Assembly: GCA_949358305.1 (NCBI GenBank)
Contig: OX442314.1
Coordinates: 27,156,001-27,220,000, forward strand
Length of the DNA stretch: 64,000 nucleotides
Reading direction: 5' to 3'
From: Strigamia acuminata
Lineage: Eukaryota
This document shows positions 1-64,000 of the stretch, one piece after another (position 1 is the first letter of the stretch; every line of letters begins with the position of its first letter). The notes under the pieces are model-generated. The model was not told the DNA's origin, did no database searches, and saw only the letters and a program-made list of their open reading frames with translations. A program made the position numbers and the translations under genes.

Positions 1-216
1 TTCTTCCGCCTCAGCCTCAGCGTTTGCGGTAATTACCTGCAAAGCGTTGTTGGCCCTGTCTTGAATTTGGGCGTTAGCTATGTCACTACCCATTTCTTTG
101 ACTGGTGGCGGCTTATCGAACCCTTTGTTAAACCCCTTTTTCTTCATGAATGGCGCAGACGGTCGAGAAATTATTTCTTCGCCGCCTGCGCTGACTCGTT
201 TTTTGACTCGTTTTTT
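1..216 (-). CDS. pol: Start of pol in the -1 frame relative to gag (partial)
   Basis: Frame is stop-free from the A_AAA_AAC sites (216-210, 204-198) to base 1 (..EEIISRPSAPFMKKKGFNK..). No Pol motif is visible yet; assigned by position. Confidence 0.65.
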
Positions 217-3200
217 GCCATGGCGAGTTTAATCTCTGCCATCTGCTTCATTATCGCGTCAAACTTAGCGTCTTCTTTCGCTGTTCTTGGGCACTCATTG
301 GAGTAGTGGCCCGGTTGGTTACACTTGAAACAGCGAATATTTGATTTGTCTCTTGGGGCTTCAGTCGATTTTTTCTTTTCAGGGTCTGCTTTCGACGGTG
401 GCGTGTAATTCTTTCGAAAATACTTCGGAATTCGGCCGGCATTTGGTTTTAACCTGGCGCGAAATTCTTCTACCGCTCTATCTCGATGGATGAGATGTAC
501 TAGCGGTCCTTCCTCATCGCAACCCGTTGATAAGGTATCGCGATAGCTTCGTATTTCTTCGTCCGTCGAATAATCGTCTTTTTCTTCTTTTTCGTCTGAT
601 TTTCCGGCATCTTGTCCGGCTTCCTCCCCCTCCTTGACCTCCTCCAGTGTCGCTTGCATGGCTGACGCTGTCGGTGCCTTTTTAGGGGCGGCCAAAGGGT
701 TGGAAGGCAGCGTGGATGTCAGTTTATTTTTTATTTGTAAACCAACGCTAGCTTCTGCCAGCTCCATTATACCGCTAAGATATTCAGTAGGGCGCATAAT
801 TTTATCTGTCGCCCCATATCTTTCCGCACTCAACTTGAGACGTTTAGCGGTTGCTGCTTTCTCCGCTTCTGGTAAAGCGGAATAATATCTTTTCTCGATA
901 TCTATCGTGTTCTCAAACAGGAAGGCGCTCATCTCCTCGTAGCTGCCTCCTGTCGGTGCCCTTTCTTCAAGTAGCACCCGTTGCGAGTATTCCGACAAAC
1001 CGCCGAGAAAGAAAAGGTTGAATCCCGTGGCATGAAATTCCATCGGGGCCTTTTCGAACAACAATCTGGCGCGAATGTCGTAATCCATTATGGTTTCACC
1101 AGGCATCTGGCGAAGACCTCGCATCTTTCGGCTCACCTCTTCGGGTGTCTCGCCGTAGCGCAGGTCGAATCTCATTAAAAAGTCGTCCCAATTGACGCCT
1201 TTCAATCCTTGGTACCACTCACGTGCCGAGCCTGTCATTAGCTCGACAATACCGTGGGTGAGCATGTCTCCTACGGTGGCTTTAGTGGCAGTCTTAATTC
1301 GAATTACTTCGTCAAGGAAGCGATCTCCCGCTTTCCATGACCCGTCGAAACGGTTCTGAATATAAAATTGCCACCTAATATTCCCGGTAACACTCATGGT
1401 GTCACGTCGGGAGACAGCGTATTTTTTCTTTACGCGGTCACCAGTGCTACGATTACGATCGTTTCGTTTGCTCGGATCAATTCCCTCGGCTTTTAACGAG
1501 CCGAGTAGGGCTCTTCCAAGCTCTCCCATCGTATACTGCCGACCCGTCGAATCGGTAAACGCGCTTTGTCGGGGAAGGTCCTGAAACTCCTCCCGTCGGT
1601 GGTCGCTATTTTCCGATCGACGTCGTTTCTCTCTATCGCGCGGAGAGTTGGATCTCTTCCGGCGATTACTTGATTTTTCCTTTCGTCTGTCGTCGTTGGA
1701 TGAGGGGTCGGAGCTGGGGTCGGGAGACGGTGAGCGGCGTGGCGGGTTGCGCCGTGAAGAGTTTGACTCTTTCCGGCCCCTACGACGGTCGTCACGTTCC
1801 CTTTCTCTGCGTTCATCGCGTTCTCTTTCCCTTCGTCTTTCTCCGGAACCTCTCTCCGAATCGTGATGACTGGGTGCATTTGACTCCAGTCCATCTGACG
1901 ACGAATCACTATTTCCGTAGTGAAAATATTTCGGTCTTTCATCGCGTTTGCCTTCTTCTCGCGAAGAGGTGCGATCATGCGATTGTCTCCTTGACGACTC
2001 GTCGTCTTTAAGGATGGGCACTGGTTGTTGCCACTCAGTCCCTTGTGGATTATCATGCTGTTGGCTTGTGAGAGCTTGCTCTTCATTTCGCCTAGCATTA
2101 TTAGCGTTGATTAATCGCGTTATCGCATTATTTGTGGCTGAATCGAGAGCTTGCATGCGGGGCCGAGTTTGTTGTTCTCTGGCCGACGCATCTCTCTTGC
2201 GCGGAGTAGCTGGTGTTGCTCTCTCCGGCTGGGGTTTGGGTTTGGCCTTCGGCGTGCGCTTTGGGTCTCCCTCTAGGCTCTCGTCGGACAGCTCGGATGA
2301 ACTGACCTCTGGTTTGCGGACGGATTTCGGGTCATCTCGTCGCAATCTGGCCATAAATGCTCGCTCTGCTTCTTGTTGCGAGTGGAAAGCATATCGATGT
2401 GCTCTCAGGGCTCGGTCAACTATTTCTACCTCCTCGGGAGTAGTCGGATTGGGCTGGGTTCTGCCGTACTCGAGAGCTTGCGCTTCTCTTTCCGCCAGCT
2501 TCCTCCGTCTCTCGCGAATGGCTTGTCGAGCCTCATTCTCTGCATCCGCTTCAAATTGAGCGGAATCAACCAATTGTTGAGCGTGTGCACCTTCAACAAT
2601 GGTGATTTGTGGGGATACACTGTGCGCTTTTAAAGCTGCACGTACGATTTGTAACGTTTCGTACACGGTAATCTTCCCCGTCGGAAGGGTGTATCTCACT
2701 CCCTCCGCTTGTGCCAACTGCATCGCATCAATCAAGGTGCCCGAGACGCTGTAAGGCTGGCTTGAAACACGCTTGACAGAGGACGAGTTGGACTTGTGTC
2801 CTTCGGACCTGACCGAAGCTGGGCGGCTTTGCGTAATTGGCGTGTTTAGTGCCGAATTAGCGGTCGTATTTGAGGCCGTCTTTTGTATCGGAGACGCTGC
2901 TTTCGGACTGCCCACCTCGGTGTCGTGCGTTAGACGAGGCGATTGGTTACGGGATAAAACCTCGTTTCCGCTCGTCTCGCCGTCACGGTTAGAACGCGGC
3001 AGTTTGGAGTGAGATTGCTCTTCACCCCGCTCTGTCTCGTCCAATCGCTGCCTCGTCTCGGTGCGAGACGGGTGCGATGCCTCGGATGCGCTTCTACGAT
3101 CGGGTTTAGGCTTACGCCGTTTTTGCCTCGCTTCGTGCGCTGAGGCTTTGGGTAAGGGACCTCCAGATCGCAAGTGATAGTCGGCGCCTTTACGACTGCC

Positions 3201-3254
3201 GGCTCTCTTGTTTGCGTCGGAGTCGGAATCTGTTACTCGGGTATTATCTGCCAT
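171..3254 (-). CDS. gag: Gag polyprotein: long disordered R/S/E-rich N-terminus, retrotransposon capsid domain, CX2CX4HX4C zinc knuckle
   Basis: First ATG at 3254 (MADNTRV). Capsid-like FDGSWKAGDRFLDEV...LMTGSAREWY...LRQMPGETIMDY; knuckle CFKCNQPGHYSNEC. Confidence 0.9.
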   Translation of the reverse strand: MADNTRVTDSDSDANKRAGSRKGADYHLRSGGPLPKASAHEARQKRRKPKPDRRSASEASHPSRTETRQRLDETERGEEQSHSKLPRSNRDGETSGNEVLSRNQSPRLTHDTEVGSPKAASPIQKTASNTTANSALNTPITQSRPASVRSEGHKSNSSSVKRVSSQPYSVSGTLIDAMQLAQAEGVRYTLPTGKITVYETLQIVRAALKAHSVSPQITIVEGAHAQQLVDSAQFEADAENEARQAIRERRRKLAEREAQALEYGRTQPNPTTPEEVEIVDRALRAHRYAFHSQQEAERAFMARLRRDDPKSVRKPEVSSSELSDESLEGDPKRTPKAKPKPQPERATPATPRKRDASAREQQTRPRMQALDSATNNAITRLINANNARRNEEQALTSQQHDNPQGTEWQQPVPILKDDESSRRQSHDRTSSREEGKRDERPKYFHYGNSDSSSDGLESNAPSHHDSERGSGERRRERERDERRERERDDRRRGRKESNSSRRNPPRRSPSPDPSSDPSSNDDRRKEKSSNRRKRSNSPRDREKRRRSENSDHRREEFQDLPRQSAFTDSTGRQYTMGELGRALLGSLKAEGIDPSKRNDRNRSTGDRVKKKYAVSRRDTMSVTGNIRWQFYIQNRFDGSWKAGDRFLDEVIRIKTATKATVGDMLTHGIVELMTGSAREWYQGLKGVNWDDFLMRFDLRYGETPEEVSRKMRGLRQMPGETIMDYDIRARLLFEKAPMEFHATGFNLFFLGGLSEYSQRVLLEERAPTGGSYEEMSAFLFENTIDIEKRYYSALPEAEKAATAKRLKLSAERYGATDKIMRPTEYLSGIMELAEASVGLQIKNKLTSTLPSNPLAAPKKAPTASAMQATLEEVKEGEEAGQDAGKSDEKEEKDDYSTDEEIRSYRDTLSTGCDEEGPLVHLIHRDRAVEEFRARLKPNAGRIPKYFRKNYTPPSKADPEKKKSTEAPRDKSNIRCFKCNQPGHYSNECPRTAKEDAKFDAIMKQMAEIKLAMAKNESKNESAQAAKK

Positions 3255-3306
3255 TTCTTGCTTTGGGTATGATGTAATCACAGGTTAGAATCAGTTATTC
3301 GACTTG

Positions 3307-3324
3307 ATCCCGGACAGGCCCCCA
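3307..3324 (-). other. Primer binding site, tRNA-Pro type
   Basis: TGGGGGCCTGTCCGGGAT, 2 nt inside the LTR end; close to the complement of the tRNA-Pro 3' end (TGGGGGCTCGTCCGGGAT). Confidence 0.85.
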
Positions 3325-3326
3325 CG

Positions 3327-4342
3327 TGTCGCGCTCAACTCTAACCGTCGCTAACTCGTGGGTTGATTACTTAATTCGACTAACTCACTACCGCTTTGCT
3401 CAAGCGGTTTACCCAAAGAAATGATTACACAGATATAAAAGGTAAAATATAATATAGATTTATTCTGTGGGACAATGTACAGATATATCTTATATATATA
3501 TATATATAAAAGGTAGGTAAAAGGTAAATCGGAATGGGTGAAGGGAAATGGAAAGGTAAAGGTATGATGAAAGCTGGCTGGAATCGGCGAGGTCGTCTGT
3601 TGTCTCGGTCGTGTCCAAGATGGCGTCCTCGTTGTGGCAACGTGGTGTCGTCTTGGGCCGGCGTGGCAATATGGCGTCCTCGGCTCGTCTCTGGCTGGTC
3701 CTTCGGGCTCACGCTGGTCGGGCGCGAGTGAATGCTTAGTTAAAAGGCTTACTTCGGGCTGTTGTCTAGGTTTTTGTGTGGTGTCCGGCGATCACACAGC
3801 GGCGGACTCTTCTGGCTCCCGGCGGTCACACAGCGGCGGGAACGCTCGTCGTGGTTTTACTGCAGTTTAGGCTTGTGCGACCGTTTGTCTGCACAACTCG
3901 CTAAACTGGAGTGGTTTTTACTATTTCTAGCTGGTGTGCTAAAATAGTGTGGTAATCTTATCTCGCAGGTTACTCTGCGGAGTTTGACACTGACCAAACG
4001 TACTCACGGTAAATTGTCCTTTGTCCTTGGTCAATCCCAGTATATTTACTTGGGCCTGATCTTGTAGGACGACGGGTTTACGTGTGTTTCTCGTTTGATG
4101 GTTGTGTTGGTTCTGCCCGCTCAGTGCAAGGCACATTCCTTTGCACAAAGCGGGGTCGACAGGTGACCGGAATCACCCAATGGTGGGGTGGACGAGCCAT
4201 CCCCACTCCCTCAGGGCAGACGCCTGTCCATTGACTAGATGTCAATGCACTGAGGGAAGGGAGACGCGCTTGCGGCTCCCCTTACACCCGAAACGAGGTC
4301 ACGAGAGAAACTCTTCGTTGACCCCGGTCCAGTCGGGTCACA
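3327..4342 (-). repeat. 5' LTR (~1016 bp) of the Gypsy element
   Basis: TG...CA termini. The inner end is fixed by the PBS; the outer end is inferred from TGTGACCC at 4342. The partner LTR is outside the window. Confidence 0.75.
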
Positions 4343-4872
4343 ACAAAGTAAATATCAGTATCAGAACAAAAACAAGAACAAGAGCGAGCTATATCCGTTT
4401 TGCAAGGGAATATATACTCGGTGAGGAGAATAGCTGTTCAGTGATCCAATGGGATCACTGGGCAGTCTAATTCATCCAATCCTAGATCATAGGAAGTGGA
4501 TACTCAGGACATAGTCTTCTACTAGGTCCACTACAGGAACTGGATACGCAGGACACATTTTGGATTAAGTCCTTTTGTCTATAATCCAAAAGGAGTCCAA
4601 CTCACAGTGGGTGATGAAGGGTGACTTCACCAGGTGTAAAGTTTGCACAATTCAATAGAATTATGTGACAAATAAATCAACTAGTATTTAAGCAGCCAAA
4701 AGTATTTAAAAGTGTCTGAAGTTATAGTGGAATAAAATATAAATAATAATTTATATTTTATTCACTCAAGAAATTGTTGAAATTTGAAATTACCGCTAAA
4801 ACGTATCAGCGCCATCTATTGGCGAAATAATCGTCCTAAACTAGTAAAGTGTATGACAGTGTAACCGTCACA
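4343..4872 (-). mobile_element. Part of another family's LTR, interrupted by the Gypsy insertion; related to the solo LTR at 47294-48540
   Basis: Begins TGTGACGGTTA like the solo LTR. Shares collinear blocks with it: GCCA.TAGATG.CG..GA.TACG...GCGGTAA, and GACTATGTCCTGAGTATCCACTTCC vs GACTGTGTCCCGGGTATCCACTTTC. Confidence 0.7.
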
Positions 4873-5290
4873 AAGCAACTAATCAAGTAATCATCCCAAA
4901 CCATGATTTCTTCTGACTTGGGCCGATTATAAGTGCTCTCTCGACTGTAACCAACATGGCGGCGCCAGACCCGCTTCAATTACACAAGGTGATTTAGAGA
5001 CCGGATATTTATGCAAAATACAATATGTTTTATGTGCATAAAATATGCACTAAAAATTCTATTTTATGCAAAATAAAAATAAAAATATGCAAAATAAAAT
5101 AATTTATACGATTGAAATCAGGTGTTAAATAACAACTTAATACCATTTCCAAGTGTTCATGATTCATTCTTTTCTATTTTTTTTATTTTTTTATTTGTTT
5201 ATTTTACACATTTAGTGACTTCCCCTGGTTTCTGTTTTTGGCAAAGTCCTCACTTCCGAACGCAAATCATACGTATCCAACGATACATGA

Positions 5291-5604
5291 TGTAAACCTT
5301 ATCATATTACTAATCAGTTGATTGTATTTGTTATGTAAACAGTTCTCTTATTCATTGCATCTCTTAGTTTGTTTATATAACTGTTTATTATCTTGATTGT
5401 GTATTTTCCCACCAGATGGCTTTATTACACTTTTAATGTATTTTTGCCACTAGATGGCACTTCTTTCTAAAGTGATTAAAAGAAGGCTTCTCCTTTGGTT
5501 TTTCTCCATGCAAGGAGCACATGTATTCAGGTCTGGTTATTCACTTATTTAATGTTGTTTCCTTTTCTACTTTAATAGTCCAAATACACTGCAACTAGCT
5601 AACA
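5291..5604 (+). repeat. Copia 5' LTR
   Basis: Direct repeat of 11888-12199; TGTAAA...TAACA. Confidence 0.97.
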
Positions 5605-5621
5605 TGGTTATGGGCCACAGG
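5605..5621 (+). other. PBS, copia-type (internal half of tRNAi-Met)
   Basis: TGGTTATGGGCCACAGG adjoins the LTR and resembles the GGTTATGGGCCCAG PBS of Drosophila copia. Confidence 0.8.
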
Positions 5622-6090
5622 AATGCCAATTTGGACTGTTTGCATGATTTGGAGAAGTAACATTACCTGGTTTTTCTGGAATCCAATATGGCGGCGCCCA
5701 TCTCAGATGTGTTTACCTGTACAGATTGATGTCTCCAAACTGTTTGTGGACCTGAAGGAGTTTGACAACACATCTGGAGCACTTGGTTGGATTATTTACG
5801 AGGTTTGCGGCATATTTTCGAATTGAAAACGTCGACGAGACGTTACGAATACGTGCGGAGCACGTTTTGATGATCCGAGCGGTGCACGCTTTGACGAACG
5901 GGCGGTGTACCTGTTTACTATCCGGACGGAGCACGTTTGCGGCAACGAACGAGACGAACTTTGACGAAACGTCGACGAAACGAAGTGTATGAAGATCAGG
6001 AACGTCCGTAACGCGTTTTTGTACCAGTGGACCTGTTTTGAGACCATTTCTGGACTATTTCAACCTGAAGACAGCCTGAAAATTGTTTAT

Positions 6091-6251
6091 GAATTGATTT
6101 ACTTGAAAAATTTATGTTTAATTCATGATTTACCTGAGAATTTGTGTACAATTCATGATTTACTTGAGAAATTGTGTTTAATTAATGATTTGCTTAAAAA
6201 TTTGTGTTTAATTAATGATTTGCTTGAAAATTTGTTTTTCATTTGTGATTT
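6091..6251 (+). repeat. ~30-bp tandem repeat (about 5 copies) in the long Copia 5' UTR
   Basis: ATT(C/A)ATGATTT(A/G)CTTGA(G/A)AA(T/A)TTGTGTTTA units. Confidence 0.8.
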
Positions 6252-9181
6252 ATTGCCTTTTTGAATTGGAATTTGAAATATTATGTGTTTGATCACAATT
6301 TGATGTCTTTTGAATTTGTTCCTAAGAATTTTTGATTTGAACTGTGTTCAATTGATGATTTGTTCAATTTTTGAATTTATTTTTGATCTGAATTGTGTTT
6401 GATTAATGATTTATCACTATTCTGAATTTGTTTTTGAGAACTTTGGTCTGAATTATGGAAAATTACTCTGTTTGATTGATTATCTGTTGTCATTTGAATT
6501 TATTAGTAAGAATTTCTCTATTTATTGTGAAAAATTGTGTGAAAAATTACGAATTTGCTGCGACAAATTCTTATTTAGCTTAGTGTTGTCTCAGAAATAC
6601 ACTAACTTAATTATTAAAAGCGAACTAACCCACAAGCATTGCACCTGGCTTGTGTGTAACAGTTATCCAATTTATTGTGTTGCGTTATTGTGTGCATCGA
6701 CTTGTGCATCAGTTTTTGTGCGACATTGAGTGCTATTTTGTGCCGAATTTACTTCCAACTGCTAAAATGGAAGAGGAGAAAGTTGGTGGACACAAAGTGA
6801 CTCTTCTCGGCAAAGACAATTATGCCACTTGGAAGGAGGAGATCATGGTCGCCCTAATGTATCAGGGTTGTTGGGGCTTTGTTGGTGGTACCGACATTCC
6901 ATTGGTCGATGCAACTGCAACTTGGCGAGAAAAACAAGACAACGCTTTCCGCAAGGACCGAGCTTATAGCATGATCTACTATGGAATAGAGAAGCAATAC
7001 CGGGAACTTTTAAGCAACACTCAGGATGCCAAGGAAGCTTGGAAAATCTTAAAGACTAATTTTGAACCAGTTTCCCGAGCCCGAGTGATGCAATTATTGG
7101 ACGAATTTTTTAGCTTACGCTATAATGCTGAAACAGAAAGCATTGGAGTCTTTGCTGCCAGAATACGCAAGACATCAAAGTTACTTGAGGGACTTAAACA
7201 TTCTGTTAATGACATTTACCAGTCTTTTCAACTGATTAGGTGTCTCCCACCTGAGTTTCAAACGATTGTACAGACAATCTATCGGTGGGAAGACAAGGAA
7301 TTTACACTGGATAAAGTGGAGAAAGAGCTGATTTCGGAAGAAGGTCGGATTGCACAGGTGAAGCGTGATGCCGGAGAGCAGCAAGTCCAAGGCGCTTTCG
7401 GCCTTGATTTAACAAAAGGCAAACCTGGCCATTATTCTGGAACTGATGGACAGCGGGGCGGCACGTATCGAGGACGCTCTCGTGGTAGCCGTGGTGGCCG
7501 TGGGCAACCTTCGACTCGGGGGCCGTGTCGTCGCTGTGGCCGCCAGGGACATTGGGCACGTGAATGCCACGCTAAGACCAAATTGAGCGAAGATGAAATA
7601 GAAATTGGCGAAAGTGATGAGAGTGACTTCACAGCGAAATTTAGAGAGTTGGGTTACCTGATGGAACTTTGTGATGCTGAAGCTGTGACTCCAGTAAAAC
7701 AGGATGTGGAGTGGGTTTACGATTCAGGAGCCACCAGCCCCTTTTGCAAGAATAAGGAATTCTTCATCCGATTTAAACCACTAGCGAATGGTAAAATAAT
7801 GCAAGCTGGAAAGTCTTCGACTATAGACATTGAAGGAATTGGAGATGTCTCGATCAACTGTGTTTTTGGGACGAGTGTCAAGCCTGTTACGTTGCGAAAT
7901 GTGTTTTATTTGCCGGATCTACGACGTAACATGATTTCTGCCTCTACGCTAGACGACCTCGGATGTAAAGCTAGCATTGGATCGGGCCGCGTTAGAATGT
8001 ATTGTGGCAAAGATTTTATACCAGTCATGGAAGCTGTCAAACACAAAAACTTATATTTTGTGAAAACGGACATTGGACGTCACCAAGTCCTAATTAAGGA
8101 AAACGCGGATGGATATCCTGGGAAATCCGCATTGACATCGGAACCGGACACTGTCCCCGATTTACGATTATGGCATGAAAGATTTGGACATATTCATTTG
8201 GAAAGTGTGCAGCAAACGGTTTGACATGGAGCCGTTAGAGGGCTAGAGGAACTTTCTGGAAAGTTGGACTATTGTGAAGTTTGTGATCTCGCAAAGAAAA
8301 AGTGCCTTTCTATCAAGCCGATCCCACAGATCAGGTCAACTAAAGTACTGGAACTCTTACACATGTATGTTTGTGGTCAACTTCTAACACGTTCATTATC
8401 CGGCTGCACCTACTTTCTTACAATTACCGATGATTACTCTCGCCATACTACGGTTTATCCAATGGAGAGAAAGGATCAAGTTTTTGGACTTTTCCAAGCA
8501 TATGTGACTCGAATTGAGCGAATTCTGGAGAAGAAAGTCATCACCATTCGAACGGACAATGGCATGGAATTTTGTTCGGGCAAATTCGCCACATACTTGG
8601 AAGGCATCGGTATTAAACATGAAAAGACAAACCCTTATATCCCTGAACAAAATAAAGTAGCCGAAAGGATTAACCAAACGTTAATGGATGGCGTGCGTGC
8701 TTTACTGAATGATGGGAATCTAGAGCATAGATTTTGGGCTGAAGCCCTAATGACGTTTAATTATCTCAGGAATAGGGTCATTAAGAATAAGACAAACAAA
8801 ACACCCTTGGAGCTTTTATATGGACGGAAACCAGCAGTAGGACATTTTCGAAAATTTGGTTCATTGTGTTATGTGCGGAACCCAGTCCGCGGCAAATTAG
8901 ATAACAAGTCACATCGAGGAATCATGCTAGGCTATCCCACTAGCACACGTGGCTACCGCATATGGGTTCCGGATTTATCGAAAGTAGTCCAGTCCAACGA
9001 CGTTAAATTCGTCGAAAGCAAGAAAGGGGTAGAACGCGAGCTGGGCCCTGGTTATGTCGTCATGCCAGATGACCCCACGCCGATGGCCGCAGAAACGGCA
9101 ACTCATTCTCCAAAGCAACCTGTCAAAGTCAATTCTGTGCCTCCACCAGCACCGGTACCAACAAAGATGCCATTGACATCT

Positions 9182-9356
9182 GCGCCTACAGCTTGTGTTT
9201 GGGAACAGCTAATTAAGCCACGAAAAGGAAGTCCACAAGTGGACTATGAGTATACAATCCAAGGACAACCCAAGCCAAAACTGCGTTCTATACCGGAAAT
9301 CGAGCGCTATTGTGCACAACATAATTTGGAATTCTCCCGAGATAAAGTGGAATTTG
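9182..9356 (+). other. Methyl-CpG-binding (MBD)-like domain between integrase and RT
   Basis: WEQLIKPRKGSPQVDYEYTIQGQPKPKLRSIPEIERYC matches the MBD pattern W-x6-RK..D-x-x-Y..K-L/F-RS-x-x-E-x-x-RY. Confidence 0.8.
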
Positions 9357-10115
9357 TTACTCGAACATTGCCTGACCCACCAGAAACTTCTAGATGAGAT
9401 AATCAGAATGATGTGGATAATCTTCAACTCAATGCACTGGAGTTTGAAAATGAGGAAGTTAACAACGTTGAAATCATCATATCACATACCTACAATGATA
9501 CCCAACGTTCTCCTCAGCGAGAACAGTGGCAGGAGGCAATGGACGACGAGATTGGAACGATGATCGATCGAGGGGTCTGGGAACTTGTCGAGCATCCAGC
9601 GAAAGAGAAACCCGTTACCTGTAGATGGGTTTATACCGTAAAACCTGGTATGAAATACAAGGCACGCCTGGTTGCACGCGGCTTTACCCAGATATATGGC
9701 GACTCCTACGATGAAGTCTTTTCGCCTGTCGTCAATTTCTCGATTGTTCGTTTTCTATTTACCCTCCTAGTTGGAATCTTAGGTTGGGCTCACGTCCAGA
9801 TAGATGTTAAGTGCGCATATTTATATGCAAATCTTCAAAATACAGTTTATATGACCCAACCACAGGGATATGTAAAGAAGGGACAAGAGCATCTAGTTTG
9901 TAGGCTGATTAAAGCCATCTATGGCTTACATCAATCAGGAAGAGAGTGGAATTCCGAATTAGATAAAGTTCTTCGCCAACTGGGATTTACCGGACTCGAT
10001 TGGTGTAACTGTGTTTATAAACTTGCTAATCATGTTATCCTCATCGTCTATGTCGACGACATGGTGGTTTTTGGTAGAACAATTCAACATGCCAACAATG
10101 CCATTGCTCTTATTC

Positions 10116-10941
10116 GGGGTTTCTTCATTTCGTCGCCCTTCATTTCGTCGCCGTGTCATTTCGTCGCCGTTTTTGGCGACGAAATGACACCCAAAACGTA
10201 AAAAGAGCGACGAAATGAAGGGCGACGAAATGATACGGTTGAACAACCAAAACAACCCAAACCGAACAGAAGGGCGACGAAATGACACGGCGACGAAATG
10301 AAGGGCGACGAAATGATACGCCTAAGTAACCGAAACATTTGCCACAATTTGGCTACAATTTTGTCACAATTTGGCCTCAATATTGCCACAATTTGGCTAC
10401 AATTTTGCCACAATTTGGCTACAATTTTGTCACAATTTGGCCTCAATGTTGCCACAATTTGGTCAGAATTTGGCCAGAATTTGGCCACAAGTTTGCCAGA
10501 ATTTGGCCACAAGTTTGCCAGAATTTGGCCACAAGTTTGCCAGAATTTGGCCACATCTTGTCCACAATTTGGCTACAATTTTGCCACAATTTGGCCTCAA
10601 TGTTGCCACAAGTTTGCCAGAATTTGGCCACATTTTGTCCACAAGTTGGCCAGAATTTGGCCACATTTTGTCCACAAGTTTGCCAGAATTTGGCCACAAG
10701 TTTGCCAGAATTTGGCCTCAAGTTTGCCAGAATTTGGCCACAAGTTAGCGAAATGCCACAACAATGACATGGCGACGAAATGATATGGCGACGAAATGAT
10801 AGGGCGACGAAATGAAAGGGCGACGAAATGATTTGTTGATGAAATAAGGGCGACGAAATGAAAAAAAAATTTTCAACACAGCCTTTATTAAAAAAAAGTA
10901 CGGGGGCGACGAAATGAATGGCGACGAAATGAATGGACTTC
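10116..10941. mobile_element. Mutator-like MITE with internal 11-bp minisatellite, inserted in Copia RT
   Basis: 9-bp TSD CTCTTATTC (10107-10115, 10942-10950), imperfect TIRs, many subterminal TCATTTCGTCGCC motifs, GCCACAATTTG/GCCAGAATTTG array at ~10338-10760. Removing it restores ..AL-IQGHF.. in frame. Confidence 0.92.
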
Positions 10942-11887
10942 CTCTTATTCAGGGGCATTTTGACTTGGTGATTCTCGGACAAACCAAAAAGCTACTTGGC
11001 ATAGAATTTGAGTATTATAAAAATAATCTCATTCAGATTCACCAACGGACTCTCATCTCTAGAACGCTTGAACGCTTTGAACACTTTGGAGTTACTCTTA
11101 GATCATCTCCAATTATCAAGGCGACAGTTTTATCGAAGAAAGATTGTCCGCAAACCCTCAAACAAGTGGAAGAAATGAGCCACCTCCCTTACCGTAGTTT
11201 ACTAGGATGTTTGGCCTCCATTGCTTCACGCACTCGACCAGACATCTCCTACGCGGTGAATGTGTTAAGCCAATTCCAGTCCAACCCAGGGCAAGCACAT
11301 TGGAGGGCCCTGCTGGATCTCTTAGGTTATGTAAAGTATAGCCGGCATTACAACTTGATCTTGGTCTGCGATAGAGAACCACAACTGAAAGCATTCGCTG
11401 ATGCGGACCATGCAAACAATCGTGACGACTGCGTCTCCATAGGCGGAACTGTAATCACTTTGGGAAATGCTGCTATCTCATGGAGAGCCTTCAAACAAAA
11501 AAGTGTGTCGCTCTCCACCATGGAATCTGAATATGTTGCTCTGGCTGAGACGGTTAAAGACTTTATCTGGCTGGAGCGTGTTCTTTGTGAAATCTTGCCA
11601 CCTGCCGATGGAATTAAACTTCATGCTGTATATTGTGACAACACTTCGTCTATAGACTTTTCGAAATCTGCTATCGAAAATCGACGTACTAAGCACATAG
11701 ACATCAAATACCACTTCGTCCGTGCATTAGTAAAAGATCATGGTCTTATTATCCGTTATGTTGATACCAATGACAATCCAGCGGATGTAATGACTAAAGC
11801 AGTGGATAAGACTACTTTACTTAAATTCTGTTCAAAGTTTATGTGTGTTTATTTTGATTAATGCTTAAGTAATATGAGGGGGCCGCT

Positions 11888-12199
11888 TGTAAACCTTATC
11901 ATATTACTAATCAGTTGATTGTATTTGTTATGTAAACAGTTCTTATTCATTGCATCTCTTAGTTTGTTTATATAACTGTTTATTATCTTGATTGTGTATT
12001 TTCCCACCAGATGGCTTTATTACACTTTTAATGTATTTTTGCCACTAGATGGCACTTCTTTCTAAAGTGATTAAAAGAGGGCTTCTTCTTTGGTTTTTCT
12101 CCATGCAAGGAGCACATGTATTCAGGTCTGGTTATTCACTTATTTAATGTTGTTTCTTTTTCTACTTTAATAGTCCAAATACACTGCAACTAGCTAACA
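11888..12199 (+). repeat. Copia 3' LTR
   Basis: Direct repeat of 5291-5604, followed by TSD CATGA. Confidence 0.97.
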
Positions 12200-15076
12200 C
12201 ATGAAACATACTGTTGCGATCCTCCGGGCTTTCCGCTCTAAAACAAATACTTACCTTGTTAAGAGCAGTTCGCAATTGAGATACCGTTTATAGGCCTTAT
12301 ACTCGGTTGCCTGTGTGGTGTCTAGGGGTAATTTTATGAAAGGAAAACGACAGTTTGAGTTGAATAAAATACAAATGAACTTTATTGGTGCAAAAATTAC
12401 AAATGTAATTATAGGAAATATAATTAATGAATTTACTAAAATTAGTGGTTAAAACTAGGGAGAAAAAGAGAAGAGGAGTGGGAAATGTGTCAAGTGAAAC
12501 GGTTACGCTCACTTGAAACAAAGGAAAAAGGCGCCAACAACGACGGTTGATCGTTGGGCACGAGTGTTTGGCGCGCAACAAACGGCTGCTTGTTGCGTTC
12601 GGAAAATGGCGAGTCGGACTCGCCTGAAAAATATTATTTCTCGATGAAAACGATGACCTTCTATTCGTAAGCTCCGGAGTAAAGCTCGCAGGTGGCTTAC
12701 GAATATCGGCGATGGTTCTCTACGAGAGATTTGCCGTTGATGACGACGATGAGAGTACCAGAGTAAACTCGATGGCGCTCTCACAATAATCAACAACGAG
12801 TGGGAACAAATTTCCTTCGCTCGTTCGATGGCGATGAACAGTGAACTCCGGAGTAAAGCTCGCAGGTGGTTCACTGTCTTCTCACGATGGTTGACGGCGA
12901 CGGGTTGCTCGATCGACGGAGGCGAATCACGGAACAAGTCAACGCGACTCGACGGCGGCGGGTGAGCTGGTTTTCTCGGGCGTTACCCGAAATTCGATGT
13001 CTGTACGCAAATGTGGCTGGTTCCACCGAATTTATTCAGTGGAAACAGCAATGTCTCTTAACTCACCAAAACGTGTAACCCGGTCAGCACTAGAATCCTT
13101 TTGTTTGAAGTTCGTAGCGATGATCGTGTGGGTGTTTGTTGTTGGTGTGTCAGTGTCAAGAGTGGGCCAAATCGCCAAAGGATTTTGTTGCGCCAAAAGC
13201 CGTTATTATTGCACCATAACCGTTGGCTATGGGAAGGGTGGCGTGTGCCAGGCACGCTTCAAATATGCGCAGCGGATGCTGCGCAGACGTCGTAATTTAG
13301 TGAAACAAAGGATTTTGTCTCACTAAGCGGTTAATTAACGCCTCACCCCACATAATATTGGGGTGAACCGTGTTAGGGGAGATTTTCTCCCCTAAATTAT
13401 GCAATTGTTTGGCGCATGCCAAACACAAATATTACCAAAATAAAATGCAAAATACACTTCTTTCGTGGTGACTCTTTTATTAAATAAAAACACATTAAAT
13501 TGAATAAAAGTGGCTCAGGGTCACCACAATACACAAAACGTACGCAATATTTTTCTTAAAAAAGGCACAAATTGATACGTACACGTTACGTATCGTAAAA
13601 AAGTGACACAAATCGCCATTTTTTTTTCGGAAAAACGGCAAAATATGCCTTTATTTCCGATTTTCGGAAAATATGCATTTATTTCCGATTTTCGGAAAAT
13701 ATGCATTTATAGCCGATTTTGGCTTTATATTGAATAAAAATATATTGCATGCATTTATGCATTTATCCGGTCTCTAGCTGATAATTTAACAAAGTCTGCT
13801 CAGTTTAGGTTAAACTGAACGCATGAAACGACTTAGGTAGTTGCAATTATTACTTGTAGGAACTTTTTTTTAACAATTGCTACGTATTTAGGTTATAATT
13901 TAAACAATTCCGCCCATCTTACCAATAATTACATAGTCAGATTTTTGTTGGGCCCTCAATAATTGTGTGATTATGATTATTGCAATAATCAAATAATCAC
14001 AATAATCGCTCATTTAATGAAACCCTTTATTATAATAAATCTTAATTGAAGTACACAACATTTCTCTCCTACTTCAATTTAATCATAAACGAGTCACACA
14101 AATTCTTTAAAATATGCTCAATAAACTTTAAATAAATTCCTGAATAAACACTTTAAATTTAAATCTTTAAATTTCTATTGATTTCCCTCTTCGCTTCTAT
14201 TCTGGTTTCTTTTCTCGTCGTTCCATCATTCTTCTGATCTGGACTTGAGCTCTAGAATCAGATGTCATTGGTTCTTGCCTTCGTTGCGCTTACCCTGTCA
14301 CGACTGGGGCAAAGCCAATCATGTCTGCTACTCGTACGCCTTGCTTCGGGATTCTTTTAACTGCTTTTTGTTTGTAATTTACTGACACAATATCTTCATC
14401 GCCTTCTTCCTTCTCCAATGAAGAATCCTTGTAATTGGGGGCTACATTTTGAGTGACTCGAGCTCTCGAAAAGAACGGTGATAATGGATGATCAACCACT
14501 TGCAATCTGCAATCTGTGGGTTCTTGTTGGTTAATGAAAACCAACTGATAAATAATATAAAGTTTCCTTTTGGACACAAATACTGCTAGATCTTTACTTG
14601 ACCAAAAACAAGCAGCAACTGTACAATCGTTATGTTTTGATTAAAAAAGTAAACTAATACAACAAAAGAACATTACTATACTGACACACATGACATAACA
14701 CACTAATATAAAGACCCTTCAAATGACACAAACTCAACACTAAGATACAGTGACAAACAAATATTATATAAAATATTATAAATGATAAAATTCAAATCTT
14801 ACAGCTGGACTTTGGTGTTTTTGTTGTTTGGTGTCTGATACCATCCTACCAAAATGGGTGCAATTTTGAATCTTGTTTAAGGTGCTGAAATTTCTTGAGC
14901 CAGCACTGCGCAGATTAAATTGGCGTAATGCAAAACCTTTTGTTTTGCTTCCGAAATCCGCACAGTATTGAGAATCCCATCTAATTTTTCCGCTCATTTT
15001 AAAATTTAGTAATAAATCCTCGCGCAAAGCAAACCGCTGAGAAATTACCGTACAGAACAAGAAAAAAAAATGACAT

Positions 15077-15161
15077 TAGCTACATTCAATCAATGGGAAT
15101 GACGTCACGTACAAACACCAAACGAGTTTTGCATACGTTTTAGAGTTTTTGAATGCAGCTA
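15077..15161. mobile_element. ~85-bp mini-MITE; second, inverted copy at ~18152-18234
   Basis: Terminal inverted repeat TAGCTACATTCAA / TTGAATGCAGCTA; the core AACGAGTTTTGCATACGTTTTAGAGTTTTTGAATGCA recurs as reverse complement at 18152. Confidence 0.6.
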
Positions 15162-15295
15162 CTGGTAGTATCTTATCAGCAAGGTTCAAAAAGCAAAAAA
15201 TTCAGCCAAAAATGATGTAATTTTGTAATGCTTCTTGGCGCCACAGTCTACTTGACAGTTATAAGTTAAATCTGGTTTAGAAAGGTTGTACTTAC

Positions 15296-15501
15296 GTATG
15301 AATTTCTCCATATTTCTCTTTGAGTTTGGTTAGTGCAAGATGCGGTTTGCTGCCAAGGAATGGCAAATATCCCAAGACTGGTATTCCTTTAGGTCCAGGT
15401 GGCAAATTTTTCGGAGATTTCATGTATTTTAAAGTTAGCCAGAATACAATCGCGACGATTGCAAATACGAATGCATTCAGAGGAAGGTCATAAGGAATCA
15501 T
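15296..15501 (-). CDS. First coding exon of a second, paralogous cytochrome P450; no downstream exon found in window
   Basis: [50 protein letters not shown] (membrane anchor and PPGP hinge). Same 206-nt length and GTAAG donor as 21716-21921; flanks ~15165-15770 duplicate ~21570-22170. Confidence 0.85.
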
Positions 15502-15993
15502 GTTTTTCCCCTCAGTATTTTTCACTGCAGAAATTGTGAAGTATAAAATTGCTTTAAGCTACAGTATGTACCGTACTGTAGATAATTTGGCACGATTAAA
15601 GTTAATAGAAATTGATATCAATTAAAATCTGAAAAATACGGTATCCGAAAGGGGACATTTACATGTACCTTCTTTTATGACATGGAATTGATAATTTAAA
15701 TTTTCGGTAAATATTTGTTTTTTTTTAGTGATTTGACAATAAAAGTGAATCATTGCTCCAGGATGCATGCGATTAGTATTTATTTTTATTTTGTGTATAC
15801 AAATTAAGTTGAAATTAGAGTTACGTCATAAGTAGTTTTCTTTTTTTAGACCAGACATTCGTGGGTCTAGAGGGGTGCCCCGTTTAAAGGGACAATTTTT
15901 TTTTAGACACAAATGATCTATTGATGCATTTACTAATGGGTTAGGACAGATTAGGTAAAATCATTTTATTTTTTGGTTGATGATTTTTAGACG

Positions 15994-18900
15994 TTAACGT
16001 TTTGTTGCACAAATACTTTGAAGAACAGGGGTTAAGACAATTGAAAAATAATATTCCAACGATACTGTCGTTTTGGAAGTGAATGAAAATTGTTGTAACA
16101 GAGTTGTAAAATAAAGAAACATTTGCATTCGGGCCAGTGCCTCGCCAATGCATTGCCGCTTACCTAATGTGAATAAAAATACTGGTTAGTGAAAATTTAA
16201 CTGAAATTCGGAAGCAACATTTGTTTACCTATGGAAAAAGGAATCAACTCTTCCACGTGTTTGACTTGATAATCCTCAGTAAGAAAGCGTTCTGGTTTGA
16301 AAAGTTCAGGTTCTGGAAACAAGTTTGGATCGTTATGAACTGCATATGCATTGCCATATATGGTTGTCTTCTTTGGAATGAAATAACCAGCTAGGGTTGC
16401 ATCTTCACTTGAACTGAAAATTAATGCAGAATTACATAAAGTCTTTGTATGATGTTGTAAGCTACTACTCACGTGTGAGGAACAATTAAAGGTGTAAGTG
16501 AGGCCATCCTGCTTATTTCCAGTAAGGTCGCTTCTGTATACGGCATTAACTTTTGGTCTGACATTGTTGGTTGTCTATCCTTTCCAATCACTTCGTTAAT
16601 TTCCATTTGCACTTTTGCTTGCACGTGAGGGTATTTTACCATATACAGAAGAGCCCATTCCAAAGTCGTGCTTGTTGTGTCACTACCAGCAATAAACAAT
16701 TCGCTCAATATTTTTGCCAGTTTCTTTTCTAGGAATGATAAGAGATGAATAATTAGTCAGCGGTAGAAAAGTCCAAAAATGCCCGAATAATTGGTTAATA
16801 ATTTTTCAAAATGATTTGTTTATTTGCTTTTGTTGTTTCTCTTCAGAGTGGAAGAAAAGTCTGTCACTCTACTATAAATATTTGTGAAAGTGCTGACAAT
16901 GCATCTAGTCTAATGACGGTAAAGTATTAAAGTTAGGTGGGGCAATTTTTTGGTGACCCAAAATTTGACCTCGGGTTGTTCCTTCAAGGTCATTGGAAAA
17001 TTATCTTGGAAACCTCAAATCTTTTGTACTAAATTTTTTTAAGAAAATCACAATTTCCTAAAGGCTAACCTATGGAAAATGTCCTAAAGTGCAAAAACGT
17101 GCTGATTAGATGTAAAATGTAAAAATGACCTAAAAATGAATTTCCCTGGTTGGAATTTGCATATCTGGCACCATTGCAGAGATGTGGGCAGAAAACTGAG
17201 GTTTTGACGACTTTTTCTTTCCTAAAACTCAGTTTTCTGCCTATAACTCTGCAACGGTGCCAGATATGTAAAGTCTAACCGGGAGAATCAATTTTTTAGG
17301 TCATTTTACGTCTAATCCGCACGTTTTGACACTTTTTCAATTTTGGCCATTTTTCCATTAGCTTTTGACTTATGTCTACTTTAGGAGATTGCGATTTTCT
17401 CAAAAAATTTGAGGACAAAAGATTTGAGGAGTAGTCATTTTTATACTAAATTAATGTTGCTCTACAAGTTTACAATTGGAAATTTCTGTCTATCTCTAAT
17501 GGTTTCCAAGATAATTTTCCAACTACCTTGAAGAAAGGGTCCGAGGTCAAATTTTGGGTCACCAAAAAATTGCCCCACCCAACTTTAATACTTTACTATC
17601 ATTAGATTAGATGCGTTGTCAACGCTTTCAGAAATATTAGTAGAGTGACAGACTTTTCTTCCACTCTGTATACTCAAACCCATTTCAAGGTTGGCCTAAC
17701 TCCCATTGGCCGAGCCATTTCTCTAAGTAGATCAAAACTTTAGAATTGCATTAGATGCACAGACATTGTAATCAATTACCTATTGCTAGGAAATTGTTTG
17801 CTCTCCTGACAAAGCAACAAATAAACTAAACAAAAATATAAGTTGAAATGAAAACAACATAAAACTTTATCTAACATATGAAAAACACATTTTATTAAAA
17901 AATACAAACAAAATTACACCATTTTCATAATTAGAAGACCAGAGACAATAAAAAAAAGCACTGAACTATTTTTTTTTGCGGTAGTGCACAGTCTCAAGCT
18001 AGGCTTAATAAGGTTTGGCCAATGGGAGTTAGGCCAACCTTGAAGTGGGTTTGAGTATAGTTCCATAACTTTTTGTTGGAATAAGATGGCAGAGATTTTA
18101 ACAAATAACAATTTCGGCATACTTAAACAATACAACACTGACAAATGACAGTAGGTGCATTCAAAAACTCTAAAACGTATGCAAAACTCGTTTTGGACTG
18201 CACGTATTTAGTCGATTCTTTGAATGAATAGCTTAATTTATTAATATACTCAAAACCACCCCAACGTTGATCTATTTCAGCCGGTTTACGCCTAACTGTG
18301 TACTGTGTTCTACTACGCGGAAAAGTAGTTCTGTGTCAGAGCATCACCTTTGACAATGTTGTTAATCGATCGCAATGTCTGGAGTTCGAGTACAATTCTG
18401 GTGTTTTGAGCTACTTTTTTGTGTCCCTACACCAGTGAAATAGATCAATGTTGGGGTGGTTTTGAGTATAGTCTGCATTTGTTTACCATTAAAATTGGCT
18501 GGATTTGTATTCGGTTTCTCAGTTTCAGTTCTCCAAACATCAATAAAACTTTGTTGGTTGTTTATGCCTTCGTGAATTTTATCGTATTTTTTAACTTCAT
18601 CTAGGATCTTTCTGTACAGCAAAGCTCCTTTAACTCTGTACAAGTAAATGAAAAATGTCTTTAAAGTGCACTTAAGTTCAATGGCGTTTGGTACTGACGT
18701 CGGTTTTGTGATTCCAAGAACTTTGACTATCCAGTCTGGCAGAAATTCCGACCATTGGTCTATTCCTACCGAAACTACAAAATCGTTTGATAACTTTAAG
18801 AGTTGTTGAAAGTCTTTATTCTCGTAGTCCATTCTTTCTCCATACATGATTGTGCAAATTATATTAGTAATGCTTGTTCTAAGCATTTCTCGGAAGTAAG

Positions 18901-21900
18901 ATGGTTTTCCGTCCAAGGTTTTAATATTGTTTATTAAAAATTGTATTTCATCCTAATGAAATAAAAAAACTGTTGCAATTAATAGGATAATCAACTTGGC
19001 TTTTGGTATTGCATTAGTATTTAGTATACTTGAATTTTTGGTTCCAAACTTGCTTTACCCATTCCAAAGTTTCGAAGAGCAGTTAATGAGAACCGACGTA
19101 ATTCGTTTCGAGGAGCACCACCACTTCCGAAAATACCTAGAAAAAATTTAATTCACGAGTAAAAATCATATTAAAAGATTAATAATAGGTTCCATTTATT
19201 TGTACACTATTTTCCCTTATTTTTACACTAAAAAAAATAAATTTTGTTTATATTTGTTAATATTTTGTTTATTTTTTTACACTAAAAAATAAATTTTTAA
19301 ACTAGATTTTAATACAGTTTACATTCTTATTGCGCTAAATTATTGCACTTAGAGAGCTTTCTTTGACTTAGATGGTCGACCCCGCTTTCTTTTTACTACC
19401 TAACCTAACCTATCCTAACCTAAACTAACCTAAACCAGTTCTTGTTGTGTATGAATTTCTCAAAAAAACCGCAAAAAAAACGCATAAAAACTCTAGATTT
19501 TGGACAACTTAAACACAAATTTCCGATGTGGATAGGATTAATTTTACTTTTACAATAATTCCGAAGTTTAGTGTAGAAATAAGGGAAAATAGTGTTGGTA
19601 TTCAGAAGTTTAGTGTAAAAGTCAGGGATTTTTAGTGTAAAAATAAGAAAAATAGTGTAAAACTAATATAATCCTATACTATCCGCACCCATGTGTACTG
19701 ACTTGTGAGCCGCATGTATTAAAAAATACATGTGGCTCAGTACATGTGAATGTTAAAAAAAAATAAAATGGTGAAATTCAAACCTTAAAATATGCTTCTA
19801 ATCAAAACAAATAAATGTGGCTTAAAGAACAAAAATTGGGCTTTATTTAAAAAAAAATGAATTTTTAAGTGAGTTTAGTACTACATTCAAAAAATCACAA
19901 AAAAAAACGGGTTTCTTCAGAAAATCATTGTTTATATGAACAATGCATTTCAATATTTTGTTGGATAACCAAAATTTTGTATGTGATTGTGCAGGCCAAA
20001 TCAAAACCTAAATGTGATGGGTTTGGAACACTGAGCAATTGACTTGACTTTATGCTTAGAATCATTTTTCTGCATGCTGAAATATCCATGTCAAAGGTGG
20101 TTCATCATCTGCAAATGGAAGCATAACAATTCTCCAATGCTTTTTTATAAGTGTATTGGTCCATGATAACCTTAATTTAATGTTGTAGACCGATTCCCAT
20201 ACAGGAAACCATCCCCAAGCCATTTTACTATTGGGATGGTTTTTCCGTATGGGTATCGGCCCACACTGTACATACGAATATATATATTTCAGTACTGCAT
20301 ATTCATTTTGATTTAATACATACCGTCTTGCGAGTCAAATTTCATGAGAACAGAATAGTTGTGAGGTCTTTCTGTATAGTTGTCACTTTGTTGAAACACT
20401 TCTTTGATCAGTTTAAACGATGACAAAACTACAACACGTTCATTTGCAATGTTGATTCTGAAAACAGGTTATTATATCTGTGGGAATCAGTAGAATTTGT
20501 GGGAATCGGTAGAATCTGTGGGAATCAGTAGAATCTGTCGGAATCGGTAGAACCTGTGGGAATCAGTAGAATCTGTGGGAATCTTTGGAAATCAGGAATC
20601 TCGTACACATTTTTCACCTATGTTGTACCTCCCGGGTTGTACAGATAGCGCTGGTCGCTCATTTACAAACTCCAGGCGCTTCAGGAATTCCTGTGCTGAT
20701 TTCATGACCAGGAATGACTAATGCATCAATGGATGTACTACATTTTAGCGACACACCATTTTAGCGACACAAAACGGCACTAATACTAACACTAATATTA
20801 ACCTAACCATATAGTTTAGGTTTAATTCCTAGGAAGGGCTAACAAGCGAACCTAACCTTGCTGGTTTTTTGGTGCAAACCAATTTTTTGAGCCGATTTGT
20901 CGTGGTAAATCGTGTCGCTAAAACGGGATCGCTAATATGGGACTTTTTGGGTAAAAACCGCTAAAATGAGCGTCACTAAAATGATTATAACCGGCGTCAA
21001 TAGTTTGAATAGTGTTACAATTTTGAATTAATCGTCTTTGTGGGTATTAGTTTGATTTGTTTCGCTTTGTTTTGCTTTGTATGATCCAGTTAAGGTGAGG
21101 TAAGCTCAATCTGAGCAGGGGACTTGCCTTCCTGCAATAATTGTTCCGTTAGAGATGCTTACCGTAGTCATTTCTGGCCGCAAAGATTCCTGTAGCACCT
21201 GCAGTTTGTAAATATGCGCACTGGGCACGAGACTCTTAAACGGTAAATGACGTAAGACAAAAATTGTGTTGGGTCTCTTACGTAATTTTTACCCTAATAC
21301 GGGAGTAGTACAGAAAAATATAATTTATCCCACTTCTAATACATATTTATTTATTGACATTATCTCACTAGAAGGCACCACCAGTTTTTCAGTGTTATGA
21401 TGTCACTACCAAACAGGAGTGTGCCCTGACGAGTGGTAAACATAAGACTAATGTAAATTAAACGGTTCATCTGTTTTGCTTCAACTGGTTAGTAATTTAA
21501 TTTGGACCCTGTATTCTGTCTGCTCACATCGAATTACAGTAATGAATACCAAACTACATAAAAAAAACTTCAGTATCATATCAGCAAGGCCAAACTTCAT
21601 ATGGTTCAAAAGGCAAACAATTCAGCCAAAAGTGATGTAATTTTGTAATGCTTCTTGGCGCCACATTCTACTAGACAGTTTTAGGTTAAATCTGGTTTAA
21701 AAAGGTTATACTTACGTATAAATTTCTCCGTATTTCTCTTTAAGTTTGGTTAGCACAAGATGAGGTTTTCTGCCAAGAAATGGCAAATATCCCAAGACTG
21801 GTATTCCATAAGGTCCAGGTGGCAAATTTTTCGGTGATTTCATGTATTTTAAAGTTAGCCAGAATACAATTGCGACGATTGCAAGTACGAATGGATTTAG

Positions 21901-21921
21901 AGGAAGGTCAAAAGGAATCAT
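15994..21921 (-). CDS. Cytochrome P450, CYP2 clan, 8 coding exons, 486 aa
   Basis: Exons 21921-21716, 20457-20324, 19136-19030, 18952-18699, 18635-18487, 16728-16473, 16413-16229, 16163-15994. All GT-AG with consistent phases (1461 nt). Motifs: [36 protein letters not shown]. Probable 5' UTR intron 22072-21945; AATAAA at ~15790-15785. Confidence 0.93.
16844..17668. mobile_element. Foldback-type MITE (Tc1/mariner-like ends) in P450 intron 5
   Basis: CAGAGTGGAAGAAAAGTCTGTCACTCTACTA is inverted at the far end; arms stay complementary for several hundred bp to a centre near 17200-17230. TA on the right flank only. Confidence 0.88.
17671..18057. mobile_element. MITE with ~40-bp TIRs and TA TSD
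   Basis: TA|TACTCAAACCCATTTCAAGGTTGGCCTAACTCCCATTGGCC ... GGCCAATGGGAGTTAGGCCAACCTTGAAGTGGGTTTGAGTA|TA. Confidence 0.88.
18247..18468. mobile_element. MITE with TACTCAAA termini and TA TSD
   Basis: TA|TACTCAAAACCACCCCAACGTTGATCTATTTCA ... TGAAATAGATCAATGTTGGGGTGGTTTTGAGTA|TA. Confidence 0.88.
19185..19676. mobile_element. Degenerate MITE-like element with TTTACACTA subterminal repeats and a (TAACC)n core
   Basis: Inverted ends ATAGG..TACACTATTTT / AAAATAGTGTA..CCTAT. Confidence 0.5.
20186..20268. repeat. Short imperfect inverted repeat (hairpin or mini-MITE)
   Basis: CCGATTCCCATACAGGAAACCATCCC ... GGGATGGTTTTTCCGTATGGGTATCGG. Confidence 0.6.
20477..20584. repeat. 19-bp minisatellite, ~5-6 copies, next to the P450 exon 2 acceptor
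   Basis: TCTGTGGGAATC(A/G)GTAGAA units. Confidence 0.85.
20731..20992. mobile_element. Mutator-like MITE
   Basis: GG..CC ends, subterminal CATTTTAGCGAC / GTCGCTAAAA repeats, degenerate 9-bp TSD (TGCATCAAT/GGCGTCAAT). Confidence 0.6.
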
Positions 21922-22835
21922 GTTTTTTTCCCCAGTATTTTTCACTGCAGAAATTGCAAAGTATAAAAATTGCTACAGTATGTACTAATAGATAATTTGG
22001 CGAGATAAAGTTAAATAGAAATTGATATCAATTTAAATGTGATTAATACGGTATCCGAAAGGTGACATCTACCTTCTTTTATGACACGGCATTCGATGAT
22101 TTTAATATTCGTTAAATATTCGTTTTTCGGTGATTTGACAATAAAAGTGAATCATGGTTTCAGGAAGCATGCTTTTTTTCTCCAGTACTTTACAATGCAG
22201 TACAGAAGTACAGAAATTGCTTCCATACTTAAATAGGAACGAGTTTCAATTTGATGGCTACGGTATTCGGAAGGTAACATCCACATTTTATAACATTTTG
22301 CTATTCGATGATTTTAATATTCGGTAAATATTTGGTATTCTGTGATTCTAATTTGTAAATAATTGGTTATTAGTGATTTTGGTATTTGGTCCATCTATTA
22401 ATATTGAGTACTACCAGAGAACGCCTCCCATGCAACACGTGTAACTTTATCTTATCTATGTATATCTAATGTGTTCTCTGGCTGAGTTTGTCTACGTCGT
22501 ACCAATACTTTGGGGGATCACCACTTGAGATAGCGTTATATTCATTAGTGCAGCTACTTGTCGCTAGTTTTCGAGCGCCTGTAGTTTTTAGGTTTGAAGC
22601 AGTTTGTTATAAAGAACGAGACGCGTGGTTAGGTTTAACATGAATGACTGATTTATTTAATCCATAACACATGATATATACAAGTACAAAAGTGGTGCGC
22701 TCAACCCTGATTGGTTCGCGCCAAGTACGTCATCTGGACGTTGTGGGCGCACAGGTGAACGTTCACCTGGCGTGAAGACAAGACACTCAAATACAACACT
22801 TCCCCTGAGTGCTTGTCTCCGCACATCCCAAAAAA

Positions 22836-25800
22836 TTACGCGATGTTCTTCAATCCAAACTTCGCGACGAACTCTTCATGTTTCGGCTTGAACAAGCCTT
22901 TCGTTAGTACGTCAGCGACCATGTCTTCTGTTTGTAAGAACTCGATGACGACGTCTCCGCGTTCGCAAGTTTCGCGAATAAAATGATGGCGTATGTCAAT
23001 GTGCTTTGTTCTCTGGTGGAATACTGGGTTTCGAACTAGCTTGTGGGCGCCCTGATTGTCACTGTAGATTAAAGTTGGCCCATCGGTCTTCTTACTGAAT
23101 CCTATCTCGTCGAGGAAATTTCGTAAGTAGATGGCTTCCTTCGACGCGTCCGCCAGTGCCATGTATTCCGCTTCTGTTGACGATGTTGCGACGGTTCGCT
23201 GCTTTCTTGCTTCCCAGGAAATGGTTGCGTTGGCGAGTTTGAAGCAGTACCCGGTGTACGACCGTCGATCGTCCAGGCAAGCTCCCCAGTCTGCGTCAGT
23301 GTATCCGAAAAGTTTTTCTTTGGTCTTTTCGTACTTCAAACCGAGACCAGTTGAATACTTCAAATATCGCAACACTCTCTTTGCTGCAGTCCAGTGCGTT
23401 GCGGTGAAGCAGGTGTTGTACTGGCTGAGCGCGCTAACGGTGTATGCGATGTCGGGTCGGGTGCAGACGGCGAGATACATCAAGGATCCGATTAAGTTTT
23501 GATAGGGGTACTCGTTTGGGTCCAATTTCTCTTCTTCTGTCCCATCCTCGTTCTTCTTATTCTTTTGCAGCTTTTGATTTGCATCAAGTGGCGTCGAACT
23601 CGTGGAGCATTCCGGCATCCCAAATCGATTCAATACGTCCTTTGTGTATTTCTTTTGCGACATCTCAATCGACTTCGTTTTTCCATCTTGTCTAAACTCG
23701 ATCCCAAGGCAATAATGGATTGGCCCCAAGTCCTTCATTTTGAACTCGTTTTTCAATTTCGATTTTAGTTTTTCCATGTTGCTCATGCAATTCGTCGCAA
23801 TGATGATATCGTCCACGTAGATTGCAATTAATGTGATGGTGTCGCCATTTCTTCTGTGGTAAATGCACGGGTCCGCATTGGTGGGCTTCAGGCCAAATTT
23901 CCGTAGCTTTTCGTCTAGTTTCTTGTACCACTGCCGGCCTGACTGCTTCAGCCCGTACAGTGCCTTCTTGAGTCGGCATACTTTGTTCCTGTCGAATTTC
24001 AAGCCGGTGATTTTTTCTAACATCTCGGGAATGTCCATATATATTTCTTCCTCGATGTCACCGTTCAAATAAGCCGTCACGACGTCCATCTGATGCACCG
24101 TCAATCCCAGTTCTGTAGCGATTGCCATTACTGTTCTAATTGATGCTGGTCGTGCAACAGGTGCATAAGTTTCAAAATAATCAACCCCTGGTTGCTGTGC
24201 GTATCCTTTCGCGACTAGGCGTGCCTTTCTTCGCTCGACCGATCCTTTTGCATCGAACTTCGTGCGCAAAACCCATCTGCTTCCGATCGTCTTTCGATTC
24301 TTCGGTCGGTCGCACAAGATCCACGTTTTGTTCTCGATTAGCGCGTCGAATTCGGCTTTCAATGCTTCTTTCCATTCTTGTGAGTTGTCTCCAGTCAACG
24401 CCTCATCTGCCGTGTTCGGATCGTCGGGGGTGGCGATGTGTGCAACTTCGTCTTCGATTATTTGTTCTATGTTTCTTCTCGTGTAGGGCTTCCGTGGTGG
24501 GTCCCCGTTTCGATTCGGATATGGCTTTGGTGTTCTTCCGGATCGTCGTGGAATTATTTGCGTGTTTTCATTCTGACGAGGTTCGGCTTCTTTGTGTTGC
24601 GTCTCTCTCTCGTCTTCATTGTCGGATTCGTCTTCGTTTGCGCTCTCAATTTCATTCTCAGAATTTTCGGTTCTGTCTTCGACTGGATCTGTACTGAAAT
24701 CAATGAAATTGTCATTAAAATTATTATTATTATCGCTTTCTTCACATTCTTCATTCGTCTCATTTTTTGACTTCTCGACAAATTTCACATCGCGGCTTTT
24801 TATGACTTTATTTTCGCTTTTCGACCACAAACAATACGCCTTCGATCCGTCCCAATATCCGATGAGAATACATTCTTTTGATTTCGGTTCGAACTTCCCC
24901 TTGTTCGGTTTCTTGTCCAAGGCGAAAACTCTGCTCCCGAAAACTCGAAAATAGTCGACATTTGGTTTTCTTCCGGTCCAAACTTGATGCGGGATTTCAT
25001 TTTCTAAACTTCTAGTTGGGCATTTATTTCGGATGTGGCATGCAGTGTTGATTGCTTCCGCCCAGTACGTGTTGGGCAATTTTGCTTGCAGTAACATGCA
25101 TCGTGCCACCTCGATCAAAGTTCTATTCATTCTTTCCGAGACGCCATTTTGTTCCGGGGTTCGTTCGACGCTGGTTTGGCGCTTTATGCCGTTTTCTTGT
25201 AAATATGCGTCGAATTTCTTATTTACATATTCTTTCCCGTTGTCCGATCGTAAAACTTTGAGCGCGCATCCAGTTTCCTTCTCGCAAAAAGTTTTAAACG
25301 ACTTGAATGCCTCGAAAACTTCACTTTTGTGTTTCAAAAAGTACACCTTGCACCATCTCGATTTATCGTCGGTAAACGTCACGAAATACCTCGATCCATT
25401 CATGGACTTCGTTGGCATTGGTCCGCATACGTCCGAGTGCACCAACTCCAATAGTTTTTCACTTTTTGACATGGAAATGGGAAACTTTTTACTTGCGTGC
25501 TTCCCCTCGATGCATGTCTCACAAGTCGGCAGCTTTGCGTCCTTTTCAAAGTCAATTCCGTTTGCCTTTTCGTTTAGTATTTTTAGGCTTGACTCATTCA
25601 GGTGCCCGAGTCTCTTGTGCCACTCCTGGATTTTTGTACTTGCGGGTTTTTCGGGTTTTGATCCAGTTCCAACCTTAATTTCCGCAGCGGTCGCAGCATC
25701 CTCGGTCTCGTCGACGATGTAGTACAATCCATTTCTTTTTTCGGCGGTGAGTACGAGTTCTCCATTTGAATTTATCACTTTTCCCGATTTATTGTCGAAA

Positions 25801-26159
25801 ATTACTTTGTGGCCTCGTTCTGTGATCTTCCCGACTGACATCAAATTCGTTCGTAAATCTCGTACCAAAAGAGTCTCTGCCAAATCCAACTTCATATTTC
25901 CGTCCCCAGTCTTGACGACGATTTTCGCGGTTCCTTTTCCGTCGATATTCGTGCTCGCCTTGCTGGCCAAATTCAGCTTCTGGTTTTTCAGGAATTCGAT
26001 CGTCGAAAATGTTGAGTCGCTCGAACACATGTGGGAACTTGCGCCGCTGTCTAAACACCAATTTCTCGGTCGGGACTTCTCGCTTATCAGTGCTGTCTCG
26101 TGTTGCTCGCAGAAAAATAATTCGTACTTGGACTTCTCGGCTCTTGATGCGCTTTCCTT
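22836..26159 (-). CDS. pol: Copia pol portion (PR-IN-RT-RNase H), open, separated from gag by the Gypsy insertion
   Basis: WCLDSGASSHM, WHKRLGH, HSDVCGP, RSDNGKEY, KARLVAKG, YVDD, YTDADW, KHIDIRHHF. The ORF-track extension 26160-26675 is Gypsy LTR sequence. Confidence 0.95.
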   Translation of the reverse strand, partial: KESASRAEKSKYELFFCEQHETALISEKSRPRNWCLDSGASSHMCSSDSTFSTIEFLKNQKLNLASKASTNIDGKGTAKIVVKTGDGNMKLDLAETLLVRDLRTNLMSVGKITERGHKVIFDNKSGKVINSNGELVLTAEKRNGLYYIVDETEDAATAAEIKVGTGSKPEKPASTKIQEWHKRLGHLNESSLKILNEKANGIDFEKDAKLPTCETCIEGKHASKKFPISMSKSEKLLELVHSDVCGPMPTKSMNGSRYFVTFTDDKSRWCKVYFLKHKSEVFEAFKSFKTFCEKETGCALKVLRSDNGKEYVNKKFDAYLQENGIKRQTSVERTPEQNGVSERMNRTLIEVARCMLLQAKLPNTYWAEAINTACHIRNKCPTRSLENEIPHQVWTGRKPNVDYFRVFGSRVFALDKKPNKGKFEPKSKECILIGYWDGSKAYCLWSKSENKVIKSRDVKFVEKSKNETNEECEESDNNNNFNDNFIDFSTDPVEDRTENSENEIESANEDESDNEDERETQHKEAEPRQNENTQIIPRRSGRTPKPYPNRNGDPPRKPYTRRNIEQIIEDEVAHIATPDDPNTADEALTGDNSQEWKEALKAEFDALIENKTWILCDRPKNRKTIGSRWVLRTKFDAKGSVERRKARLVAKGYAQQPGVDYFETYAPVARPASIRTVMAIATELGLTVHQMDVVTAYLNGDIEEEIYMDIPEMLEKITGLKFDRNKVCRLKKALYGLKQSGRQWYKKLDEKLRKFGLKPTNADPCIYHRRNGDTITLIAIYVDDIIIATNCMSNMEKLKSKLKNEFKMKDLGPIHYCLGIEFRQDGKTKSIEMSQKKYTKDVLNRFGMPECSTSSTPLDANQKLQKNKKNEDGTEEEKLDPNEYPYQNLIGSLMYLAVCTRPDIAYTVSALSQYNTCFTATHWTAAKRVLRYLKYSTGLGLKYEKTKEKLFGYTDADWGACLDDRRSYTGYCFKLANATISWEARKQRTVATSSTEAEYMALADASKEAIYLRNFLDEIGFSKKTDGPTLIYSDNQGAHKLVRNPVFHQRTKHIDIRHHFIRETCERGDVVIEFLQTEDMVADVLTKGLFKPKHEEFVAKFGLKNIA

Positions 26160-27316
26160 TGTGGTGACCTCAAATATTCCTATTTGAGTGCGCACCATAT
26201 TTCCAAATTGTCTTATAAACATATTCAACAAGCTTATATGTTTTGTTTCAATGTAAATTGAAATAAAACATACATCAATAAAATATAAAACAAGACACAA
26301 TATTACCCAAATAATATTGTGTTTTGCAGCAAGTTTTGGCCCAGCAACAGCGTCAACCAATCGCGCTGCAGCGTGCATTGCTTTGATGATGCTGCTAGGC
26401 GTGTGCCTGGGCGGAGCATCCCTTCCCCTCGCGCGTGCCCGGCTCAATTGTTGCACACGACCCGAAGGCGGCCGTGTGTGATCTTTGTGCAACTCGTCAT
26501 CTGCGCAGCTTTTCTGAGCAGATTTAGGAGTGAGCCAAACGGTTTTGGCCCACTCTTCCCGCATTCTTGATTCTGCTTCCAAACCATTCACATCTGTGTC
26601 AAACTTATGCCAACCATTGCTAAGTGTGATCTGTGATATCTGGAAGAGTTGAGATTCATTGCTGGTCCGTGCCAACTGTACGGAATAGCGCCTTTCTGCT
26701 TGAATTACTACGTGTAATTTAAGCCATTTCTGTGTGGAACTAACATCGAGTTTACTCTGTTAGTTTGAAGGCTTTGTGTTGAGTTTAACTCCACAAAGCG
26801 AACTGTGTTAAGACGGATTATTACGTCGAGCTTGCTCTGTAATAATCAAACCGCTGTGTGCAAGACGTGTTCTCGTGTTGAGCTTGCTCCGCGAGGATTT
26901 TAGTATATTTTAGCAACGTATTTTAGCGTCGAGTTTACTCCGCTAAAATCCCGCGCTCACACGACGCCATCGACGCCATCTTGGAGCCAACGGTCAACTG
27001 TGAGTGTACATTTGAAGAAGAAGCCAGATCGACCCCAAACATTTTAAATAATACCTCCTTTGTATTTTGAACGATTAAAACTATCTAATTTTTCCTTTAC
27101 TCTGTGTAAAATCATTCCCCTAGACAAACATTTGGCCACAGAGTAGAAGTCCTGTACGGCATCTCACCGACGATTGCTTATTGAATTTATATAATTTAAT
27201 AAGTAAAAACCCGGATCGCCGCACTTGGGGGCCCGTCCGGGATAGTTTTGATTGTTAAAATCCGATTTTTGCGAAAAAAATCCTTTATTTCCATTGTTCT
27301 TTTTCAATTTGACAAA

Positions 27317-30208
27317 ATGGCGACGCCAATGCAAATTGTAAAACGACAGCGAGGTCGACCAAGCACTCAGAAACGAGCAGCGACGGTTTTGCCGGCTCTC
27401 GAGCCTGAAATGCTTATGGAGAAAATTATTTCTGAAGAAATAACACCAGTTCCAGATCCGAAACAACTTAAGGATGCTGAAAATGAAGTTGCTAAAGCAT
27501 TAAGCGCTTCAAGTGCGAGTTCTAACGACCAAGAACTCCCGCCACTTCCACTGGAGGAAGTGGAAAATACGTTACGTGAAATGGAAAGTGAATCGTCTCA
27601 CGAATCACCTCCTCGCATGACCATGCTGGATGCTTTGAGAAATCAAGCACGCCAGGATGGCACCCAAATAACGGACGACATGACGGTGGAAGAGATTCAT
27701 CGCGCCATGATACGACTTCACACTGACCGAGCCGTTTCAAATTTACAATTTGAAATGGAACGAAAAGAAGCTGAGCTTCAACAACAAAAAGCGGAGGTTG
27801 AGCTCCAACACATGGAACTCAATCGACAAAATGAGGAATTTCTAGCCCAAAAAGCTAGAGAATACAGATTAAAAGGTGAAGTGGAAGATCTTTCTAAAAT
27901 GAACGTTAGAAATGAACTTTCAATTCGCTCACATCAGGAGGCGCGAAGACAGCTCGAGCTTACTAAAAGTAAGCTGGAGCAGAAAAATAAAGAACTGATT
28001 GATTTGGCAGACCACTACCAACGCAATCATAATCAACTAGTGAGATATGCTGCTGAATTAGACACACGTGCTAAAACACAGCGTACTCGCGAAAGCAAAA
28101 TAGCTAAGCGTGAAGACGAGATTTTCCACTCGCTGGATCAACCCAGTACGAGCGGACAAGTCAAGTCCAGCGGCCCTGCTAAGCGATTACAACCAGAATC
28201 GCAAAATCAAATAAATGAGAATGAAATTCTCCGAGCTGATTTGTTGCGCGCTCAAGAAGAGCTTGCAGAAATGAAAGATCATTTGCAAGCAAGAAATTAT
28301 ACTGACCAATTGGTGCAACCAGAAATGACTGCGCCAACTGTCCCTATTTTGACTCCCGAAACAATAACAATTTCTGTTGTTTCAGAGTTAAGTAGCCAAT
28401 CTGGATTATCGAGTGATGACGACCAACGTTCGCGTCGTCGCCATCGCTCAAAAAGAAAACGTCCTTCAGATTCTGAGGAACGGAGAGCTGATCGCAATCC
28501 GCTCCCTGGTAATCGAAACCCTATTTTTCACAATAGTGACCGACTGTTGGGAATGGTAGACGATCGAAACAGACGACATGAAACAGGTATTCACGTCGCC
28601 CGAACGATACCACTGGCTCAGCAGCAAGATTCGTCGAAAAGAAGTCGACGAGACACCAATCCAGCACGCGAACCGCCGGACGGACATGAAAGCCCGCCCG
28701 GTGGGGGTCAGTATAGGAGAAATCCACCAGATGGAGGAAATCCAGATGGACATGGAGATGGACCACCTGGAGGTGGACGTCGACCGCCAGACGATGACGG
28801 CGACCCACCCGACCCACCTGAAACGCCACATTTTAACACGCCTTCAAATTCACAATCTGATTCAAGGTCGGATTCTGATGTGAATGCGCAACAAGAACGC
28901 GATAATCGACATCGATCTCATCGACGTCGACATCGAGGCCATTCTTCTCGGCGTAATACACATTATTACACTGCTGAAGAAATTGATCGATTATTAGCTG
29001 ATCGTCGATCTGCTGATCGATCTGACGCTACTGCCGATAATGCTGACATTGCATTACGACAAAAAATTGCACAATACACTGCCAACAACTGGACTCACGA
29101 TCTAGTTGATGAAAGAACTATTAGATGGGATCACATCAAACCCGCTTTATTCGATGGAGAATGGGAAGCTGGATCCACTCTTTTAGATGAAGTTTTACGA
29201 ATTTCAAGGTTGAATGGCATTGCATGTCACACTGCTTTGAAAAGAGTAGTACCTAAAGCTCTTATAGACCGAGCTGAGAAATGGTTTTATTCTAAACAAT
29301 TTCAAAATTGGAACCACTTTGTAGAAGAATTCATGACTGAGTATGGAGAGTCAAGTGAAGACTTATTACAAATGTGGGATAATCTTTCTCAAAATAAAGG
29401 CGAAAGTCTTCGCTCTTATTTAAGAAGGACTGAGGATTTATTGGTCACTCTCCCTTATACGATGGGAGATGCAGCCATTGATCGTCAATTCCGACGTGGA
29501 TTGACAGATTATTCAAAAAATGTTCTACTTTCAGTACGAGCACCTTATCCGGGTGGTTTCGCTGAATTAGCCAAATTTATGCGAGCCAATCAAATAAGGA
29601 TTGACGAAAATTATAAAGCTTATCTACCAGCTGATGAAAAAGTTGCGTACGCTAAGCGACAGCAACGGAGAAAGGAATTAGCTAAAGATACACGTTTTGC
29701 TAATACCCCTCTTTTGCAACCCCCAAAACGAGGAGATTTTTTGGCAGAGACTGCTAAGGAATCTAAAAAGGGATCGGATGGGAAAAATCCACATCCAACC
29801 CCTAAAGCTCACTTAGCCGAAGTGACTGAAATGGAAACTGCTTCTGAACCAGAGAAATCTGACTCGGAACCAGAAAGTGAGGCTGCAGCTGCTTTATTAG
29901 CCCGTAATAACGCAGTAGCTCGAAAATTTGGACCAAAGATGGCGCCTAAAAACGTTACTTTTGGTTCACCGAAGACAGACGCACTCAGTAGATCGAAGTC
30001 GCCGACCCCTAAAAAAGACGAGGCCAATTGTTCAAGTTCGCCTTCGCCAAAAGTCGCGAAATCGCCCGCTACTGACCCGTGTAATATTTGTAAAAAATTG
30101 GGACATTGGGTTAAAGAATGTCCTGACAGAAAATCGAGCAAAGACAAGATTATAGAAGAGTTTGAGAAATCGATGAAATCAATCGGCGAACTTCTAAAAA
30201 ACTTGTAA
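27317..30208 (+). CDS. gag: Gag: coiled-coil and disordered N-terminus, capsid domain, CCHC knuckle
   Basis: ATG at 27317; FDGEWEAG...ALIDRAEKWF...LSQNKGESLRSY; CNICKKLGHWVKEC. Confidence 0.93.
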   Translation: MATPMQIVKRQRGRPSTQKRAATVLPALEPEMLMEKIISEEITPVPDPKQLKDAENEVAKALSASSASSNDQELPPLPLEEVENTLREMESESSHESPPRMTMLDALRNQARQDGTQITDDMTVEEIHRAMIRLHTDRAVSNLQFEMERKEAELQQQKAEVELQHMELNRQNEEFLAQKAREYRLKGEVEDLSKMNVRNELSIRSHQEARRQLELTKSKLEQKNKELIDLADHYQRNHNQLVRYAAELDTRAKTQRTRESKIAKREDEIFHSLDQPSTSGQVKSSGPAKRLQPESQNQINENEILRADLLRAQEELAEMKDHLQARNYTDQLVQPEMTAPTVPILTPETITISVVSELSSQSGLSSDDDQRSRRRHRSKRKRPSDSEERRADRNPLPGNRNPIFHNSDRLLGMVDDRNRRHETGIHVARTIPLAQQQDSSKRSRRDTNPAREPPDGHESPPGGGQYRRNPPDGGNPDGHGDGPPGGGRRPPDDDGDPPDPPETPHFNTPSNSQSDSRSDSDVNAQQERDNRHRSHRRRHRGHSSRRNTHYYTAEEIDRLLADRRSADRSDATADNADIALRQKIAQYTANNWTHDLVDERTIRWDHIKPALFDGEWEAGSTLLDEVLRISRLNGIACHTALKRVVPKALIDRAEKWFYSKQFQNWNHFVEEFMTEYGESSEDLLQMWDNLSQNKGESLRSYLRRTEDLLVTLPYTMGDAAIDRQFRRGLTDYSKNVLLSVRAPYPGGFAELAKFMRANQIRIDENYKAYLPADEKVAYAKRQQRRKELAKDTRFANTPLLQPPKRGDFLAETAKESKKGSDGKNPHPTPKAHLAEVTEMETASEPEKSDSEPESEAAAALLARNNAVARKFGPKMAPKNVTFGSPKTDALSRSKSPTPKKDEANCSSSPSPKVAKSPATDPCNICKKLGHWVKECPDRKSSKDKIIEEFEKSMKSIGELLKNL

Positions 30209-30237
30209 GCGCGCATCCAGACGGTCTAGTGGATGCG
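30196..30237 (+). promoter_or_regulatory. -1 ribosomal frameshift signal (slippery heptamer plus stem-loop)
   Basis: A_AAA_AAC at 30196-30202 in the gag frame, followed by a CGCATCCA...TGGATGCG stem. The -1 frame reads KKLVSAHPDGLVDAT into pol. Confidence 0.85.
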
Positions 30238-33200
30238 ACGCCTACCGTCTCGGAAAACGAACTAACACCATCTCAGATTTTAGATGAATTTTTAAATACA
30301 CAGATTAAATTAGAATTAGAAAATAATTTAATATTTCCAAAAATTGATGTTTCCAGTTTGAGGCTTGTGCTGCAAAATGAAAACATCACTGAAGAATTTT
30401 TTAAAGAAAAAGTTCAACAAATAAAAATTGATTGGGAATCTAAAATAAAAGATGCTGTTACTTTACTAGATGGAAAAGCTAGGCCAACACTTGAAATTGT
30501 TGAAAGGTCAGATAAAATTGATTTACCTGGTCTTGACGATTGTATTGAAAAATTAATGGCTGCAACGTTAGCCACTAATGATTTATTGGACGAATTACCA
30601 TTGAATCCGCCGATAGAAATTAAGCCACCGCGACGTTTTAGATGCAAGTACGCGGACATACCAAACAGCAATGATTTGCCGACAATTCGATTACAGACGG
30701 CAAACGGTATGATAACAGGGATGTTAGACTCTGGAGCTAATCGAAGCTTCATGGCCTACTCCGTAGTAATTTCGCTGAAACTGGAAGATGAAATTCGACC
30801 AATTGGACCGGATGTGAGAGTTACAACTGCTTCAGAAGATGTAGTCCCTGAAGGAACTCTCCTACTTTCTTTTGCGTGGACTCACGGGATGTTAAGTCAT
30901 CCATTCATAATTTTAAGAAATAAATATCCTATTGTTTTATTAGGATGTGATTTTATGAATCGACTCAACATACAACCAAATCCTAAGACAATGTCTTGGA
31001 ATTTTGTCAAGTCTTTGAAAGAAGATTTACCTTTTGTTCCTCAAGCGATTCTTGATCGTTATCAAGAGTTCCTTGATCCACCCGAAGAAATCATGAAACG
31101 CGACTTTATTAAAGCAAATCACATGAAAGCTGGTTCCGCCACTGCATGTCAAGCTAAAGTTGCCGATGAAGAAAATATAGTACAAAGACTTGTTAGCGAC
31201 GCTAATTTGTCAATGGAAAATAATTTAATGCTTGAAAGAGTATTAAAGAAACATGAAAAGATTTTATCACGCCGACCAGGTAGAACACACCTCGTTAGGC
31301 ATGAAATTAAACTGGACACTAAAGTTCCTATTAGAGTTCCGTTTAAAAGCGTAAATCCACAAAAACGTGAAATTATCCGTCAAATCTGTCAAGACATGTT
31401 GGATAATGGATACGTTGAACAAGCCACTGGAGACTATGGAATGCGAATAGTTCTAGTGATGCGTCCGGATTGTGATCCGAGACTCTGCATTGATTTTAGA
31501 CCACTCAATGCACATACATTATACGACCCTCCTCAAATGCCCAGCATTGAGGAAATCTTGCGAGAACTCGGAAGATTTGAATGGGTCACAACGATAGATT
31601 TGTCAAAAGGCTATTGGCAAATAGAGGTTCATCCGAACGACCGTGCTAAAACTGCGTTTTGGAGCCCTTTGGGTCGACTGCAATTTCGAGTCATGCCCTT
31701 TGGTCTCGTAAATGCGCCGTCAACTTTCCAAAAGTTGATAGAAAAAATTTTGGGGGACGCCTATCGAAAATTTGCATGGGCATACCTCGATGATATAATC
31801 ATTATATCTAAAAATTTTGAAGAACACATGATTCATCTGGAAGAAATTCTGAGTAAACTTGAAAATGCAAATCTTCATGTTCATCCAGAAAAATCGAAAT
31901 TTGGCAGAAAAGAATTAACTTTTCTTGGTTACAAGTTAAGTGTTCAAGGAGTTAGTGTCGACCCTAAAAAAGTCGCCGCTATTAAAGAAATGTCAGCTCC
32001 TTCAAATTTGAAAGAGTTGCAAAGATTTTTGGGAATGGTGAACTTTTTTCACAGATTACTCAAGAATCTAGCAGTCATGACAGAACCTCTACGTCCTTTA
32101 CTCAAAAAGGATGTGGAATTTATTTGGTCAGAAATTCAGCAAGAAGCTTTTGATCAAATAAAAGATGCTTTAACGAATGCAGAGACAATGGCCATGCCTG
32201 ATTTGACAGAACCATTTATTGTGCATACCGACGCTAGCAGGAAAGGACTAGGCGCCGCGCTTATGCAAATGAGAAAAATCGATGATCAAAATATCGAAGT
32301 GCCTTGTGTTTATGCCAGCAGAAGTTTGCAACCTGCTGAGATAAATTACAGCGCCACAGAATTAGAATGCCTTGCGGTAATATGGGCATTACGTAAATTT
32401 CGACATTATTTGGAATTTACCACATTTATAGTAAGGACTGACCATCAAGCATTAAAATGGTTGATGCAGTTAGACGAACCTGCCGGAAGGTTAGCACGTT
32501 GGCAAATGGAGCTGATGCGCTATTCTTTCGAAATACAATACATTAAAGGTCCACTAAATGTTTTAGCGGATGCTTTATCCAGATCACCGATTGACAAACC
32601 GGAAAATCCTGAAGATGATAAAGATAATGACGAATTATTATCTTACTGTCCATCACCTCAACGAAATTGGAAAATGGGAAAATTTCATGAACTTCCTGTC
32701 TCCACGCTGGAGGAAAAGGAAGATCACGAATTCGTCAACTACTGGACTAAAATTTATGACCCCTCTGAGGAATCAGATGACGTCATAAGAGCGCAAATTT
32801 CAAGGAAATTTCAAATTCCTTCGTCAAATGTTTTAATAAAAGCATTTGTCGCCAAAGTCGTAGAGCGTCTTGATTGTGAACCCTCCACAAGGGAAGACAT
32901 AATCAAGGCCCAAAAAGAAGATAAAGCTTGCCAATTGATGCGTAATTTTTTAAATTGTAATCAATTTCCGCCTGACGTCACAACGCGACTCCAGAGGAAA
33001 CAATATAGAAAACACGCAACCACCTTCTTAATTGAAGATGACTTATTAATGCAATTTCATCCCACAATGTCTGATGAATTGGGGGAGGATGGGAGAGCAC
33101 TCAAAGTTTTTGTACCTCAGACATTGAAGTATAAAATTATTTGGCTAATGCATGGCCACCCACTTTCTGGCCACCCAGGAATTGCAAGGACTCTTTATCG

Positions 33201-34677
33201 AGCACGCCGAATTTATACCTGGAAAGGCATGAAATCGGACATTACGAGATTCATTCGACATTGCGAGCGTTGTCAAGCTTGCAAACCTCGAACGAAAGGA
33301 CAAATTGAAGCAGCGCAAATGGGTCCTTACAGCCCATTTGACTGTCTAAGTGTTGATTTGACCGGCCCGAAACCTCGGACGCGCAAAAACAACACACATA
33401 TTTTAGTCATACTTGACGTGGCAACTCATTGGCCAGAATTATATCCAATGTGTAACCCCACTGCTGGAAAAGTAGCAAATTGCATTTATCACCTTTCCAT
33501 GAGCATGGGATTCCCTCGTAAAATTATTTCTGACAACGGCCCGCAATTTCGTGCCCAAGTCTTTAAAAAATTTTGTGAAAAGTTCAAGATGGTTCCAACA
33601 CCAACTTCAACGTATCACCCACAAGCTAACCCGGTTGAAAGGGTTAACCGTGACATCAAATATTTGGTTGCAATTTATTCATCTGTTCATTCCAAATGGG
33701 ACGAATATTTGCGTGAATTTGCATTTAGTTTGAGAACTACGGTGACGAGAGGAAGAGACTTCTCTCCCGCATTTCTTAACTTTTTTTGCGAACTCAGAGT
33801 ACCTTGGGATCCAAGAATACCTGAAGGGATTTTGGTCGTAGATCCAAAAAACCCACATTTATACGTGCAAAAGTTGGAAGCTGTTATCGCCGAATCATAT
33901 CAGCACATGATGTCACACGTGTTAGATTTGCGTAGACGAGTAAATCTTAAAAAAGAAGGTGAGAAGTTCTCCAATTTTAAATTAAACGATTTAGTTTGGA
34001 GAGATTCTCATGTTTTGTCGAGCGCTGCCCGCGGCATTGCAGCTGGCATCGCTGATAAAAGAACAGGACCTTATGTAATAACCAAAGTATTACAGGGAGG
34101 TTCGGTAGAATTGAGAAAGCTAGAGAATAACGAAATATTTCCAGCTGTCCATTCGTCTGAATTAACTCCGTATTTCCCGAGTTTCGACCAGGAAGTATGG
34201 TTAGAAGGCGAAGAAGTCGGTCAAAAGACTGAAAATATAATTAATACGTTAGATGACGATGAATTAAAGAAAATACCTGTCGATAATTCATCCAAACCAC
34301 AAATGGAGTCAGACCTCGTGAATAACGACGTTGAGCTCCGTGACAGTTTCAAAAAACTTGAAATTGCTAAAAAATTGAATAAAAAGGTGTTTTTAGAAAA
34401 GAAACAAAAAACATCTGAAATAAAAGACTCATCTGACTCAGTCTCCGATGACAATGAAGACGGCGATTTAAATACAATAAATCCCTCGCCGACAAAGAGA
34501 TATAATCTTCGGACTCGTAAACCGAGAGGAAAAAACAACATGTGTCTTCTCCCCTCGATAACCTCGAGATCCAGGGATCAGCCGTATGACGTAAGGAGCA
34601 ATTCCCCAAGCCATACTCAAACCAATCAAACAGTAAGATTGGATGACGTCACTAACCGCGACGTTACCCAAACGTAA
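30196..34677 (+). CDS. pol: Pol (PR-RT-RNase H-IN), intact
   Basis: MLDSGA, RLCIDFR, IDLSKGYWQ, MPFGL, YLDD, HTDAS, ADALSR, H..GH..C..C zinc finger, VDLTGP, SDNGPQF, GPY. Confidence 0.97.
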   Translation, partial: KKLVSAHPDGLVDATPTVSENELTPSQILDEFLNTQIKLELENNLIFPKIDVSSLRLVLQNENITEEFFKEKVQQIKIDWESKIKDAVTLLDGKARPTLEIVERSDKIDLPGLDDCIEKLMAATLATNDLLDELPLNPPIEIKPPRRFRCKYADIPNSNDLPTIRLQTANGMITGMLDSGANRSFMAYSVVISLKLEDEIRPIGPDVRVTTASEDVVPEGTLLLSFAWTHGMLSHPFIILRNKYPIVLLGCDFMNRLNIQPNPKTMSWNFVKSLKEDLPFVPQAILDRYQEFLDPPEEIMKRDFIKANHMKAGSATACQAKVADEENIVQRLVSDANLSMENNLMLERVLKKHEKILSRRPGRTHLVRHEIKLDTKVPIRVPFKSVNPQKREIIRQICQDMLDNGYVEQATGDYGMRIVLVMRPDCDPRLCIDFRPLNAHTLYDPPQMPSIEEILRELGRFEWVTTIDLSKGYWQIEVHPNDRAKTAFWSPLGRLQFRVMPFGLVNAPSTFQKLIEKILGDAYRKFAWAYLDDIIIISKNFEEHMIHLEEILSKLENANLHVHPEKSKFGRKELTFLGYKLSVQGVSVDPKKVAAIKEMSAPSNLKELQRFLGMVNFFHRLLKNLAVMTEPLRPLLKKDVEFIWSEIQQEAFDQIKDALTNAETMAMPDLTEPFIVHTDASRKGLGAALMQMRKIDDQNIEVPCVYASRSLQPAEINYSATELECLAVIWALRKFRHYLEFTTFIVRTDHQALKWLMQLDEPAGRLARWQMELMRYSFEIQYIKGPLNVLADALSRSPIDKPENPEDDKDNDELLSYCPSPQRNWKMGKFHELPVSTLEEKEDHEFVNYWTKIYDPSEESDDVIRAQISRKFQIPSSNVLIKAFVAKVVERLDCEPSTREDIIKAQKEDKACQLMRNFLNCNQFPPDVTTRLQRKQYRKHATTFLIEDDLLMQFHPTMSDELGEDGRALKVFVPQTLKYKIIWLMHGHPLSGHPGIARTLYRARRIYTWKGMKSDITRFIRHCERCQACKPRTKGQIEAAQMGPYSPFDCLSVDLTGPKPRTRKNNTHILVILDVATHWPELYPMCNPTAGKVANCIYHLSMSMGFPRKIISDNGPQFRAQVFKKFCEKFKMVPTPTSTYHPQANPVERVNRDIKYLVAIYSSVHSKWDEYLREFAFSLRTTVTRGRDFSPAFLNFFCELRVPWDPRIPEGILVVDPKNPHLYVQKLEAVIAESYQHMMSHVLDLRRRVNLKKEGEKFSNFKLNDLVWRDSHVLSSAARGIAAGIADKRTGPYVITKVLQGGSVELRKLENNEIFPAVHSSELTPYFPSFDQEVWLEGEEVGQKTENIINTLDDDELKKIPVDNSSKPQMESDLVNNDVELRDSFKKLEIAKKLNKKVFLEKKQKTSEIKDSSDSVSDDNEDGDLNTINPSPTKRYNLRTRKPRGKNNMCLLPSITSRSRDQPYDVRSNSPSHTQTNQTVRLDDVTNRDVTQT

Positions 34678-34730
34678 CTTCCGGTATTTGAAACGATCAC
34701 TTCGCGTCTGAGTTCACTTCGATCTCACAC
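34587..34730 (+). promoter_or_regulatory. Candidate internal promoter for ORF3
   Basis: TGACGTAA 34587, CCAAT 34622, ATTGG 34638, TGACGTCA 34644, ACTTCCGG 34677 and TCACTTC initiator-like motifs cluster just upstream of a splice donor at 34799. Confidence 0.45.
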
Positions 34731-34885
34731 GTGTGCTAAGTGCTCATCCCCAAAACCAAAAGAGAAACCGTTGGATAAATTCTCCCGAATCTTCAATTGT
34801 AAGTAGTTTTTTCTTTGGAATTTTCCAAAGAAAAACTAATAAATTAATTTTCGTTTTTTCTTTTCCATTTGGATTAGTCGTTCAA

Positions 34886-37698
34886 ATGGAAGGAGAGGAA
34901 CCGAAAGAAGGAAGCGAAGCCGGCGCCAACAGCCTCGAATTAGAAACAAATTCGACGCTGCTTGGTTCCGCAAACACTTCGAATGCATCCGTGGATGTCA
35001 CCGAAGAGTCCGCCGAAGCGTCCGCCGAAGCTCAAGCCGCTCTGGCCGACGCTGCTGCCCGTTTGCCAGTCACGCCGTCTCAGCCCCGACTACGAGGAGG
35101 CCTATTCGCCGATCCAAACGGCGAAACTCGCGCACAGAGACACGACCGGGTAAATAAATTAAAATAAAATTACCTTTCAGTCATGAAAAGTAATTAAAAG
35201 TGCATTTTCACTCGGAAAAAGCGAAAAGTTCGTTGGTAACGCCTTCGCAAGAAGGCGCCGCCATTTTTATCATCAGATGGCGCTGTGTCTCATTTTTGAG
35301 GCGTTGCTATGGTAACGCTCCAAACACTGAAACATAGCCGTCGGAAACAACGTTTTTCACAATTTTTCAAATATTTTGAAAAGTTTAACGAATCTAAACT
35401 GTCGAATGAAATCTTACCCGTGATTTTATTCACTGAAAATTCGGAAATAATTAATTTTAACGAAAAAATGGATTTTAATTATTTCTTCGAATATTTTACA
35501 GATCATCCAGCTTCGGGAGACGCATCTCGAACTGCACCCCGATGTTCCGACAGCTCCTGGTGTCTGGCGACACGCTTTGCCACCGGAGATCATAAAGTCT
35601 AAAGGAAGACTAACGTTTTGGGCGGCCCGACACAAGTTCTCCAAGGCCTTAAACAAGCGATGGGGAACGAAGTTTCGGATCGCCTATTTAATCGATGGAT
35701 TCGGTCATCGCGACGCCCTCGAGTGGGCAATGAAGCGCGACACCTTCGGACCACTGCGAAACGTGTTGCTCGACTTCGCCTTCACAGTGATCAATCAAGA
35801 AACGCGAGACCATCGCCGTTACTTCAACGCTCCTGCGTGGGAGCGTCGACAGATTTTGGAGGACATTTTCCAACGCTTGGACCAAACCAAGGCCGAGGTT
35901 GTACGCCTCTACCACGAATCTTTCCGTGTAACAACGGACGGAAAGAAACGTTGGGTGCCGACATGCCAATCGGAGATGCATCAGCTAGCCATGGGCGGAT
36001 GTTTCCATGCTGATTTCGTGCCAAACCCGTATCCAGAGCCTGAGCCCCGGGTACAGGTCGCTTCCACCATCCACGTGGTGCCACCGCGCTCCACGTCGAG
36101 GTCACGATCATCGAGGTCGCCCTACAGTGGCCGTCGCTCCTCCCCAACACAGTCGTCGGGGGAAGGCGCCATTGGAGGGTTACCTCCACTCCAGAAGACT
36201 CGTCATCGCTCACATCACCGACGCGAGCCGACGCCGCCAAAAAGACATTCGAAGTCCGTGTCGAGACCCACATCCCGAAGCCGACCTCGAGTGCAATCGC
36301 GCCAATCTTCCACGAGGAGTTCACTCTCGTCGCGTGAAGAAAAGTCCAACGCTTCACAGCTTAGCGCTTCCTCCTCCGGCCGGATTGACTGGTCGGACGA
36401 GATAGCAAAAGAAGATCGACGCATCGCCGCATTGCAAGCCGGTCAAGGAGACGTCAACACCTCTTTGCCGTTCGCTTGCCGCCCAGTCACCAGCGACATG
36501 CGACCAGACCCATCGGTGCCCGTGCCACACGTGACATCGGTCATCCGTTTTGAGGGATACGTCTCTCAAGAACCATTTCCCGCACAGGAGTGCGCTGATC
36601 TCTGGAGGCGATTCTCATCGTTTCCCGAGACAGCCCAAACGATGTACCTCGCGCATCTGGATGAATACCAACTCGCTCAGATCCGCGAAGGAGAGAAAGA
36701 ATGGCAATGGCTTGCGCGAGAGCTTGCGTCGTGCAAGTCCGACAAGCAACTGCAACGGACGCTGCAGAAGATGAACAGGAAATTGTCGGAGGGACTTCTT
36801 CGAATCCTGTTCCAAGGAGTCTTTCCCGACCCACAGATTGCTCTGGCGGCCGCCACTCGATTGTGGACCGTGCCGTTAGGATTGGGAGTCAGTTCGCCCC
36901 GATCCTCCAACGATGCTCGCCGAATTGACGCAACAAGCCGAGGCGACTGGCGAAACTCCGGCTGGATCCGCCATTCGACTACGGCAGGAATGGGCTGCGC
37001 TGAAGCAGCGACGCGCAGCAGAACGAGCTACCGCCCGTCCCGCTGGCGCACCACCGTCATCCGCAGCTCCACTCCACGCTGCCATCACGGCAACGTCGAG
37101 TGTTTCCCGTGCAACCGAGGCACCGAGTTGCAACATCTCGTCTCCGATGGAATGGCTCGACAGCGACGATCGCGAGTTCGTCGTGCCTGTGGCCAGCGGT
37201 GCCAGACCAAAGACGCGCACCCCGGCTTTGCGCAGATCCAGATCCTTCTCGATCTGCAAAAAGTCGCCGCCACCGCCGCCTCCTCCAAAGGATTTGCCGC
37301 CGAGAGATAGGGGATCGAATATGGCCACCCACCTCACCGCCTATCAACGTTTGCGCTCATTATACGCCTTCTGCTACATAACGAGCGCGACGAAAACGAT
37401 TCTCCAGAACAGCGAGGATTTATGCAACCGAGTCCTCGCGTGGCTGGAAAACCACATCAAGGAACAACAGCCGTGGATCCTACATCAACGCCTGGTGTTC
37501 GCTCGAATTACGCCTCAAGACCCGCAGGAGTATTTCGAGATGGGTTTTGGACGAAGGGATGGTGTGGACCGCATCAAGCAAGTGTGGCTCCACATCAACC
37601 CTGGCTTCCGGTCAGGACCAAACGCCGGCCGACCTTTGTGCACCGTCACAGAGCACAAAGATCCAAACGATCATTCAACGGACATGTTGCCGAAATAA
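34886..37698 (+). CDS. Spliced accessory gene (ORF3) of unknown function inside the Gypsy element; apparent 1-nt frameshift at ~36879
   Basis: Exon 34886-35149 (88 codons, phase 0), intron 35150-35501 (GTAAAT...TTTTACAG), exon from 35502 in frame with ORF 35577. Continues in the +1 frame from ~36880 to 37698. Upstream intron 34799-34877; AATAAA at 37753 and 37763. Confidence 0.72.
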
Positions 37699-38939
37699 TT
37701 AGGGAACACGCCCGTTCATTAAAAATAATTCCTTTTTTTATTTTTACACTGTAATAAAAAAGAATAAATATATATCCTGTTCCATTTTACTTTGAAACTT
37801 TGTGTATTTATTCTCATACTTACCTGTCTCTTTTGGAAAAGAATAGGATTCTTTCTTAAAAGGGGGGGAAGTGTGGTGACCTCAAATATTCCTATTTGAG
37901 TGCGCACCATATTTCCAAATTGTCTTATAAACATATTCAACAAGCTTATATGTTTTGTTTCAATGTAAATTGAAATAAAACATACATCAATAAAATATAA
38001 AACAAGACACAATATTACCCAAATAATATTGTGTTTTGCAGCAAGTTTTGGCCCAGCAACAGCGTCAACCAATCGCGCTGCAGCGTGCATTGCTTTGATG
38101 ATGCTGCTAGGCGTGTGCCTGGGCGGAGCATCCCTTCCCCTCGCGCGTGCCCGGCTCAATTGTTGCACACGACTCGAAGGCGGCCGTGTGTGATCTTTGT
38201 GCAACTCGTCATCTGCGCAGCTTTTCTGAGCAGATTTAGGAGTGAGCCAAACGGTTTTGGCCCACTCTTCCCGCATTCTTGATTCTGCTTCCAAACCATT
38301 CACATCTGTGTCAAACTTATGCCAACCATTGCTAAGTGTGATCTGTGATATCTGGAAGAGTTGAGATTCATTGCTGGTCCGTGCCAACTGTACGGAATAG
38401 CGCCTTTCTGCTTGAATTACTACGTGTAATTTAAGCCATTTCTGTGTGGAACTAACATCGAGTTTACTCTGTTAGTTTGAAGGCTTTGTGTTGAGTTTAA
38501 CTCCACAAAGCGAACTGTGTTAAGACGGATTATTACGTCGAGCTTGCTCCGTAATAATCAAACCGCTGTGTGCAAGACGTGTTCTCGTGTTGAGCTTGCT
38601 CCGCGAGGATTTTAGTATATTTTAGCAACGTATTTTAGCGTCGAGTTTACTCCGCTAAAATCCCGCGCTCACACGACGCCATCGACGCCATCTTGGAGCC
38701 AACGGTCAACTGTGAGTGTACATTTGAAGAAGAAGCCAGATCGACCCCAAACATTTTAAATAATACCTCCTTTGTATTTTGAACGATTAAAACTATCTAA
38801 TTTTTCCTTTACTCTGTGTAAAATCATTCCCCTAGACAAACATTTGGCCACAGAGTAGAAGTCCTGTACGGCATCTCACCGACGATTGCTTATTGAATTT
38901 ATATAATTTAATAAGTAAAAACCCGGATCGCCGCACCTT

Positions 38940-39709
38940 CTTGCCTTTGCTTCGACAATCGGCGATTTTGTGGCCAATTTTTCCGCAACCGTGGCACTTG
39001 TATTTAAAAGCTGGTTTCTCGCTTGAATTCGAATTTCGTCGCCATATTTCTTCGATTGCTTACGTTTTTGGAACGTTTTTCTGGCCATCATGGCGTCCGA
39101 CACGTCTTCTTTTCCCTTTCCACGGGCGATCGACTCGTCTTTGATCTTTCCCTCCAAAACTTCCAGCGATGGCAATTTATCTTGGGATTCTATTGCGCAT
39201 CGAAAGTTGTCGTAGGAATTTGGCAAACTCAGTAGCAGTAGAATCGTTGTGAAATCTTCGGGCATTTTAAAATCCATGTCTAGCAATTTGTCTACTAGTT
39301 CGAAGAATTCTTTTAGGTGACTCTCCACGTTTTCTCCGTCCGCCATCTTGTGTGTCGCGAGTCGTTTTAACAACGTGATTTTTCTTGCCGGTCCTTTCGA
39401 TTGGTACACACTATGCAACTTCCTCCACAATTCATTCGCGGTGCTGCAATTTTTGGCCATTCGAAGTTCAGATTGCTTTATATTTAGCAAAATGTCATTT
39501 TTGTCTGTTCGATCACTTTTCTCCCACGTCTCGATCTCCTTCATACGTTTCGCGTTGCCTTCAATGGTCTCTGGTCGCTTTGATGTACCTTCTGCGTGTG
39601 CGAGGAGGTCTCGTTGATCCAAGATTGCCTCCATCTGGATCTTCCACGTGTCGAAGTTTTCCTTTCCGAGTGCCTCGATTCGATTCGAATTTCCGCCGTG
39701 GTTTGCCAT
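38940..39709 (-). pseudogene. gag: Copia gag with a 1-nt frameshift before the zinc knuckle
   Basis: Reads MANHGG..ENFDTWKIQMEAIL..LLLSLPNSYDNF. The knuckle CHGCGKIGHKIADC lies in another frame after ~39034; that frame joins pol (..KGKK|ESASR..) once the Gypsy and one CCTT are removed. Confidence 0.9.
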
Positions 39710-41771
39710 CGTTTCTCAGTCTTGTATTTCGTAAACGGTTCGTGTTAAATGCGTTTTAACTTCCTCGATCGTTCTGGTACAAAACTTGATGTTTTTATGC
39801 ACAGTGGAATCGTGTTAGGCCCATAATCTGTAGTTTTTAGGTTCGAAGCAGTTTGTTATAAAGAACGAGACGCGTGGTTAGGTTTAACATGAATGACTGA
39901 TTTATTTAATCCATAACACATGATATATACAAGTACAAAAGTGGTGCGCTCAACCCTGATTGGTTCGCGCCAAGTACGTCATCTGGACGTCGTGGGCGCA
40001 CAGGTGAACGTTCACCTGGCGTGAAGACAAGACACTCAAATACAACAGCGCCACTTCAGTTTTCCATACTACCAGCTCTACAATTTATTGAAAAACATTT
40101 CTTAAATTAACAAAAGAAAGTAATTAAACTAAGTTTCAAAAACAGGATATATCACGATCATCAGAGAACCAGGTGTTAAAGCACAAAACTTGGGTATTTT
40201 ATCTTGCAAAGTCGAATGAAATCTAAAATTAAACCTAAAAGATTTCTTTATGTTATCGCAATTATCAGAAGCAGTCGATCGGATAAAACTCCCTGCAAGC
40301 ACAAAATGTGAACTCCCGATACTTTTTTTTCTTCTTTTGAACAGTAGACACCAGGTGGTGCCGCATTTTTATCAAATAACTTTTTTTCTAAAGTAAATTG
40401 AGAAAAAACAGGCCGAGAAATGTTTGAAAATAGTGTAAAGAAGTATTTGCATTTGATTCTTGGCATCTGCATCAGTTTGCCAGCACCATCTGATCAATTT
40501 CCTTCCGTCTCCGCTCCATTTGCAATAAAAATAAGAAAACACACGGCAAGATGGGTGTCTAGGGACACATGCCATGTTAAATGAAGCTTATCAAGACTTC
40601 GTGATGGGCGCCATGATGGGCTTTTGCCTCGTGTGTCCTTCTCCCGAGAGGATACTTCCATTTCCTGCAGCTGACCATCTAACTGCACTTAACTTTGCAT
40701 ATTAATCCCATGGCAATGTCTGATCGCAAATGATGGGATTATTATTTTTTTACGTGCTTATTAAACACCCCATATCCATTTTGCTTAAGACAAAAGGAAT
40801 AAGGAAATCTATAAAAAGAAAACGTCTCGAGTCTCACTACGATTCGCACAATTTAATTCTACTTGCAATTTCAAGTTTCTGCGCTAGATGGCACTAATGG
40901 CATTTGGAACTGGTTGGCTGGAGATTGGATGAAGCTTAAGATGTGTAATGGAGCAGTTCAAAAACTAATTTAATTCAATTTAATTCATCTGATAAAATGG
41001 ATTTTGAAAATTTGTGAAAAATGTTGATAAATCTGTGAAATTTAATTTAATTTTGAAAATTTGTGGGGAAATTTTCAAGAAATTTCTGTTGGGAAATGTC
41101 AAAATTTAAAATTTTTATTTTCTTTGCCTTTTTCAATTCATTTCTAACTGTTTGCAAGTTTGGAAGTCTGTTGTTTACTTATCCGATGTAAATACATCGA
41201 GAAATGTCATTACATTGATTTTATTCGGTCCAGTTAACGAGTTTTCGTCTTTTCGCTGACTGCCGAAGTGTTTAATGTGTTGTGCTGATCACTGTTGAAA
41301 TTTGTTTCTTCGCCAGACGTTAATATAAAGCGAGTTTGTGATGTTTGTCGTTTACCTTATCACCGTGCGCCATCTACAGGTTTCAAAGTCAATGTGATTT
41401 TTATCGCCTCTGGTTCCTCACACAGCTAAGCTAATATATACGCTGCAATTTAGTAGCAGTGAAGTATGGGATAGTGCACTGAGATTTTATATCTCAATTC
41501 ACGTCTGCTTAAAGATGAAATTCCACATCATAATCACCGCAATTAAGTTTTCGTACAAAAGAAAAGCAGAGAAAAATTTTCAGTCTGGACCAGAGGTGGG
41601 CAACAATGTAACCACAGAAGAATAGCGAATTTGAAGTGTCATTCACCACATCACACTGTCCAGCTGTCAAGCGTTTGCAGTGTGTTTGAAATGTTTGTGG
41701 TTAGTGGCGCAATCTGACGATCGATTAACTAATCAAAGATGTTTTGAAGCAAAATTTTGAACCGGTGACAC

Positions 41772-41801
41772 CAAGGACGACTACTCCAGTAGTCGTCCTT
41801 G
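41772..41801. mobile_element. 30-bp perfect hairpin insertion with 7-bp TSD (P-element-like micro-MITE)
   Basis: GTGACAC|CAAGGACGACTAC-TCCA-GTAGTCGTCCTTG|GTGACAC. Confidence 0.7.
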
Positions 41802-42099
41802 GTGACACGAGTAAGAATAATGCATGAACTTGACGAGTTCTTTTCATTAAAGTTTGACACCAAGCCGGAGTCGATAGCGATTTTTGCTACAAAAATTAGA
41901 AATGCCGCAAAGTAGATTTGGCCCAGCTAGAGGATGGACCAACAGGATTACTTGGACTGGACCCGGGGCCTCCAAGATACTTTAAGCATCCACATCCAGC
42001 CTTTTGTTTTATCGAGAGATGATTTACAGAGTCCGAGAGGCAGGAAGGAGAATCCCATGGATTATCCATACTCCATTAAGGGAACTTCGGGAAGTTCGA

Positions 42100-42330
42100 T
42101 GGCCCAAATAAAACCGGCCCGACAATACAAGGAGATTACTAAGGAACAAGGATATCTCAAAAAATGTATACATTGTTTAATTAAATATATATTAATCATT
42201 AGTTGTGTGCAGTGTTGTGTTCAATTAAATATACTGTATATTAATCATCATTAGTTGTGTGCAGTGTTGTTTAATTAATGTTTCTGGTGCAGATTTTTTT
42301 GTCTTCTTTTGTTTGGTGTTTAGTTTTTGA
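42100..42330 (+). repeat. Dispersed repeat; second copy at ~58366-58536
   Basis: GGCC(C)AAATAAAACCGGCCC..ACAAGGA..CAAAAAATGTATACATTGTT.AATTAAATATATATT..TTTCTGGTGCAG..GTTTGGTGTTTAGTTTTTGA present at both sites. Confidence 0.75.
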
Positions 42331-43659
42331 GTGCATTTTGAGAAAATGCAACTCAGCAATAACGGAAGGACAGAACTAATTATCAATAATGCCAACGATT
42401 GGTCAGCAAGCGCACTTAATTTTGAAGGATATTCAGTTAAAATGTCTTAGAAATATACGAAACCAACGATAGTCAAGAACTGTTTAGAGAAATGTATACC
42501 ATAATTTGGGACAGAGGGAGTATTTTATTTTGAATGATTGTAAATCAAGAAAAGAATAAAAATAATACTCCGTGCATTTAAGTATTTTGTTTATATAGGC
42601 CCCACGTGACTGGCCGGGCCCCACCTGAGCTCTCTTAGGCCTCGGCCAGTGTGTTGGTGGATAAAGAGTAACACGTAAAAGTGGTAGCAAACTGTGTATC
42701 TTCTTGTGCCGCTTCCTTCCTTGCTCTCCCGTTCCTTTTTATCGCGGTGATGATTTAATGGCCCATAGCGAGAACTGGCGCCATTGAGTGTGTCGCTCTT
42801 ATAATTGATGACGTAATCAAATTTTACGATGTAGAAGTTTTTAAAGCTGGCTTCTTGAGGCGTGAAAAAACTTTTCAATTTATTATATTACTGCAGTTTG
42901 GATTCGAATCGCATTACCTGGAATCCATTCATTTGGAAAACGTTCCGGCTAAATTTGGTTGCGAACTCGCAGCTGAAATATTATTCGCGACTTTGAGTCG
43001 AATGTATAAAGGGGATATTGATGGGACGTAATTTCAGGAATTGTTTGCGAGTTTGGGCCTATTTTATGTTTGAAATGTGTCATTACTCATCGTCCAGTTG
43101 AAAAATTGGTTGTTGTAATTTGATATTTTTTTTTTGATATTTTTTCGGGGGGAGAAGGCATTGATTTGACCTTGTCTTCGGTGTCACCAAGATCAAACAC
43201 AATTGATGTTGAATTTTTCACCCGAGACTCATAAGCGACACCGCAAATCCCATCGGCTTCGATTTAACGCATAAATCTTTATTTCGGGAGCTGTTTTATG
43301 CTCTTTTTTTCTTGCGGGGTGTGTGTGTGTGTGACTTAAATTTATTTCAGTGTTTTGAAATATGCGGTTCTTTCCGTGACAACAAAAATCTAATAAAGAC
43401 TGCCAAATGGTGAACTAAAGAGAGAGAAAAAAAATCTTTTTTTTTTTTTTTTAATAATAAAAAAATAGTAACTTTTTTTCAAGAGATTTGTGTTTTAATA
43501 ATATCCGAGAAAGGATTCAACTGAAATTTTAAATCAAAATGCAGTAGGCCCTCGTTATAATGCAGTTGATTTTAATAAGCTTACCGGTAGTGTTAGTTTG
43601 ATTTTGTAATCTGGTTTTTGATTCTAAATTTGTGATTGATATGATTGATTTCATGATTA

Positions 43660-44277
43660 CAGCAGAGCTTCGATTATCGGCACACCGGTTATACTGTGCG
43701 AACTATCAGTTATCCGAACAGCAATAAGCGATTTTTTATCGATTTTTTACCAATTTTTTTATCGGTTTTTCCCAATATTTTACTGATTTTTTATCGATTT
43801 TTTTACCAATTTTTTATCGATTTTTTACCAATTTTTTATCGATTTTTTTTACCAATTTTTAACGATTTTTTCCGATTTTTAATCGATGTTTTACCGATTT
43901 TTTATTGATTTTTTATCGATTTTTTAATTTTTGTCTCAATTTTTTACCGATTTTTTAATTTTTGTCTCAATTTTTTACCGATTTATACCGATTTTTTACC
44001 GATTTTTTTATCGATTTTTTTACAATTTTCACTTATTTTTCATCGCTTTTTAATATTTTTTGACAATTTTCACCTGTTTTTAATCGCTTTTTAATATTTT
44101 TTGACGATTTTTTATCCATCTTTGGTCGGTTTTAATGGTTTTTGACTATATTTTAATGACTTTTTATTTCCATACACAGTACAGTATGTGTATAAACCTA
44201 ATGTTCGATTGTCCGAGTGATGCTGTTTTATGAACAACCCATGTCCCCAATTAGTTCGGATAATCCAGGCTATACCG
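43660..44277. mobile_element. pogo/Tigger-like MITE with internal TTTTACCGATT-type tandem array
   Basis: TA|CAGCAGAGCTTCGATTATCGG ... TTCGGATAATCCAGGCTATACCG|TA; repeated TTATCCGAAC motifs. Confidence 0.65.
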
Positions 44278-45904
44278 TATTTACATTTCATGTTGAATTT
44301 TTGCTATAACTTTTGAACAATTTATTATTTTTACAAAACCTGTTATTGGATTTATTTCCTTAAGTGCTGCGATTTTAAAAAAAACAAAGTCTTTGTGTAA
44401 TAAGAGAATTTGTAACGATGTTTTTGGGATCACAACAGCAAGGGTTGTGACGCCAATGGATCGCCTGACTATTAGAAGACCGGTGAAGCCACAAAATACT
44501 ATAATTAAAGATGGCTTGCAAACTAACAATCTGCATCTGAGATAATGATGTGTGGTCATGCAAGTTCCAACTAAATTGATCACGTAAAAAATCTATAAGG
44601 CACTTTTGTGTTATTTTTGTTCTGTTTTAATAGACCGTAAAAGTTTGTCGTATATGTCTTTTCACAAAAAGTTTTTTTCCAATTTCTGAATAACTTCGTG
44701 AAATATCATTAAGAAAACTTTTGCCACATTAATCTCATTGATTAATACAAAATGAGTTTTTAAATGGGTATGAATAGTAATGGAGGGGTGATGGGAGAAC
44801 TCTTTTTCCTCCATATTGAATTTTTCCAATGGAAATTAAGTCTTATCAACATTTCTTAAAAGTAATTTGATTTTTTTTTTGAAAAAAAAATTTTTTTTCT
44901 GACCAAATTAAAAAAAAAGTAGAAATGGTGAGAATATTATGACTTTCACTATTTGTTTCCTGAGGAAAAGTGCATTTGTTAATGAGGTCATGGTAATTTG
45001 ACATCACCTTCTGCTGAGGTTAAACACTTGATTAAAAGCAGGGAAGAAAGACATCTAGCTTGCAGAGCCTCTTACAATGTTTATAAAGATGAAATAATAA
45101 AATTAAAAAAAAAATGCCTGAAAAATGAAATAAGAGCAAGTTGTAGTAAATGCACTTCGCCTTTAATGTTGACACATTTATCTGAAGCACCACATTAAGG
45201 AAACCCATGTGCAAAAAGAAGAAGAAGAAGAAGAAAAAAAAGCAACATTTCCTACATCAGCACTTACTCTTGTTTATTAGTTTCAATCATTTTCCAATTT
45301 TGGACCACTTTTCACTTGATGTCACTTCATTTTCAAGATGAAGAAGTCAACAAGGGAAATGAAAAAAGATCAATCAGGAAGACAATTGGCCAGGTAATTT
45401 TGTATTGGTGGTTTAAAAAGAAGAAAAAAGGGGAAAAGAATTCACTTATGCATCCAATTTGTGTTTTCACCAATGTCTTTGGGGATTTTGGTTGCCAAAC
45501 TTGTGCACCGTGATGGAAATATGAAATGGCAATTAATTTCTGCTTCACTTAACTTTGGTCTTTTAAATTTCTTTTCCAGTTTGATAATCAATTTTTCTTA
45601 CATTTCTTTTCTTTCTTTTGGTCATATACAAACTTGAGAAATCCTTCTCTAGTATGACAACACCTGGCTGTCAGACTCAAGTTCCCAGACTCTCTTGTCA
45701 ACTGGGTTAGAAAGGAATGGAATTTCATTTGGAGAAACCAACCAGAAAGCATTCAACTACTTGTCATCAACTGCAGATATGAGACAGCAAAGTTTTTACA
45801 ATCAAAAATGCCATCTGGAGTCTAAGCTAGGTCTTCATAATAAGACTAAAAAAATATGAGAATCTCAAGCCAAAACTTGAGTTATCTTGTAACACAAGTA
45901 GTGC

Positions 45905-46334
45905 TATACTCAAGTTGCACTCAAAAAGGCACCTCACAATGTGTACTCTCATTGGTCGAGCCAGTTTACTACTAACTCCAGACTGTATACTACTACTTGG
46001 AGAAGTATTTTTGTTTTGTATTTATTGTTGTGATTGTTATGACTAATTTAGTTTATGTTATTTTGATTTTATTTAATAAAAAATGTTATTTCCATCATTA
46101 AAATGAAGTTTCACACATTAAAAAATGTCAAACTCATGTTTGTTGTGTTTATTGCTTACATCGTCTGGAAGTTTGAATTTTAGGCCGTTGCCTAGGCAAT
46201 CGATTGCAATGTCTGTACATTGTAATGCAATTCTGGTGTTTGGGTCTACTTTTCCGGATCACTACACCAGTAAACTGGCTCGACCAATGAGAGTACACAT
46301 TGTGAGGTGCCTTTTTGAGTGCAACTCGAGTATA
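45905..46334. repeat. 66-bp near-perfect inverted repeat pair ~300 bp apart
   Basis: 45905-45970 is the reverse complement of 46269-46334, with one mismatch seen. Confidence 0.85.
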
Positions 46335-47293
46335 ACTGCTAACTCTTGTGTTGTGTTAATTATGTTTTGAAAAAATCCAAAGAATTTGTTTTCAATGACC
46401 GTCATTGAGATAATAGGTGCATTCAAAGTTTCTGTTTTTACTGTATATATACAGTACTGTGATGATATTTTGGATGGTTTGGAATCAACAGGACTTACGG
46501 ATAATGAAGAAAGTGCAAGTGAAGATGTTAGTGATGAAGAGGTGGGAGAATGATGTGTTTGTATTGTCAATGTTCTTTTTTAATTAAAATACTAGTACGT
46601 TTTATACCGGCATGCCGGTACAAACTTTTTGTACGCAATTTTAAAAACCTGGTAAACCCATGCCGATGGCATGCCGCTTTATGTGAGGTAATACGGTAGA
46701 CAAGTTGTTGCCTTCTGGTTTTGCGGTTAAAAAATATCAAAAAGCACCGAAACACAAACTTTGAATACCCCCAATGATTTTGTTGTTGCTAATTAATTGT
46801 TTTTACATAATTTCTGTTGGGACTTGGAGGGGAGAGCATCAATTGGATGGAAAAGAGAGACGGACTAAATTGTTTTTGGAGTAGTGTTATGTGGGATTTG
46901 GAGGGAAAAAAGCGGTTGTTTGTATCTCTTTTTTGTACAGTGATTTAGTAATGGAGAAAGAAAGCTATCATTTATTACATTTGACACTTCTTTGGACTGC
47001 AATGGATTGCTCTGACCACCTGATCAGTCTCATGTTTAGAGGTTGTTTCCAGCGATTCAACAGAGCAATTCACAACTGATCTTTTCAATTTTCAAGCTAA
47101 AGACTTCATTGCACAGCTTTATTAAACATCACAAACAATTTCATGGAAATAAGATTAAAGTGCTAGAATGGGTAGCCCAATCGAACATTTGAAAAGAAAA
47201 ATTTAAAGTTTAAAAATGGACAAGAAATGACAAATCAGTTAATTCAAACATCTCTAAAAACTGGCTTGTGTCTTACAATCGAAGAAATACAGT

Positions 47294-48540
47294 TGTGACG
47301 GTTATTAACTAACCGTAATTATCAGTGCTTAATGTTGCCACTAGATGTCGTGAATACGAATCGGCGGTAAATTTGAATATGCGAATGAAAAGTAATAAGA
47401 ATAAATATATAAATAAAGATGCTCATATCTTCTACCACTATTATGCACAATAATATAACTTTATATTATTGTTATGCACAATAATATAACTTTATATTAT
47501 TGTTATGCACAATAATATAACTTTATATTATTGTTATGCACAATAATATAACTTTATATTATTGTTGTAAAAAATCATGAGAAGAATCGGTCACTGGTTC
47601 TTGGAGATGTGACAATTTGGATTAAATAATTAGTTCATGTCTTGGACTGTGTCCCGGGTATCCACTTTCTGTTTCTCATCTTGGATTAGTGTAATCCAAG
47701 ATATAGTCCTAGGTATTCACTTCGGTGTCAGAGGATTGGAGGGCTTCATGAAGCCCATGTTCCTATTGAAACATTGATAAAATACCTTAATCCAACCAAG
47801 AGTATACTATATTTCCTGGCAACGGGAAGTAAGGGAGATTATTCTGGTTTTTGGTTTCTTGTTGCTTATCACTTGAAACCGTTGTATTATTCTGGTACGA
47901 ATAGATACAACCCCCGTCAATTGAACATGAAGGTCTCAATACTAATGTTTGAGTCAAAACCGTGCTGAGCGACGAGTATCTTCATGCATGGATCACTGGT
48001 CATGTATGATACGAAAGTATTTAGTAACCGTGAGTAGCACCGTGTGTGTTTGTTTGACTTGTTCCATCGCGGATGGTGGCAAAACAGTCTACTTATTAGT
48101 AGTATTATGTGTGGCTATACTGCTGTGTGGGGCCATGTTTAAATACCGTCCCGCATGGTGAGGTGATGCATTACACGACCAAGAACACGCGATACCGACC
48201 AGGACTCGAGAACGCAGCCAAACCAACCCTGAGGACAACTGTACTTCCGGATAACAAGGAAGTTATCTCGTTTCCGGACCGAGGATCAGCATAACAGTAA
48301 TGATATTATTTTAGGGCAATTTGATGATTAACTGGCCACATGTCGGCATTAAATATTATTTAGTACTCCGTATTTTATTTGTATTGGCCGTAATAATTAT
48401 TGAGATAATTATATCCGGACCCAATAAAGTGTCTTGTATTGAGAACCATGTTGTTTTGTATTTATCTCTAACTCCGTTCACTTGACACATTTTATCCCCG
48501 GTACTAACATTTGGTATGAATAAAGGTCGTCGCCGTCACA
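47294..48540. mobile_element. Solo LTR (Gypsy-type, 1247 bp)
   Basis: TGTGACGG...CCGTCACA 8-bp inverted termini, perfect 4-bp TSD CAGT, no ORF, similarity to 4343-4872. Confidence 0.88.
47442..47566. repeat. 4 x 31-bp tandem repeat, each unit a hairpin
   Basis: TATGC-ACAATAATATAA-CT-TTATATTATTGT, four copies. Confidence 0.92.
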
Positions 48541-49656
48541 CAGTATATAAATGACACCTGATTTTGGTTTCGCCAATAAAAATTCAATCTGAATTCATCA
48601 TCTCAAAGAAATGAGTCGAAAAAATCCTGGATGGATGGATAATTATTTGGCCTACTGTATATTGGGCATCTAATATACCAAAAATGTCCCAACTTAGAGT
48701 ACCACTCGATCGATGTAATAAATAAGATCTGAAACTTTCTCCAATAGTTCATTAAAATAAACTCAAAGTGTGTTCGGAGAAAGAAATATCTGCTTGAATC
48801 GAAGCTGATAGTGAGTGGTGGGGTAGTTTGTCTCGCCTACTTCTCGCGATAATTGGTATTTGAACCCCTGGAGAGGGAAGAGATGGATAGAGAAATTGGA
48901 TTTGGCAGGGAAGCCGTGTGTTTGCTTCAGTTCCCTCTACACCTTCCTGCACCTGTGTGCCAATTAAGAGCGCAGCTAACATGTCACTACTTTTGCCCAT
49001 AGCTCTTCTTAATCAATCAACTTTCAAACTTATCCACCATTTTACTCAATATAAAGGGGGGAAAAGGTTTACTGCGATTGAAAACATACACCGGTTGAAA
49101 TCAATCGATGTGTGTGCACTGCACTGTGCGGTCTAGTGCACTTACCTGATCACTTGAAAGGAATTATTGCTCCATTTGGTACAAGAGGGGGAAACGTTTG
49201 AAGTTTGTACTTAACCTGACCATGAATAAATGGAATTGTCGTTACAATGATTTTATTTCTTTTCTAGGAACATTGTAAACCATAATTACAGAATGTGTTG
49301 GAATTGACGGACGTGGACGGGTGAGTTTCTCTGAAGGGAAGTTTTTGCATTTTTCACATACCTTAAGGTAGTAAATTCATCAGTTTGAGACGTTTGGACG
49401 TTTGGGATTCAATCCTATCCGCAATCCGCACTCGGTTTGAATTGAATGAGGATAGGATTGGATGGACCGCCATTTTTTACGGATATAGGATCGGATAATT
49501 GGTTTGTTCATCCGAAATTTTTTGGATTGGATTGGATTTTTAAAAAATGTGATTCAAACCGATTTAAACGCACCCTTATCCGCCATTTTTTTGGAATTTT
49601 AAGTTTGTCGGTACAAATGTGAAGTAGGCGCCATCTGTCATCGCAGTCTTAAATTT

Positions 49657-49865
49657 TTTTGCGGACAAATGGCGGACAACTGACATCTCGCATTTACATT
49701 TTTGGCAAAAATTATAAACCTGTAGTACCTGTACATTTACATTTAACGTTGTATTTAAAAATAATGTCTGAAAATATAATTTAAAAAAATTCAGATATTA
49801 ATTTTTATAGTGTCCTCTAAAAATGTAAATGCGAGACGTTAGTTGTCCGCCATTAGCCCGCAAAA
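49657..49865. mobile_element. ~210-bp MITE
   Basis: ~45-bp imperfect TIR TTTTGCGGACAAATGGCGGACAACTGACATCTCGCATTTACATTTTT and its reverse complement. Confidence 0.75.
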
Positions 49866-50751
49866 CAACCTCATTTGTGCTGTTTTGACCGGATGGCGTC
49901 AAGATCGCGCGAGAGCTGTGTGAGTGCCGTGTGCTGCAGGTAAGTGATCAGCCTGCGTGGGCAGCTGGTCACACAATTCCGAAATAAAGTTATCTTTTCT
50001 TTACAGAAACAAATTACATGGATGGGCCTCCAATTGTGAGAGTTGGCGGACGCCATCAAGATGAAAGTCGTCCCGTTAGCACCGGGCCTAAGACATCGTG
50101 TTGATAGATAATGACACGCAAAAAACGGTTTTGTGGTTTGTAGCCTTTTATTCAGTTGTCTAGAGATCAGAGGCTCATGCCTTTCCCATCTGGGACGCAT
50201 GCTGTCTGTTGTTGGATGACCATCTGGACAGCATGGTCAGAATGCCTTTGTTCAAGCAGCGAGTCAAAGACCCAGCCTATATGTCGTTCACGGTATGACA
50301 GTATTGTCCATTCCCTAAGCAGCACTGGACTCTTTTTCCCCAGGTTGTATGGACTCCAAAAAATTATTTGCTTGTGGCTCCATTTTGTCTCATGGTGATC
50401 CTGCACCCCCGCACAAAGTCGACCGGCATACTAATCGGACCAAAGTCCAATCACTCATAAAGTCGAAGTCTACAGCCTTGTGGCAAGTTGACCTTTGCAC
50501 TATTCAAACGAGGTCCAACAACTCTCGTAAGGCCTTGGGAAGTAACTTAACAAAAGACACACCCTGTGCACCCCAGATAGGTTTTACAGTCTCCTTTATT
50601 GCCAGCCCAGCAGTTTGGGTTGTTTGTACGCCGCTAGAAGGACTAAGGAATATCGAATCCCGCTTCTTGTCTGTGATCAAGATCAAGGTGGTCGGAGACC
50701 AATGGGCCTCGTTTGAAACAAAAACAATATGGTGAAGAGAGGGTGTCTAAA

Positions 50752-51840
50752 ACCATGTTCACACAAAGCTTTTGGATCGCATCCGAAGCTGCGGATCTAG
50801 ATCCAAGATTGGTGCGAATGCTGAACTCTGTTGACGGATCTAGATCCGTGTGCCCAACAACTCCGTTCGTCAATCGAGTTCCCACAACTCGATTCGACGA
50901 TTGGATTCGGATTGGAATTCATTAAATAATGTCAGCAGTCTGTAGCATTCCATTCATGTGGATTCGATAAAACCTGGTTTGGTTTGAACGTTTGATTGAA
51001 TCACATTTTGGTGTGAACACAACTCCATCCAAGTGAATATTTTGGGAGTCTGTTCAGTTGGATCTGAATGGCTCTGAACAAAAGGCAGGGTACACCCAAA
51101 ATAGGGTACCCAATTTGGGTACCCAAGTAAAACGAAATTTATTTATTTTTTAATAAAAAGTTTTACATTTCTATAAGATATGTTATTACGGGAAATTATT
51201 TAACACATTTATATACTTGATGACATTGATCGTGAATTATTTTTTCCACAAATATAACTTCTTCGTTTTGTTTAGAGAAATCATTTCTCCTTTTTGGTTT
51301 TACAAAATCAGGAAGAGGTAAACAATCGAAAAAAAGAAATGACGCCTGTGTTTGAAAAACACAGCACCCATTTTTAATGAATTTAAATCGATTTTGATGA
51401 ATTTTTAACGAATTTAAGTCAGTTTTCAACGAATTTAAGTCAGTTTTCAACGAATTTAAGTCAATTTTTAACGAATTTATGTCGATTTTTACCGAACTTT
51501 TATGTCGATTTTAATAATTTATAATAAATTTAAATCGATTGTGATAACTTTTTAAAATGATTTTGATGATTTTTTGAAATGATTTTGATAATTTTATGTC
51601 AATTTCATGTTCAATGCTGACAATTTTGTGTTTAATTTTGTTTAATTTTTAATATTTGTGTCATAATAAAAATTATATTGATTACTGAAAATTGTAAAAA
51701 AAATTAATTAATCAATCCAGGAAATCTTGATTACCCAAATTGGGTACCTCACATTGGGTGTACCCAGCGTTTTGTTCAGAGCCGATCTGATTGGGCGGAT
51801 CAGATCCAACCAAACTCGATCCGTTGGTGTGAACATAGTG
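50752..51840. mobile_element. PIF/Harbinger-like MITE (ATGTTCACAC...GTGTGAACAT), interrupted by a second MITE
   Basis: Inverted ATGTTCACAC ends, many GGATC/GATCC subterminal motifs; exact termini uncertain. Confidence 0.55.
51070..51783. mobile_element. Mutator-like MITE with 9-bp TSD
   Basis: ~55-bp TIR GGCTCTGAACAAAA.GC.GGGTACACCCAA; TSD GATCTGAAT/GATCTGATT; internal AACGAATTTAAGTC repeats. Confidence 0.85.
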
Positions 51841-53184
51841 CGAAGCGTGTGTTTTTTACAAAGACGACTTGGTCGCCATGACAACAAGGTAAGAGTAATT
51901 ATCCAACATGGAGGGCTGTATTGAGGCTTCGGGGGCCCAGAGCACTTCCGCTATGAGTCAACAATGGAGGAGAAGGGCCTCATGGGGCTGCGGGGGCTCT
52001 TAATTCAAAAACAAAAATTTTTGCTAAAGAAAAAATTTTCAAAAAATAATTTGTTTTTTTTTCAATTAGGGATCCAAAAAATGGCTGCGAGGACGGGCAC
52101 TCAGAGTAGAAATCCATTTCTATCATGAATATTCAAAAATAACATCTTTACAACATTTACGAGCAAAAAAATGCATTTGCAGGATGTAAAATACTCTTTT
52201 TCGGAGTTGATAAGCTGCACGAGCTTCACAGTTCAGCAGCGACATCTGTGGACCCAAAAACGTACATCGGCAAGCATACGTAATCACGTGGTTTGATTCT
52301 CTGACAGTTGGCAAACAAAAATATTTCAGGTTCCGGTGACAAACCATGACAAAGAAAACATTGAAAAAAAAATTGTTTTTTCACCCGCATCGAAATATAA
52401 TTAGACATTTTGATGTTGTGATTTCGTGTTTAATTCCCATGAGAAAAATGTTTTGAAAAAATAATTTTTGGAATATATTTCCCACATTTAAAAAAAAAAA
52501 ATGAAGAATTTTTCGCCCGAAATCTTTCAATAAACGAACAAAAACAACATTCTGTATTGACGAAAATGCCAACTGCCTTTACCCCTTTTCAGAGAATGGA
52601 AGTGTCCTTGTGAGTGTGCCCCACCCACCCGGCGTTTCATTCGGCGTCTTGTGAGCAGAGCTAAAAGCATCTCGCGAAAATACACCTGAGTCGTGCCGAG
52701 CCAAGCCACAACTTTCAACAATGGTATGTTGCATAAATCAATTTCTATGTGAATTTATTAAGGGAATTAATAATTGAATCAATTATGAAAGAATTCTAAA
52801 GAATTTATAAATATTTCGTAAATTTATTTCTGTTTGGTATTAATGTATTACAGTGTTTACTATTTAATCACTTCGATTATTTCTTTTTTGCTTTTTTGCA
52901 ACAATATTCCCAATGGTGCAATTCGAAGTGGGTGTGTTCAAATTCAAATTTTTTTTTCTTTTTTTTCTTTTTTTAAGATTTAATTTTTTTTTCTAATTTT
53001 ATTTTGGCTTTGTATCAAATTGTTTTTATTCATTTTTCACTAAAAAAAAAATACAAAACACATTTTAATTATACAACATTTATTTGCTTGGTATAATTTT
53101 AATTTTGCTTTGTAATTACTAGCAAAATTTGTAATTTATGCTTTTTCAACCCTTTTCCTCTCCCCCGCGTAATAATAGAAGAAA

Positions 53185-53560
53185 AGTTGACAAAAATATT
53201 AAAACAAAATCGAAAATTCACAAAAATAATAAAACAAAATCCAAAATTCACAAAATTGAAAATTCACAAAAATAATAAAACAAAATTTAAAATTAACAAA
53301 AATAATAAAACAAAATTTAAAATTAACAAAAATAATAAAACAAAATTGAAAATTAACAAAAATAATAAAACAAAAATAAATATTAACAAAAATAATAAAA
53401 CAAAAATGAATATTAACAAAAATAATAAAACAAAATTGAAAATTTACAAAAATCCAAAAATCCAAAAATCCAAAAATCCAAAAATCCAAAATTAGCAAAA
53501 ATAATAAAACAAAATCCAAAATCCAAAAAAATAATAAAAACAAAATCTAAAACTCACAAA
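53185..53560. repeat. A-rich 30-bp minisatellite plus (AAAATCCA)n
   Basis: AAATTAACAAAAATAATAAAACAAAATT.A units. Confidence 0.9.
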
Positions 53561-54929
53561 AACAGCAAACAAATTTGACAATAAATAAAATAAAAATAAA
53601 AAAAATCATAAATTTTCTGATTGAGAAAAATAAAGAAAACCAAAATGGAAATAGTGAAACTCAACTTCAGTCTCGCCCCCTATGGATTGTTTTCAATTAC
53701 AAGTCACAGCAGGAATGGGAAGAGTTGGATAAAAATCACAGAATGCAATTTAGATCTTACAACCACAGGAAACACTGAACAAGAGGTAAACAACTTATTT
53801 CCAAGAGCTGTTCAATGACACTCGAGACTCGATAACTATATATCCTCAACTATATAACCCTTTTCAACCCAGAAACGTGGAAAAATGCAGCTAAAACTCT
53901 AAAATAAACGAGTGGGCGGAGAAATCATCCCTTTAAAGGACACGTGTGGCCTCCTTTTCATACCAAACAATACAATTTTCCAACTGAAAAACATCTGCAA
54001 ATTAGGTCACATCAGTTAACTATAAAAAAATACATTTTATACCTCGAAATTTTTTCTTTAAAAACACAAAAAAATGACTAAAAAAATCCATGCAGATCAA
54101 TACCGGACATATTTGTGCATTGTGATCCGCATAGTACAGGTGGCAGTTCCTATCTGATACACGAACAATCGTAGGAAACAAAACAAACAATTGCAAACAC
54201 CAGAGGGAGGCAAAAATAAAAAAGGGGGCTGGCAATGAAATAAAAAGAAATTACAAACGTTAATTGGATTAATTAAATAGTTGATTCTTTTATTACGTTT
54301 TTCCGCCCCTAAAACTTCCTCGTTTTTGCTCATTTTCTCGTCAGTCATCAGACTGCATCACGAGATGATGAAATTTCAATAATAATAGGTGACTGAGGTT
54401 TATTTTTATTATTTTTATTTTTTTTTTTAATTCGAAGGAGCGACTTAAGTTTGTGATTTGATACAGTACGTGACCGCTCAACTTTAGGTGCGCGTGGGCT
54501 ACGAGTTATTTTTGATTAAACGATGCTCTTTTATTCTTAGAGGGTTTCCGAGAATGGGAATGGAGTCTTGAACCATTAAGGTCAATTCTTTTTATCGGGT
54601 TTATGGAAAGGGTTATGAGTTTTTACCTTTATTTTATTCTCTGGTTTCATTCGAGCGGGATTTTTTAGGTTTATTGTGGTTGGGGTGAGAATAAGTGATG
54701 GGTTTTGATCGGAGTTTGTTGTGTGGATGTTTATTGTTTAGGGATGTTGTTGTTAGTGTTTGGGTTTGTTGGCGCCATGTGTGGTTGAATGTTTAGGTTG
54801 GAGAATCGGATGACAATCGTCTTTGTTTAGAGTGCTGGTCATTTACATGGTGATATTTAAACTTTTGGAAGTTTTGATGAAAATTTCGACGAAATTTGTG
54901 AGATTTTTAATGCATTTTTTTATTAATTC

Positions 54930-55440
54930 AGATCAAATTTGATCATTTTTCAGATATATTTTGACAAAATTTGAGGAATTTTGATTAATTTTCGATCAAA
55001 TATCTTCTTTTTTGATAAATTTAGTCGAAATTTTAGGAATTTTGATTGATTTTCGACAAAATATTTTCTTTTTTGATAAATTTAGACAAAATTTGATGAA
55101 TTTTGATTAATTTTTCAGCAAATTTGTTTCTTTTTGGCAAATTTAGACAAAAATTGAAGAATTTTGATTAATTTTCCAGCAAATATCTTCTTTTTTGATA
55201 AATTTAGACAAAATTTGATGAATTTTGAAGCAAATTTGTTCCTTTTTGATAAATTTAGACAAAATTTGAGGAATTTTGATAAATTTAGACAAAATTTGAG
55301 GAATTTTGATAAATTTAGACAAAATTTGAGGAATTTTGATTAATTTTCAAGCAAATATCTTCTTTTTTGATAAATTTAGACAAAATTTGAAGAATTTTGA
55401 AAAATTTTTCAGCAAATTTGTTCATTTTTGCTAAATTTCT
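54930..55440. repeat. AT-rich compound tandem repeat
   Basis: GATAAATTTAGACAAAATTTGA(G/T)GAATTTT units. Confidence 0.85.
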
Positions 55441-58400
55441 ATGAAAAATAATATACTTTACAAACCTACATGCATGTATATAATTTATTCATTTATTATA
55501 CACTGCAGTTCTTGCTTCTTTAGCCATCCTCCGTTTTTTCCCTTCAAATCCTATTGCATTAGATTTCAAATAAATAAAACAAACTTAATGCATTTCGCTG
55601 TTCTGCTAACACGAAAATATAAACAAACTAGAACCCAACTTAACCCATATTTAATGTATCATGTTCCTATTTATAATCTGTTCAACCTGCTGCATGTTTA
55701 TTTATTCACTAATTTAATCCCACTCATTTCCGCACATGACTTTTCTTCCAACCCTTTATTATCTTATTTTTGAGATAAATCGTGTTAACTCTTTGATGCC
55801 TTTGTCTATACGACCTGAATAATTCATGGCAAAAGTGCTGAATGGATCGGTTCAAGGTTCCTCATCAATAAAATGGTAACGTTTGCAATAAATCACGTTC
55901 TTCTCCGCCCTAATCCTTAATTGCAACGCGCTTTCTATTTATTTTAATTCCTACTTTGGACAGATGCTAAACCAATGCTCCGTTGCCTTCGGATCGCATT
56001 GCATAAAAGCGGCAGACATCAAGAAATTTAATATTAATTAACAGATTGATTTGCTTTCAAAATACCTTCAGCACATCATTGATATAAGCCGCAGAACAAG
56101 TACTGTTTCATTAACTATTTATATATTTAAAGCATCTTTAACTTGACCTTTAAAGTGACGTATGCTCAATTTAGGGCCCGTGGATGAATGGGACGAATGT
56201 ATTGCGTCAATGTCGTTAGTTGAAGCGAAGATCGAGTGTAACGTGACTTACTGAAACTGGACAAAAAGAGAAGAGCTATGATATGGGAATTTTGGCAAAT
56301 ATGGCGTGAAAGTTATCTCAAACAACTTCGAAATTTTTGTAACGATTTGAATTAAAATCAATTACTAATCGATCATCTTGTATACCCATTTTGTATAGCC
56401 ATTTTCCTTTATTTTTTATAAAAAATGGAATAAGGGAAAAGAGATATTTAGTTTGGGTTTGGTAAATTATAAATCTAATGTATACGATAAATATATATTG
56501 GCATTAATCCACAAAGAGGGTTTTGGAAGTGAATTAATCACTATCTTCCTAACGTTGTTTATCTTTTGTCTCTTGAGCTTCTCTGCATTACATGAGCGGA
56601 GTTAGCAATGCTGGGTATTGCTAGCTTTAGTATCATAAGGTATATTCTGTTTGCCAATGATTTTTCGTTTATTTTAGTTAAAAAGAGGTTTTATATGTTG
56701 AAAAATGTTGAAAAATGGGTATTTTTGTTGGAAATTGAATGAATTTTTTTATTTTTTTACAATTTCGATGCGTATTTTGCAATTTTAGCAGGAAAAAAAA
56801 TGAAATTTCGTCGTTGATGGTGCATTTTGAGTTTATTTTTATTTCTTTAGTGTTTATTTAATGGTTTGGTTATGAAAAGACTCGTCTCGAGGAAATTAAG
56901 AGTGCAGAATTTATCCGTTCGGAAGTTAATATTCTTTTGCAACAAGTCCTTGCTAAATTATGCATTCAATTGCATATAATGAAGAGATACATTTAAATGT
57001 AAATCAAACGTAATTTAACCTTTTTTTGTTCGGTTTTAAACCGATCAAAATTTGCATCGAAAACTTGTTTTCTCCAAAACCCACATTCGTTATGAATGAA
57101 ATATGAAGTAAATCTACATCTCCTAATCCGAGAAATATCGATTAATAAAACGAATTATGCGAAATTAAAAATAAACGACAGAATTTTTTTATTTTTTCTT
57201 CATAAAGCGAAGTTTATATTTTTTTTAAAGTTTTATTTGAAAAAATAAAAAAATAAAAAAATAATGGAAAAAAAAAAATATTATTTCTTGGTCCAGCCAG
57301 TTAGGTTTGATGTGTGGTTTTTCATGCTGGAGGCGTCGACAGAACTGATGGTATGTTTACCTGGGTCAAAACGTGTTCAGGTGAGTTGTGACATAAACCG
57401 TAGTAATGAAAAGTAATGGAATTGTGGTTTGAGCAATCAGCTTTGTCTTGAGTGCAACTGCCCTCGAGAATAACAAAACTGTCCATTCACTTTTTTTTCC
57501 TTCTTTTCTTTTTGCTACAATATATTTATACTTCCACCGCAAAAAAAATAAATGCAAAATAAGAATTGATGGATTGTCTCATGATGTATAGCAGTGCTTC
57601 ATCAGTTATATACAGATATATTGCTGTCTCGACTGTTTAGATGAATGGATGGGTAGAAAATCAAGAAGTATAAGCAACCGAGAAAGTTTAGCGAGGATTG
57701 ATGGGTAATGCAGATATTGAGATCTCATCTATCTAGATGCGATGTTTAATCGTTCATTGTGTTAATTGTAGTCTGTCTTGACTAAGTATTTGAAACTGTA
57801 ATGGACCATGCAAATAACGTGACCGTTGGTGTAGTTGAGATTTACATGACTGACTAGTTTATTCAAAGTAACGTATTGTTACGCGTACGGACCGTTCCGA
57901 TAAGCGGCCGATCTGTAGCGCTCGATTTGGCTTATAATTCGGTATTTAGTTGCTAAATCCGTGGCGCTGCAGAAAGGCAGTGTCACAAATTAACAAGTAA
58001 CAAGTGACGTGCATTGGAGTGAAGAACACTCCAACTTGGGTAGTGATAAGAGTGGTCAGGGCCGACTCAAAGTCGATCAGCGCCCCGTCGGTCATTGTTT
58101 TCAATTCTCGTCGGTGAATTTTGGGTGCATTAGTGCGTCCCATTCGTCTTGGCGCTCGGTGTGGTTGCATCGCTCGATCCTATTTTGAGCTGGCCTTGCC
58201 TGTAGTGTTTGTGATTACAGTAGTCAGTAGACGGCTACCACATGCGGTACATTGACATCACGAGAAGATTGATGCATATGAATACGCAGTGGTAGGATTG
58301 CATTCTGGTACGAATGCTATTTTGAATGTTACAACAGACCTTCCATGTTTTTTTCTGAAAAGGGTTGGCCAAATAAAACCGGCCCCACAAGACAAGGATT

Positions 58401-59348
58401 GTCACTAAGTGTTTCACAAAAATGTATACATTGTTCAATTAAATATATATTAGTTATTTTTGTTGTGGGCAGTATTGTTTATTTGACGTTTCTGGTGCAG
58501 TTTTTTCTGCTCTTTCGTTTGGTGTTTAGTTTTTGACGGTGTGAATCCGACCAGAAGTCCAGACTGCATTTTTGCTGCAGAAAAGATCTTGTCGCTTTAA
58601 AACAACGAATGACTGCCAGATGTAAAGTCCTGTGGGTTTTGCGTGGTAATGGCAGATGTGATGGAATACTTGTACGTAATCTAATTCAGGTTTAAAATAA
58701 ATGCGTTGGCTTCGTTGTCCAGAGGGGCTTTCTTTTTTTAAGATGTTTTTGGGACCCGGACTATCAAGATATTTTTTTTCATATATTTAAGGCTGGGTCA
58801 ATGGTTTATGGTTGTGTCTTGCAGTATCCTCATACTCACATAGAGAGATGAGATAAAATCCCCAGGCAGAAATTTCTAGAGTCCTTGTACAGTGAAATTT
58901 ACAGATCTAAACTAAGCGGATGTTGTTAGATATCTGGCATTTCCTGATCTCTACACAATCTCGTCTGCTGAAGTTGAAAGTGGATTTGTGTTGGTTGCAA
59001 TGACAGGTCTGATCAACATAAATATTTAGTACATCTCTCTGTGGTCAATCCATGTACACCCAAAGACAAAAAAACTTTTGCTTTTTTAAGGCTTTTATTT
59101 AACTTGGAAGTAGAAACTAATATGTGATTGAGTTGGAAACAAGGAAATTAATGACGCTAATATCAATACTCTGCAAATGGCGCCCATACTTAATGAAAAG
59201 AAGGCATCGCCGACAGAACGTACTTTACTTCTCGTCAGCTCCCTGTTTCAGCCAGCCATAGCATTGACAGGAAGGGAAAGAGAAGCTTAGTGACAACACT
59301 TTCGGTTAATGCTGGCTTCTTACCCACAATTCCTCAGTACACAACCTA

Positions 59349-59614
59349 CTGTTCGCGCCCGGTATCTTGATGCGAAATTCAAACTGCGCATCACATTCTG
59401 CGCATGCATTTAACATGGCGATTGCACACAGAGAAAATATAAGAACAATATTTTGGTAATACGCTGTAAATTACTTTTAATGACGAGTTGTTTATTTACT
59501 TCATTTTAGCATAGGCCTAATATTACTGCTAAATAACAACTGGAATTAGAAAATCGTCTGCGCAGAATGGGATGCGCAGTACGAATTTAGCATCAAGATA
59601 CCGGGTGTTAACTG
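59349..59614. mobile_element. Tc1/mariner-type MITE with TA TSD
   Basis: ~55-bp imperfect TIR containing CCCGGTATCTTGATGC.AAATTC..ACTGCGCATC.CATTCTGCGCA; TA on both flanks. Confidence 0.82.
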
Positions 59615-62600
59615 TAGTGTTTTTAAAGGTGCATGGTAATACTTAACATAAATGTCAGAAACACCGAAAAGCAAATAAATAGAAGCTTTGAAAAAATCTC
59701 GTGTCGTGCAACCACTATAAGTTTTAAAAAGTTGTCAATAACGACAACTTTAGCAACCTGGTCTGCTGCGAACGATTTCCCTGAGTGGGTTTTAAGTCTC
59801 TTGAATTGAGTAAATGTTGTTACAAAGCCGACTGTAATGCTTTAATTCAATCTTGTTCTTATAAGTCTTGAGCCGACGGGAAATTGGCGGTTAACACTCC
59901 ACTTGAAATGCTTCACTTGAGTCGCCGTTGTGCTTCTTCGGTTTGGTTCCAGGATTAGATTTGCTCCAGTAGAGCACTCTTTATTTTTATTTTTATTTTT
60001 AAAAAAGACAATAAAAAAAACTTTAAAAAATCGGCATAAGGTGTCTCTGTCTGTTATGACGTGAGCGTAACTTGTCCCTAAAACAAAGCACGCCGTTCAT
60101 CCGATTTTATTTTACACAAAATGCGGGATTCGTATTCGCATTATTTATTTATTTAAACACGATAAACTAGTTTTATTCTGTTGCTATTCTTTGTAATTGA
60201 AATTAGCGTCAACTCGGAAGAATTCATCCAATTATTTAATTTTTACGAAATCTGCATGTCATTTAAAACTAGGCCTATAATAATTTATCTTGAATTTTTT
60301 TGCGCGAAGAAAAATTCAATTATCTGCAGTGTTTTGACCTCTGCTTTTGCACTAATTAGGCATTGGCAAAAGCAACCCAAGGGAAGGTGTTCAGCGATGC
60401 ATAGTTGCTTTTCCAAGTTGCAAACAAATTACGTCATTCATTCACTAATTCACTTTCGATTACGGCGCTACCTCAGCAGAGTTTATTCATTTCTTCTGAT
60501 GACACACACATTCTAATTAAACGGAGAAATTAAAAGCATTTCAAATTTCTCTTCTGTAATTTACAACCAAAAAAAAAAATTAAAAAAAAATTAATTATCA
60601 CATCATAATTGAGCTTTTAATTTGCTTTTTAATACAAAAACTAATAATTAAAAAAAGAAAAAACGAAAAGTTTAATTTGAATTTTCTCTATTACAACGAC
60701 TTTCGTCTGTCCAGGGTATGGAACGTCTTTTGGGACGTTTTTTGCTGGTGCCAGAATGCATTTGCAGTAAAAATTGGACAAACCAGAGAAAACTCAGTTA
60801 AAGGTAGCGGGCAAATTATATTTGAATGTGACATGATGACATAATCATGTTACAGTAGCATGACATGCATCAATCTGCTCCTGCAACATTCAAGATAATT
60901 AGATAGCTCGTAATTTTAACAACTTTAGCAAAATGAGATTGCAAGCAATTATCCTAGTTTGATTCATGGTACCAAGAGTGTAGTACATACACTTGCAGCC
61001 ACCTATTGACAAGTTGTACAACTGTCATAACTTATCTGAGAGCTGGTTACACACACCCAGAACAAATGGGCCCCCAAAGCCCAGGGGTTCTCGAGTTAGA
61101 AACAAAAAGCTGGAAGCGGATACTAGCGTACCGTTAACTTTCTTAACGCTAGCTTATAATGCTGCCAAATACACCGTTTGCGGCAGATACTTTTCCCTTA
61201 CAATTATGACATTTCTTACACTAAATTTAGCGTAAGGTAAAAGTGTTTAGAGTTTGGATTACGGTTGAAGTTTTATGTTACAGTTATAAAATTAGAGTTA
61301 ACCTTATGTCACGTCATTACCGAAACTAGTATTATTCCGTTAGCGTAAAAAGAGAGAATTCCTGTTTTTAACTGTTTCAATACGATGCTTCAACTTTATT
61401 ATCGTGAATTTAAATGAATTAAAAGCGAAATCAATTAGATAGACCGTAACATGTGCTCTGCGCGGAGAATTCAAAATGGCGACGAAAGATGTCAGTGACG
61501 TAAATAGTGGAAACTACCGGATTGGCTACCCTATTTTCAGTTATAGCGTAAGCTCTGGGAAAGTTATACCATATTGTAAGTTTTCCACTATACTTATAGG
61601 CTTAATGTGGGTTTTTATAAGGGAAATGTATCTGCGACAAACTGTAATGTTGTTCGCAATGAAGCATTGCGAACAGAAACTTCGTGCAATAATTAAATTT
61701 TGCTAGTCACTTTGCAGCACTGTAAACGAGCCTTTAGACTAGGCTGCAATTGAAATAATAAACGTTAGGCCCGGGCCGCATCTCTGCTCTCAAAGACCCT
61801 GCATTATTTTACCACCAGTATGCACCACTGCATATAGCTGGCGAGATGTAGCAAATACTTTTCTAGTGGAGTGTCACTGCAAATATTATGCGTCTTCTTG
61901 TTTGCACAATCACTCATCAAATTAATCATAAAATATTAAGAGCTTTTTTCACCTGCAAATCTCTCTCTTCCGATTTTATCAACACCTGCCAGATTTTTCA
62001 TCACCAAGATAAACCAAGTCGACTTCCTGTTTTGGCCGGAAGTGATGACAATGTAATCAGCATATCAAAGCCAACAACCAGCAGATTTCTGCTAATTTGT
62101 TCCTCCAATTATCGTGCGCGTACGAGAGATCATTGCTTTTTTCGTTTACCGACTGCTTCCTTCTCCGCTTTCCTTTATTCATTTTACATTCTTATTTAAT
62201 TGCTCCATTTGCCTTTTTCTGCACAAATCGCAACAAAAGCAACAATTCCTATTACATTTTCTGTAATTACGTTCATTAACCCGTTAATTTACGTGGAAAA
62301 TACACGGAGGGGCCCGACAGGGGCCCAGATATACGCAGACTGTGTGCCGTTTGCATTCATTCGCTTTTCTTGGTCGTTGCACGTCCAGTTTACAGCGGGA
62401 TCTCTAAACAGGGGTTTCAAGTGGAAGCTTTGTGTGTGTTTGTGGATCAGTTGCGTATCGATCGATTCTAAATATCCACCTTTATTTTGCATAATTTATT
62501 GTTTTCTGATATCTCCGTGTTGATGTGTTGGTTACACATTTAAACAGTTTTTTTCTTCTCTCTTTGCTGGCTTTTTATTTTATGAATAAAATATATTCCA

Positions 62601-63125
62601 CTATTTTTGCACGGTTTAGAAATGCGTGAATAAAATATCAACTGGAGTTCCACATCAATAATTGAGCCCGATATTATTGTTATTATAAATGCAGGGATAG
62701 GATTAGGGTTTTTTTTTTTTGCCATTAAAACGTGTAGAATTTGGTTTCATGTGTTCTGGTTTTAATAGTAGGTATTTCATTCCATCAGTTTTGTTACAAA
62801 ACCAATAAAAGTTGGCGAAGGATATACACAGGAGTATTGCAAAGTCTGTGGTTTAGTTGCTGGAGAAATCTTGAAACCACGAGTGACGTTAGCTGTATTG
62901 GGCGTTGAGACATCGAGAGATTGTAAAAATAAGTTCTGATTGCTCTGCTTGGGTTTCGTCAGTTTGCAGTAATCAATGAATAAAAGTAAAAATGGACGTT
63001 TTGTGATTGGAGCTTCAAATTAAAGTGGCCACCAAGACAAGCCATTAAATAAACTAATTATTCATGTTAGATTAGTGTTCTAAAGCGTGAAATATGGTAG
63101 AAAAGTGACATAATATGATGTTACA

Positions 63126-63282
63126 CAACAATAACGTGACATAACACGATACAATAACGTGAATACGCGATATAACACGACAATAACGTGATATAACAAG
63201 ACAATAACGTGATATAACACGACAATAACGTGATATAACACGACAATAACGTGATACAACACGACAAGAACGTGATAAACAC
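63126..63282. repeat. 21-bp minisatellite
   Basis: CACGACAATAACGTGATATAA-type units. Confidence 0.85.
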
Positions 63283-63399
63283 TTAACAATGCATTCAAAA
63301 AGTCTAAAACGCCTCGTTTTTGTCGTTTCGTGTTGATACATGTGACTTGTCATTCCCATGTTATAGAAACGAGTTGTTGTATACTTTTTGAATGCAGCT

Positions 63400-64000
63400 A
63401 GTACAACAATGGGTTAAAACAGTACAACAATGGGTTAAAACAGTACAACAATGGGATAAAACAGTACAACAATGGGATAAAACAGTACAACAATGGGTTA
63501 AAACAGTACAACAATGGGGTAAAACAGTACAACAATGGGGTAAAACAGTACAACAATGGGATAAAACAGTACAACAATTGGATTAAACAGTACAATAATG
63601 GGATAAAACAGTACAACAATGGATAAAACAGTACAACAATGGGATAAAACAGTACAACAATAGGATAAAACAGTTCAACAATGGGTTAAAACAGTACAAC
63701 AATGGGGTAAAACAGTACAACAATGGGTTAAAATAGTTCAACAATGGGATAAAACAGTACAACAATGAATAAAACAGTACAACAATGGGATAAAACAGTA
63801 CAACAATGGGATAAAACAGTTCAACAATGGGTTAAAACAGTACAACAATGGGGTAAAACAGTACAACAATGGGTTAAAATAGTTCAACAATGGGATAAAA
63901 CAGTACAACAATGGATAAAACAGTACAACAATGAGATAAAACAGTACCACAATGGGATAAAACAGTTCAACAATGGGTTAAAACAGTACAACAATGGGGT
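63400..64000. repeat. 21-bp tandem repeat running off the window end
   Basis: CAGTACAACAATGGG(A/T/G)TAAAA, roughly 28 copies, no spacers. Confidence 0.95.

What the first reader, a model, noticed from the sequence alone, without database searches (positions are those of the whole stretch)
34799..37770. Young Gypsy element carries an intron-containing, non-env third gene
Seen in sequence: about 3.2 kb lies between the pol stop (34677) and the PPT. It contains an AT-rich 5'-UTR intron (34799-34877, GTAAGT..CTAAT..TAG), an ATG exon of 88 codons, and a second AT-rich intron (35150-35501) whose removal joins the next ORF exactly in frame. The exons are visibly GC-richer than pol, and two AATAAA follow the stop, before the LTR. 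The ~820-aa reconstructed product has no signal peptide, clear TM helix or env-like layout; three apparently folded blocks are separated by RS/P-rich disorder. Established knowledge: the usual third ORF of animal Gypsy elements is env, spliced from the LTR leader, and sense introns are normally lost on reverse transcription. Inference: this is a self-contained accessory transcription unit (for example anti-silencing, RNA-handling or a captured host gene), implying selective packaging of unspliced genomic RNA. I do not recognise the protein.
Basis: partly seen in the sequence, partly recalled or inferred. Interest (0 to 1): 0.88.

Follow-up and report, generated by a model that had tools for sequence, protein, structure and literature searches.

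The report
Intron-bearing orphan gene in Gypsy retrotransposon
A young, many-copy Gypsy jumping gene carries, after its polymerase gene, a large non-envelope gene with no known relatives whose reading frame is conserved among copies and which is predicted to hold two ordinary introns; its product likely helps the element's own unspliced RNA get processed and exported, which is untested.

Summary
The third gene is real. The element (26160-38935; 1064-nt LTRs, 2 mismatches) has both predicted introns at the stated coordinates. Their acceptors rank 1 and 2 of 732 AGs, and the GC steps fall within 1-11 nt of the four sites. Copies show purifying selection: 19 of 29 listed coding differences are synonymous (expected 25-30%), and 11 of 12 common indels are non-coding. 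Other copies lack that shift, so the ~830-aa product belongs to the family, not to this copy. The protein has no transmembrane helix and no homolog or fold match in any search. It has an Arg/Ser tract (40 of 80 residues). A distant Gypsy (L044) shows the same layout with an unrelated protein. Splicing, the promoter and function were not tested by RNA. Best guess: a nuclear RNA regulator working like CERV of Cer1 (about 0.38). Non-env third genes, spliced accessory genes and internal promoters are each known. This scan noted similar genes in other genomes. Verdict: new variant of a known kind.

The parts
26156..26159 (+). Left target-site duplication (4 nt)
   Evidence: Same 4 nt follow the 3' LTR at 38936-38939; the empty-site joint 26155/38936 is seen in two runs
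26160..27223 (+). 5' LTR, 1064 nt, TG...CA
   Evidence: 2 mismatches to the 3' LTR
27226..27243 (+). Primer-binding site, tRNA-Pro-like (assignment recalled, not tested)
   Evidence: Sequence directly after the LTR; a near-identical site sits upstream of gag in the window's other Gypsy element
27317..30208 (+). gag, 963 aa, with coiled, Arg/Ser-rich, capsid and CCHC parts; a strong phase-1 donor at 27969
   Evidence: PF03732 E 2.9e-9, zf-CCHC; donor rank and phase
30166..34677 (+). pol frame, PR-RT-RH-IN, overlapping the gag end
   Evidence: Pfam RVT_1, RT_RNaseH, Integrase_H2C2, rve; RT is a long branch, at most 45% identical to any row
34678..34798 (+). Stretch upstream of intron 1: predicted untranslated first exon and/or promoter; no ATG; pol frame stays open for 40 codons to the donor
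   Evidence: start site not known
34799..34877 (+). Predicted intron 1, 79 nt
   Evidence: Donor rank 2 of 568, acceptor rank 2 of 732, GC 0.23; 2 common indels fall in it
34878..35149 (+). Exon with ATG at 34886; 88 acidic, Ala-rich codons
   Evidence: 3 of 4 listed copy differences synonymous
35150..35501 (+). Predicted intron 2, 352 nt, phase 0
   Evidence: Donor rank 4 of 568, acceptor rank 1 of 732; GC change points 1 and 5 nt away; stops in all frames
35259..35316 (.). Motif cluster inside intron 2: YY1/Pho-like, CTCF-like and an exact RFX X-box-like palindrome (motif identities recalled); possible enhancer
   Evidence: only X-box-like site in the window; found in 120, 19 and 1 of 20000 intron shuffles; 0 of 7 listed intron substitutions lie in 35159-35360
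35502..36878 (+). Second coding exon, first part: helical block, Arg/Ser tract (about 36090-36347), helical block
   Evidence: 8 of 12 listed differences synonymous; low-confidence model, mean pLDDT 45; 40 of 80 residues R or S, 0 of 1000 shuffles reach it
36879..36880 (+). Frameshift in this copy: a short deletion relative to other copies
   Evidence: all 4 listed pieces that span it, and one long diverged contig, differ from the window by the same length
36880..37698 (+). Second coding exon, last part: Ala/Pro-rich linker and a ~125-aa alpha/beta domain, stop at 37696-37698
   Evidence: 8 of 13 listed differences synonymous; model pLDDT 56, pTM 0.51
37753..37768 (+). Two AATAAA upstream of the PPT (predicted poly(A) signals); two more in the LTR at 37974 and 37989
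   Evidence: use not tested
37858..37871 (+). Polypurine tract
37872..38935 (+). 3' LTR
22579..40047 (-). Copia element into which the Gypsy element is inserted (LTRs 22579-22798 and 39828-40047)
   Evidence: Repeat D14; Copia gag and pol Pfam hits on both sides

Best explanation
This is a conserved non-envelope accessory gene of a many-copy Gypsy family, predicted to be expressed from a fully spliced subgenomic mRNA, whose Arg/Ser-rich product likely acts in the nucleus on the element's own RNA, as CERV does for Cer1. Shown: the reading frame is under purifying selection among copies; the protein lacks membrane features; other copies carry the introns in their DNA; this copy is frameshifted near 36880. 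Inferred: both introns are spliced from a short mRNA that starts near the end of pol (or is reached by a long splice from the 5' end) and ends at the AATAAA pair before the PPT. Such an mRNA lacks the PPT and 3' LTR, so it would not be copied back into DNA. Inferred, weakest step: the protein binds full-length RNA and lets it escape the same splice sites and the premature poly(A) signals and leave the nucleus unspliced. That would explain why an element that replicates through RNA keeps near-perfect introns.
For: Selection: 19 of 29 listed coding differences synonymous (expected 0.25-0.30; pN/pS 0.17-0.23; p 4e-6 to 9e-5) against 6 and 2 of 29 in the other two frames; gag/pol 12 of 15. 20 of 29 are at third positions. 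11 of 12 common indels are non-coding and the twelfth is the window's own break. 15 of 20 exon-2 contig pieces at 79-98% identity have no net length change, 4 span the break and 1 is off by 4. Splice sites: ranks and GC steps. Introns in other copies: deep contigs cross both acceptors unspliced (records 17 and 18). Protein: Arg/Ser tract beyond 1000 shuffles, a basic NLS-like motif inside it, no hydrophobic helix. Logic: full-length RNA must pass two AATAAA before the PPT and keep two strong introns, so it needs some bypass. Precedent: CERV is made from a spliced 5-exon mRNA, has three folded domains with flexible linkers, and is required for export of unspliced Cer1 RNA (PMC10309623, abstract and sections 6, 9, 15). 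Same gene layout in an unrelated Gypsy, L044: 28-codon acidic ATG exon, 454-nt AT-rich GT..AG intron in phase 0, GC-rich 322-codon exon with Arg/Ser and poly-Pro tracts.
Against: No spliced read, start site or poly(A) site was seen, so splicing is a prediction. No sequence or fold link to CERV, Rev or any RNA-binding family. NES-like and NLS-like patterns are no more frequent than in shuffles (4 against 4.0; 2 against 1.3). Gag also has an Arg/Ser-rich stretch (28 of 80), so such tracts may be a habit of these elements. Unspliced RNA can be exported by RNA structure alone, or kept as a separate pool, without an extra protein (PMC10309623 section 15; PMC3735527 abstract). The variant table shows only the best-supported 40 of 137 rows, and copies share ancestry. 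14 of 17 homopolymer runs lie in the non-coding part, which inflates the indel contrast. One diverged piece has a non-triplet length change. The splice score is ad hoc and not trained on this host.
Confidence: 0.38

Rival explanations
1. Same gene structure, but the protein is a transcriptional transactivator or anti-silencing factor that acts on the element's DNA or chromatin, or on host small-RNA defence, and not on RNA export.
For: Orphan, fast-evolving, modular, probably nuclear, with an acidic N-terminus (16 D/E in 88 aa). A motif-rich conserved core in intron 2 suggests regulated expression. Transposon-encoded anti-silencing proteins exist for plant DNA transposons (VANC; PMC12859917, passages), and antisense extra ORFs of plant LTR elements are nuclear in some cases (PMC7264820, passages).
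Against: No DNA-binding or chromatin domain found. It leaves unexplained how full-length RNA avoids the introns and the early AATAAA.
Confidence: 0.25
2. The gene is not self-contained: it is reached by a long splice from the 5' end, as env is, possibly fused to the first 217 codons of Gag (or to Pol), and works as a Gag-associated or particle component.
For: The acceptor at 34877 needs a phase-1 donor, and the three best donors (27969 in gag, 33959 in pol, 34799) are all phase 1. The pol frame is open for 40 codons from its stop to the local donor. A listed copy difference at 27974 turns the gag donor into GTAAGT. CERV shares exons with gag. Bdelloid ORF3s are said to be expressed from spliced messages (PMC5408684, passage).
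Against: Each phase match has a one-in-three chance and was noted after the fact. A near-perfect local donor sits at the GC step 79 nt upstream of the acceptor, and an ATG follows 8 nt after it. The three listed differences in 34678-34798 would all change residues in the pol frame (my reading). This rival changes the 5' end of the mRNA and can hold together with the best explanation's function.
Confidence: 0.17
3. There is no splicing: 'intron 2' is a promoter for a shorter downstream ORF and the 88-codon ORF is separate.
For: The middle of intron 2 is GC-richer and holds promoter-type motifs. No junction was observed.
Against: The stretch ends in the best acceptor of the whole element and begins with a top-4 donor at the GC steps, in phase. 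Without splicing, four out-of-frame ATGs (35468-35695) precede the first usable one at 35730. L044 repeats the layout.
Confidence: 0.08
4. A captured host gene carried as a passenger, with introns and GC-rich codons left from the host.
For: GC3 is 0.53-0.61 against 0.31-0.33 in gag and pol; the gene has a host-like exon/intron/poly(A) layout.
Against: Selection among element copies rules out a neutral passenger. No host-like homolog among 1.84 billion representatives for the 459-aa part. A host origin long ago remains open, since the host genome is not held.
Confidence: 0.05
5. A highly divergent envelope or fusion protein.
For: Position between pol and the PPT; related Gypsy elements can carry a fusion glycoprotein there (L029, PF24664, E 4e-185).
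Against: No hydrophobic 19-mer above 1.09, no R-x-K/R-R site, 10 Cys, acidic hydrophilic N-terminus; no Pfam hit.
Confidence: 0.02

Closest known systems
CERV of Cer1 (C. elegans Gypsy/Ty3 element; PMC10309623, abstract and sections 6, 9, 15 read)
   Same: Orphan accessory protein of a Gypsy element made from a spliced multi-exon mRNA; three predicted folded domains with flexible linkers; the element keeps ordinary splice signals in its genomic RNA.
   Different: CERV exons 1-3 share the gag frame, whereas this gene lies wholly 3' of pol with short local introns and its own AATAAA pair. No similarity to CERV surfaced in any search (no direct pairwise comparison was run). About 830 aa against 517. 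Function is shown for CERV and only inferred here.
Non-env ORF3s of bdelloid rotifer LTR retrotransposons (DEDDy exonuclease, GDSL esterase, coiled-coil, small TM; PMC5408684, passages read)
   Same: Extra non-envelope ORF between pol and the 3' LTR, family-specific, described as separate units expressed from spliced messages.
   Different: Those are recognisable enzymes or short proteins; the word 'intron' does not occur in that paper's main text. This protein is large, orphan and split by a predicted intron within its coding sequence.
Tor3b/4b elements of Oikopleura (PMC4402516, passages read)
   Same: Third gene transcribed from an internal promoter in or after pol, which is the arrangement predicted here.
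   Different: The Tor gene is a membrane glycoprotein and those transcripts showed no splicing; here the promoter is not shown.
Additional sense and antisense ORFs of plant LTR retrotransposons (review PMC7264820, passages read)
   Same: Extra ORFs of unknown function between pol and the 3' LTR; the antisense Grande gene has its own promoter; retroviral-accessory-like roles are proposed.
   Different: Plant lineages; the sense ORFs often have transmembrane parts; internal introns are not discussed in that text.
Insect errantivirus env and mdg1-type sORF2 (PMC13524379, PMC13486581, passages read)
   Same: Position in a Gypsy element.
   Different: Both are membrane proteins; this one has no membrane segment.

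Membership tests
Ty3/Gypsy LTR retrotransposon | Two LTRs with TG..CA ends, target-site duplication, PBS and PPT | tested here: met
Ty3/Gypsy LTR retrotransposon | gag, then pol in the order PR-RT-RH-IN | tested here: met
Named Gypsy lineage (mdg3, Osvaldo or other) | RT groups with named reference elements | tested here: inconclusive
   long branch, no starred clade holds it; no named reference elements were in the tree
Envelope/fusion glycoprotein (errantivirus env) | Signal peptide and transmembrane anchor | tested here: not met
   Best 19-residue hydropathy 0.52, 1.09 and 0.58 in the three coding pieces
Envelope/fusion glycoprotein (errantivirus env) | Furin-type cleavage site and match to a fusogen family | tested here: not met
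   No R-x-K/R-R; no Pfam hit at E 0.1, while the same scan finds PF24664 in L029
FAST-like sORF2 | Small protein with one membrane segment | tested here: not met
CERV-type RNA-export factor | Made from a spliced mRNA | tested here: inconclusive
   Splice signals strong; junctions not observed
CERV-type RNA-export factor | Shares exons with gag | tested here: inconclusive
   An in-phase gag donor exists at 27969; use unknown
CERV-type RNA-export factor | Sequence or fold likeness (H, M with Cys loop, G-protein-like domain) | tested here: inconclusive
   No hit in sequence searches; low-confidence models give only generic matches; no direct comparison with CERV
CERV-type RNA-export factor | Nuclear, and required for export of unspliced genomic RNA | not testable with these tools
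   Needs localisation and knock-down
Enzymatic ORF3 (DEDDy exonuclease, GDSL esterase) | Recognisable nuclease or esterase domain | tested here: not met
   No Pfam hit, while PF01612 is found downstream of pol in L006 and L028
Internal-promoter third gene (Tor-type) | Capped start site in or after pol | not testable with these tools
   Needs 5' RACE or CAGE

The most novel reading that the evidence does not exclude
Some animal Gypsy elements carry complete host-style genes 3' of pol, with their own promoter, short spliceosomal introns, an intronic enhancer and a poly(A) site. Unrelated orphan proteins have been recruited into this layout repeatedly (this family and L044), and they serve as Rev-like switches that keep the genomic RNA unspliced and read-through. 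Such genes would be missed by single-ORF annotation, and 'complex' retrotransposons would be more common than thought.
Probability: 0.25. Interest if true: 0.75.

Novelty: new variant of a known kind. Interest (0 to 1): 0.5.

Why it matters
An element that replicates through RNA should lose strong sense introns that lie outside any packaging signal, and should be cut short by poly(A) signals ahead of its PPT. This family keeps both across many copies while selection preserves a large orphan protein. It therefore offers a direct test of how LTR retrotransposons separate mRNA from genomic RNA, a step for which CERV is the one accessory-protein case I found in the papers read. It also shows that third genes in Gypsy elements can be split by introns and so escape ORF-based annotation.

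Tried and rejected
No whole genome is held for this window, so copies could be compared only through contigs of three runs from two studies. No RNA holder was listed; this blank says nothing about expression. None of the 15 joints listed matches either predicted intron, but contigs drop rare variants, so this does not show that intron-less copies are absent. One GT..AG joint (34711/35019, one contig, gap content unknown) does not fit the predicted sites and was not pursued. Homolog searches were all empty: Pfam and NCBIfam (one E 0.069 low-complexity row); 459-aa part against the word index, 252-804 aa only, and against 1.84 billion representatives; C-terminal 138 aa against 477-2000-aa proteins only, weak evidence (near and shorter lengths not searched for this part); ESM Atlas; PDB sequences; metagenome and viral contigs; tblastn and phmmer against 79 loci and 12 downstream ORFs. 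Folds: single-sequence models are weak (pLDDT 45 and 56). Foldseek found nothing at E 0.001. VIA-align gave only generic matches: best Z 6.4 (rmsd 3.6, 84 aligned) for the C-terminal domain, with several HPF/RaiA-type rows at Z 4-4.8, and Z 8.0 (rmsd 3.1, 82 aligned) for a three-helix bundle. The first helical block was barely tested, and the protein was never folded whole. The idea that the gene is a gag duplicate got no tblastn hit. A possible intron in the extra ORF of L029 was dropped: 44 nt, GC 0.41, inside an open frame. A possible intron in the LTR (27000-27123) is weak: ranks 10 and 25, change points 37 and 60 nt off. Seven paper searches listed no report of a Gypsy third gene with short internal introns. 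The library lacks most subscription papers, and I opened no supplements.
Full report
Setting. The finding lies in a Ty3/Gypsy element at 26160-38935 (+). It has 1064-nt LTRs with 2 mismatches, a 4-nt target duplication, a PBS and a PPT, gag at 27317-30208 and pol at 30166-34677 in the order PR-RT-RH-IN. It is inserted in a Copia element on the minus strand, and the empty site is seen in two runs. Its RT is at most 45% identical to any of 108 other rows and sits on a long branch with no supported clade; the named hits are from arthropods, but the host is not known. Contigs of three runs from two studies cover the whole element. Main contigs in run X3 have depth 1500-3000 against 20-50 for one-off rearrangements, which suggests tens to about a hundred copies (inference; the tool warns that depth is no copy number).

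The observation. Both predicted introns, the 88-codon ATG exon, the GC contrast and the two AATAAA are at the stated coordinates. By an ad hoc score built from recalled consensus, the acceptors at 35501 and 34877 rank 1 and 2 of 732 AG, and the donors at 34799 and 35150 rank 2 and 4 of 568 GT on the element's + strand. The best GC change points lie 11, 10, 1 and 5 nt from the four sites. Intron 2 has stops in all frames and is in phase 0 with the next ORF. This copy is frameshifted near 36880 and would give 690 aa as it stands. All 4 listed contig pieces that span the spot, at 86-97% identity, and one long diverged contig differ from the window there by the same length, consistent with one continuous frame. 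The break is therefore a short deletion in this copy or its sub-lineage, and the family product would be about 830 aa.

Is it a gene? One search lists the 40 best-supported of 137 substitutions among copies; 29 are coding. Of these 19 are synonymous (exon 1: 3 of 4; first part of exon 2: 8 of 12; last part: 8 of 13), against an expected share of 0.25-0.30 (pN/pS 0.17-0.23; p 4e-6 to 9e-5). In the two other frames 6 and 2 of 29 would be synonymous; gag and pol give 12 of 15. Of 12 common indels, 11 are non-coding and one is the window's break; 14 of 17 homopolymer runs are also non-coding, so that contrast is inflated. Of 24 pieces shown (of 3478), I used the 20 in exon 2 and left out 4 that lie elsewhere: 15 have no net length change at 79-98% identity, 4 span the break, 1 is off by 4. 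Some pieces in X1 and X2 are the same copies. The gene is real and selected. Deep contigs cross both acceptors unspliced (records 17 and 18), so the introns belong to the family and not to this copy alone.

The protein. It has an acidic N-terminal exon, a helical block, an Arg/Ser tract (40 of 80 residues; 0 of 1000 shuffles reach it), a second helical block, an Ala/Pro linker and a ~125-aa alpha/beta domain. No 19-residue window exceeds hydropathy 1.09 and there is no furin-type site, so it is not env or a FAST-like protein. No family, homolog or convincing fold was found; the models are low-confidence and the pieces were folded separately. NES- and NLS-like patterns are not enriched. GC3 is 0.53-0.61 against 0.31-0.33 in gag and pol, which points to a different origin or a different regime of RNA handling (inference).

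Regulatory hints. The middle of intron 2 holds YY1/Pho-like, CTCF-like and exact RFX X-box-like motifs within 60 nt (identities recalled). They occur in 120, 19 and 1 of 20000 shuffles, chosen after looking. None of the 7 listed intron substitutions lies in 35159-35360, though 97 rows are hidden. An intronic enhancer would give selection a reason to keep this intron. The 5' end of the mRNA is open: the first acceptor needs a phase-1 donor, and the three best donors, in gag (27969), in pol (33959) and the local one, are all phase 1.

A second case. Among 79 loci fetched with a pol alignment, 30 had 1.5 kb or more after the integrase match and I looked at 19 more closely; several of these proved to be Copia-order or nested elements. 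L044 shows the same layout with an unrelated protein: 28-codon acidic ATG exon, 454-nt intron at GC 0.24 with GT..AG in phase 0, GC step 1 nt from the acceptor, and a 322-codon exon at GC 0.60 against pol 0.35. Others carry a fusogen plus a fourth ORF (L029) or a 3'-5' exonuclease (L006, L028). None is homologous to the window's gene.

Mechanism. Shown: a selected, non-membrane ORF with near-ideal splice signals kept in the DNA of many copies. Inferred: a short, fully spliced mRNA ending at the AATAAA pair before the PPT, which could not be reverse-transcribed into a full element. Full-length RNA must keep the introns and read through those signals. I think it most likely (0.38) that the Arg/Ser-rich product provides that bypass, as CERV does for Cer1. 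Rivals are a transactivator or anti-silencing factor (0.25), a Gag- or Pol-fused product of a long splice (0.17, compatible with the same function), no splicing (0.08), a passenger host gene (0.05) and env (0.02). My confidence that the gene is real is about 0.95, and that intron 2 is spliced about 0.85.

Comparison with what is known. CERV: PMC10309623 (abstract and sections 6, 9, 15). Non-env ORF3s: PMC5408684 (passages), PMC6431247 (passages). Internal promoter: PMC4402516 (passages). Plant additional ORFs: PMC7264820 (passages). Separate RNA pools in BARE: PMC3735527 (abstract and outline). env and sORF2: PMC13524379, PMC13486581 (passages). VANC: PMC12859917 (passages). It works like these accessory genes but is a member of none of their protein families by the tests run. 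Seven searches listed no Gypsy third gene with short internal introns; subscription papers and supplements were not seen. The scan's earlier notes describe similar non-env and spliced third genes in other genomes; they are unchecked and are not counted as support.

Verdict. Observation partly confirmed, interpretation partly supported. New variant of a known kind; interest 0.5.

Noticed in passing
L044:3420-4926: A distant Gypsy has the same layout 3' of pol: 28-codon acidic ATG exon, 454-nt AT-rich GT..AG intron in phase 0, GC-rich 322-codon exon with Cys/His, Arg/Ser and poly-Pro parts; no Pfam hit and no similarity to the window's protein.
   Followed up: partly
L029:6863-10470: A Gypsy with a viral fusion glycoprotein (PF24664) followed by a TATA-bearing AT-rich spacer and a fourth, GC-rich, Cys- and Pro/Ala-rich ORF with no Pfam hit.
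   Followed up: partly
L006:7970-8722 and L028:2490-3893: 3'-5' exonuclease (PF01612) ORFs downstream of pol, recalling the DEDDy ORF3s of bdelloid elements.
   Followed up: no
window 26973, 38685 (+) and 3626 (-): The two divergent Gypsy elements of the window (gag 33% identical over 180 aa) share an exact 13-nt YY1-like motif upstream of the PBS and a near-identical PBS; possibly a conserved LTR promoter element.
   Followed up: partly
window 34751 and 34782: Two common insertions (2 nt and 1 nt) at equal depth in run X1 sum to one codon in the stretch after the pol stop, where the pol frame stays open to the donor; may be chance.
   Followed up: no
window 32835-35007: A joint at several times the depth of one-off joints in run X1 skips the integrase and the first coding exon: possibly a non-autonomous derivative.
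   Followed up: no
window 27000-27123: GTGAGT...CTAAT...TAG in the 3' part of the LTR, a weak intron candidate just after the YY1-like motif.
   Followed up: partly
window 5346-12199: A second Copia element (259-nt LTRs, 99% alike) with stops in its ORF and an inverted-repeat, 11-nt tandem-repeat insertion at about 10125-10950 in RT.
   Followed up: no
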